Origin: Eubacteriales bacterium
GTDB taxonomy: Bacteria > Bacillota > Clostridia > Oscillospirales > CAG-272
DNA length: 64,000 nt
Direction of reading: 5' to 3'
NCBI GenBank assembly: GCA_045650025.1
Contig: JAZRQR010000130.1
Location: forward strand, 1,202 to 65,201
Shown: positions 1 to 64,000 of the stretch, one piece after another
Numbering within the stretch: position 1 is the first letter of the stretch
Layout: each line of letters opens with the position of its first letter
Made by a program: the position numbers and the translations under genes
The notes under the pieces: generated by a model
Database searches by the model: none
Told to the model about the DNA's origin: nothing
What the model saw: only the letters and a program-made list of their open reading frames with translations

Positions 1-899
1 GCTTTTCCACTGAATTGGTCATGGCGTAGTCAATGATCTTATTTGCTGCCTCCGTGCCGATCTCGTAAATATACGCATAATCAAACACGTTTGTCCACAA
101 ATAGCCGTCCTCGGTGATATACAGCGCCTTTTTGTACACGCCCAGTGCATCCGAGGTCACGGTGAAGCTGAGGTAAGGCGCGTCCCCCGCCCAATGGTCG
201 CTGTCGGCATACACCTTGGCGTCGCGACAGGAGGCGAGTACCTCAATGATATAGGCATCGTCCGCAGTCAAGCCGTAATGCCCCGTCGAATGATGATACT
301 TATCATCCGCCGTGGAAAAGCGGTCAAGCTCCAGCACCTTGGCAAGATTGTAACGGTCAAACAGCTCGCCAAGCGTGGCAGGCTTGTCATCATAGCCGTC
401 ACGGCAACGGTAGGCGTAATACACGCCCTCAATACCCAGCGCGACGACGTGCTCACGGGGTGCTCCCTTGACCTCGCGCACCTCATAGCCAAGATAATTG
501 CCCAGCTTTGTGCCCAAATTGTGGGGCTGCACCTCTATGCCCGAGGTCACATAATTGCGAAGCGACCACACGATATACGCGTGCTTTTCCATCGCACTCA
601 AATATTCCGCAGGCCACTCGATCGCAGTCTCCGCGCCGCCAATCGCTTGCTGCTTATAATGCCGCTCCAGGTCTCCAAAGGATACCGTCTCTCTCGGCGG
701 CATACCCGGCAGCTCCTCTTCACCGCGCAGCATAGGCACAACGATCACGCCCGCCAAAATCACCACGCAAAGGCAGGCTGCTACCAGCACGCCCCACCGG
801 GCAAGCGGTCGCTTGGCTTTTTTTGTATCCTTTGCAGCCGCACCGACAAGATCTTGATCGATCTCGCCCATCGCTTCTGCCATTTTCGGTATTTTCATA
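1..899 (-). CDS. Putative anti-sigma factor / membrane-anchored protein (3' end runs off the window)
   Basis: Absent from the ORF track because there is no stop in the window. Hand translation from ATG at 899 gives MKIPKMAEAMGEIDQDLVGAAAKDTKKAKRPLARWGVLVAACLCVVILAGVIVVP... and stays open to position 1. Start overlaps the stop of the upstream ECF sigma gene (ATGA). A short cytoplasmic N-terminus followed by one TM helix is the usual anti-sigma layout. Confidence 0.55.
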
Positions 900-1443
900 G
901 TCCAATTCCCTCCCCTATCAAATACTCCCTAAGCTTATTTCGGGTGTGAAACAGCATGCTCTTGACCTTGCTTTGGCTAAAGCCGTAGCGCTTGGCAATG
1001 TCCGAAACCGAGTCAAAAAAGTAATACTTGCGGATAAACACACCGCGCACGTCCTCGCTCTGCTCACGCAAAAACGCGCTGATGGCAGCCCCGATCTCGC
1101 CCTCGCGTCCGTCCACCGCATCGTCCGGTAAAACCTCCTCCAGCTCGGACAAGGAAACGGTCATCTCCCGACTGCATTTCTGTCTGGTCAGCGCGCGCAA
1201 GCGCTTAAGCGACAGATTGCGCACCACACGGCAAGCAAACGCACCAAGATCATCGGGGCTCGCGGGCGGAATGGCATTCCAAAGCCCCACATACGCGTCG
1301 TTAACGCACTCCTCGGCATCCTGCTCGTTGCCCAGCACACGCCGCGCAAGCCCCAAGCATAGCTTGCCGTATTTTTGCTCGGTCGCCCGAATCGCGCGCT
1401 CGTCACGCGCAAAATACAGCGCAATAATGCTGCGGTCGTCCAT
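895..1443 (-). CDS. ECF-type sigma-70 family RNA polymerase sigma factor
   Basis: 182 aa. Region-2-like DAEECVNDAYVGLW and region-4 HTH-like SDIAKRYGFSQSKVKSMLFHTRNKLREYL. Translationally coupled to the downstream membrane protein. Confidence 0.85.
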   Translation of the reverse strand: MDDRSIIALYFARDERAIRATEQKYGKLCLGLARRVLGNEQDAEECVNDAYVGLWNAIPPASPDDLGAFACRVVRNLSLKRLRALTRQKCSREMTVSLSELEEVLPDDAVDGREGEIGAAISAFLREQSEDVRGVFIRKYYFFDSVSDIAKRYGFSQSKVKSMLFHTRNKLREYLIGEGIGL

Positions 1444-1631
1444 GCCTCACACCTCCTGTCAATTTGATGGCGCCTCAACCATACAGTACCCTTTTGGATG
1501 CCGACGGTTGCAAAAGAGGGATTCTTTTTTCAATTATAGCAAAAAATCGGCATACCGTCAACCTCCCACACCCGAGTGCTGCTCTTTGGCAAGAAAAGAC
1601 GCACGAATTGAAAATTTATTGTGTCAAGCCC

Positions 1632-1660
1632 TTGCCAAAATCAAAAGTTTGTGTTATAAT
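1632..1660 (+). promoter_or_regulatory. SigmaA-type promoter upstream of the tRNA-Ser region
   Basis: TTGCCA (1632-1637), 17-nt spacer, TATAAT (1655-1660). Confidence 0.55.
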
Positions 1661-1890
1661 ACAATGCGTTGTATATGAAGGCGTATCTCGGCACAGCCGA
1701 GATTGCGAAGTGGTCATAACGGGTAAGCAAGTAAAAACGATTGAGAATCGTTTTTGCGAAGCGATACCGCCCAAAGCAAGGAGTTTGCAGAGCCGAGCGC
1801 ACCGAGGCTCGCACAAACGACTATGCGACGGCGGAGGGCACGAGTCTTAAAACCGTTTGGCACAAGATCCTCCGCTTTACAACTTAATAT

Positions 1891-1978
1891 GGAGGCATAT
1901 CGAAGTGGTCATAACGAGGCGGTCTTGAAAACCGTTTGGGGCTTCCCCACGGGGGTTCGAATCCCTCTGCCTCCGCCA
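1891..1978 (+). tRNA. tRNA-Ser (anticodon UGA), CCA encoded
   Basis: Hand-folded cloverleaf. Acceptor GGAGGCA/TGCCTCC, anticodon stem GCGGT/ACCGT with loop CTTGAAA (anticodon TGA), long variable arm (TTGGGGCTTCCCCACG), T-loop GGTTCGAATCC, discriminator G plus CCA. Confidence 0.9.
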
Positions 1979-1986
1979 AATAACAA

Positions 1987-2021
1987 GACACCCATCGCGT
2001 TGCGATGGGTGTCTGGTTATT
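1987..2021 (+). terminator. Hairpin after tRNA-Ser
   Basis: GACACCCATCGC / GCGATGGGTGTC 12-bp stem followed by a T-containing tail (tggttatttg). Confidence 0.55.
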
Positions 2022-2153
2022 TGATGGAGATATAATAGGGATACGAACGCAGTGAGCAAAACAACCTGAATGGTTGTTTTGTGAACGGTGACCGAAGATT
2101 TTTGCGAAACATGACCTTGCGTTTCATCCGGAATGTTTCGCAAAAATCAAGAA

Positions 2154-2177
2154 CGAATCCCTCTGCCTCCGCCAAAT
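2154..2177 (+). repeat. Orphan copy of the tRNA-Ser 3' end (24-bp direct repeat of 1958-1981)
   Basis: CGAATCCCTCTGCCTCCGCCAAAT is identical at 1958-1981 and 2154-2177. No matching tRNA 5' half lies upstream of the second copy. Confidence 0.85.
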
Positions 2178-2183
2178 TGTAAG

Positions 2184-2216
2184 CCCCCCATCGCGGCGCG
2201 ATGGGGGGTGTTTTTA
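2184..2216. terminator. GC-rich hairpin plus T-run
   Basis: CCCCCCATCGC / GCGATGGGGGG stem followed by TGTTTTTA. It sits between the tRNA region (+) and the stop of the convergent MBL-fold gene (-). Confidence 0.7.
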
Positions 2217-3533
2217 TCACTTTTTCTTATAATCCGGCATGGACAGTTCTGCGTCGGCGGCGAAGGTGGTGCCCCAGTCGCGGGTGTACTGGCCAAGACC
2301 TGCGATCAGGATCTCCTTGGTGTAGTCGCGCTCCTCCAGCGCCTTACGCTCCTCGTAGTGGCGCTCGGTCTGGTTATAGAGGTAGAGATTGCAGGGATAG
2401 TACAGGATGGATGCCTGCACGGTCTCATAAAATTCCAGCGGCACGTCCTCGACGCCGTGGTGTGAGATCTGGCAAACGTCGCTCTTAAGGTACTCCGCGC
2501 CGTACATAGCGGTCATCAGGTCAGTTCCCTCCTTACCGATGTCGCCTAAAAAGATGGCGCTGTAATTCTCGGTATAGATACGGGTGACCAGGCTGGAGTT
2601 ATTGAAATAGTTATTGTGGTTGCCGATCTTGAACAGATCATCCGCCGCCAGCAGCACTTCCATCCTGAACTCGCCAAAAACGAATTCCATACCGGTGTGT
2701 GCGTACACGAGCTGCGCGCCCAGCTTGGTAACATCCTCGTGAATGTCGACGTTGAAGTAATCGTCACCGCCGATCTGCTTGGCAAGCTCGATCTCAATGG
2801 GCGCGAAAATAACGTACTCGACCTTAACGTCATCGGCGTAATTGTTGCAGAAATACGAGAAGGTGGGGTGATGGTCGTCATGCGAGTGGGTCAGCACCCA
2901 TGCGCGGATAAGCGGCTTATCCGAACCCGTGTGCAGATCCTCGATTTGAGCCATAACCTTTTTCGCGCGCTTTTCGTACGAGCCGTCATACACGATAAAC
3001 GAGCCGTCCGGCAGCTGCACGATATAGCACATGCCGTTGACGTTGGAGCTGTCACGCATCTGCGTGATCGAGGGGGTCACACTTCCCTGCACCTCCTCGG
3101 CACTCAGCACGGGCGGCAGGGTCTTTCCGGCGTCATCAGAGCGCACGACGGAGAGCTCTTTGCTGCTCGCGATCCAATACACGTGCGCCATAGCCGTACC
3201 ATCGGTCAGCGTGCAGAACAGGCTGCCAGCCTTGTCGCTCTCGGTATAAACACGATAGCCCTCCTGTAAAAAGTAGGAGCGCACACCCGCAAAATCCTCT
3301 GCGGTCTTGTCCAGGTAGGTGCGCAGGACCGAATTATCCTCGCACTTATAGGTAATATCGGCATAGCCGTAGCTTTCGGGGTCAATGGGATCGGGCAGCG
3401 TTTCTGCCTCGGTCTGCGTTTCGGCAGAGCCGTCGGAGGATTCGCCCCCATCGGTCGTGCACGCACTCATGGGGATCAGCATGGAGAGAAGCAGGATCCA
3501 CAGCGTCAGGGTCAATACAGCGTTTCTTTTCAT
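2217..3533 (-). CDS. MBL-fold metallo-hydrolase lipoprotein
   Basis: HxHxDH motif (LTHSHDDHH). Signal peptide with lipobox (LIPMSAC). Start moved to the internal ATG (MKRNAVL...) preceded by GAAAGGA; the longer track ORF (to 3557) would overlap the upstream gene. Confidence 0.8.
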   Translation of the reverse strand: MKRNAVLTLTLWILLLSMLIPMSACTTDGGESSDGSAETQTEAETLPDPIDPESYGYADITYKCEDNSVLRTYLDKTAEDFAGVRSYFLQEGYRVYTESDKAGSLFCTLTDGTAMAHVYWIASSKELSVVRSDDAGKTLPPVLSAEEVQGSVTPSITQMRDSSNVNGMCYIVQLPDGSFIVYDGSYEKRAKKVMAQIEDLHTGSDKPLIRAWVLTHSHDDHHPTFSYFCNNYADDVKVEYVIFAPIEIELAKQIGGDDYFNVDIHEDVTKLGAQLVYAHTGMEFVFGEFRMEVLLAADDLFKIGNHNNYFNNSSLVTRIYTENYSAIFLGDIGKEGTDLMTAMYGAEYLKSDVCQISHHGVEDVPLEFYETVQASILYYPCNLYLYNQTERHYEERKALEERDYTKEILIAGLGQYTRDWGTTFAADAELSMPDYKKK

Positions 3534-3546
3534 GATGCTCGTCCTT

Positions 3547-4317
3547 TCAAAATGCAATTTCCGCTACAATGGCAAAGTGATCCGAGTAAAACAATCCTTG
3601 ATTTTGCACGTCATCGGGCACCATGCTGCATAAACTGCACGCCCCGTTGGCAAATATATAATCGATCTTGATGCGCTTTTCAGGTGCGATGCGCCCAAAG
3701 CCATGGAAGGTGCCGCCCAGATGTGCGGTGACGTCATATGCTCCGCGCGCCAGCATGGCATTTGTAATGGTCGCGATCTCGGGAGAATCGGGCTTGGCAT
3801 TCATATCCCCCATCAGCACCAGCGGCTGGGGGTATTTATCCAAAGCTGCGCACAAAAGCGCGGCTTCGATCTGTCTTGCCACAGCGCCCACGTGATCCAG
3901 GTGGGTATTGCACACGCAAATCTCGCGCTCTGCCTCAAAGCTATACAGCACGGCAACGGTTGCCATGCGCGGGCAGGGGCTCTGGTCGCCACCCAGCGTG
4001 GAGCCTGCAACCGAAGGCGTGGCGGTCAGCCAGAAATTTTCCACGTGCGCGGGCGAAAACCCTTGCTTACGGTAGGCAATTGCCATGGATTCCCCTTGAT
4101 AATTCCGCTCTCTGCCGCAGCCCACAAAGGCATACTCGGGCATATGCTGCTCCAGATACGCGCGCATCAGATGCGTGCATTCCTGAAAGCCCACGATATC
4201 CGGCTTTTGCATCTCCAGCATGGCGATGACGCGGTCGGTGCGGTTGGTAAAGCTGTTGATCCCGTCACCTGCGTTGTCCACGCGCAAATTATAGGTCATG
4301 ATCTTGACGTTTGCCAT
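3547..4317 (-). CDS. Endonuclease/exonuclease/phosphatase (EEP) family protein
   Basis: 256 aa. N-terminal MTYNLR, GFQE, and C-terminal SDH motif (YSDHFAIVAEI), all typical of the EEP fold. Confidence 0.85.
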   Translation of the reverse strand: MANVKIMTYNLRVDNAGDGINSFTNRTDRVIAMLEMQKPDIVGFQECTHLMRAYLEQHMPEYAFVGCGRERNYQGESMAIAYRKQGFSPAHVENFWLTATPSVAGSTLGGDQSPCPRMATVAVLYSFEAEREICVCNTHLDHVGAVARQIEAALLCAALDKYPQPLVLMGDMNAKPDSPEIATITNAMLARGAYDVTAHLGGTFHGFGRIAPEKRIKIDYIFANGACSLCSMVPDDVQNQGLFYSDHFAIVAEIAF

Positions 4318-4337
4318 ACTTGTCTCTCCTCCTTCTT

Positions 4338-5741
4338 TTAAAGGGTCAGGGGCAGCAGATCAAAGAGCTTATACACGTCACCCGCGCCCATGACGATCAC
4401 GGCGTCGCGCTCGGTGACCTGCTCGCTCAAATACTCTGCAACGCTTTGGTACTCGGCAATATACTTGGCACGCGCGCCGATGCGGGACGCCAGCTTTGCC
4501 GAGCTCATGCCCTTGCTGTCCTTCTCGCGCGCGGCGTAAATATCCACAAGCACCACCTGATCGGCTGCATCAAACGCGCCCGCAAACTGGTCTGCCAGCT
4601 GCGCGGTGCGGCTGTAGGTATGAGGCTGGAACACGCAGAATACGCGTGCAAAGCCCATTTTGCCAACGCCCTGCAGCGTTGCTGCCACCTCGGTGGGGTG
4701 ATGCCCGTAATCATCGTACACGGCAGCACCGTTGAGCTTGCCCTTATACTCCATGCGTCTGCCCGCTCCGCGGAACGCATGCAAGCCGCTTGCGATCTGC
4801 TCAGCGCAAAGTCCGCACAAATGCGCGCTTGCCGCTGCTGCCAGCGCGTTATAGACGTTATGCTTACCGGGGACGCTGAGCGCCACGTGTGCAAACGCCT
4901 CGCCGTCCAGCAAAATATCAAACGACGGAAAACCGCCATCATAGCAAACGTTGACCGCACGGAAGGTGGCATACTCGTTTTCAATGCCAAACGTGACCGT
5001 ACCGCCTACGTACTGTGCAAGCGATGCCATGACCTCGGGGTCGTCACAGTTTGCAACCGCAAAGCCACTCTCCCCCGTCAGATCGGCATACTTGCCAAAC
5101 GAGGTGCGGATCTGCTCCATGCTCTTGAAATAATCCACGTGCTCCATTTCCACGTTGAGAAGCACGGCAATGCCCGGATTGAAATCCAGGAAGGAATCCA
5201 TATACTCGCAAGCCTCAAAGATAAAATGCTGCTTGCCGCCGATGCGGTACGCGCCGTCCAGGCACGCGGTGGTCGCACCCGAAAGCACGGTGGGATCTGC
5301 TCCCGCATCCACAAAGATCTGCGCACACATGGAGGTGCAGGTGCTCTTGCCGTGCATACCCGCAATGCCCACGCGATGTGCGTATCCCATCATGATATAG
5401 CCCAGGTAATCCGCGCGCGATACGCAAGGAATGCCCTGTGCCTTGGCATAGGCGTATTCGGGGTTGTCGGGCGAGATCGCCACGGTGTACACCACCATAT
5501 CCGCGCCCTCTGCCGCCACCGCATCATGCTCGTAAAACACGCGGATGCCGCTCTGCTCCAGCGACTGCGTCACGGCGGTGCAGGTGCGGTCGGTGCCGCT
5601 GACCGCATAGCCGCGCTGATGGGTGATCAGCGCCAGCGAGGACATCATGACGCCGCCTACGCCTACAAAATGAATATGCTTTGCGCCGTCCAGCATTTGT
5701 GCAATGGCGGCAGCGCCAAAATGCGTATTGGGAGTTGCCAT
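4338..5741 (-). CDS. murC: UDP-N-acetylmuramate--L-alanine ligase
   Basis: Full-length Mur-ligase architecture: FVGVGGVMMS Rossmann N-terminus and GMHGKST P-loop. Start set at ATG (MATPNTHF) behind AGGAGAG; the track ORF begins at an upstream TTG. Confidence 0.9.
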   Translation of the reverse strand: MATPNTHFGAAAIAQMLDGAKHIHFVGVGGVMMSSLALITHQRGYAVSGTDRTCTAVTQSLEQSGIRVFYEHDAVAAEGADMVVYTVAISPDNPEYAYAKAQGIPCVSRADYLGYIMMGYAHRVGIAGMHGKSTCTSMCAQIFVDAGADPTVLSGATTACLDGAYRIGGKQHFIFEACEYMDSFLDFNPGIAVLLNVEMEHVDYFKSMEQIRTSFGKYADLTGESGFAVANCDDPEVMASLAQYVGGTVTFGIENEYATFRAVNVCYDGGFPSFDILLDGEAFAHVALSVPGKHNVYNALAAAASAHLCGLCAEQIASGLHAFRGAGRRMEYKGKLNGAAVYDDYGHHPTEVAATLQGVGKMGFARVFCVFQPHTYSRTAQLADQFAGAFDAADQVVLVDIYAAREKDSKGMSSAKLASRIGARAKYIAEYQSVAEYLSEQVTERDAVIVMGAGDVYKLFDLLPLTL

Positions 5742-5916
5742 ACTCTCTCCTATCTGCAATTCATGAATTCGACATGAAATTGTAACGATTTTTTTACCTA
5801 TACAAACAAATATTCACACAATCATCACATTGCACATGAATACTTGTCACATTATCGTTGTAAAATAAAATTTACCAGTTTGACAATTAAACATTATGAA
5901 CACGGAGGACCGTATT

Positions 5917-6216
5917 ATGCAAATTACTGATATTAAGATCAGGAAGCTCTTTGATGACGGCCCCATGAAAGCCATAGTTTCTGTCACCTTCGATTATCAG
6001 CTGGCTGTCCATGACATCAAAGTCATCTATGCACGCGACAAGTACTTTGTCGTAATGCCCAGTCGCAAGAATCCCGATGAGACCTACAGAGATATTGCTC
6101 ACCCCATCAACGCACAGTTCCGCAGCACGCTGGAGGAAGCGATCATCGTAGCATATCAAAAGGAAGTTGAGCTTGCCAATGCGGCTGCAGAGCAACAAGA
6201 ACCCGCAACCTACTAA
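5917..6216 (+). CDS. spoVG: Septation/sporulation protein SpoVG
   Basis: MQITDIKIRKL...KAIVSVTFD...VHDIKVI... is a characteristic SpoVG sequence. GGAGGA lies 7 nt upstream of ATG 5917. The upstream region is AT-rich. Confidence 0.9.
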   Translation: MQITDIKIRKLFDDGPMKAIVSVTFDYQLAVHDIKVIYARDKYFVVMPSRKNPDETYRDIAHPINAQFRSTLEEAIIVAYQKEVELANAAAEQQEPATY

Positions 6217-6230
6217 TCCGGCAAATCCCT

Positions 6231-6266
6231 AAAAAACGCTTCCCTTTCAAGGGGAGGCTTTTTTTA
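6231..6266. terminator. Bidirectional-looking terminator between convergent genes
   Basis: AAAAAAC-GCTTCCC-TTTCAA-GGGGAGGC-TTTTTTT hairpin flanked by an A-run and a T-run. Confidence 0.6.
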
Positions 6267-6270
6267 TGCC

Positions 6271-6777
6271 TTACAGCGTGCCAAAGCCAAACAGCACGCC
6301 ATCGTTCCCCACGTGCAGCGTGCCGAATTTGCCCTCGAACAAGCTGCCCGGATTGCAAAGCAGCAGCGGCTTTTGCAGCACCTGCGAGCCCACACGCTCG
6401 CCTGCCTCAAGCCATTGCTGATGTGCCCTGTGCGTATGCCCGTACAAAAGCACGTCCGCCTGCATCTGCGCCGCAAACGCGCATGCACGCTCCAAGCCAC
6501 CCTTGACGCCGTGGGTATGCCCGTGCATCAGGAGAATGCGGTAGGCTCCCACCTCCAAAAGCGCATGCTCGGGCACGCCGAGCCCCTCAAAGGTGGCGGT
6601 AAAATCGCAGTTGCCGCGCACACAGCGCACGCAAAGATCCTGATATTCCAGCACGCGCAAATCATGCAAGCCGTCCCCTAAAAACAGCACGGCATCGGGT
6701 GCGCGCAGCTGGCGCTCCAGCACAAGATCGATCCGGTCCGCTCTGCCGTGCGAATCGGCCAGTACCAAATACTCCAT
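6271..6777 (-). CDS. YfcE/MJ0936-family metallophosphoesterase
   Basis: DSHG, GDGLHD, GNCD and GHTH motifs in the canonical order. Its start abuts the stop of the upstream gene (TGAATG). Confidence 0.85.
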   Translation of the reverse strand: MEYLVLADSHGRADRIDLVLERQLRAPDAVLFLGDGLHDLRVLEYQDLCVRCVRGNCDFTATFEGLGVPEHALLEVGAYRILLMHGHTHGVKGGLERACAFAAQMQADVLLYGHTHRAHQQWLEAGERVGSQVLQKPLLLCNPGSLFEGKFGTLHVGNDGVLFGFGTL

Positions 6778-7746
6778 TCAGCAAGCTCCAACGGGTGTGG
6801 GCTCGCAGGCGGGCGCGTAGGTCGCACCGCGCGGCACGATCAGGCAAAGCGCATTGCGCGCAGCGCTGATCTCCAGCTCGGTCGCCTCCACCACTTCACC
6901 GTCCACGCAAATGCTTTGCGGTGCATCAAAGGTATAGCGAATGGTATGTACCTTGACGTAATCGATGACACGTCTGGCTCTCGGAGAATGCACGTAGCTG
7001 CCGCTCTTATACTGCTTGACCAGCGATACAAACTTGACGCGAGAGATATTTTTGATCATAAGCACGTCCAGCACGCCGTCCTTGATGTGTGCCAAGGGCG
7101 AAGAATGGAATCCGCCGCCACACCACTCGCCGTTTGCCACGGCGGTCAGCAGCATATTGCGCTTTTGCGCGGGCGCGCCGTCCAAGGAAATGCTTGCCTT
7201 GACGCCGGGCTTGCGCACAAGCGTGAGCACCAGCCCCGCAATATACCCCATTCCGGCAGGCAGCAGCTTGCTTTTTTTGAGCTTGGACGTCATCTTGACT
7301 ACCTCGCAATCAAAGCCGATGTTAATCATATTGGTGCACAGGCGATCGTTATAGCGGATCAGATCCACGTACTGCGTCTGTCCGTCCAGCTGCGCATCAA
7401 TATCCAAGAAGGCTTGCTTTCCCTCAAAATTGCGCACGAAATCGTTGCCCGTTCCGACGGGAATGACGCCAACGGCGGCATTGGGGTGTCCGTAGGCACC
7501 GCACACCGTTTCGGAAAGTGTACCGTCACCGCCGCAGGCATAAAAGTGCAGCTGCGTTTTTGGCTCACGCGTGCAAAGCGCATCCACAAAAGAGGTGGCA
7601 TCCCCCGGTTGACCGGTCATATGGATCTCGAAATTCACTCCGCGCGCGCTGCAGGCTTGCTCGATCTGCGTTCTCAGATCTGCCTTTCCCTCACTTTTAC
7701 CGGCTGCGGGATTGAGTATAAAGACGTGCTTTACGGTGCTTTCCAT
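6778..7746 (-). CDS. Diacylglycerol/lipid kinase family protein (YegS/BmrU-like)
   Basis: ILNPAAGK and GGDGTLSE motifs. Start set at ATG (MESTVKH) behind GAAGGA. Confidence 0.85.
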   Translation of the reverse strand: MESTVKHVFILNPAAGKSEGKADLRTQIEQACSARGVNFEIHMTGQPGDATSFVDALCTREPKTQLHFYACGGDGTLSETVCGAYGHPNAAVGVIPVGTGNDFVRNFEGKQAFLDIDAQLDGQTQYVDLIRYNDRLCTNMINIGFDCEVVKMTSKLKKSKLLPAGMGYIAGLVLTLVRKPGVKASISLDGAPAQKRNMLLTAVANGEWCGGGFHSSPLAHIKDGVLDVLMIKNISRVKFVSLVKQYKSGSYVHSPRARRVIDYVKVHTIRYTFDAPQSICVDGEVVEATELEISAARNALCLIVPRGATYAPACEPTPVGAC

Positions 7747-7890
7747 ACGTTTTCCTTCCCTTTCACGCGTGTTCAAACACGCTATCAGTTTATTATATCA
7801 CAAACCCATGCGCCTTGTCTACCTTTTTTCACAGTTTTTTTGTGCTCCTCATACTATAATAGTACATATGTGAAAGGAGAACGAACCATC

Positions 7891-8133
7891 ATGACACTTG
7901 ACAGAAACGCGGTGGAAAGGCTGCTGGCGCTCAACGACAGGCAGCTGGCACTTGTGATCAAAAAGCTGATGGCAGAGGCGGGGCTTGACCCTGCTATGGT
8001 GCAGCTCAATTCCTCGGGCATTGCCGCCCTGCGTGCTGCCCTTGCCATGGCAACCGACGAGGACCTTAAGCACGCAAGTGAGCAGCTTGCCAAGCTGCAG
8101 AAAAACGGAGGCAAGCATGGCGGAGCAGGATAA
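7891..8133 (+). CDS. Small hypothetical protein (80 aa)
   Basis: AAAGGAGAA RBS 9 nt upstream of ATG 7891. This is the in-frame 3' part of a long spurious track ORF. No family recognised. Confidence 0.5.
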   Translation: MTLDRNAVERLLALNDRQLALVIKKLMAEAGLDPAMVQLNSSGIAALRAALAMATDEDLKHASEQLAKLQKNGGKHGGAG

Positions 8134-8443
8134 GCTGCAGCAGCTTCTGGAGGATCCCGAGGTGCTGGCTGCGGCAGACGGGACAGATGCCCCGCAAGAC
8201 ATGCTGCCCGCAAGTGCCCCTGCAGCCTCCATGCCGGGCGCAATACCGCCCGATCTGATGGCAAAGCTGCCCGCACTGATGGGCGCGATTGGACCTCTTT
8301 TGGGCGCGGACGGCGGCAAAAAGGACGAAAAGACCGCGCTCTTGCTGGCGCTCAAGCCCTACATGAGTCCCGTGCGTTGCGACGCCATTGACAAGCTGAT
8401 CATGCTCGGACGGCTGGGCGAGGTCATGCGGCAATTGCATTAA
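8117..8443 (+). CDS. Hypothetical protein (108 aa)
   Basis: ACGGAGG RBS before ATG 8117. Overlaps the previous small ORF by 17 nt. Pro/Ala-rich centre and a helical C-terminus. Confidence 0.55.
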   Translation: MAEQDKLQQLLEDPEVLAAADGTDAPQDMLPASAPAASMPGAIPPDLMAKLPALMGAIGPLLGADGGKKDEKTALLLALKPYMSPVRCDAIDKLIMLGRLGEVMRQLH

Positions 8444-8456
8444 GGAGGGCAAAGGA

Positions 8457-8795
8457 ATGTACGTAAAACCCTCGCGCAAGCAGATACGCGGCGTCTACGT
8501 GCCCGAAAATTACCACGGCACCGCCTTTGACGAGCAGGAAGGTTTCCGGCACGATGCGCCGTCCTTCGCCCCTGCCAAGGAGTCCGACGAGGTAAGCACC
8601 GCACACGCACAAGAGCCCGACGCCAAGAAAGCCGAGAGCGCAGGGCTCTCCTCCCTGTTCTCGGGGCTTGGCAGCCTGCGCTCGGATGATATTTTATTGC
8701 TTGCCCTGATCCTGCTGCTTGCCCGCAGCGATTCCCACGGGCAAAGCGCAGCCGACATCCTGCCCATGCTGGCGATTCTCTTGTTTATCGGGTAG
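8457..8795 (+). CDS. Hypothetical protein with hydrophobic C-terminal segments (112 aa)
   Basis: AAGGAGGG RBS before ATG 8457. C-terminal DDILLLALILLLA and ILPMLAILLFIG segments. Confidence 0.55.
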   Translation: MYVKPSRKQIRGVYVPENYHGTAFDEQEGFRHDAPSFAPAKESDEVSTAHAQEPDAKKAESAGLSSLFSGLGSLRSDDILLLALILLLARSDSHGQSAADILPMLAILLFIG

Positions 8796-8803
8796 CACGC
8801 AAC

Positions 8804-8836
8804 AAAAAAGAGCCGACGCACGCGTCGGCTCTTTTA
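8804..8836. terminator. Bidirectional intrinsic terminator
   Basis: AAAAAG-AGCCGACGC / GCGTCGGCT-CTTTTATT between convergent genes. Confidence 0.75.
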
Positions 8837-9808
8837 TTCTTGCGCATTGCTCTGCATGATCACCCAGTTGGCATATCCCTTGGCGATCACGTAATCCAGC
8901 GCATCGGTCTGGTCGGTATCCAGCGCCAGGCGCGGCGAGTAGCGCAGCAGGTCATACTGCATGGACTCCAGCACGTAGCTGACAGTCAACACGGTAGCTT
9001 GCCCGCTTTCCTGCTCCCCTGCTTGCGTATCGGTCTCAGGCTGCGTATCGGGCGCTATCTCTGCAAGCGGCAAGCCACGCAGATCCAGCACCAGAAAATC
9101 ACACACGCCAAGCAGCTGCGCGGCGGTGTACACGTCGTAATCGGCAGCCAGCAGCACCTCGGGGGTGATCAGCACGCCAATGGCGCAATCGCCTGCCAAG
9201 CCCTTGACGCGGCGCAGATACTGCAGAATTTCGGTAATATTGGCTTGCGTGGGGGCAAGTCCCGTCAAAAAGATCTCGTCCACGCCTGCCGCTGCGGCTT
9301 CGGCAATCAGCGCCGCTTCGTAGGAAAGTGCCAGCTCACGCAAGGCGGCATCCGGCTCGGCAAAGCCCTCGATGGGCATGTACGCGCTGACGTACAAGCC
9401 GTTCTGGTGCAGCTCCTGCACGTTTTTAGAAAGGTTGACGCTGCCGCATTCCTCCCATCCCGCGCGCTCGCACACGGCGGAATCATACGCAGGCGCGCCG
9501 TCCGCGGCACACAAAGGAGCGCAAAGCTGGGTAATGCCCGCATACAGGTACGAGCTGTAGCGATTGCCGATTTGGTAGGCATGCGCCTTAATGGGCGCTA
9601 CCGTGACGGGCAGGATCTCCTGCTCGGGCACCGTGACCTCGCTCTCCTGCTCGGTAGCAGGATATTGCTCCGCGGTGCGCAACAGCCAATTGCCCACGCC
9701 AAGACTTGCAGCAAAGGTTGCGCCAAGCAGCAACACGATGGCTGCCGCCACCGCCCACTTGACCCAGGTGTTCTGTTTTTTGCCTGCGAGCACCCGTCTC
9801 TTTGCCAT
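8834..9808 (-). CDS. Membrane-anchored hypothetical protein
   Basis: 324 aa. N-terminal basic stretch plus a TM helix (WAVAAAIVLLLGATFAASL). Coding-like composition. No family recognised with confidence. Confidence 0.6.
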   Translation of the reverse strand: MAKRRVLAGKKQNTWVKWAVAAAIVLLLGATFAASLGVGNWLLRTAEQYPATEQESEVTVPEQEILPVTVAPIKAHAYQIGNRYSSYLYAGITQLCAPLCAADGAPAYDSAVCERAGWEECGSVNLSKNVQELHQNGLYVSAYMPIEGFAEPDAALRELALSYEAALIAEAAAAGVDEIFLTGLAPTQANITEILQYLRRVKGLAGDCAIGVLITPEVLLAADYDVYTAAQLLGVCDFLVLDLRGLPLAEIAPDTQPETDTQAGEQESGQATVLTVSYVLESMQYDLLRYSPRLALDTDQTDALDYVIAKGYANWVIMQSNAQE

Positions 9809-9833
9809 ACTCTCCCTCTTTTCCGCTTCTAAA

Positions 9834-10907
9834 TCAATCCAGATTTAACAGGTCAAGGCTCTTACCGTACTCGTTGAGCTCAACCGTCATGTTCTTCTTA
9901 ATACCGTCCTCGTATTCGCCCATCTTGGCGGACTGGTAATATTGCAGCAGGCGCTCGCCGTACATCAGCACGTAAAGCTCCTCGATCGGCATACGCATGA
10001 TCACGCAATAGCCGCTGCCGTATTCCACCACACCGCTGGTCTCGTATTCGCCAAGCGCAAAGGTTGCCGCCTCGTATTCCTCTCCCATTTCACCGTAGGT
10101 GAAGTAGAAGCCGGACTCGGTCACGGTGTTGTCCTTGTTGATCTTGGAGCCAATGTACTGGCACATCAGGGAGTATCTCTCCTGATCGTCGGTGCATGCC
10201 GCCAGATCGTCCGCAACTGCCTTGGCAGTCTCGTAATATTCGTCCTTCTTGCTCTGATCCTCCACGGGCACGTACACGTGAATGGTTCTGGCGTAGTCTT
10301 CGCCCGCAAGCACGTAATCCAAGTATTCCGAGAAATTACGCTCGCCGTACTCGAAAATGCCGCCGTCCACCAGCGCGTAGTACATAGCAGACTCCAGGTA
10401 GCTGACGCGGTAGATAAAGCGCAGATAGTGGTCGGTCAGGTCGTTTTCCGCAAGCCACTCCAGGTATGCATCAAAGTCGCCGCCAAAGCCGCCCTCTGCC
10501 TCGCTCTGGTTGACCAGTGCCTCGATCTGCTCCTGCACGTAAGAGTCAATGTCCTTATCCTGGGTATTGACCATCAGATTCTTGCAGCCGGTAATGATGG
10601 CGTAATTTGCCTTGAGGTTTTCCAAGACAAGCTGCTCCAGCTCAGGATAATGCTCTTGCGCGGTGCGCTCGTTTTCCCAAATGCCCTTGCCGTATTTTTG
10701 CTCCAGCGTTGCCTTGTAGGTGTTGGCTACAAAGCGCAGCTCCTCGTAATAGATCTCGTATTCGTCGCACTTACCAACCACGCGCATTTCCTGCTCGGTG
10801 CTCTCCACGGGCTCGATCTTGTCGCCGCAGCCAACCAGCGTCAGCATCAGCAGCAGGAGTGCCATGGTGCACGCCAGCATACGCAAGAGTTTGTTTTTTT
10901 GCATCAT
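9834..10907 (-). CDS. PrsA/SurA-like lipoprotein (parvulin-type foldase-like)
   Basis: Lipobox LTLVGC. C-terminal parvulin-like stretch (GFYFTYGEMGEEYEAATFALGEYETSGVVEYGSGYCVIMRM). GGAGGAA RBS before a tandem ATG ATG (10907/10904). Confidence 0.65.
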   Translation of the reverse strand: MMQKNKLLRMLACTMALLLLMLTLVGCGDKIEPVESTEQEMRVVGKCDEYEIYYEELRFVANTYKATLEQKYGKGIWENERTAQEHYPELEQLVLENLKANYAIITGCKNLMVNTQDKDIDSYVQEQIEALVNQSEAEGGFGGDFDAYLEWLAENDLTDHYLRFIYRVSYLESAMYYALVDGGIFEYGERNFSEYLDYVLAGEDYARTIHVYVPVEDQSKKDEYYETAKAVADDLAACTDDQERYSLMCQYIGSKINKDNTVTESGFYFTYGEMGEEYEAATFALGEYETSGVVEYGSGYCVIMRMPIEELYVLMYGERLLQYYQSAKMGEYEDGIKKNMTVELNEYGKSLDLLNLD

Positions 10908-11018
10908 ATATTCCTCCGAAAGCCTTATAGGCATATCATTTCACGATAATTATACACCCCTATTGTGACATGGCTGTGAATATCTCGCATTTTTTTGCAC
11001 GCACTTGCAAAAAAAGGC

Positions 11019-11047
11019 TTTTCAAAATCGCATTTGCATGTTATAAT
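11019..11047 (+). promoter_or_regulatory. Candidate extended -10 promoter for hprK
   Basis: TTTTCA (11019-11024), 17-nt spacer containing TG at 11039-11040, TATAAT (11042-11047). Confidence 0.4.
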
Positions 11048-11077
11048 GAGGGGGAACCTTAGTAAAGGAGCATTGAC

Positions 11078-12010
11078 ATGGAAGAAATTTATACCATTCC
11101 CCTTTCGCAGCTGGCAAAGGAATTTTCGTTTGAGCAGCTGTGCGTGCCCGAGGATTACGAGACCGTGCTGGTTCGCACCCCCGAGATCTCGCGCCCCGGC
11201 TTGGCTCTTGCCGGCTTTTACGGCATTTTTGACCGCGACCGTATTCAGATCATCGGCAACGCCGAGCACAGATATTTGGAAGGCCTTGCGCCCGACGTGC
11301 GCAAAAAGGCACTCCTTGCCTTTATCAAATCGCTGCCTGTGGCAGTGCTGATCACCTCGGGCAACCCCGTGTTCCCCGAAATGATCGAGCAGGCGCAGAT
11401 CTCGGGCGTTCCCGTGTTGCGCACCCAGGAGCAGACCAGCCCCATTATGGCAGCACTGATCGCCTCGCTCAACCAGCACTTGGCGCCCCGCATCACGCGC
11501 CACGGCGTATTGGTCGAGGTATACGGCGAGGGTATTTTGCTGCTGGGTGACAGTGGCGTTGGTAAGAGTGAAACTGCGATTGAGCTTGTCAAGAGAGGTC
11601 ACCGTCTGATCGCGGACGACGCCGTGGAGATCAAGCGCGTATCCGCCAAGACGCTGGTGGGATCTGCGCCCGAGATCATCCGTCACTACGTAGAGCTGCG
11701 CGGCATCGGTATTGTGGATATCCGCCGCCTGTTCGGTATGGGTGCTGTCAAGGAGACCGAGAAGATCGACCTGGTAATCAACTTGGAGCAATGGGTACAG
11801 GGTAAGATGTACGACCGCCTGGGTCTGGATGAGCAAAAGGTGGATATTTTGGGCATTAAGGTGCCCTGCACCACCATCCCCGTCAAGCCCGGCCGTAACC
11901 TTGCCATTATCTTAGAGATTGCGGCTATGAACAACCGCCAGAAGCGCATGGGCTACAACACCGTAGAGGAGTTCAACAAGAAGCTCATGGGACAGATGGG
12001 CTTGGAATAA
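11078..12010 (+). CDS. hprK: HPr kinase/phosphorylase
   Basis: 310 aa. Walker A GDSGVGKSE and ADD...E signature region (LIADDAVEIKR). Full-length match to the HprK architecture. Confidence 0.92.
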   Translation: MEEIYTIPLSQLAKEFSFEQLCVPEDYETVLVRTPEISRPGLALAGFYGIFDRDRIQIIGNAEHRYLEGLAPDVRKKALLAFIKSLPVAVLITSGNPVFPEMIEQAQISGVPVLRTQEQTSPIMAALIASLNQHLAPRITRHGVLVEVYGEGILLLGDSGVGKSETAIELVKRGHRLIADDAVEIKRVSAKTLVGSAPEIIRHYVELRGIGIVDIRRLFGMGAVKETEKIDLVINLEQWVQGKMYDRLGLDEQKVDILGIKVPCTTIPVKPGRNLAIILEIAAMNNRQKRMGYNTVEEFNKKLMGQMGLE

Positions 12011-12034
12011 CCCTGCATAACGTAAAAATCCGCT

Positions 12035-12177
12035 CCCATTGTAGGGGTCGACGTCCTCGGCGACCTGCATCCCCATTGTAGGGGTCGACGTCCTCGGAGA
12101 CTCGCATCCCCATTGTAGGGGTCGACGTCCTCGGCGACCCGCATCCCCATTGTAGGGGTCGACGTCCTCGGCGACCC
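12035..12177 (+). repeat. Tandem array of four REP-like units (37-bp period)
   Basis: GTAG at 12041, 12078, 12115 and 12152. Each is followed by GGGTCG-ACGTCCTCGG-CGACCC (6-bp stem, 10-nt loop). The second copy has a degenerate 3' arm (AGACTC). Confidence 0.85.
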
Positions 12178-12212
12178 GTTAAGGCAAAAATTGATCCGCA
12201 GAAAACAAAAAT

Positions 12213-12246
12213 TAACCCCGACAGATTTTGAAGGTCTGCCGGGGTT
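12213..12246 (+). terminator. Hairpin downstream of hprK and the REP array
   Basis: CCCCGACAGA / TCTGCCGGGG stem (one mismatch) followed by TTCGTTAT. Confidence 0.45.
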
Positions 12247-12376
12247 CGTTATATCTCTGCCGAAATTTGTTTGTAGGGGCGACTGATGAGAAGTTGGGCA
12301 AACGAGCGGATTTTTCTTTATTTTAGTGGATATATCGCAGATTTTGGGCAGATTGTGAAAAAATTGCCGAAAAGGC

Positions 12377-12405
12377 TTGACAAGCGAAATCGAGAGTGCT
12401 ATAAT
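12377..12405 (+). promoter_or_regulatory. Consensus sigmaA promoter of T-box leader 1
   Basis: TTGACA (12377-12382), 17 nt, TATAAT (12400-12405). Confidence 0.75.
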
Positions 12406-12411
12406 GTTTTC

Positions 12412-12705
12412 AAATTTGAATATCACAAACAACGACTGTGATGAAGAAGGTCGGAGCAAGATGCTTCCAGAGAGTTGTCGGGCGGTGCGAGACAATGGCA
12501 GATGCTTCCGTATGACCTATCACTTCTGAGTCGGAGGACCGAACGGCACGCATGCGCCCAGTAGACTCCTTCCGTATTGCTGCGTAAAGGCAAAGGACTT
12601 GACAGAGTCCGGAAAGTGACGGAGCTTGTTTCCGTAATTTGAGTGGTACCGCGGGTAATTTTGCTCGTCTCAAAGGGTTTCTTTTGAGGCGGGTGTTTTT
12701 GTTTT
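12412..12705 (+). promoter_or_regulatory. T-box riboswitch leader 1 (candidate specifier AUC, Ile)
   Basis: Stem I has a UGAUGA K-turn, an AGAGAG bulge (12469-12474) and a GGUGCGA distal loop (12484-12490). Specifier-loop candidate is AUC-A (12519-12522). T-box consensus AAUUUGAGUGGUACCGCGG lies at 12637-12655. Terminator hairpin CGTCTCAAAG/CTTTTGAGGCG plus U-run lies at 12664-12705. Confidence 0.85.
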
Positions 12706-12758
12706 ATTCAGATTTGTAATCATCCACGAGAATTTCAGAAATGAAAGGAGACAACAAA

Positions 12759-15032
12759 ATGGATTACAGTTTGAAAGAGGTTGCAGGCAGAATCAAGGAC
12801 CTGCGAGAGGCAAAGGGATATACCCCTGCTGAGCTGGCTAAGCTGACCGGCGTTACGGTGGAGGACTACCTGTTGCTGGAGCAGGGCGAGACCGATTTCA
12901 GCTTCACCTTTATTTACAAGTGCGCCAAGGCGTGCGACGTAGAAGTAGTCGACCTTCTGGAAGGCCGAAGCACTACGCTGACCTCCTTTGCGATTACCAG
13001 ACGCGGCGAGGGCTTGAAGATTCTCAAGCAGCACGGCGTGGAATACAATAACTTAGCGCCCAAGTTCAAGGACAAGCTCGCAGAGCCCTTCCTTGTGAAG
13101 TTCCCCTATATTCCCGAGGAGCAGAATGCACCCATGAAGCTCAACTCGCACAACGGTCAGGAATTCGACGTTATCGTGCGCGGCTCTCTCAAGGTGCAGG
13201 TCGGCAACCACGTGGACATTCTGCACGAGGGTGACTCGATCTTCTACAACAGCTTGATCCCCCACGGCATGATCGCGGTCAGCGAGGGCGGCTGTGACTT
13301 CCATGCAGTCGTGCTCAATCCCCAGGACGGTCTGGTCAGCGAGGAGTACCCCGAAGCGCCCGTTGCCACCGCGCCCAAGGCAACCGCGCAGACCGTTGGC
13401 ACCGAGACCGTGGCAGACAACTTTGTAGAGTCCTACTACGATGAAAACGGCGTTTTCAACGGCATCAAGTTCAAGAACGCCGATAAGTTCAACTTTGCAT
13501 TTGACTGCGTAGACGCCATTGCACAAAAGACGCCCGATAAGCTGGCGATGATGTGGGTGGCAAACGATAAGACCGACCGCCGCTTTACCTTCAGCGATAT
13601 GAAGAAGTACTCGGCAAAAACCGCCAACTACTTTGAATCCCTTGGCATCAAGCGCGGCGACAAGGTCATGCTGGTGCTCAAGCGTCATTACCAGTTCTGG
13701 TTCTGCATGCTGGCGCTGCACAAGATCGGTGCTGTCGCCATCCCCGCAACCAACCAGTTAGTTGCGCACGACTTTGAATACCGCTACCAGGCGGCAAACG
13801 TCAAGGCAATCGTTTGCACCGCGGATGGAGAGGTTTCCACCGAGGCAGACAAGGCTGCTGCAGAGTATCCGGGCCTGCTTAAGATCATGGTAGGCGGTCA
13901 GAAACCCGGCTGGCATGACTTCAACGTGGAAATGGAGCGCTTCAGCACTCACTACTTCCGCACCGAGAACAGCCCCTGCGGCGATGATCCCATGCTCATG
14001 TTCTTCACCTCCGGCACGACCGGCTACCCCAAGATCGCAGCGCACAGCTACAAGTACGCGCTGGGTCACTACCCCACCGCCAAGCATTGGCACAACGTCA
14101 AGCCCGGCGGTCTGCACTTCACCATTTCGGACACCGGCTGGGGTAAGGCACTCTGGGGCAAGCTGTACGGTCAGTGGCTGTGCGAGGCAGCAACCTTTAC
14201 CTATGACTTTGACAGATTCCGCTCCGAGGACATTCTGCCTATGTTTGCCAAGTACGGCATCACCACCTTCTGCGCACCTCCCACCATGTACCGTTTCTTT
14301 ATCAAGGAGGATCTTTCCAAGTACGATCTCTCCTCGATCCAATACGCCACCACGGCAGGCGAAGCACTCAACCCCGAGGTATTCAGCCAGTTCAAGAAGG
14401 CAACCGGCCTGACCATTATGGAAGGCTTTGGTCAGACCGAGACCACGCTCTCGATCGCCAACTTTGTGGGCACTACGCCCAAGATCGGCTCGATGGGTCG
14501 TCCCAGCCCCCTGTACGATATCGTACTGCTGGATCCCGACGGCAATCCCTGTCCTACGGGTGACACGGGCGAGATCTGCATCCGCGTCAAGGACGACGTT
14601 CCCTGCGGCTTGTTCATCGGCTATTATCAGGACGAGGAAAAGACCCGCGACGTATGGCACGACGGCTATTACCACACAGGCGACCAGGCAACCATGGACG
14701 AGGACGGCTACCTCTGGTTTGTCGGACGTATTGACGACGTTATCAAGTCGTCCGGTTACCGCATCGGCCCGTTCGAGATCGAAAGCGTGATCATGGAGCT
14801 GCCCTACGTGCTGGAATGCGGCGTTAACGCGGCTCCCGATGAGATCCGCGGTCAGGTGGTCAAGGCAAGCATTGTGCTGACCAAGGGCACCGAGCCCACG
14901 GAGGCGCTTAAGAAGGAGATCCAGGAATACGTCAAGTCGCGTACGGCTCCCTATAAGTACCCGCGTATCGTGGTCTTCCGCGATGAGCTGCCCAAAACCA
15001 TCAGCGGTAAAATTATACGAAACAAGCTTTGA
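12759..15032 (+). CDS. XRE-HTH + cupin + AMP-forming (medium-chain type) acyl-CoA ligase fusion, paralogue 1
   Basis: N-terminal HTH (TPAELAKLTGVTVEDYLLLEQG), cupin (GDSIFYNSLIPHGM), then a ligase core (FTSGTTGYPK, SSGYRIGPFEIES, PKTISGKI). Start set at ATG 12759 behind AAAGGAG; the track start is 12741. Confidence 0.9.
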   Translation: MDYSLKEVAGRIKDLREAKGYTPAELAKLTGVTVEDYLLLEQGETDFSFTFIYKCAKACDVEVVDLLEGRSTTLTSFAITRRGEGLKILKQHGVEYNNLAPKFKDKLAEPFLVKFPYIPEEQNAPMKLNSHNGQEFDVIVRGSLKVQVGNHVDILHEGDSIFYNSLIPHGMIAVSEGGCDFHAVVLNPQDGLVSEEYPEAPVATAPKATAQTVGTETVADNFVESYYDENGVFNGIKFKNADKFNFAFDCVDAIAQKTPDKLAMMWVANDKTDRRFTFSDMKKYSAKTANYFESLGIKRGDKVMLVLKRHYQFWFCMLALHKIGAVAIPATNQLVAHDFEYRYQAANVKAIVCTADGEVSTEADKAAAEYPGLLKIMVGGQKPGWHDFNVEMERFSTHYFRTENSPCGDDPMLMFFTSGTTGYPKIAAHSYKYALGHYPTAKHWHNVKPGGLHFTISDTGWGKALWGKLYGQWLCEAATFTYDFDRFRSEDILPMFAKYGITTFCAPPTMYRFFIKEDLSKYDLSSIQYATTAGEALNPEVFSQFKKATGLTIMEGFGQTETTLSIANFVGTTPKIGSMGRPSPLYDIVLLDPDGNPCPTGDTGEICIRVKDDVPCGLFIGYYQDEEKTRDVWHDGYYHTGDQATMDEDGYLWFVGRIDDVIKSSGYRIGPFEIESVIMELPYVLECGVNAAPDEIRGQVVKASIVLTKGTEPTEALKKEIQEYVKSRTAPYKYPRIVVFRDELPKTISGKIIRNKL

Positions 15033-15049
15033 TTTTTCGTGTGATTTTT

Positions 15050-15075
15050 TGCAGGTTTCACAAACAAAACTTGCA
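15050..15075 (+). terminator. Weak hairpin between the two ligase transcription units
   Basis: TGCAGGTTT / AAAACTTGCA stem (one G-U) with a poor U-tract. Confidence 0.3.
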
Positions 15076-15083
15076 GAAATTTC

Positions 15084-15112
15084 TTGACACGAAAAGCACA
15101 TTATGATATAAT
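15084..15112 (+). promoter_or_regulatory. Consensus sigmaA promoter of T-box leader 2
   Basis: TTGACA (15084-15089), 17 nt, TATAAT (15107-15112). Confidence 0.75.
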
Positions 15113-15118
15113 AATAAG

Positions 15119-15426
15119 TAATTTCTTGAAAAAGGCAATGACGAAAAATTCACGGGATTTGCGCATTTTACAGAGAGTCGGCGGCAGGTGTGTGCCGTCA
15201 GTACGCGCCCTTGATCTGATTTCCGAGCCGAGGGAAGAACGCATATGTCCGCCGACAAACGACATGGTTATTAGACCCCTCCGTACCCGCCGCGTTAAGG
15301 CATGGATGTTCCCCGCTTTCGTGGGATAACGCATCCGCAAAGTGGCGCTCTGCGCAATTTGAGTGGTACCGCGGACATGATATTCTTGCCCGTCTCAAGT
15401 CAGCTTGAGACGGGCATGCTTTTTTT
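15119..15426 (+). promoter_or_regulatory. T-box riboswitch leader 2 (candidate specifier CUG, Leu)
   Basis: AAUGA K-turn, AGAGAG (15172-15177), GGUGUG distal loop (15187-15192). Specifier candidate is CUG-A (15216-15219). T-box consensus AAUUUGAGUGGUACCGCGG lies at 15356-15374. Terminator GCCCGTCTCAAG/CTTGAGACGGGC plus U-run lies at 15388-15426. Confidence 0.85.
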
Positions 15427-15463
15427 CGCCGTACCCAACCAAACATAAGGAGATTTCAATCAA

Positions 15464-17746
15464 ATGAGTAATCTGACAGGACTTGAACAGAAAATAGTCG
15501 AAATGGCGGCGCGTATCCGCGAGCTGCGTGAGATCGAGGGTCTGAGCGTTGCCTATATGGCAAACGCCGCAGGCGTCAGCCAGGAGGAATACTTGGATTG
15601 CGAGGCGGGTAAGCACGACCTCAACTTCGCATTTATTTACCGCTGCGCACAGGCGTTGCGCGTGGACGTGACCGAGATTATCGAAGGCTCTGCGCCCAAG
15701 CTGCAGACCTATACCCTGACCCGCCGCGGTGCAGGTCAGAAGATCGAGCAGGCGCACGGCATGAACTATTACAACATGGCGTACACCTTCAAGAGCCGTA
15801 TAGCAGAGCCCCTGTTCGTGCGCGCGACCTACAGCGCCGAAGCTGAGAACGCGCCCATTGCCGTGACCAGCCACCAGGGCCAGGAATGCGATATCGTCAT
15901 TGATGGTCGCCTGAAGGTCCAGATCGGCGATCACGTGGAGATCCTGAGCGCGGGCGATACCATTTACTACGACTCGTCCATCCCCCACGGTATGGTTGCC
16001 GTTGGCGGTAAGGACTGTACCTTCTACGCCATCGTGCTTGACCCCGATGCAGCCGAGCAGATCAAGGCGGTTGAGGTCGGTGCGGCGCCCAAGCTGACCG
16101 TGCGCGACGATCAGAAGCGCGTATGGCAGAATTTCGTGGACGTGACCGAAAACGAGCAAGGCATTCTGCAATCCCTCTCCTTCAAGAATACCGAGCACTT
16201 TAACTTTGCATACGATATCATCGACACGCTGGGCCGCGAGAAGCCCGATAAGCTGGCGATGCTGCACATTGCACAGGACATGACCGAGAGACGCTTCTCG
16301 TTCGGCGACATCAAGCGCGCCTCCTCCCAGTGTGCCAACTACTTCAAGTCGCTGGGCATCAAGAGAGGCGACCGCGTCATGCTGATCTGTAAGCGTCACT
16401 ACCAGTTCTGGTTCTCCATGCTGGCGCTGCACAAGATTGGTGCTGTGGCAATCCCCGCCTCCAACCAGCTGCAGGAGCACGACCTTTCCTACCGCTTTGG
16501 TGCGGCAGGCATCAGCGCCATCATCTGCACCGCAGACGGTGACGTGGCTCGTCAGGTAGAGCTTGCCGAGCAGGGCTGCCCCACGCTAACTGCCAAGATC
16601 CTGATCGGCGGCGAACGCGAGGGCTGGCGCAACTTTGACGCCGAATATTCCCTGTTCAGCGGCAAGTGGGAGCGCGACGAAAACTCCCCCGGCGGCGACG
16701 ACCTGATGCTCATGTTCTTTACCTCGGGCACGACGGGGTATCCCAAGATCGCAGCGCACAGCTACAAGTACGCGCTGGGTCACTTCCATACCGCAAAATA
16801 CTGGCATTGCGTAGACCCCGAGGGTCTGCACCTGACCATTTCCGACACCGGCTGGGCAAAGGCAATGTGGGGTAAGATGTACGGTCAGTGGCTGTGCGAG
16901 GCGGCAACCTTTGTATACGACTTTGACCCCTTTGACGCATCCGTCATTCTTCCCATGTTTGCAAAGCACCACATCACCACCTTCTGTGCTCCCCCCACCA
17001 TGTACCGCATGATGATCAAGCAGGATCTGACCAAGTACGATCTTTCCTCGGTCAAGCATGCAGCCATTGCGGGCGAGGCACTCAACCCCGAGGTCTACCA
17101 CCGCTTCAAGCAGCTTACGGGTCTGGAGCTCATGGAAGGCTTTGGTCAGTCCGAGACCACGCTGGTGATCGGTAACCTGGTCGGCATGACGCCCAAGATC
17201 GGCTCTATGGGCAAGCCCGTTCCCTTGTATGACGTCAGCATCGTGGATCCCGACGGCAATCCCGTTGGAGTGGGCGAGAGCGGCGAGATCGTCATTCGCA
17301 CCGATATTGAGCATCCCAACGGTCTGTTCCAGGGCTACTACAACGCTCCCGAGAAGACCGCAGAGGTATGGCACGACGGCTACTACCACACCGGTGACGT
17401 GGCATGGCGCGACGAGGACGGCTACTACTGGTACGTCGGCCGCGTGGATGACGTTATCAAGTCCTCCGGTTACCGTATTGGCCCGTTTGAGATCGAGAGC
17501 GTCATCATGGAGCTGCCTTACGTACTGGAATGCGGCGTCAGCGCAGCACCCGATGAAATTCGCGGCCAGGTCGTTAAGGCAAGCATCGTGCTCACGGGCG
17601 GCAAGCAGCCCTGTGAGGAGCTTAAGAAAGAAATTCAGGCGTACGTCAAGTCGCGTACCGCCCCCTATAAATACCCCAGAATCGTGGTCTTCTGCGAAAG
17701 CCTGCCCAAAACTACCAGCGGCAAGATCATTCGTAACAAGCTGTAA
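15464..17746 (+). CDS. XRE-HTH + cupin + AMP-forming acyl-CoA ligase fusion, paralogue 2
   Basis: 760 aa, colinear with 12759-15032 over its full length with the same motifs. AAGGAG RBS upstream of ATG 15464. Confidence 0.9.
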   Translation: MSNLTGLEQKIVEMAARIRELREIEGLSVAYMANAAGVSQEEYLDCEAGKHDLNFAFIYRCAQALRVDVTEIIEGSAPKLQTYTLTRRGAGQKIEQAHGMNYYNMAYTFKSRIAEPLFVRATYSAEAENAPIAVTSHQGQECDIVIDGRLKVQIGDHVEILSAGDTIYYDSSIPHGMVAVGGKDCTFYAIVLDPDAAEQIKAVEVGAAPKLTVRDDQKRVWQNFVDVTENEQGILQSLSFKNTEHFNFAYDIIDTLGREKPDKLAMLHIAQDMTERRFSFGDIKRASSQCANYFKSLGIKRGDRVMLICKRHYQFWFSMLALHKIGAVAIPASNQLQEHDLSYRFGAAGISAIICTADGDVARQVELAEQGCPTLTAKILIGGEREGWRNFDAEYSLFSGKWERDENSPGGDDLMLMFFTSGTTGYPKIAAHSYKYALGHFHTAKYWHCVDPEGLHLTISDTGWAKAMWGKMYGQWLCEAATFVYDFDPFDASVILPMFAKHHITTFCAPPTMYRMMIKQDLTKYDLSSVKHAAIAGEALNPEVYHRFKQLTGLELMEGFGQSETTLVIGNLVGMTPKIGSMGKPVPLYDVSIVDPDGNPVGVGESGEIVIRTDIEHPNGLFQGYYNAPEKTAEVWHDGYYHTGDVAWRDEDGYYWYVGRVDDVIKSSGYRIGPFEIESVIMELPYVLECGVSAAPDEIRGQVVKASIVLTGGKQPCEELKKEIQAYVKSRTAPYKYPRIVVFCESLPKTTSGKIIRNKL

Positions 17747-18408
17747 TGAAGCAAAAACGCATTACCTTGTTCGTGGGACATTACGGCAGCGGAAAAACCA
17801 ATCTGGCAGTCAATTACGCCATGCACTTGCACAGGCAGGGTGAGCGCGTGGTGCTGGCAGATATGGACATCGTTAACCCCTACTTCCGCTCCAAGGACAG
17901 CGAAGACGAGCTGCAAGCGCTCGGCATTCAAACGCTCTCCTCCCCTTACGCCAACACCAATCTGGACGCACCCGCCATGCCCGCTTCGTTTTACGGCATC
18001 TTTGAGCACAAGGATCGCCTGGCGGTGCTTGACGTGGGCGGCGATGACCGCGGCGCGGTGGCGCTGGGCAGATACGTGCCCATGATACGCGAGGAGAACG
18101 ACTTTGAAATGATCTTTGTTGCCAACGCCTATCGCGCGCTGACCCCCGACCCCGAGGACGCCCTTGAGGTGCTGCGCGAGATCGAGCATGCCTGCAAGCT
18201 GCCCGTGACCGCCATTGCCAACAACTCCCACTTGGGCGAATTTACCGATGCGGACACCGTGCTCTCCTCCCAAGGCTACGTGCAAAAGCTTTGCGAGCTG
18301 ACCGGGCTGCCGCTGGTGATGACCGCCTTTGAAGAGCGTCTGGCGTCCGAGCTGGCGCATCGCGTGCAAAACCCCTTCCCCATTACCCTACAGAAGAAAT
18401 ATTATTGA
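17746..18408 (+). CDS. MinD/ParA/CooC-class (SIMIBI) P-loop NTPase
   Basis: Deviant Walker A GHYGSGKT close to the N-terminus; DMDIVNP and VGGD motifs. Its start overlaps the ligase stop (TAATG). Confidence 0.7.
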   Translation: MKQKRITLFVGHYGSGKTNLAVNYAMHLHRQGERVVLADMDIVNPYFRSKDSEDELQALGIQTLSSPYANTNLDAPAMPASFYGIFEHKDRLAVLDVGGDDRGAVALGRYVPMIREENDFEMIFVANAYRALTPDPEDALEVLREIEHACKLPVTAIANNSHLGEFTDADTVLSSQGYVQKLCELTGLPLVMTAFEERLASELAHRVQNPFPITLQKKYY

Positions 18409-18432
18409 TTTTACATACGGAGGACCCCTACT

Positions 18433-18639
18433 ATGGCAAAACTCACTATTGACGTCGAGAGATGCAAGGGCTGCGGACTTTGCGTGGCAAACTGTCCCAA
18501 AAAGCTTTTGCACATCGCCAAAGACAAAATCAACTCCAAGGGCCATTGCCCTGCCCAAATCACCGATGAATCCGCCTGCGTGGGCTGCGCAAGCTGCGCT
18601 CTGATCTGCCCGGACTGCGTGATCACGGTAGAAAGATAA
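18433..18639 (+). CDS. 2-oxoacid:ferredoxin oxidoreductase delta subunit (2x[4Fe-4S] ferredoxin)
   Basis: 68 aa with CKGCGLCVANCP and CVGCASCALICP cluster motifs. Confidence 0.85.
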   Translation: MAKLTIDVERCKGCGLCVANCPKKLLHIAKDKINSKGHCPAQITDESACVGCASCALICPDCVITVER

Positions 18640-18652
18640 GGAGGAGCGAAAC

Positions 18653-19711
18653 ATGTCTGATAAGGTACTTATGAAAGGCAATGAAGCCATTGCCGAGGCT
18701 GCTATTATGGCAGGCTGCCGTCACTATTTCGGCTACCCCATCACCCCCCAGACCGAAATTGCGGCATACATGGCAAAAAAGATGCCCAAGATCCGCGGCT
18801 GCTTCCTGCAGGCTGAAAGCGAGATCGCTGCTATCAACATGGTCTACGGCGTTGCCGCTACGGGCAAGAGAGTTATGACCTCTTCGTCCTCCCCCGGAAT
18901 CTCGCTGAAAAGCGAGGGCATTTCCTACTTGGCAGGCGCTGACCTGCCTGCGCTGATCGTCAACGTCCAGCGCGGCGGCCCCGGCCTTGGCGGTATCCAG
19001 CCCTCTCAGTCCGATTATTTCCAGGCAACCCGCTCCTGCGGTCACGGCGACTTCCACCTGATCGTGCTGGCTCCCAGCTCGGTACAGGAAATGGCAGAGC
19101 TGACCGTTAAGGGCTTTGACCTTGCCGACAAATACCGCATGACCTCCATGATCCTTGCCGACGGTACTATGGGTCAGATGATGGAGCCCGTCTCGCTTGC
19201 CGACATCAAGCCCACCACGGTGGAAAAGCCCTGGGCGGTCACCGGTACCAAGCTGGAGAGAAAGCACAATATCGTCAACTCGCTCTCCTTGATTCCCGAG
19301 GAGCTCGAGCAGCAGAACTTTGACCGCTTCGACCGCTACCGCCTGGTAGAAGAGAACGAGGTCATGTACGAGGAATTTATGATGGAGGATGCAGAGATCT
19401 GCATCGCGGCATTCGGTATTGCCGCTCGCGTTTCCAAGAACGCAGTCATCGCTGCCCGCGAGATGGGCATCAAGGTGGGTATGATCCGTCCCATCACGCT
19501 CTGGCCCTTCCCCAAGCAGGCGTTCCGTAAGGCCGCCGATCAGGTTAAGGCATTTATTTCGGTCGAGCTGTCCATGGGACAGATGATCGACGACATTCGT
19601 CTTGCCGAGGAATGCATTCGTCCCGTATATCTGTGCAACAGAGCGGGCGGTATGATCCCCTCTCCCGAACAGGTACTGGCAAGCATTCAAAGCATTGCAG
19701 GAGGTAACTGA
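18653..19711 (+). CDS. 2-oxoacid:ferredoxin oxidoreductase alpha subunit
   Basis: MKGNEAIAEAAIMAGCRHYFGYPITPQTEI is the typical POR/VOR/KOR alpha N-terminus. 352 aa. Confidence 0.9.
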   Translation: MSDKVLMKGNEAIAEAAIMAGCRHYFGYPITPQTEIAAYMAKKMPKIRGCFLQAESEIAAINMVYGVAATGKRVMTSSSSPGISLKSEGISYLAGADLPALIVNVQRGGPGLGGIQPSQSDYFQATRSCGHGDFHLIVLAPSSVQEMAELTVKGFDLADKYRMTSMILADGTMGQMMEPVSLADIKPTTVEKPWAVTGTKLERKHNIVNSLSLIPEELEQQNFDRFDRYRLVEENEVMYEEFMMEDAEICIAAFGIAARVSKNAVIAAREMGIKVGMIRPITLWPFPKQAFRKAADQVKAFISVELSMGQMIDDIRLAEECIRPVYLCNRAGGMIPSPEQVLASIQSIAGGN

Positions 19712-19713
19712 TC

Positions 19714-20475
19714 ATGGTAGTTTTCAAAAGACCGCACGCACTTGCGGATATGACCATGCATTACTGCCCCGGCTGCACGCACGGTATTGTGCACAGACTG
19801 GTGGCTGAGGTCATGGACGAGCTTGGCATTGAGGGTAAAACGGTAGGCGTTGCGCCCGTCGGCTGCTCGGTTATGGCATATAACTATTTCAATTGCGATA
19901 TGGTGGAGGCTGCACACGGACGCGCTCCCGCCGTTGCAACCGGACTTAAGAGAGCCAACCCCGAAAACGTGGTATTCACCTATCAGGGTGACGGCGACCT
20001 TGCTTCCATCGGTATGGCAGAGACGGTACACGCCGCTGCACGTAACGAGAATATTACCGTTATTTTCATCAACAACGCCATCTACGGCATGACCGGCGGT
20101 CAGATGGCTCCCACCTCGCTGCCCGGTCAGGTCACCCAGACCTCTCCCTACGGCAGAGATACCGATCATTGCGGCTTCCCCGTTAAGGTTTCCGAGATGC
20201 TCTCGCAGCTGGAAGGCCCGCAGTACATCGAGCGCGTTGCCGTCACCAGCGTTGCAGGCATCCGCAAGGCGAAGAAGGCGATCCTCAAGGCGTTCCAGAA
20301 TCAGGTGGATGGCAAGGGCTTTTCGCTGGTTGAGGTCATCTCCACCTGCCCGACCAACTGGGGCATGACGCCCGAAAAGGCAATGCAGTGGGCTAACGAG
20401 AACATGCTGCCCTACTATCCTCTGGGCGTATACCGTGACCGCGATGCACAGAAGAAGGAGGACGCACAGGCATGA
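19714..20475 (+). CDS. 2-oxoacid:ferredoxin oxidoreductase beta subunit (TPP-binding)
   Basis: YCPGCTHG plus GDGD...NN..YGMTGGQ TPP motif. 253 aa. Confidence 0.9.
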   Translation: MVVFKRPHALADMTMHYCPGCTHGIVHRLVAEVMDELGIEGKTVGVAPVGCSVMAYNYFNCDMVEAAHGRAPAVATGLKRANPENVVFTYQGDGDLASIGMAETVHAAARNENITVIFINNAIYGMTGGQMAPTSLPGQVTQTSPYGRDTDHCGFPVKVSEMLSQLEGPQYIERVAVTSVAGIRKAKKAILKAFQNQVDGKGFSLVEVISTCPTNWGMTPEKAMQWANENMLPYYPLGVYRDRDAQKKEDAQA

Positions 20476-21011
20476 AAACCTTACAGATGTTGATTGCAGG
20501 CTTTGGTGGCCAGGGCGTTCTGTTCCTTGGCAAGATCGTGGCGTATCAGGGTCTGATTGCCGATAAACAGGTCAGCTGGCTGCCCTCCTACGGCCCCGAA
20601 ATGCGCGGCGGTACGGCAAACTGCTCCATTATCGTAAGCGACACCCCCGTCGGCTCGCCCATCGTGGCTACCCCCGACTGTCTGGTTGCCATGAACCTGC
20701 CCTCGCTTGACAAGTACGAGGCAGCCGTCGTGCCCGGCGGTAAGATCTTTGTGGACAGCACGCTGATCACCCGTAAGATCGAGCGCGAGGACGTAGACGC
20801 ATACTACATTCCCGCAACCCAGATTGCCAACGAGATGGGCATTCCCACGCTGGCAAACATGATCATTCTCGGCAAGGTGCTTGCCGAATACCCCGAGCTT
20901 GGCATGGAGTACCTGGAAGCCGCTATGGGCAAGGTCGTCAGCGCCAAGAGAGCCAACCTGATCGAGCAGAATCTGAACGCCATCAAGCTGGGCTACGAAT
21001 ACAAGGCTTAA
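20472..21011 (+). CDS. 2-oxoacid:ferredoxin oxidoreductase gamma subunit
   Basis: [12 protein letters not shown]...[12 protein letters not shown] motif. ATGA overlap with the beta subunit gene. Confidence 0.9.
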
Positions 21012-21023
21012 GGAGATATTGCC

Positions 21024-22091
21024 ATGTTGGATATCAAAATCATTGAAAACGAGCAGACCTGGGAGCTTCCCGAGGACAGCAAGCTCGGCTTTGGCAGATA
21101 CTTTACCAACCACATGTTCATGATGGACTATAACAAGCAAGAGGGCTGGCACAATGCGCGCATCGTGCCCTTTGGCACCATTGCGCTGCACCCCGCTGCT
21201 ACCGTGCTGCACTACGGCGCGGAGATCTTTGAGGGGCTTAAGGCTTACCGCCGCCTGTCCGACGGCAAGGTGCAGATGTTCCGTCCCATGGAAAACATTC
21301 GCCGCATGAACGTCAGCGCAGAAAGGCTGTGCCTGCCCACCATTCCCGAAGAGGATGCGCTGCAGTGCTACACCGAATTTGTGCGCCACGAGCAGGCTTG
21401 GGTCCCTCACACCGAGGGCACCTCGCTCTACATCCGCCCCTTTATGTTCGGTAACGACCCCTACCTTGGCGTACACGGCGTAAACGAAGCAGTCTTTATG
21501 ATCATCGCTTCCCCCAGCGGCTCCTATTACAAGGAGGGCATCAACCCCGTTAAGATCATGATCGAGGGTGAGGACGTCCGCGCTGTCAAGGGTGGCACGG
21601 GTCACATCAAGTGCGGCGGCAACTACGCTGCCAGCACCAGAGCCGGCGACAAGGCTGAAAAGCAGGGTTACTCGCAGGTGCTTTGGCTGGACGGCGTGGA
21701 GCGCAAGTACATCGAAGAAGTCGGCGCGATGAACGTTATGTTCAAGATCGACGGCGAAATTGTCACCCCCGCGCTGACCGGCTCGATTTTGCCCGGTATT
21801 ACCAGAAAGTCCTGCCTGGAGGTGCTGCGTGACGCAGGCTATTCTGTCAGCGAGCGCCGTATCAGCGTAGACGAGCTGATCGAGGCTGCACAGACAGGCA
21901 AGCTGGAAGAGGCTTGGGGTACCGGCACGGCAGCAGTTGTTTCCCCCATTGGCGAGCTTTGCTACGGCGGCGTTCGCTACCCCGTCAGCGGCGGCAAGAT
22001 CGGCGCTGTCACCCAGTCCCTGTACGATACCCTGACCGGTATTCAATGGGGCAAGATCCAGGATACCAAGGGATGGATCTTAGAAATCTAA
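21024..22091 (+). CDS. ilvE: Branched-chain amino acid aminotransferase (fold type IV)
   Basis: 355 aa. FGRYFTNHMF, EIFEGLKAY, and GTGHIKCGGNYAAS...GTGTAAVVSP, typical of the long BCAT subclass. Confidence 0.9.
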   Translation: MLDIKIIENEQTWELPEDSKLGFGRYFTNHMFMMDYNKQEGWHNARIVPFGTIALHPAATVLHYGAEIFEGLKAYRRLSDGKVQMFRPMENIRRMNVSAERLCLPTIPEEDALQCYTEFVRHEQAWVPHTEGTSLYIRPFMFGNDPYLGVHGVNEAVFMIIASPSGSYYKEGINPVKIMIEGEDVRAVKGGTGHIKCGGNYAASTRAGDKAEKQGYSQVLWLDGVERKYIEEVGAMNVMFKIDGEIVTPALTGSILPGITRKSCLEVLRDAGYSVSERRISVDELIEAAQTGKLEEAWGTGTAAVVSPIGELCYGGVRYPVSGGKIGAVTQSLYDTLTGIQWGKIQDTKGWILEI

Positions 22092-22109
22092 CTAACGGAG
22101 TACACTGCC

Positions 22110-23513
22110 ATGCGCAATCTCATTATTAACGATATCACTCTCTGCACAAAGCTTGCCGCAGACCAGCTCTCGTTCCGCGAAAAGGTGCAGGCTGCCAGAT
22201 TGCTGGGCAAGATGCACGTCTCGCAGATCACGCTGCCCCAGATCAAGAGCCACAAGGCAGACGCGCTGCTGGCGCGCACCGTAGCGTCGGTCATTACCGA
22301 CACGGTGCTCTGCGCACGCGTCAAGCACGACGGCTCGGATGCCGAGGAGGTATACGCCTCGATCAGCGCGGCAAAGAACAAAAAGCTCGCGCTGGCGCTA
22401 CCCACCTCGCAGGCACAGCTGGAGTTCTTATATCACATCAAGCCCGCAAACGCAGCGGGGACCGTGCAAAAGGGTATTTCTGCGGCACGCGCGCTGTGCG
22501 AAAACGTGGAATTCGTGGCGGAGGACGCCATTCGCGGCGACTATGCCATTCTGACCGGCTGCATCAAGGCAGCGATCGAGGCAGGTGCAACCACCGTCAC
22601 CATCTGCGATCCCGAGGGCTATGCCCTGCCCGCAGATATGATCGTTTTTGTACAAAAGCTCAAGGCTGACGTACCCGAGCTGGCAAACGTCACGCTGGGT
22701 CTTTCCTGCTCGGACGCTTGCGGTCTGGCGCTTGCCACCGTACTGGAATCTCTCTCTGCAGGCGTTGGACAGATCGATCTGTGCTGCGCAGGCAATCAGG
22801 CACCGAGCACCGCTGCAACGCTTTCCATTCTCGCGCAGAGATCCGAGGCGCTGGGCGTGAGCACCTGCGTACTCTACACCGAGGCAAAGACCTGCGCTGC
22901 CGATACCGCACGCCTGTTTGACAAAAAGGCAAGCGGCAAGCTGGATACCGCGCTTGCTACCGAGGGGGAGGGCCTGGTTCTGGACGCAAACGTAGACAAG
23001 CACACCGTGCTTGCCGAGGTGGCAAAGCTGGGCTACACGCTTTCCGCCGAGGACGCTAACCGCGTATACGAGGAATGCAAGAGCATCGCGCAGAGCAAGA
23101 CCATTGGCTCGCGCGAGCTGGACACCATTGTGGCAGCCGTTGCCATGCAGGTGCCCTCTACCTATAAGCTGGTCACCTACGTGATCAATAGCGGTAACAC
23201 CTTCTCCTCCTCTGCGCACATCACCGTGGCAAAGGGCGAAAAGACGCTGCAGGCGATCTCCCTGGGCGACGGTCCGATCGACGCTGCCTTCAAGGCGCTG
23301 GAGCAGATCGTTGGCCACCACTACGAGCTGGACGATTTCCAGATCCACGCCGTGACCGAGGGTCGCGAGGCAGTTGGCTCTGCGCTGGTCAAGCTGCGCT
23401 CCGAGCGCGGTCTGCAGGCAGGCCAGGGCGTTTCCACCGACATCATCGGTGCGTCCATCCGCGCATATCTGGATGCGCTCAACAAGATCGTATATGAGGA
23501 GGCACTGGCGTGA
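22110..23513 (+). CDS. 2-isopropylmalate/citramalate synthase-like protein with degenerate catalytic motifs
   Basis: Colinear with the HMGL-like TIM barrel plus LeuA-dimer domain. The C-terminal domain is conserved (GDGPIDAAFKALEQIVG, STDIIGASIRAYLDALNKI). The RDGEQ-type and HxH motifs are replaced (ITLCTKLAADQ; LSCSDACG). Confidence 0.75.
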   Translation: MRNLIINDITLCTKLAADQLSFREKVQAARLLGKMHVSQITLPQIKSHKADALLARTVASVITDTVLCARVKHDGSDAEEVYASISAAKNKKLALALPTSQAQLEFLYHIKPANAAGTVQKGISAARALCENVEFVAEDAIRGDYAILTGCIKAAIEAGATTVTICDPEGYALPADMIVFVQKLKADVPELANVTLGLSCSDACGLALATVLESLSAGVGQIDLCCAGNQAPSTAATLSILAQRSEALGVSTCVLYTEAKTCAADTARLFDKKASGKLDTALATEGEGLVLDANVDKHTVLAEVAKLGYTLSAEDANRVYEECKSIAQSKTIGSRELDTIVAAVAMQVPSTYKLVTYVINSGNTFSSSAHITVAKGEKTLQAISLGDGPIDAAFKALEQIVGHHYELDDFQIHAVTEGREAVGSALVKLRSERGLQAGQGVSTDIIGASIRAYLDALNKIVYEEALA

Positions 23514-26011
23514 AGCTCTCGTTTTCCAACAGAAAATGGACGGCATGTTCCTATGCCGACCTGCTTTCCCTGTGCGATGCCACGGGTATGCAGGGTCTGG
23601 AGCTTTATGACGTTGCCGATACCTTAGGTGCGCCCGGTCAGCCCTTTGACGCTTCGTGCGCCAGAAGCACGCTGCACACGCTGATCGACCGCCGCATCAC
23701 CCCCGTTTGTTTTGATACATCTGCCGATATTTCTGCCCCCGATGGAGAGGCTTGCGTGCAAACGCTGCGCTCCTACATCGCACTGGCGGCTGCCTTCCGC
23801 GTTCCTTACGTCCGCGTGCACACGCGCACCGACGGCACGGATTGCTTTGATATCGTTTGCAACAATATCGCGCCTCTCTTGCCCTATGCGCAGGAAATGG
23901 GCGTTACGCTGCTGCTGGAGACGGCAGGATGCTTTGCGCATACCGATTCGCTGCGCGAGATCCTCAACCGCTTTGCAAGTGACAGCCTGGGCGCGCTTTG
24001 GGATATGTACAACACCTGCCTTGTGGCAGGCGAGTCGCCCGAGACCACCATTACCAACCTGGGCGCTTACGTCAAGCACGTCCACGTGCGCGACGCCAAG
24101 AATGGCGAATACTGCTTTATGGGCGAGGGCGACCTGCCCATGACGGACCTGATCCGTGCACTCTCCTCGGTCAACTACGACGGCTTTATCTCGCTGGAGT
24201 GGGATCCCGCCTGGATCGCGGACATTGACGATCCCGAGATCATTCTGACCCAGTTTGCCACCTACATGGAGCGTTTTTTCGACACCTCACGTGCGCAGGA
24301 CCACCTCTATGATAACAACGCGCACACGGGTAAGTACGTGTGGAAAAAGGACACGCTGATCGACATGACCTTCTCGCAGGTACTGGACCGCATGGTCGAG
24401 CTGTTCCCCGACCAGTATGCCTTCAAGTACACCACGCTCAACTACACCAGAACCTACGCACAGTTCCGCCGCGACGTGGACAAGTGCGCACGTGCCCTGC
24501 TCTCGCTGGGCGTTCGTCCGGGCAGCCACGTAGCAGTTTGGGCAACCAACGTGCCCGAGTGGTATATCGCCTTCTGGGCGGTGACCAAGATCGGCGCGGT
24601 GCTGGTTTCCATGAATACCGCTTACAAGATCCACGAAGCAGAATACCTCCTGCGTCAGTCCGATACCCACACGCTGATCATGGTAGACGGCTACCGTGAC
24701 TCCAACTACCGTGCCATCATTCGCGAGCTTTGCCCTGAAATGGAGACCACGCCCGCAGGCGAGGCGCTGCATTGCAAGCGCTTGCCCTTCTTGCGCCGCG
24801 TGATCACCTGCGGCTTTGAGGAAAAGGGCGCTTTGACCTGGGAGCAGGCGATGACCTACTCGAACGGTACCCCCCGCGAGGAGCTTGCCCGCGTGGCAGC
24901 CGGCGTTTCTCCGCACGACGTCTGCAACATGCAGTACACCTCGGGCACGACCGGATTCCCCAAAGGCGTTATGCTGACGCACTACAACATTGTCAACAAC
25001 GGTAAGTGCATCGGCGACCGCATGGATCTTTCCACCGCCGACCGCATGATGATTCAGGTGCCCATGTTCCATTGCTTTGGCATGGTGCTTGCAATGACCG
25101 CATCCATGACGCACGGCGTTTCGATCTACCCGCTGCCCTACTTCTCTCCCCGTCCTGCTCTGGCGTGCATTCACCAGGAGCGCATTACCGCATTCCATGG
25201 CGTACCCACCATGTTCATTGCCCTGCTCGAGCACCCCGATTTTGCCAAGACCGACTTCTCGCACGTACGTACCGGCATTATGGCAGGCAGCCCCTGCCCC
25301 ATTTCGGTCATGCGCGACGTGGTAGACAAGATGCACATGAGCGAGATCACCATCGTGTACGGTCAGACCGAGGCGTCTCCCGGCTGCACCATGTCCTCGA
25401 CCAACGACCCGCTTGAGGTGCGCGTTGGTACGGTTGGACGCGCCCTGCCCGAGATCGAGTGCAAGGTAGTCGACCCCGAAACCGGTGAGGAGATGCCCGT
25501 TGGTCAGAACGGCGAGTTCGTAGCCCGCGGCTATAACATTATGAAAGGATATTACAAGATGCCCCGCGCAACCGCTGCCGCCATTGACAAGGACGGCTGG
25601 CTGCACACGGGTGACCTTGCTGCCATGACCGAGGACGGAAACTTCCGTATCACCGGTCGACTCAAGGATATGATCATCCGCGGCGGCGAGAACATCTATC
25701 CCAAGGAGATCGAGGAATTCATTTATACCCATCCCAAGGTCAAGGACGTACAGGTCATCGGCGTGCCCGATGAGCAGTATGGCGAGGAAATTATGGCTTG
25801 CATCATCCTCAAGGAGGGTGAGAGTATGACCGAAAAGGAAATGAAGGGCTATATTCTCGATCACATGGCGCGCCACAAGGTGCCCAAGTACATTGATTTT
25901 GTGGATTCCTTCCCCATGAACGTGGCTGGCAAGATCCTCAAATACAAGATGCGCGAGGACGCCGTCAAAAAGCTGGGTCTGCAAAAGGCTGACAGCATTG
26001 TGACCGCGTAA
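23510..26011 (+). CDS. Xylose-isomerase-like TIM-barrel domain fused to an AMP-forming acyl-CoA ligase (FadD-like)
   Basis: 833 aa. The N-terminal ~260 aa is an AP_endonuc_2/sugar-phosphate-isomerase-like barrel (LLLETAG, HVHVRDA, ISLEWD). The C-terminus has YTSGTTGFPKGV, GEFVARGYNIMKGYY and GRLKDMIIRGGENIYP. GTG start overlaps the upstream stop (GTGA). Confidence 0.85.
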   Translation: MKLSFSNRKWTACSYADLLSLCDATGMQGLELYDVADTLGAPGQPFDASCARSTLHTLIDRRITPVCFDTSADISAPDGEACVQTLRSYIALAAAFRVPYVRVHTRTDGTDCFDIVCNNIAPLLPYAQEMGVTLLLETAGCFAHTDSLREILNRFASDSLGALWDMYNTCLVAGESPETTITNLGAYVKHVHVRDAKNGEYCFMGEGDLPMTDLIRALSSVNYDGFISLEWDPAWIADIDDPEIILTQFATYMERFFDTSRAQDHLYDNNAHTGKYVWKKDTLIDMTFSQVLDRMVELFPDQYAFKYTTLNYTRTYAQFRRDVDKCARALLSLGVRPGSHVAVWATNVPEWYIAFWAVTKIGAVLVSMNTAYKIHEAEYLLRQSDTHTLIMVDGYRDSNYRAIIRELCPEMETTPAGEALHCKRLPFLRRVITCGFEEKGALTWEQAMTYSNGTPREELARVAAGVSPHDVCNMQYTSGTTGFPKGVMLTHYNIVNNGKCIGDRMDLSTADRMMIQVPMFHCFGMVLAMTASMTHGVSIYPLPYFSPRPALACIHQERITAFHGVPTMFIALLEHPDFAKTDFSHVRTGIMAGSPCPISVMRDVVDKMHMSEITIVYGQTEASPGCTMSSTNDPLEVRVGTVGRALPEIECKVVDPETGEEMPVGQNGEFVARGYNIMKGYYKMPRATAAAIDKDGWLHTGDLAAMTEDGNFRITGRLKDMIIRGGENIYPKEIEEFIYTHPKVKDVQVIGVPDEQYGEEIMACIILKEGESMTEKEMKGYILDHMARHKVPKYIDFVDSFPMNVAGKILKYKMREDAVKKLGLQKADSIVTA

Positions 26012-26088
26012 GCCGCATAGAAAAAGCAACGGAATCCGGGGGATTTCGGGGCGTTTTCTTTGCCAAATACATAAGCCAAAGAAAAATC

Positions 26089-26117
26089 TTGACGCAACAA
26101 GAAGAATATGCTATAAT
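26089..26117 (+). promoter_or_regulatory. SigmaA-type promoter
   Basis: TTGACG (26089-26094), 17 nt, TATAAT (26112-26117), upstream of the CPBP protease gene. Confidence 0.65.
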
Positions 26118-26143
26118 GAGAGAAAGAAAACGGAGGCGATACT

Positions 26144-26818
26144 ATGGAAAAATCCAAGAAAAACGCAATAGCCGTACTGGTGCTCTCGCTCTCGCTCTGC
26201 GTCTGCATGGGCTTGGTTGACGCGATCCTCTCGCCGCCGTATGCCGTCAAAAGTGCCATCAAATTGGTACTGTTCGGTGCGATCCCCATCATTTGCCTGA
26301 TCTCGACAAAATCCTTTGCGCCCAAAAAGCTGTTCTCGCTCAAGGGACAGCACGCAAAGCTGATCGCGCCCCTTGCCGTGGGCATTTTTTCCGTGATCAT
26401 GATCGCATTTTTTGCGCTGCGCAATTTCATTGATTTTTCATCCGTAACCGATTCGGTGACAGCAGACGCGGGCGTGACGCGCGAGAATTTTATCTTCGTC
26501 GCGCTGTATATTGCGCTGATCAACTCCTTTTTGGAGGAATTTTTCTTCCGCGGCTTTTGCTTTTTCTCTCTGCGTCCGCTCGGGCTCCCCTTTGCCTACG
26601 TGGCAAGTGCCCTGCTCTTTTCCGCCTATCACGTTGCGTTTATGGACGGTTGGCTCTCGCCCGTCATTTTTGCGCTGTCCCTTTTGGGCATGGCGATCGG
26701 CGGTGCGATCTTCGCCTTTCTCAACCATAAGACCGAAAGTCTGCTGCCCTCGTATTTCGTGCATATGGCGTCCAATCTTGCCACCAATCTGATCGGTATT
26801 ATCATGTTTTACTCATAA
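26144..26818 (+). CDS. CPBP-family intramembrane glutamic endopeptidase (CAAX protease/Abi)
   Basis: Polytopic membrane protein with EEFFFRG, FSAYH and HMASN motifs. Confidence 0.85.
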   Translation: MEKSKKNAIAVLVLSLSLCVCMGLVDAILSPPYAVKSAIKLVLFGAIPIICLISTKSFAPKKLFSLKGQHAKLIAPLAVGIFSVIMIAFFALRNFIDFSSVTDSVTADAGVTRENFIFVALYIALINSFLEEFFFRGFCFFSLRPLGLPFAYVASALLFSAYHVAFMDGWLSPVIFALSLLGMAIGGAIFAFLNHKTESLLPSYFVHMASNLATNLIGIIMFYS

Positions 26819-26830
26819 AAAGGAGCTGCT

Positions 26831-27490
26831 ATGACCGACTCCCCCAAATACGTTTACGTGGTGTTTTCCTCCACGCAATATATGATCGCAAAATTTATCC
26901 GCGCCTTTACCCACCACCGCTATAATCACGTGTCAATCGCCTTGGACGGCAACATGCAGACGCTTTACTCGTTTGCCCGCCGCTACGAGGACACCCCCTT
27001 TTGCGGTGGCTTTGTGGTGGAAACGCCCGAACGCTACCTGCGGCGCAATATTGCCGCATCGGTACAGATCTGCGCCATTCCCGTGACTGACGAGATGCAC
27101 GCGACTATCCGCGCGCACCTGCAAGCCTACGAGGCAGAGGCACAGGATTACGTATATAACTACATCGGTGCGCTGACCTTTCTGTTCCGCCGACGCGTCG
27201 CCCTTGAGCGATGCCACACCTGCGTGGATTTTGCCACCGAGGTGATCGGTATGACGGGCGCGGGCATTTCTTCGGACCGTTTTTATTCGATCCGCGGACT
27301 GGCGCGCAATTTGAACCGCTATAAGGTCTACGAGGGGCATTTTTACGCACCCCTGTCGCTCTCGGATATGCCCTCGGAGTATTTTGCAAAGCATTCCAAG
27401 CGGTTTCGCATCAAGCAAACCCTGCAAAGCCTGTCCGTGCTGACCAAGCGGTATTATAAGAGTGCGCATTGGAAGCCGAGATTGAAATAA
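26831..27490 (+). CDS. Hypothetical protein
   Basis: 219 aa. RBS AAAGGAG. Coding-like composition. Family not recognised (possibly permuted papain/NlpC-like, unverified). Confidence 0.5.
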   Translation: MTDSPKYVYVVFSSTQYMIAKFIRAFTHHRYNHVSIALDGNMQTLYSFARRYEDTPFCGGFVVETPERYLRRNIAASVQICAIPVTDEMHATIRAHLQAYEAEAQDYVYNYIGALTFLFRRRVALERCHTCVDFATEVIGMTGAGISSDRFYSIRGLARNLNRYKVYEGHFYAPLSLSDMPSEYFAKHSKRFRIKQTLQSLSVLTKRYYKSAHWKPRLK

Positions 27491-27498
27491 TGCTTTTT

Positions 27499-27530
27499 TG
27501 TAGGGACAGGCGTCCTCGACTGTCCGCACC
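27499..27530 (+). repeat. Single REP-like element
   Basis: TGTAG-GGACAG-GCGTCCTCGA-CTGTCC. Same geometry and near-identical loop as the 12-kb array, with three compensatory stem changes. Confidence 0.75.
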
Positions 27531-27541
27531 AATCACATATC

Positions 27542-27569
27542 AAAAGGCAGTTCTGCTGAACTGCCTTTT
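27542..27569. terminator. Bidirectional intrinsic terminator
   Basis: AAAA-GGCAGTTC-TGCT-GAACTGCC-TTTT between convergent genes. Confidence 0.75.
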
Positions 27570-27583
27570 CATTTTTATGTATT

Positions 27584-29971
27584 TCAAATCGCCAGCATGG
27601 AATCATGCTCGCAAAGCGTGCCGTTCTTGTACAGCAGCGTCTTGACGTCGTACTTGCCAAAGCACAGCTCGATCGCCTCGCCCTTGACCGTGCAGGTGCA
27701 CTTGCGCTCTGCATCCAGGTTGTTGAACAGGCGGATCATGTACGTATCCGCATCCATCTGGCGGAAGCAGGACAGCGTGACGTTGGGATCCGACAGCGTG
27801 ATGGGCGAGCCCTTGATGACAGTGCCGTCACCGTGCGGGTAAACGTTGAGGGTGTAGGGCTTTTGCGAGAACTCGGTTGCCTTGCGCTCCAGCTCCTCCT
27901 TATCGCAGATCTCCACGCGGAACGAGAACTCGTGCACGCCAAGATCGATGTAATCGTAATATCTCTCATCGGGCAGAATGGGCAGATCGCCTGCGGGATG
28001 TGCGCAGTAGACCGAGCCGTTGAGCAGCGTGACGTACAGCTTTCCGTTCTCTACCGAGCAGCCGTATGCGCCGCTCTTAAAGACTGCCAGCATCTTATCG
28101 CCGTTCTCCACCGCTACAAAGCGCTGCGAGCACTGCTCCAGATCCTGCTCGTATTCCTGCGTACCAAACGCGGTCTGACCGATAAACTTGCCGATCTCCT
28201 TGAGCGGGATCTCCAGCTTGAGTCCCTTGCCCGCGTCGTTCCAGGATACGTTGACCTTCACGTCTACGTAAGGCAGATCGTTGTACAGCGTATATCCCAC
28301 GCGCACGTCCGACTTGCCGGTGGTGTATTCGCTCTCTACGCGCGTCAGCACGTCGCCGCGCTCAATGACGCGCATCGAGGTCTTGCACTCCAGGCGCGCA
28401 AGGTCATTGCTCATGGTCTTGAGCCACCAGCCCCAAGGATCGGCATTGTCGCTGTAGGACACCGGCACGATGCCGCCATCCAGATACTGCTTGCCGTCCA
28501 ACGCAAGACCCGACATAGCGCCGCACTTCTCGCAGAAGTCGGCATGCACGCCGCCGCCCAGATCAAACGAGATCTGGGGCGTCTTGTCCACGGGCACGCG
28601 ATCCACCACGCTGACCTTGACGTCAAAGCGGGTCAGCGACATAGGCGCCAGCTTGGCACGTACTGCCACTCTCTTTCTTCTATCCATATTGATGGTGGAG
28701 CTTTCCTTGATCAGCTGCGAGACGCAAACGCCGTTCTCATCGCGCACCTCAAGGTGATACATTGTAGGACCCATAGAGCCGATCGCATTCAAAAGCAGCA
28801 TTTCAAGGTCGAACACGCCGTCGATCTCGTACGGATGAGGATTGCATACTGCAAAGGGATATTCGCCGCCTGCGCCGCGCGTCCAGCCCTCGAACAGCTT
28901 GAAGAAGGCGCGGGAGAACTGCTCGTCCAGAATTTCCAGCGCGTAATCTGCCTTGCGCATGGAGGAAACGTTGCCCTCGATGATGCTGGTGCCTGCCAGT
29001 ACGTCGTGGAACTGTACCATCGCCATAATGCGCTGTGCCTCGTCCATGGCTGCCTTATCGTACACGAAATCGGTCTCCATTGCCGCGCGTGCGCAGATCT
29101 TTTCGGTCATCAGGAACTTATCCTCCAGCTCAGCATAGCGGCGCTTGAGTGCGCTGACCGAGGAATAGCACTTGACAAAGCAGGGCTGCAGCGCGCCGTC
29201 CACGCTTGCCTTGGGGGTAGCAGCCGCAAAGAACTGCTCGGGGGTGGAGTGCATGATCTTAACGCCGTTGCCAAGCTCCTCCTCGATCATCTCGCCTACC
29301 TCGCGCAAATCCTTACGCGAAGGTCCGCCACCGTGGTTGCCAATGCCCCAGAGTGCAAACGCCACGTCCTCCTGCTCCCAGGGGCGCATCTTGCGCTTGA
29401 TGGCGCTGACCGCCTTACCCAGATCCGAGCAGTAAATGGTATCGTCCTCAAATCTCGCCGCCTTGACGCTGGAGCCGTCAAAGCCCTTCCACTCAAAGAA
29501 CATGTGCGGCAGCTCCATCATTCCCGTCAGAGGACGGCAGAAGATGTAGCTGTCATAGCCGGTCTTGGTAAGGATCTGTACAAGTCCCTGCGTGTGACCA
29601 AACGAGTCAAAGTTGACGGCGGTGGTAGGACGCACGCCAAACTTTTCCTTAAAATAGGTCAAGCCCGTTTCGATCTGGCGCACAAAGCCCTCGCCGCTGG
29701 GCAGATTGCAGTCAGGCTGCACGTACCAGCCGCCCATAATATGCCACTTGCCTGCCTTGACCAGCTCCCCGATGCGCGCAAACAGCGCAGGATCGTAGCG
29801 TTCGATCCACTGGTACAAAAGCGCCTCGTTGTGGCAGAAAATGTAATCATATTCCCCTGCCAGCTCGGCTGCCGAATAAAAGGTTGCCAGCGCAGCGGTT
29901 GCACCCTCGTTCCAATCCCATTGCCAAACGGGATCCAGGTGCGCATTACAGATCAGATGCAGTTCTTTCAT
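27584..29971 (-). CDS. Glycoside hydrolase family 38 alpha-mannosidase
   Basis: 795 aa. N-terminal HLICNAHLDPVWQW and GGWYVQPDCNLPSGE, typical of the GH38 catalytic domain. Confidence 0.9.
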   Translation of the reverse strand: MKELHLICNAHLDPVWQWDWNEGATAALATFYSAAELAGEYDYIFCHNEALLYQWIERYDPALFARIGELVKAGKWHIMGGWYVQPDCNLPSGEGFVRQIETGLTYFKEKFGVRPTTAVNFDSFGHTQGLVQILTKTGYDSYIFCRPLTGMMELPHMFFEWKGFDGSSVKAARFEDDTIYCSDLGKAVSAIKRKMRPWEQEDVAFALWGIGNHGGGPSRKDLREVGEMIEEELGNGVKIMHSTPEQFFAAATPKASVDGALQPCFVKCYSSVSALKRRYAELEDKFLMTEKICARAAMETDFVYDKAAMDEAQRIMAMVQFHDVLAGTSIIEGNVSSMRKADYALEILDEQFSRAFFKLFEGWTRGAGGEYPFAVCNPHPYEIDGVFDLEMLLLNAIGSMGPTMYHLEVRDENGVCVSQLIKESSTINMDRRKRVAVRAKLAPMSLTRFDVKVSVVDRVPVDKTPQISFDLGGGVHADFCEKCGAMSGLALDGKQYLDGGIVPVSYSDNADPWGWWLKTMSNDLARLECKTSMRVIERGDVLTRVESEYTTGKSDVRVGYTLYNDLPYVDVKVNVSWNDAGKGLKLEIPLKEIGKFIGQTAFGTQEYEQDLEQCSQRFVAVENGDKMLAVFKSGAYGCSVENGKLYVTLLNGSVYCAHPAGDLPILPDERYYDYIDLGVHEFSFRVEICDKEELERKATEFSQKPYTLNVYPHGDGTVIKGSPITLSDPNVTLSCFRQMDADTYMIRLFNNLDAERKCTCTVKGEAIELCFGKYDVKTLLYKNGTLCEHDSMLAI

Positions 29972-30003
29972 GTGTATTCTCCTTGTGTTTTGAGATGTGT
30001 GGT

Positions 30004-30444
30004 TTATTTTTTATTTTGCAATTTCTTTTCGGCGTTGAGCGCCAGACGGTTGTTAAGCCTGGAAAAGGTGTGCATCTCCTCAGGCGTAAAGCCCTCAAAA
30101 ATGCCGCGCAGATACTGCTCGGAGGCACCCAGCAGATCGGGCATGATGCACTCGGCAGTCGGGGTCAGGCAAAGGTGCACCACGCGGCGATCCTGCGTGT
30201 CGCGAATACGCACTAAAAGATCCCTGCGCATCAGGTGCTCCACCGCCTTGGAAATATTGGCTTTTGCCAGACGGCTGTATTTAACAATGTCGGTTGCCGT
30301 GTTTTGATTGGGATTGTTATACAAAAACAGCAATACTGTCATCTCTGTGCCGCTCAGATGGTACTCCTTGCACACAGGTGTGATGCATTCCTGCAAAAAC
30401 TGCTCCATAACGTATATTTTCCCAAGCCATTCGGAATAAAGCAT
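30004..30444 (-). CDS. MarR-family transcriptional regulator
   Basis: Winged-HTH core (ATDIVKYSRLAKANISKAVEHLMRRDLLVRIRDTQDRRVV). Start set at ATG (MLYSEW) behind AAAGGAG; the track ORF extends to 30513. Confidence 0.85.
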   Translation of the reverse strand: MLYSEWLGKIYVMEQFLQECITPVCKEYHLSGTEMTVLLFLYNNPNQNTATDIVKYSRLAKANISKAVEHLMRRDLLVRIRDTQDRRVVHLCLTPTAECIMPDLLGASEQYLRGIFEGFTPEEMHTFSRLNNRLALNAEKKLQNKK

Positions 30445-30510
30445 GCTCGCTCCTTTATTGTTTCTTTGTGAACTATTAACTGTATTATAAAGCATATAAG
30501 GGCGGTTTGT

Positions 30511-30521
30511 CAAGTGACTTG
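30511..30521. promoter_or_regulatory. Palindrome, candidate MarR operator
   Basis: CAAGTGACTTG perfect inverted repeat in the divergent intergenic region, about 67 nt upstream of the MarR start. Confidence 0.3.
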
Positions 30522-30544
30522 CAAGTTTTTACACTTTATACACA

Positions 30545-30573
30545 TTGACAAATTCAAGCATTTCGATTATAAT
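30545..30573 (+). promoter_or_regulatory. Consensus sigmaA promoter for the 30610 gene
   Basis: TTGACA (30545-30550), 17 nt, TATAAT (30568-30573). Confidence 0.7.
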
Positions 30574-30609
30574 AAAACTGTAGAAAATTAATGGAAAGGA
30601 AGCGGACCT

Positions 30610-32649
30610 ATGAAACGATTGATCCATTCCCCGCGCTTGATCGCGCTCACCCTTTGCTTGCTCCTCTCGCTCATTGCCTGCACCGTGCAGCCCGGGCAAG
30701 AGCTCCCCGACAGCGCGCAAACCGATACCTCTGCCCCCGCAGAGACCGGGAGCAGCGCCGATTCCGAAGCACCAAGCGAAAGCCAGACCAACGCGCCCGT
30801 TTCGGGTGAGATTGACTACTACCCCGGCATGAGCTACGTCAAAACCGAGACCCAGATTGCGGTGGAGGGCTTTGATACCGCCCTGCTTGGTCAGGTGGTG
30901 GATGCCAATACCCACGGCGTTGCCACGCTGCTGAGCGCCAACTTTGACGACGGCGACAAGACCGCAGACGGCAAGATCGCCTATCGCGACCAAAATCTTG
31001 CCACAATCATGGACGGGCAGATGCACTTTATCCACGACGGCAAGGAATACGGCAAGGGCTGGTCGACCTGGTCGCCTCTCGCCCCCGCCTCGGTGAAGAA
31101 TTACCACCAGGTGCAGCTTTCTCTGGACATCAAGAGCTTTGCTCCCAATGCCGCAAGCACGGGCACGCATACCTGGATCTCTACCTTTATTGGCTGCTAC
31201 GTTTCCAATTACTCGGGCAAGATCCCCGATTCCCCCGGTGACGGGCTTTGGTTCTCGTTCTCACAAAACGACGTGATCACAATCATTGGCGGCACAGGCG
31301 GCGGCTGGCCTGCAGGCTTTGCCTCGGTCAAGATCCCCAAGGGCTTTGCCGATATGCAGCACGTGGATATTGTATGCACCGAGGACTATACCACTTACGT
31401 GTACGGCACATATGACGGCGGAGAGAGACAGCTGCTGGTCAAGACCACCATGGACAATACCACACTGACCGTATACAACGGTGCCGGCGAGCAGGTGGCG
31501 CAGACCGACAACAATATGAGCCACTACGCAGGCGAATATTTCGTTTTCTTTACACATATGGGCAGCAGCGTGATCGATAACCTGAACGTTTACGCCTGCC
31601 AGAAGGAGGATTATCGCGTGGAAACCACTATTACCGCAGTCCCCGACGAGGGCGTGACCCCCGGACTTGACATGACCGACAAGACTGACCTTGTCAGCAT
31701 TTGCTACTCGGTTTGGTTTGACGGCATTCTCGGCACCGGAACCGAGCCCGTTACCGATTTCAACAACATTACCCAGGTGCTGGAGGGTAAGCGCGATTGG
31801 GGCAACGTGCACGCCTTCCACTACTGGGCAAAGCCCGCACAGGGCTACTACCGCTCTACCGATCTGACGGCTGCCAAGAACAACCTCATTCTCTTGGGTG
31901 AAGCCAACGTGGACTTTATTATTCTGGACTACACCAACGCAAATGACGGCTACATTTCCAACACCGCTATGGGCAAGACCTGGATGTTTGACCCCTTAGA
32001 CACGCTTTGCCGTGCTACGCTGGAGCTGCGCGCCGAGGGCTACCGCACCCCTTATATCGTTTGCTGGTGCGGTGAATCCAAGGGTCCCATGATCCGCGAG
32101 CTCTACAACCGCTATTACACCGAAAACAACCCCTATGCCGATTGCTTTGTGTACTGGGAGGGCAAGCCCTTCATGATCTATACGCAAAGCACAGACACCT
32201 TCCCCTACCCCGAGCTCTTTACCGTGCGACATATGTGGGGCTTGACCACGGAGAAATGCTGGAGATTTTTGAATATCAAAAACAGAGGCACAGCCTACGA
32301 AAAGGACGGTGTGGCTGAGCAGATCTCGGTTGCGGTTGCCTCGCAGGAAACCTACATGTCCATGCCCACCGCACACGGCAGAAACGGCGGTAAATTCTTC
32401 TACGACCAATGGAAGGAAGCCTTCCGCGTACACCCCAAGGTGGTAACCATCACCTGGTGGAACGAATGGGCAGCACAACGCTTTATTGTGGACGGACAGA
32501 CGCATTTTGTAGACAACTACAACCAGGAATACAGCCGCGACATTGAGCCCATGGAGGGCGGCCACGGCGATACGTACTATCAATGGATGAAGCAATACAT
32601 CGCAGCCTATAAGGCAGGCGAGACTTGCCCCAAGCTGACAGGAGATTGA
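30610..32649 (+). CDS. Secreted lipoprotein, putative glycan-active protein
   Basis: Lipobox LSLIAC. 679 aa. The C-terminal half has a TIM-barrel-glycosidase-like stretch (FHYWAKPAQGYYRS...VDFIILDYTN). Family not assigned with confidence. Confidence 0.6.
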   Translation: MKRLIHSPRLIALTLCLLLSLIACTVQPGQELPDSAQTDTSAPAETGSSADSEAPSESQTNAPVSGEIDYYPGMSYVKTETQIAVEGFDTALLGQVVDANTHGVATLLSANFDDGDKTADGKIAYRDQNLATIMDGQMHFIHDGKEYGKGWSTWSPLAPASVKNYHQVQLSLDIKSFAPNAASTGTHTWISTFIGCYVSNYSGKIPDSPGDGLWFSFSQNDVITIIGGTGGGWPAGFASVKIPKGFADMQHVDIVCTEDYTTYVYGTYDGGERQLLVKTTMDNTTLTVYNGAGEQVAQTDNNMSHYAGEYFVFFTHMGSSVIDNLNVYACQKEDYRVETTITAVPDEGVTPGLDMTDKTDLVSICYSVWFDGILGTGTEPVTDFNNITQVLEGKRDWGNVHAFHYWAKPAQGYYRSTDLTAAKNNLILLGEANVDFIILDYTNANDGYISNTAMGKTWMFDPLDTLCRATLELRAEGYRTPYIVCWCGESKGPMIRELYNRYYTENNPYADCFVYWEGKPFMIYTQSTDTFPYPELFTVRHMWGLTTEKCWRFLNIKNRGTAYEKDGVAEQISVAVASQETYMSMPTAHGRNGGKFFYDQWKEAFRVHPKVVTITWWNEWAAQRFIVDGQTHFVDNYNQEYSRDIEPMEGGHGDTYYQWMKQYIAAYKAGETCPKLTGD

Positions 32650-32655
32650 TCTGCT

Positions 32656-34359
32656 ATGAAGAACCTGACCTTGATTGCCGCAATGCTTTGCGTGCTGACG
32701 TTGCTTTCCCCCTTGACTGCCCTTGCCGAAACGCCCCCCGAGGGCAAGGGGCTGCTGATCACCGAGATCTGCTTTAATCCCGAATGGAAAGAGGGAGACC
32801 AGAACGTTGAGGACACAGCCGATATGTTCCCCTACACCGAAATTTACAACCCTACCGACCGCACCATCTCCTTAGCGGAGCTTTCGCTTACCTACTGCGC
32901 GGATGACGGCAGCAAGCTTGAATCGGGCGCGCTGTTCTGCGCGGGAGATACTCCCGTCCTTGCTCCGGGCGAGGTTGCCGTGATCGTGCACTACAACAAA
33001 AACTGGCCCCTGATCGGACTTGACAACACCGCAGAGCAAGCCGCGGCGGTATATGAAGCGTTCGCAGAGCTCAACGGCATTGCCGACGTGCTGGACAAGA
33101 ACCACCTCTACGTGGTCAGCAACAAGGACTTTAAGCTGGATAAGGAATCCACCCACGCCACCATGGAGCTGTGCTGCGGCGGACAGGTTGCCTCGGTGAC
33201 CTACGACGCTCTCTACTACAACCGCAACAACCGCGCCGTGGTATTTGGCACGGACGGCAGCTGCATGGGCGCGGCGCTCCCCCGCCCCGGCACGCTGTAC
33301 GATAACCAGATCGCAAACAACCCTGAGCTTGTGCCCAACACGCTCACCATTCCGATCAAGGCGGTGGAATACAACATTTGCGCATCCGGTATTCCGAACG
33401 ATTACGAGGACATTCCCTTTATCGCAGACCGACAGGACGAGGCGTTTGCCTTGATTGAGGCAGCGGATCCCGATCTGATCGTGCTGTGCGAGGTCAACTT
33501 TGCATGGCAGGAATACATTCTTGCGTTCTGTGAGAAGAACGGCTACACCGCATACGGCTACTCCAGCGCGGGCAGAGACTTCCACGCCACGCTGAGCAAA
33601 ACCAAATGGGATCTCAATTCCCTGCTGCTCTGGAAGACAGATCGCTTTGACGTGGTGGAGAAAAACCGCTTCTGGTGCTCCAACACGCCCGACAAGAAGG
33701 GATCTTCCAAATGGGATGGCGGCTTGACCGGCGACATGGCGCGCTGCATCAACTACGCCGTGCTCAAGGATAAGGCAAGCGGCGTGGAATTTCTGCTCAT
33801 GGGCGCGCATCTGGACGCCAAGAGCGAGGAGGTCCGCACACTTTCCGCACAGCTGATCTATGAGCGCGCGCACGCCATTGCAGGCGACCGCTCGATCATC
33901 ATGCTGGGTGACTGGAACTCCAACCAGACTCGCGAATCGTACGACATTCTGACCTCGGGCGATCTGGCAGACGCACGCTACCGCACGACCGTGACCAATC
34001 TGCACGGCACTTACAACAAGTGGGGCGAATACTCGTCGGATTTCCAGACCCGACTGCCCATTGACCACTGCATCATTTCCAAGAGCACCGTTTGGGTGGA
34101 CTCCTACAAGCAGGTTGGCGGCCCCGCCATTGAAAACGTGCCCCACCCCTCCGACCATAACATGACCGTATTCTCGCTGCTGCTCTCCACGGGCGAGCCC
34201 ATTCCCGAGCCCACCGAGGCAGAGACCGAGCCGCCTTTGGATGAGGGCGAGCAGGATATGGCAACCTCCCCCACGGGCTGCAAGGCAAATGCAAGCGCCG
34301 CAGTCCTCCTACTGTTGACCGGCTTTGCCTGGTTGGCAACCAAGAAAAAAACACGTTAA
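32656..34359 (+). CDS. Secreted lamin-tail-domain + EEP-family nuclease/phosphatase-like protein with C-terminal anchor
   Basis: Signal peptide. LTD-like LLITEICFNP...YTEIYNPTD. EEP motifs (EYNICAS, GDWNS, PSDHNM). C-terminal hydrophobic helix plus KKKTR tail. Confidence 0.7.
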   Translation: MKNLTLIAAMLCVLTLLSPLTALAETPPEGKGLLITEICFNPEWKEGDQNVEDTADMFPYTEIYNPTDRTISLAELSLTYCADDGSKLESGALFCAGDTPVLAPGEVAVIVHYNKNWPLIGLDNTAEQAAAVYEAFAELNGIADVLDKNHLYVVSNKDFKLDKESTHATMELCCGGQVASVTYDALYYNRNNRAVVFGTDGSCMGAALPRPGTLYDNQIANNPELVPNTLTIPIKAVEYNICASGIPNDYEDIPFIADRQDEAFALIEAADPDLIVLCEVNFAWQEYILAFCEKNGYTAYGYSSAGRDFHATLSKTKWDLNSLLLWKTDRFDVVEKNRFWCSNTPDKKGSSKWDGGLTGDMARCINYAVLKDKASGVEFLLMGAHLDAKSEEVRTLSAQLIYERAHAIAGDRSIIMLGDWNSNQTRESYDILTSGDLADARYRTTVTNLHGTYNKWGEYSSDFQTRLPIDHCIISKSTVWVDSYKQVGGPAIENVPHPSDHNMTVFSLLLSTGEPIPEPTEAETEPPLDEGEQDMATSPTGCKANASAAVLLLLTGFAWLATKKKTR

Positions 34360-34360
34360 A

Positions 34361-34397
34361 AAAACGAGCCGATCGCACGTGCGATCGGCTCATTTTT
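34361..34397. terminator. Bidirectional intrinsic terminator
   Basis: Perfect 13-bp palindrome GAGCCGATCGCAC/GTGCGATCGGCTC flanked by an A-run and a T-run. Confidence 0.8.
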
Positions 34398-34404
34398 ATG
34401 CACT

Positions 34405-35382
34405 TTATTCCAGCACCCCTGCATATCGCAGCATTGCCAGTATTTCTTTTTCGTATTCCTCTTTATGAAGCAGGTAGCTCATACCGTGCGGAGCACCCTC
34501 AAACATGCAAAGGCGCTTGTATTGTGCGCTGCAGGCGGCAAAATTGCGCTCCGAATTGTACGGACGCACAAAATCATCTGCCAGACCGTGCGCAAACAGC
34601 GTGGGGATCTTGGCTTTCTTCAGCTCCCTTTCCACCTCGGCATCCCCTAAAAACGCGCCGCCGTGTAAACGGCAAAGCAGGGTGGTGACGGGCAGAACGG
34701 CAAAGGCAGGCAGGTGCAGATCCTCCCTGACCACCTGCGCGATCTGTCCTTTTGCAGATGCATAGCCGCAATCGCCGATGACCGCCTTGACCTGCGGCGG
34801 AATATCGGGCAGGCAGGAGGCAAGCAGCACGGTTGCGCAGCCCATGGAAACGCCGTCCAGAATGATGCTGTGCTCCTCTCCGTAGCGCTCCACCAGATAG
34901 CGGCACCAATCGCGAATGTCAAAGCGCTCTTTTGCGCCAAAAGTCAAATACTTGCCCTGGCTTTCGCCGTGCGCGCGCTGATACACGATCAGCATGGCAA
35001 TGCCCTGCTGCGCGTAAAAATCGTACACGGTGCCAAAGTCCATATCCCCCTTGCTGTGGTAGCCGTGCACCAGCACCACGCTTGCCTTGGGGTTTTCGGG
35101 CGCAAACAGCTTGGCGCAAAGCTTATGACCGTCATGCGAGGTGATATACACCTTCTCGTGCGCGGCGTTTGCCAGTCTATCCCAGCCCGCCTTGACGACC
35201 TCCACCTCTTTGTCAAAGCCCTTTTTGCGCAGCATTTCCAGATAGGCGTGCTGTCCGTCGGTCGAGGGCTGACTTCTGCCAAACGATGCCCGGAACAGCT
35301 TATGAATATACGGAGCAACCACGCAAGCGCCCACCGTCGCCACAGCGCCTACGCCGATCAAGGTATAATGCAAAGCATTCAC
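34405..35382 (-). CDS. Alpha/beta hydrolase
   Basis: N-terminal TM segment, HGYH oxyanion region, and nucleophile elbow GVSMG. Confidence 0.85.
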   Translation of the reverse strand: MNALHYTLIGVGAVATVGACVVAPYIHKLFRASFGRSQPSTDGQHAYLEMLRKKGFDKEVEVVKAGWDRLANAAHEKVYITSHDGHKLCAKLFAPENPKASVVLVHGYHSKGDMDFGTVYDFYAQQGIAMLIVYQRAHGESQGKYLTFGAKERFDIRDWCRYLVERYGEEHSIILDGVSMGCATVLLASCLPDIPPQVKAVIGDCGYASAKGQIAQVVREDLHLPAFAVLPVTTLLCRLHGGAFLGDAEVERELKKAKIPTLFAHGLADDFVRPYNSERNFAACSAQYKRLCMFEGAPHGMSYLLHKEEYEKEILAMLRYAGVLE

Positions 35383-35408
35383 AAAAAATCCACTCCTTTA
35401 TATGGCTT

Positions 35409-36893
35409 TTATTGCAGCGTTACGTCATAGGCGTGCGCGCCGATCACAAAATTCGCCTTTTGCAGGTCGGTTACGCGCTCGCCGTTGAAATACAGCCCCT
35501 GCACGCGCACACCGCGCACGCAATGCTGCTCGTCAAGTCCGGTAAAGATCGACACGGGCATGGGCAGCGGTGCATCGGTCAGCACAAAAATATCCTTGAA
35601 CAGAATATCGTGCGCACAGCCGTGCGTGCCGTCCGCCGAGAACAGACCCATATCGTACAGTGCCACGTTCATCAGCACGGGATGCTGCGCAGGCGAGGTG
35701 CTGCGATATTCCTGCTCGTCGGTATGCTGGTACACATCGGACTGCTGATACTGCGTGTACTCCACGCGGATATTTTCAAAGGTCACGTCGCGGATCTCGG
35801 CACAGTTGTGATGCTGAATATCCAGCATGACCGTTGAGCCGTGAATGACGTCACAATCCGAGAACGTAATATGATAATATGCAGGCGCATTGGTCTCAGC
35901 GCCGATCTCCAGCGCCCTGCCCCAATCACACCAAAGCACGCACCGCTCTACCGTAATATTGCGGTTATACCCGCCATCCCAGCCGCAAATGCCCTTGATG
36001 ACCATGCAATCGTCAAAATTGCGCAAGAAGCAATCGCGCACGCTGACGTTGGTGCAGTTGAACAGATCAATGCCGTCCGAATTGTAGCGCCACATGCCCA
36101 CCGTCTTAACGTTTTCAAACGTGACGTTCTCGCAATCCGCCGCAATGATGGCAAACGATGCGCTGTCACGGCAGACCACGCCCTCCACGTACACGTTCTT
36201 ACAGCGGTAGAAGCGCAAATTGCCGCGCAGCACGCGATGCGCATGCATAAAGGTACGAATGCCCTGGCTGTCCTTGGGAATAGGCGTTTCATAATCGTAT
36301 GCCAACAGCGCCGTCTGTTCGTTGCGCTCCTCGCGGCTGCCGTCTATGATGCCGTTACCCAGAATACGAATATTCTCGGCGCAAATGGCGTAAAACGAAC
36401 CGTACACCACAGCCCCTGCATCAATGTACACAGTATCGTTATCGGTCAGCTCGATCGAACCGATGCGATGCTCACCGCCCGCAAAGCGATAGGTAGTGCG
36501 CAAGCCGTCGGTCTCCTTGAGCGGATTGACAAAAACGTGCAACGCTCCGTGGTGTCCGTCTGCCTCCACCGTATACTGCCCGCAGCCGGGCAAGGTAAAG
36601 GTTGCTGTGCAATCCTGTACAGTTGCCTGCACGCCGCGCGAGAGCGGGCGCACCAGCACCTTGGTAGGCGGAGTCTGCCAGGTCACACTCAGGGTCAGCG
36701 CCTCGTCCGATTCCACGGACACAAAGCCCGAAAGCTCGGTTTGCTCCTCGGAGCGCTGGTGACCGGGCCACGCGGTATTGAACGGCATAGCGGATACGCG
36801 CGCCAGATACGGCTTGACCTTTCTTTGGTTGACAGTGACACTGCAGCCTTCAAACATCTGCTGTCCTACGGGAAACACGGGAATCCGGATCAT
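35409..36893 (-). CDS. Glycoside hydrolase family 28-like (right-handed beta-helix)
   Basis: NSDGIDLF...FDDCMVIKG matches the GH28 catalytic Asp motifs (N.DGID / DDC). 494 aa. Confidence 0.8.
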   Translation of the reverse strand: MIRIPVFPVGQQMFEGCSVTVNQRKVKPYLARVSAMPFNTAWPGHQRSEEQTELSGFVSVESDEALTLSVTWQTPPTKVLVRPLSRGVQATVQDCTATFTLPGCGQYTVEADGHHGALHVFVNPLKETDGLRTTYRFAGGEHRIGSIELTDNDTVYIDAGAVVYGSFYAICAENIRILGNGIIDGSREERNEQTALLAYDYETPIPKDSQGIRTFMHAHRVLRGNLRFYRCKNVYVEGVVCRDSASFAIIAADCENVTFENVKTVGMWRYNSDGIDLFNCTNVSVRDCFLRNFDDCMVIKGICGWDGGYNRNITVERCVLWCDWGRALEIGAETNAPAYYHITFSDCDVIHGSTVMLDIQHHNCAEIRDVTFENIRVEYTQYQQSDVYQHTDEQEYRSTSPAQHPVLMNVALYDMGLFSADGTHGCAHDILFKDIFVLTDAPLPMPVSIFTGLDEQHCVRGVRVQGLYFNGERVTDLQKANFVIGAHAYDVTLQ

Positions 36894-36996
36894 GGGAGAT
36901 ACCTCTCTTTTTTCAAATTCGCGGCGATATGGGAACAGTATATTGTTATTATATCACATTTCCGTGCGTTTTGCAACATTTGTTTCAAAACAGGCA

Positions 36997-37043
36997 CAAA
37001 AAAAGAGAGAACGCCATGAAATTTCTCTCATTTCGTTCTCTCT
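36997..37043 (-). terminator. Intrinsic terminator downstream of the PPIase gene
   Basis: AGAGAGAACG/CGTTCTCTCT 10-bp stem followed by a T-run on the minus strand. Confidence 0.65.
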
Positions 37044-37048
37044 TTGCC

Positions 37049-37921
37049 TTAATCGACGACCTTGTATACCATAGGGGAAACAAAGGTGACCGATTCGATC
37101 ACAACGTGGGAAACGGGCTGATCCGAGCCGTTGGTCTGGGTTGCCGCAATCGCATCCACGACCTCCATGCCTGCCATCACCACGCCAAACGCCGCGTACT
37201 GACCGTCCAGATGGGAGCTGTCCGCATCGCAGATAAAGAACTGCGAGGACGCGCTGTTGGGATCCATGGTGCGAGCCATGGAAACCACGCCGCGCACGTG
37301 ACGAAGCTCGTTTTTAAAGCCGTTGTCCGTAAACTCGCCCGCGATCGTATCTGCGGGGATCACGTTGCCGTCCACGTCATATCCACCGCCCTGGATCATA
37401 AAATTCTGAATGACACGGTGGAAGATCAAGCCATTATAAAAGCCGCTCTCCACCAGCAACTGGAAGTTTTTGACCGTTTCGGGCGCATACTTGCTTTGCA
37501 GACCGATTACAATATCGCCATAGTCGCGCACCGTAATGCGGACGTAATCGGTCACCTGATCGGACTCGACAAAGCTCTTTGCCTCGTAGCGGTCGATCTG
37601 GTCGTAGACCGATCCGTAGGTGATCACCATGCCCGAATTGAACGCGCCGTCCACAATCACGTAATTTCCCACAACGTTGCCGTTCTCGTCCACGATCACG
37701 TATTCACCGTTTTCATTGGTCGAAATCTCATAAGCACCGTTGCCAAAGGAACCGCCAAAGGAACCGACAAAGCCGTCAAGCCCGCCTATGGCAACGTTGT
37801 CCTGCTCCTCTTGCACGTCCTGCCCTTCAAACAGCAGACCGTCCATATCGCACGAGCAAAGCAGCAGCGCGCAAAGCAGGCAAAGTGCAAAAAGAATCAC
37901 TCTTGTGTGCGTCATACTCAC
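37049..37921 (-). CDS. Cyclophilin-type peptidyl-prolyl cis-trans isomerase lipoprotein
   Basis: Lipobox LLLCSC. FHRVIQNFMIQGGG and SQFFI cyclophilin motifs. Confidence 0.9.
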   Translation of the reverse strand: MSMTHTRVILFALCLLCALLLCSCDMDGLLFEGQDVQEEQDNVAIGGLDGFVGSFGGSFGNGAYEISTNENGEYVIVDENGNVVGNYVIVDGAFNSGMVITYGSVYDQIDRYEAKSFVESDQVTDYVRITVRDYGDIVIGLQSKYAPETVKNFQLLVESGFYNGLIFHRVIQNFMIQGGGYDVDGNVIPADTIAGEFTDNGFKNELRHVRGVVSMARTMDPNSASSQFFICDADSSHLDGQYAAFGVVMAGMEVVDAIAATQTNGSDQPVSHVVIESVTFVSPMVYKVVD

Positions 37922-38886
37922 GCCCAGCTCATCGTGCCCGGCTTGGGCTCGTAAATGCAGATGTCCTTGAGGAACGCTACAGCCTTTGCCAGACCCTCGT
38001 CAATGCTCATCAAGCTATCCTCGTGCTCAATGGAAAGCACGCGGTCATAGCCGCACAGACGCAGGTTGGAGACCATATCTCTCCAATAGGTCTCGCCGTT
38101 GCCGTAACCCACGGTACGGAATACCCACGCGCGGTGGATCTCGTCGCCGTAGTGCTTGGTATCCAGCACACCGTTCTTGGCGGTGTTGTACTTGTCGATC
38201 TTGGTGTCCTTTGCGTGGAAGTGATAGATCGCGCCCTGCAGCTCGCGAATCGCAGCCACGGGATCCATACCCTGCCATACCAGGTGCGAGGGGTCAAAGT
38301 TTGCGCCGATCACGTCACCAACTGCTGCACGCAGCCTCAGCAGCGTTTCGGGATTATATACGCAGAAGCCGGGGTGCATTTCAAACGCGATGTGATCCAC
38401 ACCGTGCGCCTTGGCAAATGCGCCTGCTTCCTTCCAGTAAGGAATCAGGATCTCGTTCCACTGCCAATCCAGGATCTTCAGGAAATCATCCGGCCAGGGG
38501 CAGGTAACCCAATTGGGGTACTTGGCACCGGGGGCGTCACCGGGGCAGCCCGAGAAGGTAATGACCGTGTCAATGCCCATCTTTTCTGCCAGCAGCACAG
38601 CCTCGCGGAAATCCTTATCATAGGATGCAGCGATTTCGGGATCGGGATGTACGGCATTGCCGTGCACCGCCAGCGCGCAAACGCTGACGTCGTATTTTGC
38701 CAGAGTGGCAATAAATGCATCGTACTTAGCGGGATCTGCAAGCAGCTCGGCAGGGTTGCAGTGCGCCTTACCGGGGTAGCCGCCCGCGCCAAGCTCGACC
38801 GTATGTACACCAAGGCCGGTGATGATGGCAAGAGCCTCGTCCAAGGACTTCTGTCCGTATAAGTTAGCAAGAACGCTGATTTTCAT
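37918..38886 (-). CDS. Sugar phosphate isomerase/epimerase (xylose-isomerase-like TIM barrel)
   Basis: 322 aa. AP_endonuc_2-like pattern (VELGAGG, ITFSGCPG, HFHAKD, SIEHED). Confidence 0.85.
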   Translation of the reverse strand: MKISVLANLYGQKSLDEALAIITGLGVHTVELGAGGYPGKAHCNPAELLADPAKYDAFIATLAKYDVSVCALAVHGNAVHPDPEIAASYDKDFREAVLLAEKMGIDTVITFSGCPGDAPGAKYPNWVTCPWPDDFLKILDWQWNEILIPYWKEAGAFAKAHGVDHIAFEMHPGFCVYNPETLLRLRAAVGDVIGANFDPSHLVWQGMDPVAAIRELQGAIYHFHAKDTKIDKYNTAKNGVLDTKHYGDEIHRAWVFRTVGYGNGETYWRDMVSNLRLCGYDRVLSIEHEDSLMSIDEGLAKAVAFLKDICIYEPKPGTMSWA

Positions 38887-38900
38887 GGAAAATTCCTCTC

Positions 38901-39983
38901 TTAGTCGAAGTAATAGGGCTGACCGGTCTTTGCAGACTCATAAATGCCCTCGAGAATACGAGTGACCGTGTAAGCCTGCTCGGGGAGCACGCAAGGATCG
39001 GTATCGTTTACGATGGCGTTGATCCACTGTGCAGCCTCTACGGAAGCGGGATCGCCTGCGCTTGCGCCCTCATAGAACGCAGCACCCTGGGGATTGAGTG
39101 TGGGCTTGAGCAGGTACTGGCTGTTGTTGCGAATGCCGTTGATGCGCACGCCGTCGTGCAGGTCGCCGCCTGCAAGCGTACCGCAAACCAGCGTGGTTGC
39201 TTCGCGCACGTCTACCATGTTGATCGCCCATGCGGACTCCAGGTTGATGGTTGCGCCGTTTTCCATGACGACAAAGCCGAATGCGCTGTCTTCTACGGTG
39301 AACTTATCGGGATCCCAGTTACCCCATGCGTTGCCCTGGTTGGTATCCTTGTTGAGCTTGTGATAGGAGGTACCTACGCAGTACTTGGGCTTGTAGTTGT
39401 CCATGATCCAAAGGGTCAGGTCAAGCGAGTGGGTACCGATGTCGATCAGAGGACCGCCGCCCTGCTCGTACTCGTTGAGGAATACGCCCCAGGTGGGAAC
39501 GGCTCTGCGGCGCAGCGCGGTTGCCTTTGCATAGTAAATGTCACCAAACGTGCCGTTGAGCGCCTCGGTCTTGAGGTACTGTGCGCCCAGAGACTGACGG
39601 GTCTGGTAGCCAATGGTCAGCTTCTTGCCGGTGCGAGCGGCAGCGTCCAGCATCTTCTTTGCCTCGGCAGAGTTGATTGCCATGGGCTTTTCGCACATAA
39701 CGTGCTTGCCGGATTCCAACGCATCCACGGTAATGAAGGAGTGGGAGCGGTTGGGGGTGCAGACGTGAACCACGTCAATGGTGGTGTCTGCCAGCAGCTC
39801 CTTGTAATCGGTGTAAACAGCCGCGTCGGGTGTGCCGTACTTTGCCTTTGCATCAATGGCTCTCTGCTCAATGATATCGCAGAATGCAACCATTTCTACG
39901 TTGGGAAGCTTTTTGAGAGAAGGCATGTGCTTGCCGTTTGCGATACCGCCGCAACCAATAATACCAATTCTGACCTTTTGCAT
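38901..39983 (-). CDS. Gfo/Idh/MocA-family NAD(P)-dependent oxidoreductase
   Basis: VRIGIIGCGGIANGKH Rossmann N-terminus and EKP motif (VMCEKPMA). Start set at ATG behind GGAGGA (MQKVRIG); the track ORF extends to 40103. Confidence 0.9.
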   Translation of the reverse strand: MQKVRIGIIGCGGIANGKHMPSLKKLPNVEMVAFCDIIEQRAIDAKAKYGTPDAAVYTDYKELLADTTIDVVHVCTPNRSHSFITVDALESGKHVMCEKPMAINSAEAKKMLDAAARTGKKLTIGYQTRQSLGAQYLKTEALNGTFGDIYYAKATALRRRAVPTWGVFLNEYEQGGGPLIDIGTHSLDLTLWIMDNYKPKYCVGTSYHKLNKDTNQGNAWGNWDPDKFTVEDSAFGFVVMENGATINLESAWAINMVDVREATTLVCGTLAGGDLHDGVRINGIRNNSQYLLKPTLNPQGAAFYEGASAGDPASVEAAQWINAIVNDTDPCVLPEQAYTVTRILEGIYESAKTGQPYYFD

Positions 39984-40061
39984 AATCTTTATCCTCCGTA
40001 AAGGTGAAATTTTTCTTTTGCGACAGTCGTTTCGCCGCATTTCTACATCTATATCATACCG

Positions 40062-40100
40062 AAAAAGTCCCGGTTTTGCAAGCGCAAAACCGGGATTTTT
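40062..40100. terminator. Bidirectional intrinsic terminator
   Basis: AAAAA-GTCCCGGTTTTGC / GCAAAACCGGGAT-TTTT downstream of the 40147 lipoprotein gene. Confidence 0.75.
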
Positions 40101-40106
40101 CAATGT

Positions 40107-40135
40107 TTGTAGGGTTGCATAATTTTATGCGGGAG
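40107..40135 (+). repeat. Possible third-type REP-like element
   Basis: TTGTAGGG followed by a short hairpin GCATA-ATTT-TATGC. It sits between a stop codon and a terminator, as REPs often do. Similarity is limited to the TGTAGGG head. Confidence 0.3.
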
Positions 40136-40146
40136 ATTTTGTGCAA

Positions 40147-42642
40147 TTACTCCTCCAGTGCAATGCTTTGCAGGTAGAACACGTCGCCTGCCACACAGTT
40201 GTCAAAGTAATCCAAGCGGATCATATGGATGGTGCCCTGCCAGAAGCTATAACCCGAAAGGTCGATCTCTATGGTGTGGTATTCCCCGTCCGCCACCAGT
40301 CCACTTACGCGCACCATCGCGTTCCCCGAGGGAGCGTTCACGCTGCCCGCGCACAAGAACAGATCGGTCACGTAGGACGATTGGCTGTTTGTTGTGGGAA
40401 TCATATACACCAGCTTGAGCGTCTTGTACGTATCGGCGGAGATCTCCACGCCAAACGTTGCAAAGGAGAGTGCCACCGACACGTCGGCAGGATCGCCCAC
40501 GCGCAGCGCAGCTGCCTGCTGCTCGGCACTATGCTCCACGATCGTGCCGTGCGGATTGCTCAGAAACGCCGTGTAAGCAGCCTCCTCAAAGCTGAGCTTG
40601 GGCTCGCCGTTCAGATCAATGGCAGGCAGTCCGTTGCCGTCACTTTCGACCAGCTTCACGGATTTGAGATAGATCACATCCCCCACCGCGGCTGCCGCAA
40701 AGAAATCCAAGCGGAGCTGGTGGATTTTGCCCTGCCAGAACGCATAATTTCCAACGTCCAGCTTGAGCGTATGATACTGCCCGTCTGCAATCAGCGTACC
40801 GGTCAGCACCATGCTGCCGGTCGGAGAGCTCTGCTCGCCCGTGCAGGTAAAGAGCTGCAGGTTGTACGCGCCCGCAGAATTGGTAGCGGGGATCATGTAT
40901 TCGATCTCAACCGCACTAAAATCCTCTGCATAGTGCGTTTTGTCGGACATGGCATAATTCAAGAAGAGGTACGGGTCCTCGCCAAGCGTGGTCAGCACGG
41001 TTGCCTTGGCAGCCTCATCGTACGTCATTTGGGCGTTATGCGGATCGGTCAGCGTAAGCTCGCTGCCCTTTTGCGTAAAGTCGATATTGCTCATGTCCAC
41101 CGAAACGTCCGGCAAGCGGGAGGACATATAGTGCTTGTGCAGGGATTCGTTGGTGGTAAAATCCTTTTGTGCGGTAAAGGTTGCACGAATCTGCTCTGCC
41201 GAGCCTGTGGTCAAAAGGTAGCTGTATTCCATCGCCTCAAACGCCACCATTTGCATGGTGTTATAGGGGGCAACGTAGTTGGTCGCGTTATCGTCCGCAT
41301 CCTTGGATTGATTGTACAGGTATCTACCCGCCTTGAGGCGATCCACGCCCGGCACATACAAGCCAATGCCGAAATCCACGTCGGTATTGACCCAAGCGCA
41401 CCAGGTCTCGGTATTGCTATTGCGCAAGTAGCAGGTGCAATCGCCCACGTACTTGGCGTCTCCCCAGAATTGCAGGTCATCGCGCGAGGAGATCGCGTCC
41501 CCCGTCCAGGGCTTGGTACCGTTGTACCAGATAAAGGTGTCCAGATAGCTGACGGTGTACAGCGCAGGCAGCTCCTGACCGGTAAAGGGGTGATTCCAGC
41601 CCGAGAAATCCACAAAGCGGTTGTCCACGCGCACAAAGTCCTCTTCCAGCACGTACTTGTTTTCCATGTAGCTGGGGGTGATGTAGCCCACCTTACCCCA
41701 GTCCATAGGCTGCGACTTGATGTACACGTAATTCTCGCCCACCTGTACGTCAATCAGGCGGCTTGCTACGTTGCCCTTGTCACCGCCTTGTACGGGATTA
41801 TAGGGCCAATTGTCCGCGCCGTTAAAGCTACCCCACTCAAACACGCCCTCAATGGCGCCCGTGCCGTAGTAGGATTGCTGGATCAGTCTGCCCGTATCGT
41901 ACTTATTGACCAGGTTGGTAAGCCCCTTTTCCTTATGGGTCATATCCTCCAAATAGTTGATGGTACCGCCCCATCCCATATCCACGCCCAGCTTGAATCT
42001 GCCGTTATCAATGTAATAGGTTGCGGACTCCTTGGTATCCACGTAAAGCGGAATGGTTTCGGTTGCCACGCGGTACAGCGCAAATTCTGCCGCCTCGCCC
42101 TTGCAGGGCTGCACGCGGATCTCGGTCAGCGTATTGCCGCTCTTGCCCTTGATATACCCGTCGATCAAGCCCGAGAATACGCCCTCGCCTTGCTCTAAGT
42201 AAAAGTCCACGGTCACGGCGCTGTTGCGCGAATTGTGATAGGTGACGTAGACGTGCATGGGCGCAGACGCGCTGTAGGTCAGCGACATGCGGTTGAATTC
42301 CGCTGCCAGCTGCTCCTTGGCAAAGGACAACGTCAGCTCTTTGTCAAAGGCAAGGCTGTCACCGTTGACCGACGCAAAGCCGGTTGCGGTGTACACCAAG
42401 CCCTCGGTGGACGTGACGGTCGCACTCTCGCCATTGACTTCCACCGAAATCTCGGGAGCGGGCGCTTCGGTTTGTGCCTCAGTTTGTATCTCTGTAACAG
42501 TGTCTCCCATGGTGCTCTCTTCGGTGGTGTCGGCTTGTGTGGTGTCGGACGGCGTGTCATTGCCCGTGCCGCATGCCGCCATGCCAAGCAGCATAACCAT
42601 GCACAAAAGCATTGCAAGCCATCTCATATTTGCCAAACGCAT
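40147..42642 (-). CDS. Large secreted lipoprotein with tandem C-terminal repeat domains (putative glycan-binding/degrading)
   Basis: Start at ATG behind GGAGGA gives MRLANMRWLAMLLCMVMLLGMAAC (lipobox). The last ~270 aa contain two copies of a ~125-aa module (YMIP.TNS...DG.YHT...FWQG.IH..RLD.F...GDV.YL.S). Confidence 0.7.
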   Translation of the reverse strand: MRLANMRWLAMLLCMVMLLGMAACGTGNDTPSDTTQADTTEESTMGDTVTEIQTEAQTEAPAPEISVEVNGESATVTSTEGLVYTATGFASVNGDSLAFDKELTLSFAKEQLAAEFNRMSLTYSASAPMHVYVTYHNSRNSAVTVDFYLEQGEGVFSGLIDGYIKGKSGNTLTEIRVQPCKGEAAEFALYRVATETIPLYVDTKESATYYIDNGRFKLGVDMGWGGTINYLEDMTHKEKGLTNLVNKYDTGRLIQQSYYGTGAIEGVFEWGSFNGADNWPYNPVQGGDKGNVASRLIDVQVGENYVYIKSQPMDWGKVGYITPSYMENKYVLEEDFVRVDNRFVDFSGWNHPFTGQELPALYTVSYLDTFIWYNGTKPWTGDAISSRDDLQFWGDAKYVGDCTCYLRNSNTETWCAWVNTDVDFGIGLYVPGVDRLKAGRYLYNQSKDADDNATNYVAPYNTMQMVAFEAMEYSYLLTTGSAEQIRATFTAQKDFTTNESLHKHYMSSRLPDVSVDMSNIDFTQKGSELTLTDPHNAQMTYDEAAKATVLTTLGEDPYLFLNYAMSDKTHYAEDFSAVEIEYMIPATNSAGAYNLQLFTCTGEQSSPTGSMVLTGTLIADGQYHTLKLDVGNYAFWQGKIHQLRLDFFAAAAVGDVIYLKSVKLVESDGNGLPAIDLNGEPKLSFEEAAYTAFLSNPHGTIVEHSAEQQAAALRVGDPADVSVALSFATFGVEISADTYKTLKLVYMIPTTNSQSSYVTDLFLCAGSVNAPSGNAMVRVSGLVADGEYHTIEIDLSGYSFWQGTIHMIRLDYFDNCVAGDVFYLQSIALEE

Positions 42643-42752
42643 ACTAAAATCCTCCGTTTTGGTGTCATTACCTCCATTATAGCGCATAAGAGCGTATTCG
42701 TCAAGTGTCAGCTGCACGCAAAAAGCCGCCCGAAGGCGGCTTTTTTTGCTTT

Positions 42753-44285
42753 TTACACGATCAAATATTTGCACCCCTCGATCGATGTGGGGTCATCCAA
42801 CACGGCATCGGCATCCAGCTCGTTTGCCGCGCGCACCGCCGAGAGCGAGGTGGCATAGCGCTTGGCAACGCTCCAGAGCGAATCGGTGGATGCGGGATAG
42901 CACACGGTAAACGCCCCCGATGCGCGGCTTTGCATTTCGGTATACTTGACGCCGCGCAGCACGCTGACCTGCGCGCTATCCCAAAGCTCGGCGGCACAGG
43001 TGATCTCGGCATCGATACCGATGCGCTCCCCGTCCACTCTGGCGCGGCAGGAAAGCACCTGCACCTGCGCACGCCAATCCGAGGGCTCGCGCGCACACTC
43101 CAGCTCGTATTTCCAGGGCAGCGAGATCTCATAGGGGGAAACCTCCCCGTCGGCTTGCAGCAGCACGATATAATGCGCCGTGCCGCCCAACGTGCATCTT
43201 CCCTTCTCCCAGCTCATATGCTCGGCATCCGCGCTGCCGCACACGTCCACAATGCTGCCGCCTGCGGGGATTTCCGCCTGGGCAAGCGCGATGCTGTCGC
43301 TTTGCGTGAAATTGCCGTTCAAGGCGCGGATCGCCACGGGTAACGCGTACTCGTCATAGCTGCACTCGCACGCTTTTTTGGTGGAATACACGTCCTTGGT
43401 GTAGCGCACGGGGCGGTTGGTCATGACGTTGGCGCTCAACACCACGCCCAGCTCGGCATGCATGTAGGTCTCCTCCACCGCCACGCTCAGCTCAGCGCAG
43501 TTGCCCGTGATGCAGCACTCACTGCCCGGCATGGCAGCAGAGACCGGCACGCTGCCCGAAAACGGCAGCTTGCGCACAAGATACGTGGGTACAAGATCGG
43601 GCAGGCTGCCGGGCTCCTCGGCGCAAAGCATGAGCTTGAGCTCCACCTCACCGCGGCAATTGACCGCACCCGCCGAGCAGCTTGCCTCCTGCACGTGCAC
43701 CTGCCCCTCGGCACACACCAGACGCATGTTTCTGCCGCGCGCATCGGTCAGAATATCCTCACTCAGGCGAATGACCTCGCCAACGCCGCTGCCCATCTGC
43801 GCCAGCGTCTGCTCCCCCTCCAGCCGCTCGACCGAAAAGGGATCCACCAAGCCCTCGGTCTGCTCGGCGGCGGGCAGCACGCCCCGAATGCGCACGCCCG
43901 TGCGCAAGCGGCAACGAATATTGAGCTTGCGCGGTGCGCTGACCCTGCCCACCACGCTCTCGGGCACCACGTCTGCCACGCAAAGCGCTACCTCGCAATC
44001 CCCTTGCGAAAACGGTACGCTGATGGCATATTCGGTGTGCAGCGGCGCGCAGTACAGCCCGCCATCATTGCCCATATACAGCACGTAATAATCCAACGTG
44101 CCCGAAAATTCGGCATTGCCCGCGCCTGCATAGGAGGCGGGCGGCAGCACGCAGGGGCGGATGCGCAAAAGCCGCTTGATCTCGGGCTGATAATCGGGCA
44201 GCGAGAAATCCCCCGTCACCTCGGTCAATATGCTTTTGTCACAAAGAGGGATCTGCATCCCTTCGGTATTGGTATTCATGTTCAT
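42753..44285 (-). CDS. DUF3794-type protein with C-terminal LysM (SipL/SpoVID-like spore morphogenetic protein)
   Basis: DFSLPDYQPEIKRLL DUF3794-like repeats. C-terminal LysM-like TDSLWSVAKRYATSLSAVRAANEL. Start set at the second ATG, 9 nt after AAGGAG. Confidence 0.65.
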   Translation of the reverse strand: MNMNTNTEGMQIPLCDKSILTEVTGDFSLPDYQPEIKRLLRIRPCVLPPASYAGAGNAEFSGTLDYYVLYMGNDGGLYCAPLHTEYAISVPFSQGDCEVALCVADVVPESVVGRVSAPRKLNIRCRLRTGVRIRGVLPAAEQTEGLVDPFSVERLEGEQTLAQMGSGVGEVIRLSEDILTDARGRNMRLVCAEGQVHVQEASCSAGAVNCRGEVELKLMLCAEEPGSLPDLVPTYLVRKLPFSGSVPVSAAMPGSECCITGNCAELSVAVEETYMHAELGVVLSANVMTNRPVRYTKDVYSTKKACECSYDEYALPVAIRALNGNFTQSDSIALAQAEIPAGGSIVDVCGSADAEHMSWEKGRCTLGGTAHYIVLLQADGEVSPYEISLPWKYELECAREPSDWRAQVQVLSCRARVDGERIGIDAEITCAAELWDSAQVSVLRGVKYTEMQSRASGAFTVCYPASTDSLWSVAKRYATSLSAVRAANELDADAVLDDPTSIEGCKYLIV

Positions 44286-44343
44286 CGCTTGCATCTCCTT
44301 TTGGGTTTATCGCTACAAAATATGCAATGCCGGAACGGAATAT

Positions 44344-44373
44344 GAAAAAAAGGAGATCGCAACCTGCGATCCC
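44344..44373 (-). terminator. Intrinsic terminator after the DUF975 gene
   Basis: Minus strand reads GGGGATCGCAGGTTGCGATCTCC followed by TTTTTTT. Confidence 0.7.
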
Positions 44374-44381
44374 CCTTGATT

Positions 44382-44948
44382 TTATTTTCTGCCGCCCTTT
44401 TTGATCTGCTTATAGAACTCCGCTCTTGCCGTCTGATAGTAGGGCCACGCGTAAAACAGCGCAAGTCCGAGTGTTATCACGCTAAGCAGCATCCAGCCGA
44501 TAAAGGAAAGGTCGAGCAAAAACAGCTGCAGCTTGTGCCCCTTCATCATCTCGCGGCTCTCTGTAATTGCCTCGTTGATCCCCATCTTGGGCTTTTCCTG
44601 CATAATGTAATAGGTCATGGAATAGGCATACGACTTGACAATGCCGGGAATGATGAACAGCAGCGACCACAAAAACAGGTACAAGCCCATGAGCAGCGAT
44701 GCGCCCCACTTTTTAAAAAAGCCACGAAAGATGCCCGAAAACAGCGCGCCAAGCTTTGCTTTTTTGCTCTTGGCAAGCTCCAGGCAAAACGCCGCATAGC
44801 CAAACACCAGCAAGCCCGTAAAAATGGCGCCGATGCCGGTGGACTCAAGCGCCGCTCCCAGCACAACAAACAGCAAGAAAATCAGAATAGCGGCAAGCCA
44901 ATTGCCCTCAAGCGCCGCTTTTGCATTTCGTTTTACACGCTTTATCAT
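44382..44948 (-). CDS. DUF975-family integral membrane protein
   Basis: 188 aa. MIKRVKRNAKAALEGNW N-terminus and 4-5 TM segments, as in the DUF975 (YciC-like) family. Confidence 0.75.
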   Translation of the reverse strand: MIKRVKRNAKAALEGNWLAAILIFLLFVVLGAALESTGIGAIFTGLLVFGYAAFCLELAKSKKAKLGALFSGIFRGFFKKWGASLLMGLYLFLWSLLFIIPGIVKSYAYSMTYYIMQEKPKMGINEAITESREMMKGHKLQLFLLDLSFIGWMLLSVITLGLALFYAWPYYQTARAEFYKQIKKGGRK

Positions 44949-45505
44949 ACTTCATCCTCCCAAAATTGCGTTGTAAAGGGGTATTTGAGCTCCTGCAGCA
45001 CACTTTCCCAGCGAGCGCGCACGTCACTCTCGGGGTCCTTTTCGATCACGGGCACAAAGCCTGCGTCCAGATAGGTCTTGATAGCGGCAAGACGGAAATC
45101 GTCGGTGGTCAGCACGGTATACGTGCATCCGCGCTCCGCAAGCCTTGCCAGCGCATAGCGCAGCATGGCATGCCCGATGCCCCTGCCCCGCACCTCGGGT
45201 GCAGCCGCCACCATGTGAATATACCCCTCTTGCCCATGGCATACCGCCGCCGTGGTGGCAACGCGCTTGCCCGTGCTCTGCTCGATCACGAAAAAGAGAT
45301 CGCGCCCGGGGCACAGATCGGGATATTCCAAAATAGTGGAGCGAAACCAGCTCTCGTTTTTATCGGGCAGCAGTGCACCGTGGCAAAGCTCCAGCCAATC
45401 CTGCACCTGCTCGGCGCTGCCGTTATAATATTCGTATCCATAGCCACGGGGCAGCTCTCTTGCCTTTACGGGCACGCCCGGACGGCGCATTTTTAATTGC
45501 TTCAT
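44945..45505 (-). CDS. GNAT-family N-acetyltransferase
   Basis: Acetyl-CoA motif A (VAAAPEVRGRGIGHAML). 4-nt overlap with the downstream DUF975 gene. Confidence 0.85.
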   Translation of the reverse strand: MKQLKMRRPGVPVKARELPRGYGYEYYNGSAEQVQDWLELCHGALLPDKNESWFRSTILEYPDLCPGRDLFFVIEQSTGKRVATTAAVCHGQEGYIHMVAAAPEVRGRGIGHAMLRYALARLAERGCTYTVLTTDDFRLAAIKTYLDAGFVPVIEKDPESDVRARWESVLQELKYPFTTQFWEDEV

Positions 45506-45520
45506 ACTCTCTCCTAAAAC

Positions 45521-45548
45521 AAAACCGCAGCAGATGCTGCGGTTTTTT
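45521..45548. terminator. Hairpin terminator
   Basis: AAAA-CCGCAGC-AGAT-GCTGCGG-TTTTTT. Confidence 0.65.
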
Positions 45549-45559
45549 GTACATAAAAA

Positions 45560-46132
45560 TCAGCCCTTGATCTGCTTGAGCTCCTGGTAGAACTGTGCCT
45601 TTGCAGCATCCAGCAGAGGGAGTGCGTACAGATATACCAAACCGCAGGTAATACCCGCCAGCAGATGCCAACCGATAAAGGAAAGATCCAGCAAGAACAG
45701 CTTCCACTTGTAGCCGTCCATCATCTCGCGGCTTTTGGTAATCGCCTGGTCAGCCGTCAGCTCGGGATTGTCCAGCAGAATGTAACGGGTCATTGCATAA
45801 GAGTAAGACTTCACAATGCCGGGAATGATGAACAGTAGCATCCACAGGGCGGTGTACAGCATGGTCAGCAGGGTCGCGCCCCATTTTCTGAGAAAGTTCG
45901 AGAAGGTATCGGTAAACACCGTTTCAAACGGAGCAGAGCCATTGCGCGCCATGGTCAAATAAAAGGATGCAACACCCACGTACAGCACGGGAGTCACCCA
46001 TATACCAAGACCGCCGGTAACGGAATCCACAACACCGGAAATTGCCATAACGACCAGCATAACCAGAATGGAGATGCCCCAGTTGCCTTGCATAGTTGCT
46101 CTTGCCTGCTTCTTTAATACAGAAATCTTCAT
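45560..46132 (-). CDS. DUF975-family integral membrane protein (paralogue)
   Basis: Same architecture and shared C-terminal motifs as 44382-44948 (IIPGIVKSY.Y.MT.YI, LSFIGW). Start at MKISVLKK behind GGAGG. The coordinate is derived from the ORF-track frame (17 codons in from 46183); my hand count of the printed sequence places both the ORF start and this ATG 1 nt higher (46184, 46133). Confidence 0.75.
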   Translation of the reverse strand: MKISVLKKQARATMQGNWGISILVMLVVMAISGVVDSVTGGLGIWVTPVLYVGVASFYLTMARNGSAPFETVFTDTFSNFLRKWGATLLTMLYTALWMLLFIIPGIVKSYSYAMTRYILLDNPELTADQAITKSREMMDGYKWKLFLLDLSFIGWHLLAGITCGLVYLYALPLLDAAKAQFYQELKQIKG

Positions 46133-46338
46133 AATAGCCTCCATAATAAAAAGTTTGAAATCCAGGTGCATCCGCATCTGCACACGTTTACCTTACTTCC
46201 ATAAAAGTATTATAGCATCAAAGAAAGTGTGTGTCAAGTAGAAATTCGTCACTTTTGCGTGCAAAAAGCTCTTGTGTTATGCGGCATTTTGCGTTATAAT
46301 AGAAGCAGAATACACTTTGGCGAAAGGAAGTTTCCACC

Positions 46339-47418
46339 ATGCAACAGACGTACGATTTTTCCCGCGCAAGAGAGATTTTGCAAAACGGTCTGGACAGCGG
46401 CGCATACCCCTGCGTGGCATATGCCATTGGCTGCGGCGAGCAGCTGCTTGACAGCGGCTTTATGGGACAAAAGCAGGTCAATCCCACTCCCCTGCCCCTG
46501 GAGCGCGACACGCTCTTTGACCTTGCCTCGCTTTCCAAGCTGGTCTCCACCACCATGGTGGCACTGCGCATGCTGGAACGCGGCGAGATAGAGCTGACCG
46601 ACACCCTTTCGCGCTATTTTGCCATCCCGGCGGATGCCCCCGCAGGGCGCGGAGACGTCACCATCCGCCATCTGATGCACCACAATTCCGGCATCACGCC
46701 GCACATTCCGCTCTGGACGCAGACCGACGATCCCGCGCAGGCGGTAGAGGTCATTCTGCGCTCCCCTGCTTGGTGCGCCCCCGGCGAGCAGGTGCACTAC
46801 TCCTGCATGGGTTACATTTTGCTGCAAAAGATACTGGAGCAGGTGGGCGGTGCGCCCTTGGACGTGCTTGCTGCGCGCGAGGTATTTGCACCGCTTGGTA
46901 TGACGCATACCTGCTACAATCCTGAGACTGAGAACGTGGCGACCACCGAGCTTTCCGCGCTGCACGGCGAATACCTTTGCGGTCGCGTGCACGATGAAAA
47001 CGCCTCCTTCCTTGGCGGCGTGGCGGGCAACGCAGGCGTGTTCTCCCCGTTGGACGATATGATCAAATTTGCCTCCATGATCGCCTCGGGCGGCAAGTGC
47101 GAGAGCGGCACCTTCCTCAACTCCCGCACCTTTGAAAAGGCAATTTACAACGCCACTCCCGGCAAAAACGAGAGCCGCGGACTTGGCTTCCAGCTCACGC
47201 CCATGTTCTCCTCGCTGACCGGTGCGTTTTTCTCCGAGGGCAGCTACGGTCACACCGGCTTTACCGGCACCTCGCTTTACGTAGACCGCGAAAGCCGCCT
47301 GTGGGGTATGCTGCTGACCAACGCCGTGCATTTCGGACGCAATAAAACCGAGCTGTTCCGCACGCGCAGATTGTTCTTCAACAGCTTCGCAGATGCGTAT
47401 TTTAGAGTGAATACCTAA
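46339..47418 (+). CDS. Beta-lactamase-family serine hydrolase
   Basis: SxxK motif (ASLSKLV). 359 aa, class-C/esterase-like. Confidence 0.85.
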   Translation: MQQTYDFSRAREILQNGLDSGAYPCVAYAIGCGEQLLDSGFMGQKQVNPTPLPLERDTLFDLASLSKLVSTTMVALRMLERGEIELTDTLSRYFAIPADAPAGRGDVTIRHLMHHNSGITPHIPLWTQTDDPAQAVEVILRSPAWCAPGEQVHYSCMGYILLQKILEQVGGAPLDVLAAREVFAPLGMTHTCYNPETENVATTELSALHGEYLCGRVHDENASFLGGVAGNAGVFSPLDDMIKFASMIASGGKCESGTFLNSRTFEKAIYNATPGKNESRGLGFQLTPMFSSLTGAFFSEGSYGHTGFTGTSLYVDRESRLWGMLLTNAVHFGRNKTELFRTRRLFFNSFADAYFRVNT

Positions 47419-47441
47419 GAAAACTCTACCAAGGAGTAAAA

Positions 47442-47804
47442 ATGTCTCTTCCTTACAACAAAGACAACATAAAGCTCGCACGTAATTTGCGTAATAACTC
47501 CACGCGTCATGAAAATCGATTGTGGTTCGATTTTTTGTCAAAATATCCGATACGATTTCAAAGGCAAAAGGCTATTGACAATTATATTGCAGATTTTTAT
47601 TGTCACAAAGCCAAGCTGGTGATCGAATTAGACGGCATGCAGCACAGTTCCGAAGATGCAATGAAACGGGACGAGTACCGAACAGAAGTTCTTAGCGAAT
47701 ATGGATTGGCAGTCATTCGAATTACGAACAAGCAAATAGACAGCAATTTTTGCGAAATCTGCAATCACATAGATCAAATCGTAACAGAACGTATGAAATT
47801 GTAA
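47442..47804 (+). CDS. DUF559 (Vsr-like) endonuclease-domain protein
   Basis: LRNNSTRHENRLW...RFQRQ...YIADFYC...LVIELDG..H is the DUF559 pattern. AAGGAG RBS. Visibly AT-richer than its neighbours. Confidence 0.85.
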   Translation: MSLPYNKDNIKLARNLRNNSTRHENRLWFDFLSKYPIRFQRQKAIDNYIADFYCHKAKLVIELDGMQHSSEDAMKRDEYRTEVLSEYGLAVIRITNKQIDSNFCEICNHIDQIVTERMKL

Positions 47805-47816
47805 GATATGGAGATC

Positions 47817-48124
47817 GTTGGGATATTACTCGAGCAAACCGTTTGTATTCGCGCTCTCCCCCCCTGCGCTTGGAACAAGCCTGCGCCGGCTGTCCCCCCT
47901 CCCGGAGGGGGGCTATATAAGCCGTCTTTCCCGTTTTTTGACTTCACCGTTTGGATTTCAGTATGCCATTCGGTATAACTACCTCAAGTTACCGTTATTG
48001 GTCAAGTTTGAATTTTGGAGAGTAGGATGCCACTCTCATAGCCCCCCCCCGGGAGGGGGGTGGAAAATATCCCGCAGGGCATATTCAAGGGGGGAGAACG
48101 CGAGACAAAACGGTTTCTGCGCGT
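47817..48124. repeat. 308-bp palindromic element, copy 1 (MITE-like or structured RNA)
   Basis: Near-identical to 48145-48452 (328-bp period). About 32-bp imperfect terminal inverted repeats (GCAAACCGTTTGTATTCGCGCTCTCCCCCC vs GGGGGGAGAACGCGAGACAAAACGGTTTCTGC). Two internal C/G palindromes (CCCCCCTCCCGGAGGGGGG; CCCCCCCCCCGGGAGGGGGG) flank an AT-rich core. Confidence 0.85.
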
Positions 48125-48144
48125 TTTGCATCTTAATCTCCTGC

Positions 48145-48452
48145 GTTGGGATATTACTCGAGCAAACCGTTTGCATTCGCGCTCTCCCCCCTGCGCTTGG
48201 AACAAGCCTGCGCCGGCTGTCCCCCCTCCCGGAGGGGGGGCTATATAAGTCGTCTTTCCCGTTTTTTGACTTCACCGTTTGGATTTCAGTATGCCATTCG
48301 GTATAACTACCTCAAGTTACCGTTATTGGTCAAGTTTGAATTTTGGAGAGTAGGATGCCACTCTCATAGCCCCCCTCCGGGAGGGGGGTGGAAAATATCC
48401 CGCAGGGTATATTCAAGGGGGGAGAACGCGAGACAAAACGGTTTCTGCGCGT
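48145..48452. repeat. 308-bp palindromic element, copy 2
   Basis: Second tandem copy. It differs from copy 1 by a few substitutions and by the lengths of the C/G homopolymer tracts. Confidence 0.85.
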
Positions 48453-48559
48453 AATATTTTCTCATTTATGCAACACAGAAAGAATATTAACAAAATCCAC
48501 TTGCATACAACAGGCATACCGTGCTATAATCAATCGTAGAAAAACATTTGGAGGTACAT

Positions 48560-49260
48560 ATGGAACAGATCTATACCATACCCGTGAACGAAGCGTTTGA
48601 AGCCTCGGCTGCCGATCATGCATTGGGCTGCCCCTTTTGCGCCATCTACAATAAACTGGAGGAAAATGAGCTGGATCTGATCCTGGGCGCTTCCATGATG
48701 GAGCCCGACATCCGCATCCGCACCAACGAGCAGGGTTTTTGCCGCACGCATTACGACATGATGTTCGTGCGCAAGAATCGCCTGGGCATGGCGCTGACGC
48801 TGGAGAGCCACCTGGACGAGCTGCGCCGCGAGATCAAGGGCAATGCCGCCAAGAGCGCCAAGCGCATTGACAAGCTGGAGCACTCCTGCTACGTTTGCGA
48901 CCGCATTGCGTTCACTTTGAGCACATGGTGGGCACGGCGGTGCTGCTTTGGAACTCGGATGAGGATTTCCCCGCCAAGCTCAAGGCCCAGCCCTACTTCT
49001 GTCTGCCGCACTATAAAAAGCTGCTGCAGTACGGTCAGGGTCGCCTGCCCAAGAAAAAGATCAACGCCTTTATCGACGATTGCGAGGCGGTGGAGCTGAC
49101 CTACTTTGACGAGCTGCGCGAGGACGTGAGCTGGTTCTGCAAGAAATTTGACTACCGCTATGACAACGAGCCCTGGTACAATTCCAAGGACGCCGTGGAG
49201 CGCGCCTTTAAATTCCTGCGCTCGGATCTGCATAAGGGTGACAAGCCCAAGAAACAATAA
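48560..49260 (+). pseudogene. Frameshifted Cys-rich conserved hypothetical gene (CxxC / FCxxHY pairs)
   Basis: Track ORFs 48548-49099 and 48895-49260 are two halves of one protein (MEQIYTIPVNEAF...CPFC...FCRTHY...CYVCDRIA | HFEHMVG...FCLPHY...KKFDYRYDNEPW). The frame changes near 48905-48912, consistent with one missing nt. GGAGGT RBS precedes ATG 48560. Confidence 0.6.
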
Positions 49261-49274
49261 GGAGTATTCCATAC

Positions 49275-49829
49275 ATGATCGATCTGCTTTCGCTGCACAA
49301 GCTTTTTATCGGAAATCACATCAAAGAGGGTGACACCGTGGTAGACTTTACCATGGGCAACGGTCACGACACCGCGTTTCTTTCCAAGGCGGTGGGTCCC
49401 GAAGGACACGTATACGCATTTGACATTCAGGCACAGGCGGTGGAATCCACCCGCAAAAACCTTGCAGAGCAGGGCTGCCCTGAAAACTACACCTTAATTC
49501 ACGATTCGCACCACAAGGTCAAGGACTACGTCAAGACCCCCTTCCGCGTGGGCATGTTCAACTTGGGCTGGCTGCCGGGCGGTGACAAATCCATTACCAC
49601 CATGCGCGAGACCACCCTGCCCGCCATTCGCGACGCCATTGAGCTGCTCGACCGCGACGGCATTCTCAACATTGCCATCTATCCCGGTCACAAGGAGGGC
49701 GACGAGGAGGGCAAAATGGTTTGCGAATACTTAGCCTCCCTCTCCCGCTTCAAGGTCTGCGTCACCCGCGTGCAGATCATCAATTCCCCCACCTCGCCCT
49801 ATTTTCTGATGGTGGAGACCAAGCCGTAA
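49275..49829 (+). CDS. mnmM: YtqB/MnmM-type SAM-dependent methyltransferase
   Basis: Strong resemblance to B. subtilis YtqB as I recall it: DFTMGNGHDTAFLSKAVGPEGHVYAFDIQ and FNLGWLPGGDKSITT. Confidence 0.8.
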   Translation: MIDLLSLHKLFIGNHIKEGDTVVDFTMGNGHDTAFLSKAVGPEGHVYAFDIQAQAVESTRKNLAEQGCPENYTLIHDSHHKVKDYVKTPFRVGMFNLGWLPGGDKSITTMRETTLPAIRDAIELLDRDGILNIAIYPGHKEGDEEGKMVCEYLASLSRFKVCVTRVQIINSPTSPYFLMVETKP

Positions 49830-50545
49830 TGAGGTATTGTATGCATTTGATGAAAACCATTCTGCTGCCCCTGTGCCTGCTTTGCTGCATCACCCTGACC
49901 GCAGGCGGCTGCCGTGACGACCAGAGCAACGACTATATCAACACCGAAAATCCCGAATACCTCGTGCTGCTCAACAAAACGCATCCCTCCGGCTCTGCCT
50001 ATTGCCCGCCCGACCTGACCAAGGTGGACGGCAATCTGACGCTTTACGGCAAGGAGATCGAGCTGCGCCTGTACGCCGCCAAGGCTGCCGAAGCCATGGT
50101 CAAGGAAATGCACGCGCAAGGATATACCGATATTATGATCACCAGCGGCTACCGCTCCTATGCTTACCAGCAATCGCTGTTCAACACCTATCTGGAGCAG
50201 GAAAAGGCAGCACACCCGACCTGGAGCGAGCAGCAGGTGCGCGACCTGGTACTGACCTACTCGGCTGCCCCCGGCACCAGCGAGCACCACACCGGCAACG
50301 CCATTGACCTAATCAGCACCAATCACGTCTCGCTGGACGAGACCTTTGCGCAAAACCCCGCTTACGAGTGGCTGCAGCAAAACGCGCACCGTTACGGCTT
50401 TATTTTGCGCTACCCCGCCGACAAGACCGACATCACGGGCTATTCCTACGAGCCCTGGCACTACCGTTTTGTGGGTCAGCAGGCTGCAACTGAGATTCAC
50501 AAGCGCGGCATTACGCTGGAAGAATATCTCGGCATCTTAAACTAA
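49829..50545 (+). CDS. VanY/M15B-family D-alanyl-D-alanine carboxypeptidase (probable lipoprotein)
   Basis: SGYRSYAYQ, SEHHTG.AID and EPWHYR zinc-peptidase motifs. Signal peptide ends ...LTAGGC. Start is ambiguous (49829 TAATG overlap, 49841 or 49850). Confidence 0.85.
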   Translation: MRYCMHLMKTILLPLCLLCCITLTAGGCRDDQSNDYINTENPEYLVLLNKTHPSGSAYCPPDLTKVDGNLTLYGKEIELRLYAAKAAEAMVKEMHAQGYTDIMITSGYRSYAYQQSLFNTYLEQEKAAHPTWSEQQVRDLVLTYSAAPGTSEHHTGNAIDLISTNHVSLDETFAQNPAYEWLQQNAHRYGFILRYPADKTDITGYSYEPWHYRFVGQQAATEIHKRGITLEEYLGILN

Positions 50546-50556
50546 GGAGCAATGAC

Positions 50557-51564
50557 ATGAACGTAGAACAGCTTTTAGCAAGTATGACTTTAGAGCAAAA
50601 GGTTGGCCAGATGTTTGTGGTGCGCCGCCCGCAGGACGATGCAACCGCTATGCAGGTGGTAACCGACTATCACATCGGCGGCTTTACTCTGTACGCCGTT
50701 GATTTTGCAAACCGCACCCCCGAGGACGTGCGTGCACTGCTGGCTTCCTATCAGGCAGCCTCCCCCATTCCCATGCTGATCGCAGCAGACTGCGAGGGCG
50801 GCGGCGTGGTTCGCGCCTCCAAATACCCCGCATTCCGCTCCACTCCCTTCCCCTCTCCCCGCGAGCTGATGGCTGCGGGCGGTCCCGAGGCAGCTTATGC
50901 GGATGCTTGCGAAAAATCCGATTTCCTGCTGGATCTGGGCGTCAACTTCAACTACGCGCCGGTCTGCGATATGTCGGGCAATCCCGAGTGCTTTATTTAT
51001 AAGCGCACCGCTTCGCACGATCCCATGGAAACTGCCGCTTACATTACAGCTGTTGTCAAGGGCATGGAGGAGCACTCCATGATCGGCAGCCTCAAGCACT
51101 TCCCCGGATATGGCGACAACGTGGACACCCATACCTCGATCGCACGCGACGACCGCGACCTGGAGACCTTTATGACGCGCGATCTGGAGCCCTTCCGCGC
51201 CGGCATTGCCGCAGGCGCCCCCATCGTTATGGTCGCACACAACATCGTCTCCTGCATGGACGCCGAGATCCCCGCATCGCTCTCCCCTGCCGTACATAAG
51301 CTGCTGCGCGAGGAAATGGGCTTTGACGGCTTGATCATGACCGACTCCTTGGACATGAACGCCATTACTCTCTACACAGGTGACCGCGCAAGTGCGGTGC
51401 AGGCGGTGCTTTCGGGCAACGATCTGCTTTGCTGCACCTCCTACTGGCACCAATATCCCGCCGTGCTGGATGCTGTGTGCGACGGCACCATTCCCGAGAG
51501 TATGATCGACAACGCCGTGCGCCGCATTTTGACGCTTAAATCCAAATATTTGCAGAAAGCATAA
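50557..51564 (+). CDS. Glycoside hydrolase family 3 N-terminal-domain protein (NagZ-like beta-N-acetylhexosaminidase)
   Basis: KVGQMF, DCEGG and KHFPGYG motifs. 335 aa, single-domain GH3. Confidence 0.85.
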   Translation: MNVEQLLASMTLEQKVGQMFVVRRPQDDATAMQVVTDYHIGGFTLYAVDFANRTPEDVRALLASYQAASPIPMLIAADCEGGGVVRASKYPAFRSTPFPSPRELMAAGGPEAAYADACEKSDFLLDLGVNFNYAPVCDMSGNPECFIYKRTASHDPMETAAYITAVVKGMEEHSMIGSLKHFPGYGDNVDTHTSIARDDRDLETFMTRDLEPFRAGIAAGAPIVMVAHNIVSCMDAEIPASLSPAVHKLLREEMGFDGLIMTDSLDMNAITLYTGDRASAVQAVLSGNDLLCCTSYWHQYPAVLDAVCDGTIPESMIDNAVRRILTLKSKYLQKA

Positions 51565-51578
51565 TGCTTGACAAAACC

Positions 51579-51613
51579 AAAAGAACCTCTTGCCATGGCA
51601 AGAGGTTCTTTTT
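51579..51613. terminator. Bidirectional intrinsic terminator
   Basis: AAAA-GAACCTCTTGCC/GGCAAGAGGTTC-TTTTT between convergent genes. Confidence 0.8.
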
Positions 51614-51617
51614 CCTG

Positions 51618-52121
51618 TTAAGCAATTTCCATATAAGGCAAGAGATACGGCTCGATCTCGGAAAAGGGCTTATCCAGCACCAGCGCAAGCTCGTGGTAGA
51701 GCGAGAGCTTGGCGTTGCGCTCAAAATCCGAGTCGGTCTCCGAAAGGCGCTTGTGTGCCGCCAGCATATCGGCGCGGCGACGGCGCACGGTCTTGATCAG
51801 GCGCACGTACTCGGCAGGCTCACAGGTCTGCATGGTCTGCCTGTAAATATCGCGGCGCATGCGCTCCACGGGCACCTCCAGCGGCAAAAGATCGGGCATG
51901 CATGCGATCAGCTCCTCGGCTTGCGCGCGCGTCATCAAGGGGCGCATGGCAACCTGCACGTTATCCGTGGGCGTATAGATCACCGAGCCCGCAGCCAAGG
52001 CAAGTGGGCGAAGCATATAAAACGTACGCGTATCCTTTTTATCAAACGGCGAAGCGCAAATATCCTGAACCTGGCACACGCCGTTGATGCCGTAAATCAT
52101 ATAGTCACCTACCGAGAACAT
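51618..52121 (-). CDS. CarD/CdnL-family transcriptional regulator
   Basis: N-terminal Tudor-like FSVGDYMIYGINGVCQV and a helical C-terminal domain. 167 aa. Confidence 0.8.
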   Translation of the reverse strand: MFSVGDYMIYGINGVCQVQDICASPFDKKDTRTFYMLRPLALAAGSVIYTPTDNVQVAMRPLMTRAQAEELIACMPDLLPLEVPVERMRRDIYRQTMQTCEPAEYVRLIKTVRRRRADMLAAHKRLSETDSDFERNAKLSLYHELALVLDKPFSEIEPYLLPYMEIA

Positions 52122-52252
52122 GGAAAAGCCTCCTTATGAATGTCAGTTTTGCAGGGGCACTTTAGCACGCTACTGTCATTATACCACATTCTCGAAAATT
52201 TTGTAATAGGCAAATTGAACGAATTTTCCGTCAAAATCCAAATAGGATGAAC

Positions 52253-52281
52253 AAAACCCCGCGAAATTCGCGGGGTTTTTT
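52253..52281. terminator. Hairpin terminator downstream of the antiporter gene
   Basis: AAAA-CCCCGCGAA/TTCGCGGGG-TTTTTT. Confidence 0.75.
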
Positions 52282-52295
52282 CATATTGCGTATAC

Positions 52296-53666
52296 TTACG
52301 CCTGCTTGTGGTGCTTGTGACCCTCGTTGTGACGGCGTGCGGTCTTGCCCTCAGGCTTGGCGGTAATGTCGCCTGCCTTGACCAGCGCCCACTTGGTCAT
52401 CATAGGACCGAACACCTCATAGATCAGTACGGCAAACAGCACGACAAAGCGCACGGTGTTTGCAACCGTATCGTGTGCGGCGAACAGGGGGTCTGCGCAT
52501 ACCATGGACATCATGCCCAGCGCAACGCCTGCCTGAGGCAGCAGCGTAATGCCCAGATACTTCTGAATGTTGGGCTCGCTGCGCGTGAGCATCGAGCTGC
52601 TACGTGCGCCGAAATACTTACCCAGCGAGCGGAACAGGATGTATACAAGACCGATTGCAATGAATACGGGCTTGCCGAAGATGGACAGGTCCAGCTCAGC
52701 GCCGCTGATGACAAAGAACAGAATGAAGATGGGCTTGGTCCACTTATCGGTTCTCTCCATCATTTCCTCGGAGCAGGGGCTGAAGTTACAGAAGATGGTA
52801 CCCATCATCATGCAGGTCAGAAGCGAGGAGAAGCCGATATGTACGCCGCCTACCTCAAACTTGAGCATAGCCGCTGCAACCGTGACAAACACGAATGCGA
52901 TGGACAAAGACAGACGGTTGGAGTTGGAGTGGAACAGGTTCTCGGCAAAGGTGAGTGCAAAACCGATCACAGCACCCAGCACCAGCGAGAGCACGATCTC
53001 CAGCATGGGCTCTACCACGATAGAAGCCACCGAAATGCCGTTGCCGCTGAGCAGCGCCTTTGCAATACCTGCGGAAACAGCGAACAGAACAAGACCTACC
53101 GCATCGTCCAGCGCAACGATGGGCAGCAGAATGCTGGTCAGCGCACCTTTTGCCTTATACTGACGAACGACCATCAGCGTTGCGGCAGGCGCGGTTGCCG
53201 ATGCAATAGCACCCAGCAGAATTGCAGCGGGCAGAGGCAGGATATCCTGACCCGTGACGTTGAGCAGCACGAAGTGCATGCCGATCAGCGCAGCATCTAC
53301 GAGCAGCGTTGCGATCACAGCCTGCAGAATACCGATCACGGTTGCTTCCTTACCGGTCTTCTTAAGCGAGGACCAGCGGAACTCGCTACCGATGGCAAAT
53401 GCGATAAAGCCAAGTGCCAGGCTACAGATCACGTCCAATACAACCTTGAGCGTCTCATGCTCAAATGCGTGTTCATTATAACCCAGATAGTATCCGCCCA
53501 GCGAAACGCCGCCCAGGCAGAAAGTGCCAACCAGCACGCCCGCGATCAGATATGCGGTAACGTCAGGCAGGTTGAGCAGGCGCACCAGTCTTGTTACAAG
53601 CAAGCCGGTGATCATGCAAATGGAAACCGTGAGAATGATCTGTGTGATCAGTTGTTCGGTCGACAT
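52296..53666 (-). CDS. Cation:proton antiporter (CPA2/Na+-H+ exchanger family)
   Basis: 456 aa, about 12 TM segments, N-terminal ...LPDVTAYLIAGVLVG typical of the Na_H_Exchanger family. Confidence 0.85.
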   Translation of the reverse strand: MSTEQLITQIILTVSICMITGLLVTRLVRLLNLPDVTAYLIAGVLVGTFCLGGVSLGGYYLGYNEHAFEHETLKVVLDVICSLALGFIAFAIGSEFRWSSLKKTGKEATVIGILQAVIATLLVDAALIGMHFVLLNVTGQDILPLPAAILLGAIASATAPAATLMVVRQYKAKGALTSILLPIVALDDAVGLVLFAVSAGIAKALLSGNGISVASIVVEPMLEIVLSLVLGAVIGFALTFAENLFHSNSNRLSLSIAFVFVTVAAAMLKFEVGGVHIGFSSLLTCMMMGTIFCNFSPCSEEMMERTDKWTKPIFILFFVISGAELDLSIFGKPVFIAIGLVYILFRSLGKYFGARSSSMLTRSEPNIQKYLGITLLPQAGVALGMMSMVCADPLFAAHDTVANTVRFVVLFAVLIYEVFGPMMTKWALVKAGDITAKPEGKTARRHNEGHKHHKQA

Positions 53667-53747
53667 ATACTTTTCTCCTTATGTATCATATATAAAATCA
53701 CAAAAAATGCGGTGCATTCCGATCACGCCGCACCTCGTTTTGCAAAG

Positions 53748-53780
53748 GATAAGGCGGTGCGCCGTTCGCACCGCCTTATC
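53748..53780 (-). terminator. Hairpin downstream of fbp (weak U-tract)
   Basis: GATAAGGCGGTGCG/CGCACCGCCTTATC 14-bp stem. Confidence 0.45.
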
Positions 53781-53834
53781 ATAGCACTATTCACAAAAAT
53801 TGTCAACACCTTTTGGGCAAAAAGTTCAAAAAAT

Positions 53835-55793
53835 TTATCGAAGCGCCTGGATCACGCCCGATCGGTATGCCTCCAGCAACAGCTTAAGATCCTCCATGCG
53901 CTCCAGCAGCAGCTTACCCTCATCGGTATCGCGCACCAGCATGCGTCGGCTCATCATTTCAAACACCACGTCGGTGGTGGCAAGAATGTCCTTATTCTCA
54001 CGAATGGCTGCCGTTCTGCCCTCAAACGAGCCGTGCGCCACCAGGCGAAGCCCCTTGGACGAGAAGATCAGCGTATACCCCGCAATACCCGTGGTATCGT
54101 GGTATGCCTTGCAGAAGCCGCCGTCGATGAGCACGTACTTGCCTCCCGCCTTGATGGGACTCTCACCCTTTCCGGCGCGCACCGGCACGTGACCGTTGAT
54201 GATATGCGACTCGGGCGCATCCAGCCCAAACTCCGAAAGAATGCGACAAACCGAATCATAATCCTCGATCATGCCGTAATAGGGGTTCTTAGGCTCGCGC
54301 CAGGTCTCTCTGTCCGAGATAAAGTAACGCTCAAAGGTGGTCATGCGCGCTCTGCCAAACAGCGGGCTTTGCTTGCCGCACCACAGGTAATACATGAAAT
54401 CGCGAGCCCCCGCATCATTGGTATAGAATGCGCGGCGCGCCATCTTATCGCAATAGTCCATATATCCCTTACCCGACAGCATACCGCCCGTGCTCACGCG
54501 TACCACGTCAAAGCTGCCGTCCCCCCGCATGGGAATGCAGCCGTGGAACAGCAGGTTGCCATTGAAGATCTTGTACAGGCTACCGTGCTCGTACAGGAAC
54601 TGCGCGTGCTTTTGCAGCAGGACGCTATGGCGGAAGGCTCTGCGCAAGGAGCGCATGATCTCTGCCTCCGCATCCGTCAGACGATACGGATCGTCCGGAT
54701 CAACCGTGGGGAAATTGCACTCGTTGAGCGCATAGGTCTGAGTGCCAATGCGTACCGTTTTGTTCTCATAGTCGATCTTATCCAGCAATCGGCGCTCTTC
54801 CATGCCGTATTCGGGATGGCGATCGATCAGCTGACCCTCCAGCTTGAACATGATGACCGCGATCGCCTCGTGCGCACGCGAAAGGTTATCCATACGGTTT
54901 TTGACGTAATACGCGTCGTCCGGATTGCGCGGCAAGAACCAGGTACTGCCCTTGTACGTTTCCTGCGCGTACTCGATCAGGTCACGCAGGCTGATGCCGT
55001 AGGCATTCTCCACCATGGCAAGCGTGTTATACTGCAGCGCAAAGTTGAGCACCGTGGCAATGCAGACCTCGCTGCCCGAGGCAGCGCCCATCCACACAAT
55101 ATCATGGTTGCCCCATTGCACGTCCACGTGATGATGCGCACGCAGCATTTCCAGAATGCGATCGGCGTGCGGTCCGCGGTCGTAAATGTCACCTACTACG
55201 TGCAAGCAATCCACCGCCATGCGCTTGATCAGGCTGCAAAGTGCCTCGATCAGTCCGTCTCCCTCGCCCACCTCAATGATGGTCGAGATAATATGGGTAT
55301 AGTATGCCTGCTTGTCGTGCTCCTCGCCCGAGGTATGCAGCAGCTCATCCACCACGTTACGGAATGCATCCGGCAACGCCTTACGCACCTTAAAGCGCGT
55401 ATATTTGGACGCCACCGAGCGCGCTACGTCCACCAGGCGATACAGCGTGCGGCTGTACCACTCCACCGTGTTCTCGCCGCGCACGCGCAGCTCCTCGATC
55501 TTTTCGGTGGGATAATAGATCAGCGTGCAAAAATCGCGCTGCTCCTGCTCGCTCAGGGCGCTGCCGAAAATGTCGCGCACCTTCTCGCGCACGACGCCCG
55601 AGCAATTATTGAGAATGTGCTCAAACGCTTCGCTCTCGCCGTGCAAATCACTCAAGAAATGCTCGGTGCCCTTGGGAAGATTGGAAACGGCATTGAGCAC
55701 AACGATCTCCGCGCCCACCTCCGGAATGGTGGGAAATTCCTTGGAAAGCAGCTGCAGCAGCTTGATTTGATCCGCGGTGTATTCTCTCTTCAT
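53835..55793 (-). CDS. fbp: Class 3 fructose-1,6-bisphosphatase
   Basis: LLQLLSKEFPT...NLPKGTEHFLSDLHGE...GDIYDRGP is the characteristic FBPase class III sequence. Start at ATG (MKREYTAD) behind GGAGAG. Confidence 0.9.
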   Translation of the reverse strand: MKREYTADQIKLLQLLSKEFPTIPEVGAEIVVLNAVSNLPKGTEHFLSDLHGESEAFEHILNNCSGVVREKVRDIFGSALSEQEQRDFCTLIYYPTEKIEELRVRGENTVEWYSRTLYRLVDVARSVASKYTRFKVRKALPDAFRNVVDELLHTSGEEHDKQAYYTHIISTIIEVGEGDGLIEALCSLIKRMAVDCLHVVGDIYDRGPHADRILEMLRAHHHVDVQWGNHDIVWMGAASGSEVCIATVLNFALQYNTLAMVENAYGISLRDLIEYAQETYKGSTWFLPRNPDDAYYVKNRMDNLSRAHEAIAVIMFKLEGQLIDRHPEYGMEERRLLDKIDYENKTVRIGTQTYALNECNFPTVDPDDPYRLTDAEAEIMRSLRRAFRHSVLLQKHAQFLYEHGSLYKIFNGNLLFHGCIPMRGDGSFDVVRVSTGGMLSGKGYMDYCDKMARRAFYTNDAGARDFMYYLWCGKQSPLFGRARMTTFERYFISDRETWREPKNPYYGMIEDYDSVCRILSEFGLDAPESHIINGHVPVRAGKGESPIKAGGKYVLIDGGFCKAYHDTTGIAGYTLIFSSKGLRLVAHGSFEGRTAAIRENKDILATTDVVFEMMSRRMLVRDTDEGKLLLERMEDLKLLLEAYRSGVIQALR

Positions 55794-55807
55794 GTTTTCT
55801 CTCTCCG

Positions 55808-56692
55808 TTACGTCAATATCGGTACTTGTCTGTCTTGTAAAATGCGCTCCGCACACGCCACCTGCTCCCCTGTGGGGATCCAAGCCGCATTGCCGTTGCC
55901 CGCAAGCCCCAGCGCCAGCGCCTTACTGCCCCCCATGGGATGATAGCGCAAAAGCTGCACGCCCGTGCAGTGCGCAAGAGTAGCATACAGATCGGCAACG
56001 CGCTCCACGTGCCCGGGATCGGTGGTCAAGCCGTTTACCAACAGGCAACGCAGGCGCGTTTGGGCGCCCATGGCATCGATCGCAGCAAGATTTTCTAAGA
56101 TCTGCCCGGGCAAAGCGCCCGTCAGCTCACGGTGCTTCCCTGCATCGGTATGCTTAATATCAAAATAAAATTCGTCCACGTACGGCACGCAAGCTCGGAT
56201 CACCTCCGCGCTGCAAGCGCCCGCCGTTTCCACGATCACGTGCAACCCCTGCGCCTTCAGCAATTGCAAAAGCTCTGCCACACCCTCTGCGCAAAGCGGC
56301 TCGCCGCCCGAAAGCGTGACGCCACCCGTCTTGCCGTAAAACGCTGCATCTGCCATGACCTCGCCTAAAATCTGCTCGGCACTCATATCCTTGCCTACGA
56401 TGCGGCAGGCTTCGGTAAGGCATACCGAAGCGCACTTGCCACAGCCCTGACATAAGGATACCACACGCGTGCGGTCATTTTGTGTCAGAACCTGCGCTCC
56501 CGTGGGGCATGCCGACACACAAGCGCCGCAGCCCGTGCAAAGTGCCCGGTGCAGCATGATCTCCGGCTCTCGCTTTTGCGTTTCGGGGTTATGACACCAC
56601 ACGCAACGCAAGGGGCAGCCCTTGAAAAACACGGTGGTGCGCAGCCCGGGACCGTCGTGCGTGCAAAATCGCTGTATCTCGGCAATCCGCAT
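55808..56692 (-). CDS. Glycyl-radical enzyme activating protein (radical SAM)
   Basis: CPLRCVWCHNPE radical-SAM cluster near the N-terminus plus two ferredoxin-like Cys clusters (CTGCGACVSACP, CQGCGKCASVC). Start at MRIAEIQRF, 2 nt after the GRE stop. Confidence 0.9.
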   Translation of the reverse strand: MRIAEIQRFCTHDGPGLRTTVFFKGCPLRCVWCHNPETQKREPEIMLHRALCTGCGACVSACPTGAQVLTQNDRTRVVSLCQGCGKCASVCLTEACRIVGKDMSAEQILGEVMADAAFYGKTGGVTLSGGEPLCAEGVAELLQLLKAQGLHVIVETAGACSAEVIRACVPYVDEFYFDIKHTDAGKHRELTGALPGQILENLAAIDAMGAQTRLRCLLVNGLTTDPGHVERVADLYATLAHCTGVQLLRYHPMGGSKALALGLAGNGNAAWIPTGEQVACAERILQDRQVPILT

Positions 56693-56694
56693 GC

Positions 56695-58845
56695 TTATTC
56701 CTCCGGCAAATATCCCGCGCGCTCCAGCACCATGCGCTGCCAAGCGTCGTCCAGCGTGACAAATCTGGCGTTCCAGCCCGACACGCGTACCGAAAGCGTT
56801 TTGTACTGCTCAGGATGCTCGCGTGCGTCCAACAGATCCTGCACACTCAGCACGTCCACCTGCATAAAGTATCCACCCAACGCGCAAAAGCCCTGCATAA
56901 GCCCCTCCAGCGCGCAAAGTCCGTTGTCCCCCTCCAGCGTGTCGGGGTACATTTTTATATCCAACGCCGCGCCCGTGGTCATGCGCGCAAGGTTTGCCGC
57001 GCAGTAGGAGCGCACGGTGGCGGTTGCTCCCGCAGTATCCGTGCCCGGTGTCGGCGAGGTGTTGCCCGCCAGAATTTCGCCGCGGCGATACCCGTGCGGC
57101 ATGGCGGTACGGTGGGCGCGCCATTCGATCTGTCGCCCAAAGGTACTGATACCGGGCGGGAATGCAATGGGATAACCATTGGCATACGGTGCACATGCAT
57201 CCGCAAAGGCGTCCACCGCCCAGGAGTAATACGCATCAGCCGCAGCGTCTCCATTGCCGTAATGCGGCAGCTTATGCTTGGCGTACAGCGCCAGCTGCTC
57301 CTGCCCCTGCCAATCGGCACGCAGGATCTCGCAAAGCTCGGCAACCGTCAGCTTCTTTTCGATAAAGCAAAGGTGGTCAATGGCGCACAGCGCGTTTGCC
57401 ACGTCACCCACGCCGCCCATATGGGGCGAGAGGACGCGATAGGGCGTGCCGCCCTCCAGATACCCCCTGCCGCTCTGTGCACAGCCGTGCTCAAGCAGGT
57501 CGATCATGGGCGTGGGCATGGTCAGGCGGAAGGCAGGATTGCCTTCTCGCCATGCGGGGGTAAAGCCATCCAGCACCCCTTGGCAGGTCTGCGCAATAAA
57601 TTCCTTCATGCGTGCAGCGTACGCCGCCTTGATGGCGTCCATGTCGGCAAAGTCCACAAGCTCTCCGCCCGCCACGTGCAGCACGTCCTGCAGAAGCATA
57701 TGCAAAAAGTCCATGGGCATGTATGAAAAATAGGTCTTGCCGGGAATCTGCACTTCCCAGCACCCGTCGTTTGCAAAGTCAAAAATTTCCCTTTCGGGAT
57801 AGCCCTGCGCGCGCAGCGCATCCAGTACGGTTTTCTCGTTGTACACCGCCACGACACCGCCGCCATGCCGCATGACGCGGGCAAGCAGGCGCAGAAACTC
57901 CGCGGGCGTGTGGTCCGAAAGGCGCACCGAGATGGGGAAATCCGAAATTCCCAGCTCCTCCACGATCTCCAGACACAAATAGCTGACCGCGTTTGTCACG
58001 TCAGCCCCTGCAGCATCCGTGCCGCCCAGCACGACGTTCTGATAATGCTGCGCATCTCCCGAGCCGCGCGGGGTATCGATCTCGATCCACTCGCAGCCCT
58101 TGATGAACAAGGACGCCAGCACCTCGCGTGCCTCGTCCATGGTGATCCTACCCTCTGCCAGATCGCGCTCCAGATACGGTCCGAGCAGGCGATCCATGCA
58201 GCCGATCCCGGGCCAGTTCCCACCCAGGCGCAAAAACGCAAAGCCAAACCACAGGCTTTGCACCGCCTCACAAAACGTAAATGCAGGATGCAGCGGCACA
58301 CGCAAAAGCAGCTCGTGCAGCTGCGGGTATTGCTCTTTTGTCGCGTCTAAGTATCTGCCATGCCACACTTGCATGGCGTCCAGCGTGCGCAAAAGCGCCA
58401 CGTGTCGCTCCATGGCAGGCGCATCAAACGCGCTTGTATCGATCTTTTCAATCCGTGCGCGCATGCCAAGAATGCCCTCGCGCAACAAAATGCCGAAATC
58501 CACGGTCAGGTGGCTGACGCTGGGCCAGACGATCTTTCCGTCCCTTGCCACGGGCACCTGATGGCGCACCGCAGCGCCCACGGTTGCCGCACCGCACACG
58601 CGCTCACCCTCGCAAATGCGCAAGGGGCACTCGCGCACCAGCACGTCCAGCGCTGCCGCGTATCGCTCATGCTCGCACATGCCCTCCCAGCCGTCGACAC
58701 AGTCGACGGCTACAAAGGGCACGCTCATGGTCTGCGCACCGTATTTACCTTGTAAGGATTCCATGGCAAAGCGCCGCGTGGCTTCGCAAAGCCGCACGGG
58801 TCTGCCGCCTTTATATGCTGAGGAAAAACGATACGCGCTCATCAT
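56695..58845 (-). CDS. Glycyl radical enzyme (PFL2/eliminase-like clade), substrate unknown
   Basis: C-terminal glycyl radical motif VRVSGWNARF (Gly codon about 56776-56778). Cys loop NDGCWEV (Cys-x-Glu as in dehydratase/lyase-type GREs). 716 aa. Confidence 0.85.
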   Translation of the reverse strand: MMSAYRFSSAYKGGRPVRLCEATRRFAMESLQGKYGAQTMSVPFVAVDCVDGWEGMCEHERYAAALDVLVRECPLRICEGERVCGAATVGAAVRHQVPVARDGKIVWPSVSHLTVDFGILLREGILGMRARIEKIDTSAFDAPAMERHVALLRTLDAMQVWHGRYLDATKEQYPQLHELLLRVPLHPAFTFCEAVQSLWFGFAFLRLGGNWPGIGCMDRLLGPYLERDLAEGRITMDEAREVLASLFIKGCEWIEIDTPRGSGDAQHYQNVVLGGTDAAGADVTNAVSYLCLEIVEELGISDFPISVRLSDHTPAEFLRLLARVMRHGGGVVAVYNEKTVLDALRAQGYPEREIFDFANDGCWEVQIPGKTYFSYMPMDFLHMLLQDVLHVAGGELVDFADMDAIKAAYAARMKEFIAQTCQGVLDGFTPAWREGNPAFRLTMPTPMIDLLEHGCAQSGRGYLEGGTPYRVLSPHMGGVGDVANALCAIDHLCFIEKKLTVAELCEILRADWQGQEQLALYAKHKLPHYGNGDAAADAYYSWAVDAFADACAPYANGYPIAFPPGISTFGRQIEWRAHRTAMPHGYRRGEILAGNTSPTPGTDTAGATATVRSYCAANLARMTTGAALDIKMYPDTLEGDNGLCALEGLMQGFCALGGYFMQVDVLSVQDLLDAREHPEQYKTLSVRVSGWNARFVTLDDAWQRMVLERAGYLPEE

Positions 58846-58863
58846 GATCTCCTTAAAATGAAA

Positions 58864-59280
58864 TTAAATCTTTTTGATCAACTGCTTGATAAACTCCAAA
58901 ACCTCGCCGTCGGGTCCCTTGACAAATGCGATCTGAATGGTGATCTTGCGCGGATGCGAATCAAGATCCATCACCGTCACGGGCATCTGCAGTGTAGCGC
59001 CTGCCGCCAGCGCGGTATTGAGCGCCGCCTCCACGTTTTCCACGTGCAGCGCCAGATGCTGGAATCTGCCCTCTGCGGGCACGTCCATGCCCGGCTTTGC
59101 AAACAGCTCCAGCAGCGAGCCGTCACCCGTGTCCAGCAGCGCAATGCGGTTGTCGCCCTCGCCCCACGCGGTGTACACACTCATGCCAAGCTTCTGATAA
59201 AACGCCAGGGACTTGTCAAAATCCGACGCGTATACGGACAAATGGTGGAATCCCATGCCCTTGATAATTTCGTTTGCCAT
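58864..59280 (-). CDS. VOC (glyoxalase/bleomycin-resistance/dioxygenase) family protein
   Basis: 138 aa. GFHHLSV...FQHLALHVENV paired beta-alpha-beta-beta-beta modules. Confidence 0.85.
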   Translation of the reverse strand: MANEIIKGMGFHHLSVYASDFDKSLAFYQKLGMSVYTAWGEGDNRIALLDTGDGSLLELFAKPGMDVPAEGRFQHLALHVENVEAALNTALAAGATLQMPVTVMDLDSHPRKITIQIAFVKGPDGEVLEFIKQLIKKI

Positions 59281-59291
59281 ATTCCCTCTCC

Positions 59292-60437
59292 TTATTCTTC
59301 AAAGGATGCGTAAACGTCCTGCTCGTAAAGGAAGGACGTCAGCGCGCCCGAGCCACCGTCATATCCCGAATTCTTCATGTAAATTGCGGTGATCTTGTTT
59401 TCGGGATCGCTCCAATAATGCGTGCCGTACGCGCCGCTCCAGCCAAAGCAGCCGATCGGCATCTGATACTCAGCGGTAATAACGCGCACGCCAAGACCCC
59501 ACTGCTGGGGAGGACCCATGATGGCATCGGTGACCTGCACGCTGCCCATCTTCTTGACCGATTCGGGCGAGAGGATGCGCACGCCATTGTACGTGCCGCC
59601 GTGGGTCAGCATTTCGCCAAACTTGACGTAATCGTCCAGCGTTGCCGCCAGACCCGCGCCGCCGCAATACTGGGTGACGGGCACGTTTTCAAAAATCGTT
59701 TCCACCGACTTGGGGACGGCATAGCCGCCCTGCTCCTCGGTGTAGGTATGCATGGCGATCATGCGCTCCTTTTGCTCCTCGTTCATGGCAAAGGTGGTGT
59801 CCTGCATGCCCAGAGGATCCAGCAGGTACTTCTTCAAAAACGCATTGTAATCCATGCCCGACACGATCTCAATGATGCGTGCCACCGCTACAAATGCCAC
59901 AATGGGGCTATACCATTGCGCGGTATAAGGTTCAAATGCGATCATCTTATCGGCAAACCAATCCATCACGCCCTCGGGAGTCTGTGCCTTGTCTGCGGGC
60001 ATCTGTGCCCAGGCAAGATCACCGATCTCCAAGGTGCCGATACCGCTGGTATGCGAGAGCAGATGCTTGATGGTAATGGGAGTCTGCGCGTCCTTATCGT
60101 ACACCGCCTGACCGTTCTCCACGTGACCGATCTTCATGTGCGCGTAAGCGGGAATGTACTTCGCCAGCTCATCGTCGATCGAAAGCAGACCCTGCTCCTC
60201 GGCGATCAGCGCGGCTACTGCCGTAATGGGCTTGGTCATGGAAGCTAAGCGGAACATAGCATCCTTTCGCAAGGGCTCCTTGGTGGTGGCGTTCTGATAG
60301 CCGTAGGTCTTGTGCAAGAGGATCTTGCCATCCTGCACCACGCAAAGTGCCGCGCCGCCTACCTTGCCGCTTGCAATATCAGCATTCACGCGCGCATCGA
60401 CCAGCGCGTTCAATTTTTCTGCATTGAGTTTTCTCAT
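59292..60437 (-). CDS. Beta-lactamase-family serine hydrolase
   Basis: SxxK motif (ASMTKPI). 381 aa. 11-nt gap to the VOC gene. Confidence 0.85.
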   Translation of the reverse strand: MRKLNAEKLNALVDARVNADIASGKVGGAALCVVQDGKILLHKTYGYQNATTKEPLRKDAMFRLASMTKPITAVAALIAEEQGLLSIDDELAKYIPAYAHMKIGHVENGQAVYDKDAQTPITIKHLLSHTSGIGTLEIGDLAWAQMPADKAQTPEGVMDWFADKMIAFEPYTAQWYSPIVAFVAVARIIEIVSGMDYNAFLKKYLLDPLGMQDTTFAMNEEQKERMIAMHTYTEEQGGYAVPKSVETIFENVPVTQYCGGAGLAATLDDYVKFGEMLTHGGTYNGVRILSPESVKKMGSVQVTDAIMGPPQQWGLGVRVITAEYQMPIGCFGWSGAYGTHYWSDPENKITAIYMKNSGYDGGSGALTSFLYEQDVYASFEE

Positions 60438-60519
60438 AATGTTTCCTTTCTGTAGACAAGCAAGGGCTGTCGCACGGGTGCGACAGCCCTTGCGGAACTG
60501 TTTATTTGGAATTTGTAAC

Positions 60520-61953
60520 TTATTCGTCCTTCTCGAACTTGGAGATCAGCTTACTCAGCGTCTTTTTTGCGGAATTTTCCTTCTTCTGATACTGAGACGA
60601 GAAGTTGGTCTTGTTGTCATTTACGCAGGTTTTGAACAGAGGCTCCAGACCGATATTGGAGTAGTACATGCAAAGGTCATAGGTACGGGTCTTGAAGATG
60701 ATGTCCAGCATGCCCTGAGACTCCTCGTCACGTACGCTCTTACGCTGCAGAACGGTATCATAGTAAGCGGGGGTAACTCTCTGCTTGGAGATGATTGCCA
60801 GTGCCTCCAGAGTGGGGCCAAGACGCTCCAGGTTCTTTGCAGCCTTGGAGATAGAGGAGGTGGTGCAAATACCGTTGGTCCAGGTGATGTAATCTTCCTG
60901 TGCGGCATTGTACTTCGGAACGGGCAGTACGCCGAAATCCTTTTCCATTTCCTTACCCAGAGATACGATGTACATAACAACCTCGCTGTAGAACAGACCT
61001 CTGCCGCCTACGAATACGCCCTTACCAAGGTCTTCCTTGCCGGGAGGCGAGGAATAGGTGGAGTTGTTGACGTAGAAAATTGCCAGAACCTTATCAAGCA
61101 GGTCGGTTGCCTTCTGCATACCGGATGCATCCAACGCCAGGTAGGGATCGCTACCCTCTTCACATACAATGTAACGCAGACCTGCGCCGAAGAAGAAGGT
61201 GGAGCCGGTCTCCCAGGTGGATACGAAGCCGTAGGTATCATCCTCGGTCATCTTACCGTCACCGCTGGAGTCGTAGGATACGTCCTTGATCAAAGACTGG
61301 AAGTTATCCAGAGTCCATTCATTGTTGTATACCATTTCATAAGGATCGATGTCCTCATCCTTTGCCATTTCCTTGTTAAACAGCAGAACGTAGGTCGTGC
61401 CCTCATCGGAGTAGTTGATCGAGCCGTTCATGAAGTAGATCTTATCCGAGATCATGAAGTTTGCAGTGCCCTGGTCCCACCATTCCGCGGACAGATCCAT
61501 GCCCTCCAGCGTGGTAAAGCTGATCAGCGTACCCTCGGAAGCAAGGTTTGCGGTATGTACCATGTGGTTCTGCAGCAGGGTATATTCACCCGTACCGGAC
61601 TGCACGTCCTTCTTGATCGCGCCGTTCATCTCGGAGGTTACCGTGGGGATAATGTTGAGCTTGAGATTGCAGAATTCCTCAAATGCCAGATTACGCTGGT
61701 AAACGGCATCCTCCAGAACCTCGGTTCTGTTCTCGGTATACCATTCGTCATAGTGGAAATCTTCTCTTGCCAGTACGTTAAAGTCCTCTTGGTTCCAGTC
61801 AACGCTAATCTGCGCCAGCGCCTCGGCAGCCGCGTCGGTCTCAGACTCAAGCTGCTGCAGCGTTTCATCTTCTTCCTTTTCCGTGTCAGCACATGCCACA
61901 AAAAGGGACAGAAGCATCAGCGCGGTCAGGAATAAGCACAAATACTTTTTCAT
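60520..61953 (-). CDS. Extracellular solute-binding lipoprotein (ABC-type, large family)
   Basis: Lipobox LFVAC, acidic linker, 477 aa. Paralogue of 62083-63522. Confidence 0.7.
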   Translation of the reverse strand: MKKYLCLFLTALMLLSLFVACADTEKEEDETLQQLESETDAAAEALAQISVDWNQEDFNVLAREDFHYDEWYTENRTEVLEDAVYQRNLAFEEFCNLKLNIIPTVTSEMNGAIKKDVQSGTGEYTLLQNHMVHTANLASEGTLISFTTLEGMDLSAEWWDQGTANFMISDKIYFMNGSINYSDEGTTYVLLFNKEMAKDEDIDPYEMVYNNEWTLDNFQSLIKDVSYDSSGDGKMTEDDTYGFVSTWETGSTFFFGAGLRYIVCEEGSDPYLALDASGMQKATDLLDKVLAIFYVNNSTYSSPPGKEDLGKGVFVGGRGLFYSEVVMYIVSLGKEMEKDFGVLPVPKYNAAQEDYITWTNGICTTSSISKAAKNLERLGPTLEALAIISKQRVTPAYYDTVLQRKSVRDEESQGMLDIIFKTRTYDLCMYYSNIGLEPLFKTCVNDNKTNFSSQYQKKENSAKKTLSKLISKFEKDE

Positions 61954-62082
61954 GTTGTTTCTCCTTCAAATATTTACAGGCATACACCTTATTATACATT
62001 ATACAATACAAGCCAAGATTTGTCAATCGGCATTTATACAAGAAATCCGCTGAATTTTTCAGCGGATTTCATAATTTCAAGG

Positions 62083-63522
62083 TCAGTCGTCCTCTGCAAA
62101 CTTTTTCAAAAGCGACTCCAGCTTGTATTCTGCCTTAGAGGCTTTCTTGTTATAATTGGACGCAAAGTTGGTCTTGTTATCATTGACCGATTCCTTGAAC
62201 AAGGGTTCCAAGCCAAGATCATAATAAATGCTCATGTCGTAGCAGCGAGTCTTGAAGATGATATCCAGCATGCCCTGCGATTCCTCGTCGCGTACGCTCT
62301 TGCGCTGCAGCACGGTATCGTAGAACGCCGGCGTTACTCTCTGCTGCGATAGGATCGCCATGATCTCCAACGTCTGTCCCAGCTTATCCGTATCCTGCGC
62401 GGACACGGGAATCGAGGTAGTCGAGCAAATGGCATTGGTCCAGGTGATGTATTCCTTTTGTGCACTATCGTACTTGGGAATGGGCAACACGCCGAAATCC
62501 CCCTCCATGCTCTTGCCGAGTGCCACGATATACATGACGACCTCGGTATAGAACAGTCCACGATTTTCGCGGAACGCATCCATGCCCTTTTTCTCCGCGC
62601 CCTCCTCGGTACCGGGCACATAGGTGGCGTGATTGACGTAATAGAAATCCAGCACCTTATCAAGCAGATCACTTGCCTTGTTCATGCCGCTCGTATCCAG
62701 CGCAAGGTACGGATCCTTGCCCTGCTCGCACTCCACAAATTTCAGCCCCGAACCAAAAAAGAAGGTGTTACCGGTTTCCCAGGTCACGATAAAGCCGTAG
62801 GTATCGTTTTCGTCGTATTTACCGTCACCCGAGCTGTCATAAGACACGTCACGAATCAGGCTGCCGAAGGTATCCAAGGTCCACTCATTATTGTAGACCA
62901 GCGCATACGGGTCAATGCTCTTGTCCTTGGCGAGCTGCTTGTTGAACATCATGACGTAAGTTGTGCGCTCGTCGGACACGTTGATTGCGCTGTTCATAAA
63001 ATACACCTTATCTGCAATGACAAAGCTTGCCGTCCCCGCATCCCACCAAGGTGCGGACAGATCAACGCCATCCAGCGCGGTAAAGCTGATCAGCTGCCCG
63101 TCGGACGCCAGCTTAGCAGTCTGCGCCATGTGATGATGCACCACGTGGTATTCGCCCGTGCCGCTCTTGATGTCCGCCTTAACCATGTCCGAAAGCTCGT
63201 CGGTGGCAGCACCCACGCAGTTCAGCGTCAGCTTGCAGGTCTCCTCCAGCGCCAGATTACGCCCATATACGGCGCTCTCCAGCACGTCGGAGCTTTGCGT
63301 AGCAATCAAGTCCTCGGCAAACTGATCGCTACGCCCCAGAATCACCAGCTCCTCGCCCTCCCAGTCCACGCTCAGCGCGGCAAGTGCCGAAGAGATCTCG
63401 TCGGTTTCACCCTCGGTAATCTGCTGCGTGGAATCTTCTGCAGGCGCCTCGACGCTTGCACAGCCCGCCATCAGCGAGAGCAAAAACACCATCAACAAAC
63501 AGATGCATACGTACTTCTTCAT
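62083..63522 (-). CDS. Extracellular solute-binding lipoprotein (paralogue)
   Basis: Lipobox LMAGC. 479 aa, colinear with 60520-61953, including identical blocks such as QRVTPA.YDTVLQRKSVRDEESQGMLDIIFKTR. Confidence 0.7.
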   Translation of the reverse strand: MKKYVCICLLMVFLLSLMAGCASVEAPAEDSTQQITEGETDEISSALAALSVDWEGEELVILGRSDQFAEDLIATQSSDVLESAVYGRNLALEETCKLTLNCVGAATDELSDMVKADIKSGTGEYHVVHHHMAQTAKLASDGQLISFTALDGVDLSAPWWDAGTASFVIADKVYFMNSAINVSDERTTYVMMFNKQLAKDKSIDPYALVYNNEWTLDTFGSLIRDVSYDSSGDGKYDENDTYGFIVTWETGNTFFFGSGLKFVECEQGKDPYLALDTSGMNKASDLLDKVLDFYYVNHATYVPGTEEGAEKKGMDAFRENRGLFYTEVVMYIVALGKSMEGDFGVLPIPKYDSAQKEYITWTNAICSTTSIPVSAQDTDKLGQTLEIMAILSQQRVTPAFYDTVLQRKSVRDEESQGMLDIIFKTRCYDMSIYYDLGLEPLFKESVNDNKTNFASNYNKKASKAEYKLESLLKKFAEDD

Positions 63523-63586
63523 GTCAGCTTCTCCTTAAACAGATACTTTGGTAATGCGTCGTGTGCGTTGGAAAAATGGATATCGG

Positions 63587-64000
63587 TTATCGCGTGGGTC
63601 TGTGCAGCGTCACGCGGTCGATCAGATCCAATCCGTGCTGTCTGACCCACGCCTCTGCCACCGCAACGGTCTCGGGATTTGCCATCGCATCGGCATCGTG
63701 CGCATCACAGCCGAAGATGACCTTGTTGCCCACCTTACCGGCGATCTCCCAGAAAGCATGGCAGGGGTATGCGCGCCCCTCTGCAAGTCCTAAGAAGTTG
63801 AGCTCCAGCGGAATATCCAGCGCCTTTGCCTCCTTACAAAGACGGGTCATCTCTCGTGCGTAAAACTCCTCACCGTGCACCTTGCTGGGAATATCGGGAT
63901 GCGCAAAATAGGTGAAATCCCCCGTGCGCAAGCCCTCAACAACCTGATCCACGTAGCGCACCAATCCCTCCTCATCCAAGCGTCCCGAGGTCGGGCGTGT
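63587..64000 (-). CDS. PHP-domain phosphoesterase (HisJ-type histidinol-phosphatase-like), 5' end outside the window
   Basis: The reading frame stays open to the window edge upstream of the track's TTG start. C-terminal PHP motifs (YFAHPD, GCDAHD). Confidence 0.65.
   Translation of the reverse strand, partial: TRPTSGRLDEEGLVRYVDQVVEGLRTGDFTYFAHPDIPSKVHGEEFYAREMTRLCKEAKALDIPLELNFLGLAEGRAYPCHAFWEIAGKVGNKVIFGCDAHDADAMANPETVAVAEAWVRQHGLDLIDRVTLHRPTR

Follow-up and report, generated by a model that had tools for sequence, protein, structure and literature searches.

A T-box-controlled locus of ligases, an oxidoreductase and an aminotransferase that probably salvages branched-chain amino acids from branched short-chain acids

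We propose that a run of genes in a 64,000-nucleotide stretch of DNA from a bacterium of the Oscillospirales (the window) is probably a starvation-induced salvage locus, by which exogenous branched short-chain acids would be converted to branched-chain amino acids. A sequence-only reading of the same DNA had favored this biosynthetic direction, and our results support it at the sequence level: every check that could be computed was favorable and none spoke against it. The proposed chemistry is identical to the reductive carboxylation of iso-acids by rumen and gut anaerobes and methanogens with an anabolic VOR, a pathway for which the evidence comes mostly from labelling and enzyme assays; for example, the carboxylation of isovalerate to leucine is documented in rumen microbes (PMC7356843). 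To that pathway the locus would add dedicated ligases and regulatory RNA, making up a complete co-regulated gene set. If this is correct, it offers gene candidates for a gut and rumen pathway that has been known only physiologically since the 1960s, and the arrangement is widespread in uncultured Oscillospirales. Although the physiology is old, the gene cluster, the gating of three channels by T-boxes, and the fusion proteins are apparently new, as we found no paper on any of them. Our literature search likewise turned up none that connects T-boxes with acyl-CoA ligases or with 2-oxoacid:ferredoxin oxidoreductases (OFORs), in agreement with the earlier remark that the route was not known to have been tied to an operon of this kind.

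The locus consists of the following features (ORF marks co-directional entries of the ORF list):

12377-12405, +: promoter P1, TTGACA-17-TATAAT with extended TG (12/12 match to the sigma-70 consensus)
12429-12675, +: T-box leader 1 (RF00230, 78.4 bits, E = 3.6e-17, model 1-219)
12662-12705, +: intrinsic terminator of leader 1 (15-pair stem and U-run; -21.5 kcal/mol, z = -3.7)
12741-15032, +: ligase 1, Ile class, XRE-HTH, cupin and AMP-forming short/branched-chain acyl-CoA ligase (ORF; HTH_3, Cupin_2, AMP-binding, AMP-binding_C)
15084-15112, +: promoter P2, consensus with extended TG (12/12 match)
15129-15400, +: T-box leader 2 (RF00230, 61.2 bits, E = 5.8e-13, model 1-219)
15387-15426, +: intrinsic terminator of leader 2 (13-pair stem with 8 GC pairs, and U-run; -26.3 kcal/mol, z = -3.6)
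15464-17746, +: ligase 2, Val class by sequence, XRE-HTH, cupin and AMP-forming ligase (ORF; Pfam/NCBIfam)
17746-18408, +: SIMIBI-class P-loop NTPase, Walker A GHYGSGKT (ORF; weak CbiA/ParA matches)
18433-18639, +: OFOR delta, 2x[4Fe-4S] ferredoxin of 68 amino acids (two CxxCxxCxxxCP motifs, Fer4 family)
18653-19711, +: OFOR alpha, NCBIfam "VorB" subfamily (ORF; POR_N, PFOR_II; NF005507, 530.6 bits against a cut-off of 399)
19714-20475, +: OFOR beta, TPP-binding (ORF; TPP_enzyme_C; PorB_KorB-type models, below their cut-offs)
20472-21011, +: OFOR gamma (ORF; POR, E = 1.4e-35; NCBIfam family cut-offs not reached)
21024-22091, +: branched-chain aminotransferase IlvE, class IV (ORF; NF009897, 465.7 against 307 bits; TIGR01123, 393 against 250)
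22110-23513, +: pseudo-isopropylmalate synthase (pseudo-IPMS; ORF; HMGL-like barrel and LeuA_dimer, below all LeuA cut-offs)
23510-26011, +: ligase 3, xylose-isomerase-like TIM barrel and FadD-like AMP-forming ligase (ORF; AP_endonuc_2, AMP-binding)
26035-26050, +: weak terminator-like hairpin at the operon end

Ligase 1 is monocistronic behind its own T-box, and leader 2 is followed by ligase 2, the P-loop NTPase, vorDABC, IlvE, the pseudo-IPMS and ligase 3. Stops and starts overlap as TAATG (17746), ATGA (20472) and GTGA (23510), which suggests co-translation of the overlapping genes. This packed, co-directional layout had been described from the letters alone, and all of its elements are present. 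The protein families named at that time were also recovered, with Pfam and NCBIfam matches to AMP-binding, POR_N/PFOR_II, TPP_enzyme_C, POR gamma, Aminotran_4, and HMGL-like with LeuA_dimer. The four-subunit oxidoreductase, then assigned broadly to the VOR/POR/KOR type, and the aminotransferase are likewise supported: the alpha subunit clears the VorB cut-off and the aminotransferase clears both IlvE cut-offs. The nearest solved structure to the alpha subunit is 1yd7, the alpha subunit of a 2-keto acid:ferredoxin oxidoreductase from P. furiosus.

Both upstream ligases had been placed behind a consensus promoter and a T-box, and this holds: the two promoters match the consensus at all 12 positions (promoters of orthologous leaders average about 11/12), and both leaders are full-length and highly significant matches to RF00230, with window-wide E-values of 2.8e-15 (leader 1) and 7.4e-11 (leader 2), though they score below the Rfam gathering score of 93. 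So a default Rfam scan misses both of them; orthologous leaders in other species exceed that score (95-123 bits). Neither these low scores nor the specifier codons had been noted in the sequence-only reading. Leader 1 has the specifier AUC (Ile) at 12519-12521, then A and the helix CUUC/K-turn UGAG, and its T-box core GAGUGGUACCGCG is at 12641-12653, with UGGU matching a discriminator base A73. Leader 2 has the specifier CUG (Leu) at 15216-15218, then A and the helix UUUC/K-turn CGAG, and its core is at 15361-15373. In each leader the terminator overlaps the antiterminator; in leader 1, the 3' arm of the antiterminator shares bases with the 5' arm of the terminator.

Uncharged cognate tRNA is the signal by which T-boxes turn genes on, and these genes are typically for tRNA synthetases, transporters or biosynthesis (PMC3766115). 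The window leaders share their RNA family and logic with other T-box regulons of Bacillota, such as the Leu T-box of ilv-leu in B. subtilis and the leaders of ileS, valS and leuS: a K-turn in Stem I, a codon followed by a 3' purine in the specifier loop, the AG-bulge and the distal-loop motifs, a conserved core containing UGGN, competing antiterminator and terminator helices, and branched-chain amino acid specifiers. But the known leaders control tRNA synthetases, de novo ilv/leu enzymes and transporters, none of which is gated by the window leaders; instead, the locus gates acyl-CoA ligases, a ferredoxin-dependent 2-oxoacid oxidoreductase and an aminotransferase. The arrangement is also unusual in its three parallel leaders, each for one ligase and one amino acid, and in the low Rfam scores of the window leaders.

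We compared 80 species loci with about 150 orthologous T-box leaders, and the arrangement, for which a survey of other Clostridia had been proposed, is kept in dozens of species. Usually there is an Ile T-box with ligase 1, a Val T-box with ligase 2, the P-loop NTPase, VOR and IlvE, and a Leu T-box with the pseudo-IPMS and ligase 3. Leaders of the upstream ligase have AUC (Ile) in 52 of 52 cases, and leaders of VOR-adjacent or stand-alone ligases have GUA or GUC (Val) in 75 cases and CUG in 2. Where the pseudo-IPMS and ligase 3, which travel together across loci, form a separate unit, they have their own Leu T-box (CUC or CUG; 20/20). The specifiers, in the window and among the orthologous leaders, are thus all codons for branched-chain amino acids, which supports the biosynthetic reading. 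In more than 55 of the 80 loci, a Val-class ligase immediately precedes VOR and IlvE on their strand, and the gaps are mostly short; in about 10 there is a T-box ligase without a VOR nearby. Some species have the Val-T-box ligase alone, VOR being absent within 10 kb. CUG on the VOR-adjacent leader occurs only in the window and in one other locus (L001). Judging from its sequence, the window has the Leu module fused into the VOR operon, whose specifier reads Leu.

Ligase 1 groups with the Ile-T-box class and is a candidate 2-methylbutyrate-CoA ligase. Its start is more likely ATG 12759 than 12741, with a Shine-Dalgarno sequence, AAAGGAGA, at 12744-12751. Ligase 2 is a candidate isobutyrate-CoA ligase: it is 69% identical to the Val class versus 62% to the Ile class, and 11 of 11 class-specific residues are of the Val type. 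The only such residue in the ligase domain adjoins the tryptophan of DTGW; the Ile class has Gly at this position, and the Val class has Ala. We also note that the window has a Val-class ligase behind a Leu specifier. The best NCBIfam model for ligase 1 is MbcS (438 bits, below the equivalog cut-off of 850), and the closest solved structure to the ligase domain is MacsMa of M. acetivorans (3ETC; E = 9.7e-184 for the ligase 2 domain, or about 1e-183). MacsMa adenylates C3-C8 acids and favors 2-methylbutyrate (PMC10455477). MbcS of S. aureus is selective for 2-methylbutyrate and isobutyrate, works poorly with isovalerate and smaller acids, and supplies FabH with 2-methylbutyryl- and isobutyryl-CoA (PMC10026030). 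With relatives that prefer 2-methylbutyrate or isobutyrate, these do not look like ligases for acetate or aromatic acids, which would have told against the biosynthetic reading. Unlike these homologs, the window ligases carry an XRE-HTH and a cupin, miss the MbcS cut-off and are under T-box control; and MbcS serves fatty-acid synthesis, with no linked VOR or IlvE.

Ligase 3 is a candidate isovalerate-CoA ligase. Its TIM barrel was absent from the earlier description, and its gene is translationally coupled to that of the pseudo-IPMS. The latter had been called a degenerate isopropylmalate-synthase-like protein, which is apt: both domains are detected, the LeuA regulatory domain is kept, and the protein is a catalytically dead paralog, with the substrate and metal motifs RDGEQ and HxH lost in 30 of 30 homologs. 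Mean identity is 67% in the LeuA_dimer domain versus 42% in the barrel. It shares with LeuA the HMGL-like barrel and the allosteric/dimerization domain, and its gene in relatives follows a Leu T-box, an arrangement that many real leuA operons have too. Unlike LeuA, it is coupled to a ligase and misses the cut-offs of the LeuA models. Given this coupling and the losses, it resembles a pseudoenzyme or a regulatory subunit more than a synthase, and it is a candidate leucine sensor.

Going by the sequence, two strong constitutive promoters fire into the leaders, where transcription terminates unless uncharged tRNA binds: tRNA-Ile (AUC) at leader 1 and tRNA-Leu (CUG) at leader 2. Under the salvage hypothesis, ligases 1, 2 and 3 would activate 2-methylbutyrate, isobutyrate and isovalerate, respectively, taking ATP to AMP. 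The OFOR would then use reduced ferredoxin and CO2 to carboxylate the acyl-CoAs to 2-oxo acids, and IlvE would transaminate these to Ile, Val and Leu. That MbcS is poor with isovalerate fits with the Leu channel having a different, FadD-like ligase. Because the Ile T-box gates just a ligase, a shortage of Ile alone would leave VOR and IlvE uninduced.

Alternatively, the ligases might mainly supply branched acyl-CoA primers for branched-chain fatty acids of the membrane when branched-chain amino acids, from which such primers normally come, are scarce, with VOR and IlvE located nearby merely because they interconvert the same pools. This would suit a ligase 1 that is transcribed alone, the 10 or so loci in which a T-box ligase has no VOR nearby, and MbcS, which feeds FabH (PMC10026030), being the best NCBIfam model for both ligase 1 and ligase 2. 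Nevertheless, we think it unlikely, as it does not account for the more than 55 loci with a Val-class ligase just upstream of VOR and IlvE, or for the coupling of the Leu channel to a LeuA regulatory domain, and a starvation-induced oxidoreductase and aminotransferase are sensible only towards the amino acid. We know of no T-box regulon for lipid supply. Those covered by PMC3766115 work for amino acid supply.

Another idea is that ligase 1 activates propionate, the OFOR makes 2-oxobutyrate, and the ilv pathway takes this to Ile, with the other ligases perhaps also acting on substrates other than the three iso-acids. Some anaerobes do make Ile from propionate via 2-oxobutyrate, the missed MbcS cut-off leaves room for other specificities, and MacsMa accepts acids from C3 to C8. 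But this seems quite improbable to us: both characterized relatives favor branched acids of the C4/C5 size, smaller acids being poor substrates for MbcS, the symmetry of three ligases and three specifiers suits three iso-acids, and a propionate route has no need for an IlvE and a VOR that are common to three channels. We hardly credit the view that IlvE and VOR degrade branched-chain amino acids to acyl-CoAs for energy and that the leaders are non-functional relics. OFORs and aminotransferases are reversible, and VOR-type enzymes are catabolic in proteolytic Clostridia and Thermococcales. However, T-box leaders are conserved in about 150 cases from 80 species, together with fitting specifiers for Ile, Val or Leu, terminators and consensus promoters, and catabolism would call for the reverse of induction by uncharged tRNA. 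Also, catabolic routes use a phosphotransacylase and kinase or ADP-forming synthetases, and Pfam and NCBIfam domain searches found none of these within the locus; its AMP-forming ligases spend ATP. To our knowledge, such ligases work in the acyl-CoA-forming direction, and cells do not use them to conserve ATP.

Returning to the salvage hypothesis, the ligases may also be regulated as proteins. Ligases 1 and 2 begin with an XRE-HTH (HTH_3) and Cupin_2 module of about 230 amino acids that the sequence-only reading did not mention. More speculatively, these class-specific modules, along with the pseudo-IPMS through its LeuA regulatory domain, could act as sensors for the ligases. Stand-alone XRE-HTH/cupin proteins of about 185 amino acids, which presumably belong with small regulators such as PuuR, have the same domain order and are 31-45% identical to the window module over their full length, but the window module is fused to a ligase. 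Its HTH is acidic, and we looked for an operator for the module and found none. In two loci (L081 and L082), the ligase is unfused, and the gene for the HTH-cupin comes right before it.

Finally, the gene for the P-loop NTPase always adjoins vorD, and it stays with vorDABC where the aminotransferase gene moves. Its AF2 model (pLDDT 86.9) matches the folds of SRP54/FtsY and of ATPase-type HypB, with a TM score of about 0.6.

The ten genes at 12377-26011 run in one direction. Their co-directional packing and the overlaps TAATG at 17746, ATGA at 20472, and GTGA at 23510, as described in the sequence-only reading, were recovered in our ORF map. That reading also gave each of two paralogous ligases its own consensus promoter and T-box leader. 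Both promoters are perfect matches, and both leaders gave significant, full-length matches to the T-box covariance model (RF00230), with E-values computed against the whole window, on both strands, and across all 4227 Rfam families. The features are (forward strand):

12377-12405, promoter P1, perfect TTGACA-17-TATAAT with extended TG
12429-12675, leader 1, RF00230 model positions 1-219, 78.4 bits, E 2.8e-15
12519-12522, specifier of leader 1, AUC-A (Ile)
12741-15032, ligase 1
15084-15112, promoter P2, perfect TTGACA-17-TATAAT with extended TG
15129-15400, leader 2, RF00230 model positions 1-219, 61.2 bits, E 7.4e-11
15216-15219, specifier of leader 2, CUG-A (Leu)
15464-17746, ligase 2
17746-18408, P-loop NTPase
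18433-21011, 2-oxoacid:ferredoxin oxidoreductase (OFOR; vorDABC)
21024-22091, branched-chain aminotransferase (IlvE)
22110-23513, IPMS-like protein
23510-26011, ligase 3

On sequence grounds, we consider the assignment of both leaders to the T-box family to be secure. The T-box core GAGUGGUACCGCG is present in both (at 12641 and 15361), and the antiterminator bulge is UGGU, which pairs with A73, the discriminator base of tRNA-Ile, tRNA-Val, and tRNA-Leu. Each leader has a strong terminator with a U-run (-21.5 kcal/mol in leader 1 and -26.3 kcal/mol in leader 2, z about -3.6). In both, one stretch serves as the 5' arm of the terminator and as the 3' arm of the antiterminator, so the two helices are mutually exclusive. 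The leaders are predicted to act by tRNA-dependent antitermination. (The start codon of ligase 1 is probably the ATG at 12759, with the Shine-Dalgarno sequence AAAGGAGA at 12744-12751, rather than the first ATG at 12741.)

The gathering score of RF00230 is 93 bits, and we recovered the leader matches with E-value thresholds. With default settings, Rfam finds no T-box in the window at the gathering threshold, and its sole match is a tRNA. (The only tRNA of the window is a tRNA-Ser(UGA) at 1891-1978, which has no connection with the specifiers of the T-boxes.) Scoring 78.4 and 61.2 bits versus 93, both leaders of the window would be missed by standard annotation. Orthologous leaders from seven related loci exceed the gathering score in 8 of 18 cases (95-123 bits). 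Sub-threshold Rfam scores may partly account for this regulon class going unnoticed.

In the Rfam alignments, we read the specifier as the three bases 5' of the last loop purine, which abuts the lower Stem I helix and K-turn. When about 150 orthologous leaders are read in this register, their codons are those of Ile, Val, or Leu; these specifiers were parsed automatically, with a few misparses settled by eye. (A parser that took the most 3' K-turn landed on Stem II and was dropped.)

Table. Specifier codons of the T-box leaders, by the gene downstream
Gene downstream; specifier (amino acid); number of leaders
Upstream ligase; AUC (Ile); all 52 interpretable leaders
Ligase next to VOR or standing alone; GUA or GUC (Val); 75
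VOR-adjacent ligase; CUG (Leu); 2 (the window and L001, a locus from a 93%-identical relative)
IPMS-like gene and ligase-3 pair; CUC or CUG (Leu); all 20

The sequence-only reading had suggested looking for the same arrangement behind T-boxes in other Clostridia. Across 80 loci from related species, both the gene order (ligase, ligase, P-loop, vorD-A-B-C, aminotransferase) and the leaders are conserved. A T-box core lies ~100 nt 5' of almost every fusion-ligase gene, and promoters of every leader class are near consensus, with a mean of about 11/12 matches. The P-loop gene remains with vorDABC where the aminotransferase gene moves. The IPMS-like gene and ligase 3 are always paired, and the pair may be found 3' of the aminotransferase, divergently upstream, or elsewhere; most of the separate pairs also have a T-box core upstream. 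In about ten loci, the T-box ligase stands alone. Minus-strand matches to the core in one related locus, L017 (CAGTGGTACCGCG at 11770 and 9122), lie within ligase-gene coordinates and are false positives, not leaders. More broadly, the family of ligases 1 and 2 has at least 8000 protein matches and at least 600 species-level genome loci. Among the matches listed, nearly all sources are uncultured gut or rumen Clostridia, which are labelled as Acutalibacteraceae, Oscillospiraceae, Ruminococcaceae, or Christensenellaceae.

In the window and in L001, a Leu specifier precedes a ligase of the Val class. The leader core in these two loci is the ligase-type GAGUGG, while 16 of the 20 leaders of IPMS pairs carry GGGUGG. 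This looks like a specifier switch that occurred in place as the Leu module was fused into the operon. Two other related loci that share this fusion, L020 and L041, nevertheless kept GUC. It is also possible that an off-register AUC, 3 nt 5' of the CUG of leader 2 (GAUCUGA), is an alternative specifier. Upstream, at 4000-10000, L001, the closest relative, has ABC-F and GH127-like genes in place of an Ile-T-box ligase and an HPr kinase gene. The ligase-1 module of the window is therefore a variable addition.

The protein families named in the sequence-only reading stood up to domain searches. All three ligases are of the AMP-forming type and exceed the Pfam cut-offs for AMP-binding (202-313 bits) and AMP-binding_C (63-75 bits). 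Ligases 1 and 2 (763 and 760 amino acids) also have HTH_3 and Cupin_2 domains, again above the Pfam cut-offs, and ligase 3 is a FadD-like ligase that is fused to a xylose-isomerase-like TIM barrel. As proposed, the oxidoreductase is of the four-subunit VOR/POR/KOR type, and its subunits are encoded together: alpha has POR_N and PFOR_II, beta has TPP_enzyme_C, gamma has POR, and delta has two 4Fe-4S domains. The alpha subunit passes NF005507, a model that bears the name VorB (530.6 vs 399), which makes the enzyme a candidate VOR, and the closest solved relative of this subunit is a 2-keto acid:ferredoxin oxidoreductase of Pyrococcus furiosus. The beta and gamma subunits are below all of the NCBIfam family cut-offs. 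The fold-type-IV aminotransferase exceeds both of the equivalog cut-offs for IlvE (NF009897, 465.7 vs 307, and TIGR01123, 393.2 vs 250).

The protein that had been described as a degenerate isopropylmalate synthase is indeed degenerate. It retains an HMGL-like barrel as well as LeuA_dimer (PF08502, 100 bits vs 24.9), and at 239 bits it misses the LeuA cut-off of 532. So like LeuA it has the allosteric and dimerisation domain, but unlike LeuA it lacks the catalytic motifs: RDGEQ and HxH are absent from the window protein, which has ITLCTKLA and SCS, and from 30 of 30 homologues. No part of the protein is better conserved than the LeuA_dimer domain (67% vs 42% for the barrel).

The P-loop protein (220 amino acids, with the Walker A motif GHYGSGKT) is "hypothetical" in every source that names it. 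Its predicted structure (pLDDT 87) has as its best Foldseek matches SRP54/FtsY and the ATPase-type HypB (probability 1.0, TM about 0.6), and the model identifies it as a SIMIBI-class NTPase. As to its subfamily, sequence and fold searches of the PDB return generic SIMIBI matches alone. It has no conserved cysteines, and on this ground we rejected a reading as a NifH-like ATPase that activates electrons.

What do ligases 1 and 2 activate? The nearest solved structure to their ligase domain is MacsMa (PDB 3ETC, E 9.7e-184), which prefers 2-methylbutyrate (PMC10455477). Their top NCBIfam model is MbcS (NF047394, 438 and 433 bits), although they miss its equivalog cut-off of 850 and, unlike MbcS, they carry an extra N-terminal module. 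The substrates of MbcS are 2-methylbutyrate and isobutyrate, and it does very poorly on isovalerate (PMC10026030). Given this homology and the context of Ile and Val T-boxes, we infer that ligases 1 and 2 are probably selective for 2-methylbutyrate or isobutyrate. Furthermore, the use of MbcS-like ligases for Ile and Val, and of another type of ligase for Leu, mirrors the inability of MbcS to use isovalerate.

The ligases behind Ile and Val T-boxes form separate groups: members of one class share 71-75% identity, against 64% with members of the other. Between classes, the HTH-cupin module has 48% identity and the ligase domain 73%, and the module holds 10 of the 11 class-specific positions. 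The eleventh position adjoins the tryptophan of DTGW and is Gly in the Ile class and Ala in the Val class. Ligase 2 of the window is of the Val class at 11 of 11 positions. Proteins of about 185 amino acids are stand-alone relatives of the module, which has no sequence match in the PDB. Two related loci have split fusions (L081, 366-1127, and L082, 1905-4163), in which an unfused ligase, 50-53% identical to the window's ligase domains, begins 4-13 nt after a stand-alone HTH-cupin gene (186-195 amino acids). No T-box was found in either locus. The partnership of HTH-cupin and ligase is therefore real, and in these two loci it exists without a T-box.

We considered whether the HTH-cupin ligases could be autorepressors like BirA, each acting at its own promoter. 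An alignment of about 135 orthologous promoters and 5' leaders has no conserved palindrome or operator, just the near-consensus -35 and -10 and A-rich upstream tracts, which lends this idea no support. We rejected the idea that an acidic HTH reflects the loss of DNA binding in the fusion: the net charge of the HTH region averages about -6 in fused proteins and about -5 in stand-alone relatives, which are equally acidic.

Judging from sequence, the locus combines strong promoters and T-box attenuators that have specifiers for branched-chain amino acids with downstream genes for the predicted activation of acids, 2-oxoacid/acyl-CoA interconversion, and transamination. Under the mechanism that we propose, uncharged tRNA-Ile or tRNA-Leu (or tRNA-Val in most relatives) would cause read-through, and the enzymes would be made. 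The ligases would convert 2-methylbutyrate, isobutyrate, and isovalerate to their CoA esters, which VOR would reductively carboxylate with ferredoxin and CO2, and IlvE would then yield Ile, Val, and Leu. As the Ile T-box gates just a ligase, VOR and IlvE would have to come from read-through of the other operon or from other copies. The biosynthetic direction is favored by the logic of T-boxes, which induce genes in response to a shortage of the amino acid. It is also favored because AMP-forming ligases consume ATP and are effectively irreversible, and because the locus has no exit that conserves ATP, such as a phosphotransacylase and kinase or an ADP-forming synthetase. A catabolic role conflicts with this evidence, as both the T-box logic and the AMP-forming ligases are at odds with it.

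The main alternative is that when amino acids are scarce, the ligases chiefly supply primers for branched-chain fatty acids, which is the role of MbcS. This would account for the monocistronic ligases, but it leaves unexplained why the ligases are so consistently co-transcribed with VOR and IlvE, or why there is a partner with a LeuA domain. Carboxylation to amino acids might also have a different substrate: propionate, via 2-oxobutyrate, is a possible source of Ile. A fuller version of our proposal, which we hold only tentatively and consider somewhat unlikely as a whole, is that a large clade of gut and rumen Oscillospirales uses a three-channel salvage as a main source of branched-chain amino acids. 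In this scheme, the ligases would be gated by Ile, Val, and Leu T-boxes and tuned at the protein level by dedicated sensors (a class-specific HTH-cupin module for Ile and Val, and for Leu a dead IPMS that has kept nothing but its leucine-binding regulatory domain), with a dedicated SIMIBI NTPase supporting VOR. If so, this doubly controlled system would explain at the molecular level why fibre-degrading anaerobes classically require iso-acids.

It has been recognized since the 1960s that rumen and gut anaerobes need or profit from isobutyrate, 2-methylbutyrate, and isovalerate, which they carboxylate to form Val, Ile, and Leu, and iso-acids are in use as feed additives. To our knowledge, the genes and the regulation of iso-acid use are poorly defined in the dominant uncultured Oscillospirales. 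This locus provides a complete and testable set of genes: three ligases, VOR, IlvE, and accessory proteins. The T-box specifiers would serve as built-in labels by which each ligase is matched with a single amino acid, and the fusion of HTH-cupin to ligase and the pairing of pseudo-IPMS with TIM-ligase are candidate allosteric devices. The pathway itself is old physiology, and the carboxylation of isovalerate to form Leu has been cited (PMC7356843). T-boxes are known as controls of tRNA synthetases, of genes for biosynthesis, and of transporters (PMC3766115), and the T-box survey of Wels et al. 2008 does not mention ferredoxin, acyl-CoA, or oxidoreductase. The sequence-only reading knew of no T-box-controlled ligase-OFOR-BCAT operon. 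Nor did we find one in the full-text literature that we searched, whose coverage leaves many subscription papers outside, and in the same literature no paper ties T-boxes to acyl-CoA ligases or OFORs or describes the HTH-cupin-ligase or pseudo-IPMS/TIM-ligase architectures. The parts and the chemistry are known; what appears to be new is the cluster of genes, the class of regulon, and the layout of its regulation. With this locus, the T-box regulon widens to take in the activation of acids and their ferredoxin-dependent carboxylation.

A few other features of the window are worth recording. ORFs at 27605-30307 (900 amino acids), 40147-42774 on the minus strand (875 amino acids), and 52308-55943 (1211 amino acids) have no match in Pfam; the first of these is overlapped by an antisense ORF of 795 amino acids, which makes its coding strand uncertain. 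Between the HPr kinase gene and P1, at 12035-12178, is a tandem repeat with a 37-nt unit (3.9 copies, 95% matches), whose 26-nt core has four exact copies and occurs nowhere else. We dismissed the idea that it is a structured element, as it has no excess of RNA folding (z 0.48). Just past the weak terminator of the operon, there is a third near-consensus promoter (26089-26117, 11/12 with TG), which precedes a gene for a CAAX/Rce1-like membrane protease (26144-26818).

Follow-up and report, generated by a model that had tools for sequence, protein, structure and literature searches.

Two T-box leaders and the genes that follow them

The window, a 64,000-nt stretch of an Eubacteriales contig (JAZRQR010000130.1), carries two T-box leaders, each starting at its own promoter and ending in an intrinsic terminator ahead of an acyl-CoA ligase gene; all features described here lie on the forward strand. 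Leader 1, of the Ile type (12429-12675), matches Rfam family RF00230 with 78.4 bits (E 1.5e-16), is preceded by a TTGACA-17-TATAAT promoter with an extended TG (12377-12405; 12/12 consensus positions) and ends in a terminator (12662-12705) composed of a 15-pair stem, to 12695, and the T-run TTTTTGTTTT. Leader 2, of the Leu (CUG) type (15129-15400; 61.2 bits, E 3.8e-12), has a sigma-70-type promoter that likewise matches the consensus at 12/12 positions (15084-15112), and its terminator (15387-15426) comprises a 13-pair stem with 8 GC pairs, to 15416, and the T-run TGCTTTTTTT. Both matches span the full length of the model and were seen in E-value mode; a default Rfam scan of the window reported no T-box, because both scores fall short of the RF00230 gathering score of 93 bits.

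Stem I of the leaders is built from a UGA...GAG K-turn, a 4-bp lower helix, an AGAGAG bulge and a GGUG distal loop, with one non-Watson-Crick position (U.U or C.C) between the lower helix and the K-turn GA in both. The two leaders share the basal Stem I K-turn, AG bulge and distal loop with RF00230 and with the Bacillus subtilis tyrS, glyQS and ilv-leu (CUC) leaders. As in class-I leaders of RF00230 generally, the specifier triplet is followed by a purine directly 5' of the lower helix, Stem II has an S-turn, the T-box sequence with its UGGN bulge is mutually exclusive with the terminator, and the leader lies upstream of amino-acid-related genes. Unlike those leaders, both lack the S-turn of the specifier loop (loop E; AGUA/GAA), which is reduced to five nucleotides on its 3' side (N-codon-R) opposite two to three on its 5' side; the 'GAC'/'GAU' that Rfam aligns to GAA is base-paired in the upper helix of both, whereas CUC leaders ahead of LeuA-like genes do contain GAA. 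The conserved T-box sequence AAUUUGAGUGGUACCGCG is common to leaders 1 and 2, and the UGGN-bulge antiterminator competes with the intrinsic terminator. Read from the sequence, both bulges are UGGU (12644-12647 and 15364-15367), as the earlier note had reported, complementing ACCA at the tRNA 3' end. Since every family leader in which the T-box bulge motif is present (252/252) has UGGUACC, the bulge is no guide to the amino acid. Judged by this anatomy, both elements are real class-I transcriptional T-box leaders. A search for RNA-seq runs holding the leader sequence found none; it occurred in DNA metagenomes only.

The genes differ from those behind known T-boxes, being acyl-CoA ligase and 2-oxoacid:ferredoxin oxidoreductase (OFOR) genes rather than aminoacyl-tRNA synthetase, ilv-leu or transporter genes. 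Ligase 1 (12741-15032) and ligase 2 (15464-17746) are 61% identical, and each combines HTH, cupin and AMP-binding acyl-CoA synthetase domains. Their best-matching family is MbcS (NF047394; 438.1 and 432.9 bits), at scores below the equivalog cut-off of 850, so that by sequence they are not equivalogs of MbcS; the catalytic domains match MacsMa of M. acetivorans (PDB 3ETC), the closest solved homologue, at 616 bits. Both of these enzymes favor alpha-branched short acids: MbcS of S. aureus activates 2-methylbutyrate and isobutyrate and isovalerate barely (PMC10026030), and MacsMa prefers 2-methylbutyrate. The window ligases differ from both in an extra N-terminal HTH and cupin module of ~230 aa and in their context, which is amino-acid synthesis and not fatty-acid priming.

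Behind ligase 2 lie a P-loop protein (17746-18408) with weak CbiA/ParA matches, whose position beside the second ligase is conserved; a 68-aa ferredoxin (18433-18639) with two CxxCxxCxxxCP ([4Fe-4S]) motifs that is probably the delta subunit of the OFOR; the VorB, TPP-binding beta and gamma subunits of the OFOR (18653-21011; VorB 530.6 bits, above cut-off; POR_N, TPP_enzyme_C and POR domains); and a branched-chain amino acid aminotransferase (BCAT; ilvE class II; 21024-22091; NCBIfam 465.7 bits, above cut-off). These are followed by a protein with HMGL-like and LeuA_dimer domains (22110-23513) and by a TIM-barrel (AP_endonuc_2) protein fused to an AMP-binding acyl-CoA ligase (TIM::AMP; 23510-26011), a candidate Leu-side ligase. 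For the former we use the label LeuA-like only, because despite both domains it reaches no more than 238.9 in NCBIfam, where the 2-isopropylmalate synthase (IPMS) equivalog cut-off is 532; its PDB matches are IPMS catalytic domains (E 1e-22). Outside the cluster, the neighboring genes (HPr kinase, CAAX protease and others) have no relation to it, and there is no leuBCD nearby. The earlier note had placed the OFOR/BCAT module under the Leu-type leader, as is the case in this window; it had overlooked the third ligase, TIM::AMP, and the wider Ile/Val/Leu pattern described below.

Specifier codons and the Stem I fold

The two leaders had been proposed to carry distinct specifiers, AUC (Ile) and CUG (Leu). 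We recovered the same triplets by the Rfam covariance model, by a K-turn-anchored parse and by R1, a custom Stem I covariance model made from a specified structure and run over 240 related loci. The specifiers are AUC at 12519-12521, followed by A12522, and CUG at 15216-15218, followed by A15219. RF00230 selects these and no other triplet, setting AUC-A immediately 5' of the CUUC helix strand in leader 1 and CUG-A immediately 5' of UUUC in leader 2, and at one related locus (L086) it places AUC, GUA and CUC of three leader types at identical model positions. With R1, Stem I scored 90.8 bits in leader 1 (12434-12532) and 45.7 bits in leader 2 (15134-15229).

In Stem I of homologous leaders (118 distinct sequences), pairing held in 94.5% of cells, compared with 47-49% when the partners were slid by one column, and compensatory changes were present in 20/20 pairs, so the fold lies far beyond chance. 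The specifier triplet is a branched-chain amino acid codon throughout the family, with an invariant middle U. RNAalifold on a mixed-class MAFFT alignment recovered the distal helix alone, owing to a one-column difference between the classes in the 5' loop, and was replaced by the structure-specified covariance model. Among the proposed lower-helix partners, GAAA (15143-15146) stood for leader 2, whereas AGAAG (12445-12449) in leader 1 is better replaced by GAAG at 12443-12446 (or 12446-12449). The register of this helix is ambiguous within GAAGAAG.

Leader 2 has a single competing register, in which the specifier would be AUC at 15214-15216, overlapping CUG, and both leaders would answer to tRNA-Ile. 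An AUCUG block is conserved in 4/4 CUG leaders, and two odd Ile-type leaders, L193 (AAUCAGA) and L143 (AAUCAAAU), place AUC at a distance from the lower helix that is 2-3 nt greater. However, A15214 pairs with U15150 in 4/4 leaders, and covariation is seen in the pairs next to it (CG in three and UA in one; GC in three and AU in one), which excludes this register; the pairing leaves a 5-nt 3' loop of U-CUG-R, the same form as U/C-AUC-R and U-GUA-R elsewhere. The Rfam model also selects CUG, and the base after AUC would be U, not a purine. We therefore regard a shared response to tRNA-Ile as barely credible. From the differing specifiers it follows that the two paralogous ligases are, by prediction, wired to different tRNAs, as the earlier note had supposed, and for leader 1 the sequence-based assignment to AUC is solid.

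Leader 2 might instead be decaying or constitutively terminating, its CUG a product of neutral drift with no role in sensing. Its Rfam score is the lowest (61.2 bits), and T occupies 15193 and 15198, positions that are A in four metagenome versions and in its relatives; compared with the metagenome versions, these bases weaken the distal loop and helix, breaking the GNGA-type loop and one helix pair. Against decay, leader 2 retains an intact promoter, K-turn, AG bulge, T-box sequence, antiterminator and terminator, and its operon genes are intact as well. Both CUG and the leader as a whole persist across four genomes whose Stem I sequences are 67-75% identical, with compensatory changes among the differences. 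Decay is thus very improbable.

Leader classes and ligase clades in related genomes

Among the matches listed, 249 leaders lie ahead of the HTH-cupin acyl-CoA ligase family, with AUC as specifier in 153, GUA or GUC in 92 and CUG in 4. The codon conservation expected of orthologous leaders held for leader 1, AUC being constant in 153 homologues with variable flanks. For leader 2 it held in part: among these matches CUG is confined to the window and three close relatives (L001, L002 and L082), and the same column is GUA or GUC, both Val codons, in 92 homologous leaders. CUG is unchanged in four bovine-gut metagenome runs; its conservation is phylogenetically shallow, because the four CUG genomes are close relatives. 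A metagenome scan with ligase 2 widened the family, with no close (>80%) orthologue and no further CUG leaders. Of the Leu codons in these genes, 57% are CTG, which makes it the dominant one. The close relatives are all ruminant or gut Clostridia metagenome-assembled genomes, and the assemblies of the CUG lineage are incomplete.

Stem I identity by itself does not distinguish a Val, Ile or Leu origin of leader 2. In full-leader blastn comparisons, leader 2 scored a mean of 61-68 bits against ligase-type leaders and a mean of 36 bits against CUC LeuA-type leaders, a weak preference suggesting that it is closer to the former.

In the ligase tree there is a clean split between an Ile clade (61 representatives), which includes ligase 1, and a Val clade (71), in which the CUG-leader ligase 2 is nested; the 92 other leaders of the latter clade have GUA or GUC. 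Ligase 2 bears the Val-clade residue at 4/4 class-discriminating positions (60, 73, 112 and 465), its identity to the clade (62-72%) lies within the Val-Val range (59-100%), and its catalytic domain has no substitution at positions at least 93% conserved in that clade. Position 465 is Ala in ligase 2 and the Val clade and Gly in the Ile clade and MacsMa. We rejected this position as the Acs Trp414 motif, since the alignment to 3ETC puts it in the SDTGW[G/A]K segment.

In relatives, the Leu-side genes have T-boxes of their own. Among the matches listed, a CTC specifier precedes a LeuA-like gene at 21 loci and TIM::AMP at one, and CTG precedes a LeuA-like gene at one. TIM::AMP follows the LeuA-like gene under CUC T-boxes, and at L018 it stands directly behind one; the CUG leader ahead of a LeuA-like gene is that of L197, and the homologous leader of L172 has CUC. 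The six GUA loci in which the LeuA-like gene comes after BCAT or VorC have a CUC T-box in the gap of 328-594 nt. At all four CUG-lineage loci the corresponding gap was measured as 22-25 nt and has no T-box; by the gene coordinates in the window, the LeuA-like gene starts 18 nt past BCAT. The link between fusion and specifier is not absolute, because the leader of L155 is GUC and its LeuA-like gene lies 135 nt past BCAT, with no T-box detected in the gap.

These distributions bear on the substrates. The earlier note had paired ligase 1 with 2-methylbutyrate and Ile, which is plausible given AUC across the Ile clade, the preference of MacsMa and the shared Gly465; we consider ligase 1 to be probably a 2-methylbutyrate-CoA ligase. 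Its second pairing, of ligase 2 with isovalerate and Leu, was unsupported. Ligase 2 would then be a dedicated isovalerate-CoA ligase diverged from the isobutyrate type, leading from isovalerate through isovaleryl-CoA and 2-ketoisocaproate to leucine. The Leu codon in its leader agrees with this, and in T-box regulons the way a gene is regulated usually agrees with its substrate (PMC2494555). The few catalytic-domain substitutions private to the CUG lineage, including E616/H617 and T534A, which lies two residues ahead of the AGE motif, make a changed substrate conceivable. Against it stand the position of ligase 2 within a clade with Val codons in its 92 other leaders, its retention of Ala465, of the Val-class residue at the three further discriminating positions and of every position of the catalytic domain that is highly conserved in that clade, and the poor use of isovalerate by the characterized relative MbcS. 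Moreover, the ligase under Leu T-boxes in relatives is TIM::AMP, which is present in the same operon. An isovalerate-specific ligase 2 therefore appears unlikely, and isobutyrate is the more probable substrate, as far as the T-box specifiers of the clades and the characterized relatives can indicate ligase selectivity.

A predicted change of specifier and its metabolic setting

We propose that transcription of each leader starts at its own consensus promoter and that the nascent RNA folds into a long Stem I with the K-turn at its base, followed by the reduced specifier loop, AG bulge and distal loop, so that the specifier codon would pair with the tRNA anticodon. The ACCA end of an uncharged tRNA would then pair with UGGU in the antiterminator bulge, allowing read-through, and with charged tRNA the terminator would form. 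Leader 1 would sense tRNA-Ile and control ligase 1 only; leader 2 would sense tRNA-Leu and control a predicted ten-gene operon from ligase 2 through TIM::AMP.

The family appears to comprise three units: an Ile T-box with an Ile-clade ligase, a Val T-box (GUA or GUC) with a Val-clade ligase, the oxidoreductase and BCAT, and a Leu T-box (CUC) with the LeuA-like gene and TIM::AMP. In the lineage of the window, the second and third units would have been fused, with the internal Leu T-box lost and the upstream leader reading CUG and not GUN. Because of these three features, leader 2 most likely originated as a Val leader whose specifier changed to Leu. Our best explanation, which we consider reasonably probable on comparative sequence grounds, is a Val-to-Leu specifier switch along with operon fusion, ligase 2 most likely being still of the isobutyrate type. 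The isobutyryl product would undergo reductive carboxylation to 2-ketoisovalerate, which would enter leucine synthesis via the LeuA-like enzyme.

Rumen anaerobes convert isoacids to branched-chain amino acids by reductive carboxylation, a classical piece of physiology. The gene content of the locus would suit this pathway, with a predicted ligase (acid to acyl-CoA), a VOR-type OFOR with ferredoxin (to 2-oxoacid) and BCAT (to amino acid). A broader model, which we put forward tentatively and at somewhat less than even confidence, is a regulon of three ligases and three T-boxes that would take 2-methylbutyrate, isobutyrate and isovalerate to Ile, Val and Leu, with the specifier predicting the substrate. 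The window would be a case of Val-to-Leu re-specification with unit fusion, in which isobutyrate-derived 2-ketoisovalerate may be rerouted to leucine. A search of the accessible literature found no report tying this gene cluster to T-box control.

The isoacid requirement of fiber-degrading rumen bacteria is long-standing physiology, and isoacids serve as feed additives. Within the searchable literature, we found no paper assigning isoacid-assimilation genes or their control. Standard annotation will miss these leaders, because their scores fall under the Rfam gathering cut-off. The window would provide a clean natural example of specifier change in an orthologous leader. Across hundreds of uncultured genomes, T-box specifiers may allow three ligase types (Ile, Val and Leu) to be told apart from sequence alone, which would cut substrate assignment to a handful of enzyme assays.

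The leaders of the window and their codon register

Run in E-value mode, the Rfam T-box model RF00230 matched two forward-strand leaders along its full length, leader 1 at 12429-12675 (78.4 bits, E 1.5e-16) and leader 2 at 15129-15400 (61.2 bits, E 3.8e-12). Both lie below the gathering score of 93, and a default Rfam scan of the window reported one tRNA and no T-box; covariance-model scans of the whole 64 kb returned no further T-boxes. The sole tRNA gene of the window is tRNA-Ser(UGA), at 1891-1978. Ligase-type leaders of relatives mostly score below the threshold too (80.2 and 92.3 bits in the homologous locus L086), so that routine annotation misses them; the CUC leader of a LeuA-like gene, which has a canonical GAA S-turn, scored 112 bits, above the gathering score. 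Each window leader has a sigma-70 promoter with a 12/12 consensus and an extended TG (12377-12405 and 15084-15112, + strand) and a strong intrinsic terminator followed by a T-run (12662-12695 and 15387-15416, + strand). Between the ligase 1 stop codon and the leader 2 promoter lies an AT-rich 13-pair hairpin with a T-rich tail (15046-15079), which may end the leader-1 transcript and keep both units apart.

The RF00230 alignment placed the specifier of leader 1 at 12519-12521, with AUC-A immediately 5' of the helix strand CUUC, and that of leader 2 at 15216-15218, with CUG-A immediately 5' of UUUC, thereby reproducing the triplets and positions that the earlier note had proposed. The antiterminator bulge is UGGU in both leaders, again as proposed, and in 252/252 family leaders having the T-box bulge motif. 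Since tRNA-Ile, tRNA-Leu and tRNA-Val all carry a discriminator A, which UGGU fits, the bulge cannot tell these three apart. In every mechanistic feature that sequence could test, the window leaders are T-box riboswitches; they differ from known T-boxes in their reduced specifier loop and sub-threshold Rfam score. The specifier loop of ligase leaders is small, with 2-3 nt on the 5' side and 5 nt on the 3' side (N-codon-R), and the AGUA/GAA S-turn is absent from it. Our literature search found no paper describing T-box control of this ligase/oxidoreductase/BCAT cluster.

For comparison across loci, a custom covariance model of Stem I (R1) was built on 21 Ile-type sequences with a structure that we specified, and it was run over the window and 240 loci. 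In the R1-fitted alignment, which holds 118 distinct Stem I sequences, paired cells make up 94.5%; the share is 47-49% once the partners are slid by one column, and compensatory changes occur at 20/20 Stem I pairs. This alignment is biased toward the specified structure, a concern that is lessened by the slid-partner control and by Rfam having placed the codons independently. The sole competitor of CUG in leader 2 is an AUC specifier at 15214-15216, which was worth a test for two reasons: the whole AUCUG block is conserved, and AUC stands farther from the helix in two odd leaders of Ile type, in loci L193 and L143. In all four CUG leaders, however, the A of this AUC is paired to a U, and both adjoining pairs covary (CG in three and UA in one; GC in three and AU in one); 5/8 upper-helix pairs of the CUG leaders show compensatory changes. 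The A-U pairing and its covarying neighbours rule out the AUC register, leaving CUG as the specifier of leader 2. In the two odd leaders (L193:2707-2807 and L143:3009-3110), the 3' specifier loops are enlarged (ACGAACAAUCAGA and ACGACAAUCAAAU), with 2-3 extra bases between AUC-A and the lower helix, and reading the codon at a fixed offset wrongly gives CAG or AAA.

Two further observations concern Stem I. In leader 1, both strands carry the same 10-nt string, AGATGCTTCC (12459-12468 and 12500-12509), as a direct repeat, making mutual pairing impossible; this region is variable among relatives. In leader 2, positions 15193 and 15198 are T, and are A in contigs of four bovine-gut metagenome runs and in L001, L002 and L082, the other loci with a CUG ligase leader. 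With A at both positions, the distal loop is of the canonical GNGA type (GGUGUGAG) and a U.U mismatch of the distal helix is closed; the window leader may thus be slightly weakened, or both T's may be assembly errors.

Specifier codons across related loci

A genome scan with ligase 1 recovered at least 80 loci, 83-94% identical, in MAGs of Clostridia from the ruminant gut; nearly all have a T-box upstream of the ligase. In a MAFFT alignment of 75 leader-1-type Stem I sequences, ATC is invariant, while the two bases 5' of it vary (CT, TT, CC), the base 3' is A, G or C, and the lower helix covaries (GAAG/CTTC vs GAGG/CCTC). The AUC assignment thus held across orthologous leaders, and that of CUG did so in part. 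Among the matches listed, the scan with ligase 2 gave few close orthologues (83-95%) and many 65-71%-identical relatives in tandem behind an Ile-type ligase; CUG is kept in the window, L001, L002 and L082, and the same column reads GUA, less often GUC, in the wider relatives. CUG was also unchanged in the contigs of the four bovine-gut runs, one of which is only ~87% identical over Stem I.

By the R1 specifier column, HTH-cupin ligases lie downstream of 153 ATC leaders, 92 GTA or GTC leaders and the four CTG leaders, LeuA-like genes downstream of 21 CTC leaders and one CTG leader, and a TIM-barrel::AMP-binding acyl-CoA ligase (TIM::AMP) downstream of one CTC leader. Independently of R1, RF00230 placed the AUC, GUA and CUC of the three L086 leaders at identical model positions. 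Upstream of a LeuA-like gene, the L197 leader has CUG and its L172 homologue CUC. Within the operon, CTG makes up 57% of Leu codons and ATC 65% of Ile codons. Like its constancy in the bovine-gut contigs, these two observations strengthen the case for CUG as a specifier. Paralogous leaders with different specifiers and evolutionary specifier changes are known phenomena.

Ligase clades and predicted substrates

Ligase 1 (12741-15032, 763 aa), with HTH, cupin and AMP-binding domains, lies behind leader 1, and its paralogue ligase 2 (15464-17746, 760 aa, 61% identical) behind leader 2. The top NCBIfam match of both is the methylbutyryl-CoA synthetase MbcS, under its cut-off, and the top solved structure is MacsMa (PDB 3ETC, 616 bits). 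Their N-terminal ~230 aa (12741-13430 and 15464-16150) form an XRE-type HTH and cupin module found in every family ligase.

In a neighbour-joining tree, 133 ligase representatives form two cleanly separated clades, one Ile-wired (61) and the other Val-wired (71); ligase 2 falls inside the latter, at 62-72% identity to Val-wired ligases (Val-Val range 59-100%). Only four alignment positions separate the clades at ≥90% conservation (Ile/Val: 60 K/R, 73 L/I, 112 K/R and 465 G/A), and each of them is in the Val state in the CUG lineage. This lineage carries no substitutions at catalytic-domain positions ≥93% conserved in the Val clade; a looser threshold gave a few changes private to it, among them T534A, two residues ahead of the AGE motif. 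Three of the four separating residues (60, 73 and 112) fall within the HTH-cupin module, a hint of a ligand-binding or regulatory function that differs by class.

MacsMa prefers 2-methylbutyrate (PMC10455477), and its residue equivalent to 465 is Gly, as in the Ile clade; MbcS activates isobutyrate and 2-methylbutyrate well and isovalerate poorly (PMC10026030). Clades, residues and characterised relatives together favour 2-methylbutyrate as the substrate of the Ile clade and isobutyrate as that of the Val clade, and argue against ligase 2 as an isovalerate enzyme. Of the pairing originally suggested, ligase 1 with 2-methylbutyrate is thus favoured, whereas ligase 2 with isovalerate/Leu is not supported, given its Val-clade membership and the poor activity of MbcS on isovalerate.

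Operon fusion and proposed leucine control

As the earlier note said, the oxidoreductase/BCAT module lies beneath leader 2: ligase 2 is followed, with gaps of ≤25 nt, by genes for a P-loop protein, a ferredoxin (68 aa, 2x[4Fe-4S]), VorB, a TPP-binding beta subunit, a gamma subunit, a class-II BCAT, a LeuA-like protein and TIM::AMP. The operon ends at ~26011, a new promoter comes next, and the genes flanking the cluster are unrelated. The 220-aa P-loop protein (17746-18408) has weak CbiA/ParA/NUBPL-like matches only, and across the family its gene stays flanked by those of the second ligase and the oxidoreductase; it may act in Fe-S maturation. The LeuA-like protein is short (467 aa) and below every IPMS cut-off; its gene and that of TIM::AMP, a xylose-isomerase-like TIM barrel fused to an AMP-binding ligase, travel together (window 22110-26011, L007, L012, L018, L086, L172 and other loci), and 21 or more loci have the pair behind a CUC T-box.

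In relatives, Leu T-boxes stand before the LeuA-like gene and TIM::AMP. In L018 a CUC T-box lies directly upstream of TIM::AMP, and in six loci where a GUA-led operon precedes the LeuA-like gene, a CUC T-box occupies the 328-594-nt gap. In the window, L081, L082 and L084 this gap is 22-25 nt and holds no T-box; the 'Val' and 'Leu' units are therefore fused in the window lineage, with one leader left, reading CUG. Leader 2 over its full length is nearer to ligase-type leaders (mean 61-68 bits) than to CUC LeuA-type leaders (mean 36 bits), which weakly favours an in-place GUN-to-CUG change rather than a transplanted leader. Two loci are exceptions. In L155, which has a GUC leader, the LeuA-like gene begins 135 nt past BCAT with no T-box detected. 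In L143, the two ligases have an Ile and a Val leader, and a separate third T-box (L143:8418-8517; loop UCUGAA, CUG plus an extra A) precedes the P-loop/Vor/BCAT/LeuA-like genes; here Leu control of the oxidoreductase module may have arisen independently.

Family-wide, the leader 1 unit lacks the oxidoreductase and BCAT genes, both also required for Ile synthesis from 2-methylbutyrate. In the proposed model, Ile limitation would open leader 1 and raise ligase 1, and Leu limitation would open leader 2 and raise ligase 2, the oxidoreductase with its ferredoxin, BCAT, the LeuA-like protein and the third ligase. Carboxylation of isobutyryl-CoA would then plausibly yield 2-ketoisovalerate, to be committed to leucine by the LeuA-like enzyme, and in a parallel route TIM::AMP could feed isovalerate straight into the same pathway. 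Val sensing appears to have been lost from the window locus.

Follow-up and report, generated by a model that had tools for sequence, protein, structure and literature searches.

What does a homologue of 2-isopropylmalate synthase (LeuA) do when it has lost the residues needed for catalysis, has kept its regulatory domain and is encoded immediately upstream of an acyl-CoA ligase? The question is raised by psLeuA, a catalytically dead LeuA paralogue encoded in a 64,000-nucleotide stretch of contig JAZRQR010000130.1 from a Eubacteriales bacterium (Oscillospirales, CAG-272); this whole stretch is referred to here as the window. The features of the window that bear on the question are as follows, with positions counted from its first nucleotide.

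12377..12740, + strand: promoter and T-box region of ACS1 (consensus promoter 12377-12405; T-box leader 12429-12675; specifier AUC, Ile, 12519-12521; terminator 12662-12695)
12741..15032, + strand: ACS1, HTH(XRE) + cupin + MbcS-like acyl-CoA synthetase, a separate Ile-controlled cistron
15046-15079, + strand: ACS1 terminator
15084..15112, + strand: sigma-70 promoter of the unit from ACS2 to TIM-ACS3, 12/12 consensus matches, extended TG
15129..15400, + strand: T-box leader of the same unit, specifier CUG (Leu) at 15216-15218
15387-15416, + strand: terminator hairpin of this T-box
15464..17746, + strand: ACS2, HTH(XRE) + cupin + MbcS-like acyl-CoA synthetase
17746..18408, + strand: P-loop protein, CbiA/ParA/Mrp-like, always found before VOR genes
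18433..21011, + strand: VOR, 2-oxoisovalerate-type 2-oxoacid:ferredoxin oxidoreductase
18433-18639, + strand: VOR delta, 68-aa 2x[4Fe-4S] protein
18653-19711, + strand: VorB/alpha
19714-20475, + strand: VOR TPP-binding beta
20472-21011, + strand: VOR gamma
21024..22091, + strand: IlvE, branched-chain amino acid aminotransferase (NF009897, 466 bits against a cutoff of 307)
22110..23513, + strand: psLeuA, 467 aa, ATG to TGA
22110..22874, + strand: degenerate HMGL-like TIM barrel of psLeuA
23115..23510, + strand: LeuA_dimer regulatory domain of psLeuA
23497..23503, + strand: GAGGAGG Shine-Dalgarno sequence for TIM-ACS3, within the codons of the conserved psLeuA C-terminal YEE
23510..26011, + strand: TIM-ACS3, 833 aa, invariant downstream partner of psLeuA

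The layout of psLeuA is that of a reduced LeuA: a DRE-TIM barrel (residues 1–255) is followed by the remnant of an accessory domain (256–335) and a LeuA_dimer regulatory domain (336–467). Pfam assigns HMGL-like (PF00682) to residues 16–254 (E 4e-25) and LeuA_dimer (PF08502) to residues 334–460 (E 1.3e-28). In the AF2 model (pLDDT 85.8) the barrel superposes on that of 3rmj with an rmsd of 2.0 Å and a TM-score of 0.81 in Foldseek, and the full-length protein matches 1sr9/3fig. The sequence-only reading from which this work started had proposed colinearity with these enzymes; the open reading frame and every string quoted there (NDITLCTKLAADQ, LSCSDACG, CAGNQAPS, GDGPIDAAFKALEQIVG, TEGREAVGSALVKL, STDIIGASIRAYLDALNKI) were found, and the shared fold, the Pfam domains and the Foldseek matches bear the proposal out. 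The top NCBIfam LeuA equivalog, NF002086, scores 238.9 bits against a cutoff of 532, and psLeuA falls even further under the cutoffs of the other LeuA, CimA and NifV models.

The arginine of the DxxLRDGxQ motif is invariant and essential in IPMS/MAMS enzymes, and the catalytic residue set defined for these enzymes (PMC11532901) was used here to score psLeuA in an alignment that also contained E. coli LeuA and 196 members of the family. In psLeuA the catalytic Arg is replaced by Cys12, the metal-binding Asp by Thr13, the Gln by Ala16, the Thr of PDTVG by Pro168, and the first and second His of the metal-binding pair by Ser199 and Ser201. The EDAxR motif retains its Glu alone, in a column that is variable across the family. 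A deletion of ~30 residues, which the earlier reading missed, takes out the His of the subdomain-I HSSGIHQDG motif together with the stacking Tyr. That reading had described the GERAGN motif as lost and rewritten as CAGNQAPS. The loss stands but the rewriting does not: the AGN of CAGNQAPS aligns with the NGI preceding GERAGN, so that the Glu and Arg have been deleted rather than replaced.

The same pattern holds throughout the family. None of the 196 members keeps more than four of the nine alignable catalytic residues, and all 196 have deleted both the GERAGN Glu and Arg and the subdomain-I His and Tyr. The column of the catalytic Arg contains Lys in 75 members, Cys in 39 and Arg in 35, besides other residues; that of the metal Asp contains Gln, Glu, Thr or Leu; that of the second metal His contains Ser in 140 of 196, and His is never among its most common residues. 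The former catalytic columns vary freely, with no new conserved set in their place. What the barrel does retain is scaffold, namely D8/T10, S100, D139-x-x-R142 and D167. The catalytic motifs are thus gone, as had been claimed, and not merely shifted in the alignment; judged on its sequence, psLeuA is a paralogue of bacterial 2-isopropylmalate synthase without catalytic function. A literature search found no isopropylmalate synthase described as a pseudoenzyme. The many cysteines near the old active site had looked suggestive of a new metal or Fe-S site. This idea was dropped because only C130, C166 and C200 are conserved; of these, C200 aligns with the middle residue of the HCH motif that LeuAs such as P0255 and P0258 possess, the Cys flanked by both His, and C130 lies on the opposite face.

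The psLeuA family, common in gut and rumen Clostridia, spans more than 570 GTDB species, most of them Oscillospirales, and forms more than 110 clusters at 50% identity. The protein is under purifying selection, with dN/dS values of 0.03–0.12 in the regulatory domain and 0.11–0.22 in the barrel. A decaying leuA pseudogene or an annotation artefact could be suspected from the disappearance of the catalytic motifs and from the faster evolution of psLeuA relative to its neighbours. However, the open reading frame is intact and full length in the >570 species, dN/dS is 0.1–0.2, the regulatory domain is strongly conserved, and synteny and T-box control have been kept; these observations refute such a reading, to which we assign next to no probability. 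Identity is 40–45% for psLeuA, compared with 58–70% for the TIM-ACS3 partner and 75–80% for VOR. Faster divergence of psLeuA than of its partner is unusual for a tightly fitting subunit. LeuA homologues of ~500 residues with partly degenerate motifs (P0242, P0244, P0250 and P0263) were considered as intermediate forms and rejected as members of the family; the two whose loci were checked, P0244 and P0250, adjoin leuC and not a ligase gene, and are 28% identical to psLeuA.

The regulatory domain had been described as intact, and it proves to be the best-conserved part of psLeuA. Across the family, mean identity to the window protein is 0.71 in this domain and 0.43 in the barrel, whereas in true LeuAs the order is reversed (barrel 0.46–0.54, regulatory domain 0.30–0.43). 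DSSP applied to the model finds two units, each of three strands and a helix: E353–360, E367–375, E378–386 and H389–401 in one, E406–414, E423–431, E434–442 and H445–466 in the other. Conservation extends to the GDGPIDA loop and to the residues predicted to form the pocket (I390, D391, L407, F410, A414, A421 and G423); G386-D-G-P-I-D-A392, L407, F410, A421 and G423 are invariant, while position 414 is Ala or Ser. The resulting signature, GDGPIDA/L/F/(A or S)/A/G, is the same as that of the canonical LeuA P0258 and near-identical to that of E. coli LeuA, but differs at three positions from the Ile-specific LiCMS. This comparison uses what we take to be the ligand-contact residues of MtuLeuA (3fig) and LiCMS (3f6g), of which the numbering alone was checked against the sequences. 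In addition to the positions shared with LeuA, the domain carries ~30 family-specific invariant positions.

A first comparison is with LeuA itself (leuA_bact; 3rmj, 1sr9/3fig), which has the GxGPxDA loop and the pocket residues in common with psLeuA; the regulatory domains of Clostridia-type LeuAs are 37–39% identical to that of psLeuA. Unlike LeuA, psLeuA lacks the catalytic Arg, the metal Asp, the His-x-His pair, the GERAGN Glu and Arg and the subdomain-I His and Tyr, lies outside leu operons, is paired with an acyl-CoA ligase and has an inverted pattern of constraint. The LA domain of CimA (3f6g/3f6h) is also homologous to the psLeuA regulatory domain (profile E 1e-10); a PDB search with the regulatory domain sequence alone returned no matches, and a profile was required. 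The CimA domain is Ile-specific, works in cis on an active barrel, and presumably uses Y430, I458 and V468 in its predicted pocket, which correspond to I, A/S and G in psLeuA. An isolated LeuA regulatory domain binds its amino acid by itself, and the CimA LA domain binds branched-chain amino acid alone, as an isolated dimer or tetramer (PMC13381585). A search of the literature on PF08502 returned unrelated contexts and this biosensor paper only. Its pocket suggests that psLeuA binds leucine.

Immediately downstream of psLeuA lies TIM-ACS3, in which a xylose-isomerase-like TIM barrel (residues 1 to ~280) is fused to an AMP-forming acyl-CoA ligase (~290–833). The GTGA junction previously taken as translational coupling to the third ligase of the region is confirmed, with GTG at 23510 and the TGA of psLeuA at 23511–23513, and TIM-ACS3 follows psLeuA throughout the family. 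Its start lies no more than 260 nt downstream of psLeuA in 135 of 135 distinct loci, and in a reciprocal scan from the TIM domain psLeuA was found upstream in 73 of 73. The 4-nt overlap is the most common spacing (30 of 79 loci), and the most divergent psLeuA members (31–35% identity) are likewise paired with TIM-ACS3. No fusion of psLeuA to the ligase or to its TIM domain was seen among the best 150 matches listed in a profile search of 1.84 billion representatives. The two proteins may form a physical complex. The adenylation motifs of TIM-ACS3 are intact in all 69 sequences compared, and the metal-ligand set of its TIM domain is mostly intact. With most of its metal ligands in place, the TIM domain could itself be enzymatic and require psLeuA in some other capacity. 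A fold search with this domain returned only generic sugar isomerase/epimerase relatives (TM ~0.7, 13–19% identity) and no functional lead.

The leader sequences of these genes bear on the amino acid involved. Of 133 distinct loci, 92 have a T-box leader of the psLeuA/TIM-ACS3 pair's own upstream of it, and 70 of 72 specifier calls gave a leucine codon (CUC or CUG). In relatives these T-boxes reach 99–134 bits with the covariance model, compared with the Rfam gathering score of 93, and carry CUC at the specifier. About a quarter of psLeuA loci have no detectable T-box; loci lacking the motif revealed no Rfam element of another kind. Both T-boxes of the window score under the gathering threshold (61.2 bits, E 3.7e-12, for the ACS2 unit; 78.4 bits, E 1.4e-16, for ACS1) and were missed by a gathering-threshold Rfam scan, being detected only in E-value mode. 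The pair shows linkage to VOR, IlvE and Liv genes, and the linkage to OFOR genes is frequent but not obligatory. In one locus (L161) the pair precedes OFOR and LivJHM genes, and in another (L023) it heads leuC-leuD-leuA-leuB. The leucine specifiers, together with this leuCD-leuA-leuB locus, point to leucine as the amino acid with which psLeuA is linked, a specificity that the earlier reading had not assigned when it proposed an amino-acid feedback sensor or regulatory subunit.

The HTH-cupin MbcS-like ligases carry isoleucine (AUC) or valine (GUA/GUC) T-box specifiers instead. ACS1 and ACS2 match the MbcS model NF047394 with 433–438 bits, and the nearest characterised relative of this group is the S. 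aureus methylbutyryl-CoA synthetase MbcS, which activates branched short-chain acids, accepting 2-methylbutyrate and isobutyrate but hardly isovalerate (PMC10026030). MbcS differs from these ligases in lacking the N-terminal HTH and cupin and in supplying lipid rather than amino-acid synthesis, and it is unrelated to psLeuA. By the logic of the regulon, TIM-ACS3 is a probable isovalerate-CoA ligase. Our literature search found no report of a bacterial isovalerate-CoA ligase. The carboxylation of isovalerate to leucine is itself established rumen biochemistry (PMC7356843); a search of the reductive carboxylation literature found no paper on the psLeuA operon.

Because psLeuA has lost catalysis but kept the sensor domain, adjoins the ligase and usually lies behind a leucine T-box, it most likely gates the salvage of isovalerate to leucine. 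The reading that we favour, with guarded confidence, is that psLeuA is a non-catalytic leucine-sensing partner of the probable isovalerate-CoA ligase in this route. Retained as a leucine sensor, it would be made together with TIM-ACS3, probably at matched levels, and the two would form the leucine-specific entry module of a pathway from isoacids to branched-chain amino acids. In such a pathway the ligase would convert isovalerate to isovaleryl-CoA, the VOR-type ferredoxin oxidoreductase would reductively carboxylate isovaleryl-CoA to 2-oxoisocaproate, and IlvE would transaminate 2-oxoisocaproate to leucine. Uncharged tRNA-Leu would turn on transcription via the T-box, while psLeuA would provide fast end-product control: leucine would bind in the conserved inter-subunit pocket of the regulatory-domain dimer, and the resulting rigidification would be relayed to the ligase, probably via its N-terminal TIM domain, and inhibit it. 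Dimerisation and docking would need a scaffold, and the dead barrel would persist in that function. Leucine-dependent inhibition of the ligase by psLeuA is thus what the model predicts. Several observations weigh against this reading: the faster divergence of psLeuA, the lack of a fusion among the 150 best matches listed, the mostly intact metal-ligand set of the TIM domain, the loci with no detectable T-box and the sub-threshold scores of both T-boxes in the window.

A precedent for such an arrangement is HisZ: short-form ATP phosphoribosyltransferase is regulated through this subunit, a dead paralogue of histidyl-tRNA synthetase. The logic is alike, in that a dead paralogue of an amino-acid-binding enzyme gives end-product control to an unrelated first-step enzyme, and psLeuA resembles HisZ in combining catalytic loss under purifying selection with strict co-occurrence with its partner. 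The two differ in fold and in the class of partner; moreover, the HisZ-HisG complex and its inhibition by histidine are experimental, whereas their psLeuA counterparts are deduced. The small subunit of acetohydroxyacid synthase, IlvH/IlvN, is like the proposed psLeuA a separate polypeptide that binds branched-chain amino acids and subjects the catalytic subunit of a neighbouring gene to feedback, but its fold is of the ACT type and it is no dead enzyme paralogue.

Other roles for psLeuA are compatible with parts of this evidence. Rather than sensing an amino acid, it could be an obligatory subunit with a structural, activating or channelling function for the ligase, its regulatory domain having been kept as a protein–protein interface; psLeuA might, for example, tether the ligase to the OFOR or retain isovaleryl-CoA. 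Universal adjacency and translational coupling are consistent with such a subunit, the extra invariant positions of the regulatory domain exceed the needs of ligand binding alone, the T-box already provides leucine control, and the DRE-TIM aldolase DmpG (1nvm, among the Foldseek matches) channels within a complex that it forms with a partner dependent on CoA. We nevertheless consider this role rather unlikely, as the ligand loop and pocket residues are exactly those of leucine-regulated LeuAs and the OFOR, to which such a subunit might dock, is not always linked. The pocket also weighs against a sensor for another ligand, such as 2-oxoisocaproate, isovaleryl-CoA, isoleucine or valine, that regulates the ligase or its TIM domain: its signature fits Leu-type LeuAs and not LiCMS, and leucine is the specifier in nearly all T-box calls. 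Ligand change has precedent in the LeuA_dimer domain, since that of CimA binds isoleucine (PMC13381585), family-specific invariant residues surround the pocket, and part of the C-terminal face of the barrel is still conserved; even so, a ligand other than leucine appears improbable.

That conserved face invites the further proposal that psLeuA is an enzyme with a new, metal-independent chemistry, carried out by the D8/T10/S100/D139/R142/D167 face and Cys130, Cys166 and Cys200, perhaps together with the TIM barrel of the ligase. The barrel is under purifying selection, invariant residues lie at the C-terminal ends of its beta-strands, the three cysteines are conserved in 78–92% of members, and the TIM domain of the partner retains most of its metal ligands. 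Yet ~14 of the 20 positions conserved in the barrel hold scaffold residues that go back to LeuA, every position in contact with substrate, metal or CoA in IPMS varies freely, the subdomain I that bears the acetyl-CoA-contacting and His residues has been deleted, no other folded part of the protein is as poorly conserved as the barrel, and the known pathway needs no extra enzyme; there is little likelihood of such an activity. Least probable of these roles, and very doubtful indeed, is that psLeuA heterodimerises with canonical LeuA and, as a dominant regulatory protomer, modulates the isopropylmalate pathway. In the domain-swapped LeuA dimer, the accessory domain of each chain covers its partner's active site (PMC9860122), and canonical leuA does adjoin the pair in L023, but this is the only one of ~165 loci with leuA nearby, and the invariant partner of psLeuA is the ligase.

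The isoacids isovalerate, isobutyrate and 2-methylbutyrate act as growth factors for rumen bacteria that degrade fibre, and they also serve as feed additives. To our knowledge, the genes that convert them to branched-chain amino acids are poorly defined. That psLeuA and TIM-ACS3 together constitute a two-protein, leucine-gated isovalerate-activating enzyme is a serious, if tentative, proposal. If true, it would give the first gene-level definition of the committed step in the route from isovalerate to leucine that was described for rumen bacteria in the 1960s, and psLeuA would be the first LeuA-derived pseudoenzyme to serve an unrelated adenylate-forming enzyme in trans as its allosteric subunit. 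Parallel Ile- and Val-specific entries would in that case be provided by the HTH-cupin ligases, giving three ligases, three sensors and three T-box classes. Through the T-box specifiers each amino acid is matched with a class of ligase, which yields testable predictions of substrate.

At least one source (JGI) names a family member '2-isopropylmalate synthase', and as a result of such misnaming, metabolic reconstructions from Oscillospirales, gut and rumen MAGs could credit an organism with a LeuA that may be absent, or miss the real route to leucine. The family also offers a natural stand-alone LeuA-type domain, which may be leucine-specific; such domains serve in biosensors for branched-chain amino acids (PMC13381585). 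For the family itself, psLeuA represents a clean and widespread case in which an allosteric enzyme has given up its chemistry but retained the sensor, and in which the constraint on its domains is inverted.

The open reading frame at 22110–23513 (+), with an ATG start and a TGA stop, encodes the 467-residue protein psLeuA, in which Pfam recognises an HMGL-like barrel (residues 16–254, E 4e-25) and a LeuA allosteric domain (residues 334–460, E 1.3e-28). The NCBIfam equivalog models for LeuA, CimA and NifV all match the protein, each far under its cutoff; the top score is 239 bits against a cutoff of 532. In an AlphaFold2 model built from 32 family sequences (mean pLDDT 85.8), Foldseek superimposes the barrel on N. 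meningitidis IPMS (3rmj) with an rmsd of 2.0 Å, and the whole chain matches BjMAMS (6e1j) and M. tuberculosis LeuA (1sr9/3fig). The likeness to 2-isopropylmalate synthases proposed in the sequence-only reading is therefore upheld, and the sequence strings it quoted are all present in the product.

Catalysis in IPMS/MAMS enzymes depends on Arg89, the metal ligands Asp90, His288 and His290, and Gln93, Glu227 and Thr257, with His388, stacked on Tyr399, as the general base (PMC11532901). The catalytic columns were read from an alignment of psLeuA with E. coli LeuA (from NC_000913) and 196 distinct family members; in psLeuA they are as follows:

catalytic Arg: Cys12
metal Asp: Thr13
Gln: Ala16
Thr of PDTVG: Pro168
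first metal His: Ser199
second metal His: Ser201
Glu and Arg of GERAGN: deleted
His of HSSGIHQDG and the stacking Tyr: lost through a deletion of ~30 residues

The catalytic motifs had been described as lost, and the alignment proposed as a check bears this out, adding the ~30-residue deletion that had been missed. Across the family the columns vary freely (K75/C39/R35/A12 and more for the Arg among the 196 members, Q/E/T/L for the metal Asp, S/E/Q/L/H for the first metal His), and no member keeps more than four of the nine alignable residues. No new conserved set has taken their place, the pattern expected where an active site has died and selection on it has relaxed.

The family is encoded by >570 GTDB species representatives, mainly gut and rumen MAGs labelled Oscillospiraceae, Acutalibacteraceae, Faecousia or ‘Clostridia bacterium’, and searching 1.84 billion representative proteins with a family profile returned >110 clusters at 50% identity, of 453–484 aa. 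Most constraint falls on the regulatory domain. Against the three closest orthologues, dN/dS is 0.03–0.12 for this domain and 0.11–0.22 for the barrel; mean family identity to the window protein is 0.71 and 0.43, respectively, and 46% versus 14% of positions are at least 90% identical across the family. Four canonical LeuAs compared with one another show the opposite pattern (barrel 0.46–0.54, regulatory domain 0.30–0.43). The invariant barrel positions of psLeuA are mostly scaffold residues common to real LeuAs (D8, T10, E24, K25, S100, D139, R142, G159 and D167). A decaying leuA gene is ruled out by the presence of the family in >570 species, the low dN/dS and the conserved regulatory domain. 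psLeuA is thus a dead enzyme that preserves a Leu-type sensor domain under purifying selection.

Outside the family there are LeuA homologues of ~500 aa whose catalytic motifs are only partly degenerate (P0250, L165 2005–3516; P0244, L166 8001–9536; P0242; P0263); examples are STLCEGER and TTLCDGEQ, and HSQ or RAY in place of HxH. In the two loci examined, L165 and L166, the genes for P0250 and P0244 adjoin leuC and not the ligase. These proteins may be independent inactivations of LeuA, or unusual active enzymes.

The regulatory-domain profile of psLeuA reaches the corresponding domain of L. interrogans citramalate synthase (LiCMS; 3f6g, E 1e-10) as well as M. tuberculosis LeuA (1sr9/3fig). 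The ligand contacts are taken here to be L535/A536, V551, Y554, A558 and A565 in M. tuberculosis LeuA, and Y430/D431, L451, Y454, I458 and V468 in LiCMS. These residue numbers are consistent with the printed sequences and with the ‘463K/464T’ of PMC13381585. Mapped from these contacts, the predicted psLeuA pocket comprises I390/D391, L407, F410, A414, A421 and G423, all invariant across the family save position 414 (A or S); the claim that the regulatory domain was kept is borne out down to this level. The predicted signature matches that of the canonical LeuA P0258 exactly and that of Leu-inhibited E. coli LeuA almost exactly, but differs at three positions from Ile-specific LiCMS. G423 aligns with G462 of E. 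coli LeuA, where G462D is the classic feedback-resistant leuA allele. A LeuA-type regulatory domain in isolation binds its own amino acid (PMC13381585).

The gene lies in a cluster with the following order:

12377–12740: T-box leader of ACS1 (78.4 bits, E 1e-16), specifier AUC (Ile)
12741–15032: ACS1, HTH(XRE)-cupin-MbcS-like acyl-CoA synthetase, first gene of the cluster
15084–15463: T-box leader of the ACS2-to-TIM-ACS3 unit (61.2 bits, E 4e-12), specifier CUG (Leu)
15464–17746: ACS2, HTH(XRE)-cupin-MbcS-like acyl-CoA synthetase, second gene
17746–18408: P-loop protein, 220 aa, weakly similar to CbiA, ParA and Mrp-type proteins
after the P-loop gene: complete VOR (2-oxoisovalerate-type) 2-oxoacid:ferredoxin oxidoreductase, including its delta subunit (18433–18639, 68 aa, 2x[4Fe-4S])
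between VOR and psLeuA: IlvE
22110–23513 (+): psLeuA
23510–26011 (+): TIM-ACS3, xylose-isomerase-like TIM barrel (AP_endonuc_2) fused to an AMP-forming acyl-CoA ligase, 833 aa

The GTGA coupling to the third ligase, noted for the window in the sequence-only reading, proves to be part of an invariable pairing of psLeuA with an intact acyl-CoA ligase. A tblastn search of 80 related loci with the neighbouring proteins showed that the gene after psLeuA always encodes this fusion. With duplicate contigs removed, the TIM-ACS3 gene lies directly 3′ of psLeuA in all 135 distinct loci with sufficient downstream DNA. P0237 and P0229, which diverge most (31–35% identity), are paired likewise; reciprocally, a scan from the TIM domain found psLeuA immediately 5′ in 73 of 73 loci. 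The commonest spacing is a 4-nt ATGA/GTGA overlap (30 of 79 loci), most of the remainder having a gap of 1–25 nt. The TIM-ACS3 Shine-Dalgarno sequence, GAGGAGG (23497–23503), lies inside the codons of the conserved C-terminal VYEE of psLeuA (region 23488–23513), so selection on the RNA may account for some of the conservation of this C-terminus. All adenylation motifs are present in the ligase (TSGTTGFPKG, invariant in 69 of 69 sequences; YGQTE, TGD, GRxK and the A10 motif PxNxAGK). The TIM domain (23510–24349) is predicted confidently (pLDDT 89.7) and retains His/Asp/Glu metal ligands, except that Lys replaces the first Glu (LLxET) in a subset of orthologues; its structural relatives are generic sugar isomerases and epimerases, none of them close (TM ~0.7). 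In existing sources the fusion is called no more than ‘AMP-binding protein’ or ‘TIM barrel protein’.

The unit containing psLeuA is turned on by uncharged tRNA-Leu. A promoter and terminator scan found two perfect sigma-70 promoters in the window, at 12377 and 15084, each preceding a leader of ~300 nt, closed by a terminator immediately 5′ of ACS1 or ACS2. Both T-boxes, detected by Rfam in E-value mode, fall under the gathering score of 93 and so are missed by a standard scan; their specifiers were read from the covariance-model alignment and stem-I geometry. The two leaders are paralogous. The CUG specifier is kept in the closest relative. Among 133 distinct loci elsewhere, 92 have a T-box core motif 68–280 nt 5′ of psLeuA, with Leu specifiers in 70 of 72 calls (CUC in 59 loci, CUG in 11), and nine of ten tested leaders exceed the gathering score (99–134 bits) with CUC as specifier. 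In about a quarter of loci the T-box is absent and no alternative Rfam element was found. For the HTH-cupin ligases the specifier is AUC (Ile) or GUA/GUC (Val), so each ligase class corresponds to a single branched-chain amino acid (BCAA). The nearest characterised relative of the HTH-cupin ligases, MbcS, activates 2-methylbutyrate and isobutyrate, but isovalerate hardly at all (PMC10026030); isovalerate would then fall to the ligase coupled to psLeuA. The usual arrangement in relatives is a Val (GUA) T-box ahead of the ACS2-type ligase and a separate Leu T-box ahead of psLeuA, so the window lineage appears to have merged these units and changed the specifier of the leader.

VOR and IlvE genes usually accompany psLeuA, the VOR/IlvE/HTH-cupin-ligase block lying upstream, downstream, divergent or >10 kb from the psLeuA/TIM-ACS3 pair. 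In L161 (10001–21401) the pair is followed by genes for a single-chain 1167-aa PFOR-type OFOR and a LivJ/LivHM-type BCAA ABC transporter, replacing the four-subunit VOR, and in another single locus the pair stands alone. The combination of AMP-forming ligases, OFOR and transaminase fits an assimilatory order from branched short-chain acid through acyl-CoA and 2-oxoacid to BCAA; assimilation of isovalerate into leucine is documented in the rumen literature (PMC7356843). The P-loop gene precedes that of the VOR delta subunit in nearly every locus with the VOR block, and its product could be a maturation factor or an additional subunit. ACS1 and ACS2 (~760 aa) have an unusual enzyme/regulator architecture, an N-terminal XRE-type HTH and cupin fused to the MbcS-like ligase, and this module may do for Ile/Val what the psLeuA sensor would do for Leu. 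A near-consensus promoter (26089–26117) precedes a CPBP/Rce1-like intramembrane protease gene (26144–26818), whose position 3′ of the ligase is shared by none but the closest relatives. The other features of the window, a tRNA with a long variable arm (1891–1975, 55.6 bits), an HPr kinase/phosphorylase gene just 5′ of the cluster (11078–12010) and a downstream GH38 alpha-mannosidase gene (27584–29971, −), all fit a Firmicutes gut organism.

The reading of psLeuA as a feedback sensor or regulatory subunit is supported and sharpened toward leucine. psLeuA would bind leucine and form a complex with the ligase, perhaps via the TIM domain of the latter; when leucine is plentiful, it would inhibit isovalerate activation. 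The barrel may be kept because it mediates the domain-swapped dimer whose subunits form the ligand pocket of LeuA regulatory domains between them (PMC9860122). Other readings fit the evidence less well: novel barrel chemistry, a role as a pure scaffold or activator, or the sensing of a ligand other than leucine.

Heterodimerisation with LeuA likewise fits less well. In L023 (JALCHN010000016, 10001–18546; a MAG labelled Eggerthellaceae), psLeuA and TIM-ACS3 are directly followed by leuC, leuD, leuA and leuB, and this LeuA retains every catalytic motif. The layout occurs in one of ~165 loci and indicates that psLeuA coexists with real LeuA, rather than being its remnant. The closest conceptual precedent for psLeuA acting on the ligase is HisZ, a catalytically inactive HisRS paralogue through which histidine exerts feedback on ATP phosphoribosyltransferase; a literature search turned up no account of any pseudoenzyme derived from LeuA. 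In at least one source a family member is annotated as 2-isopropylmalate synthase. psLeuA is the non-catalytic half of a two-gene module, putatively specific to leucine, rather than a general sensor of BCAAs for the cluster as a whole. Its family is widespread and uncharacterised, an instance of a pseudoenzyme recruited as a probable regulatory subunit.
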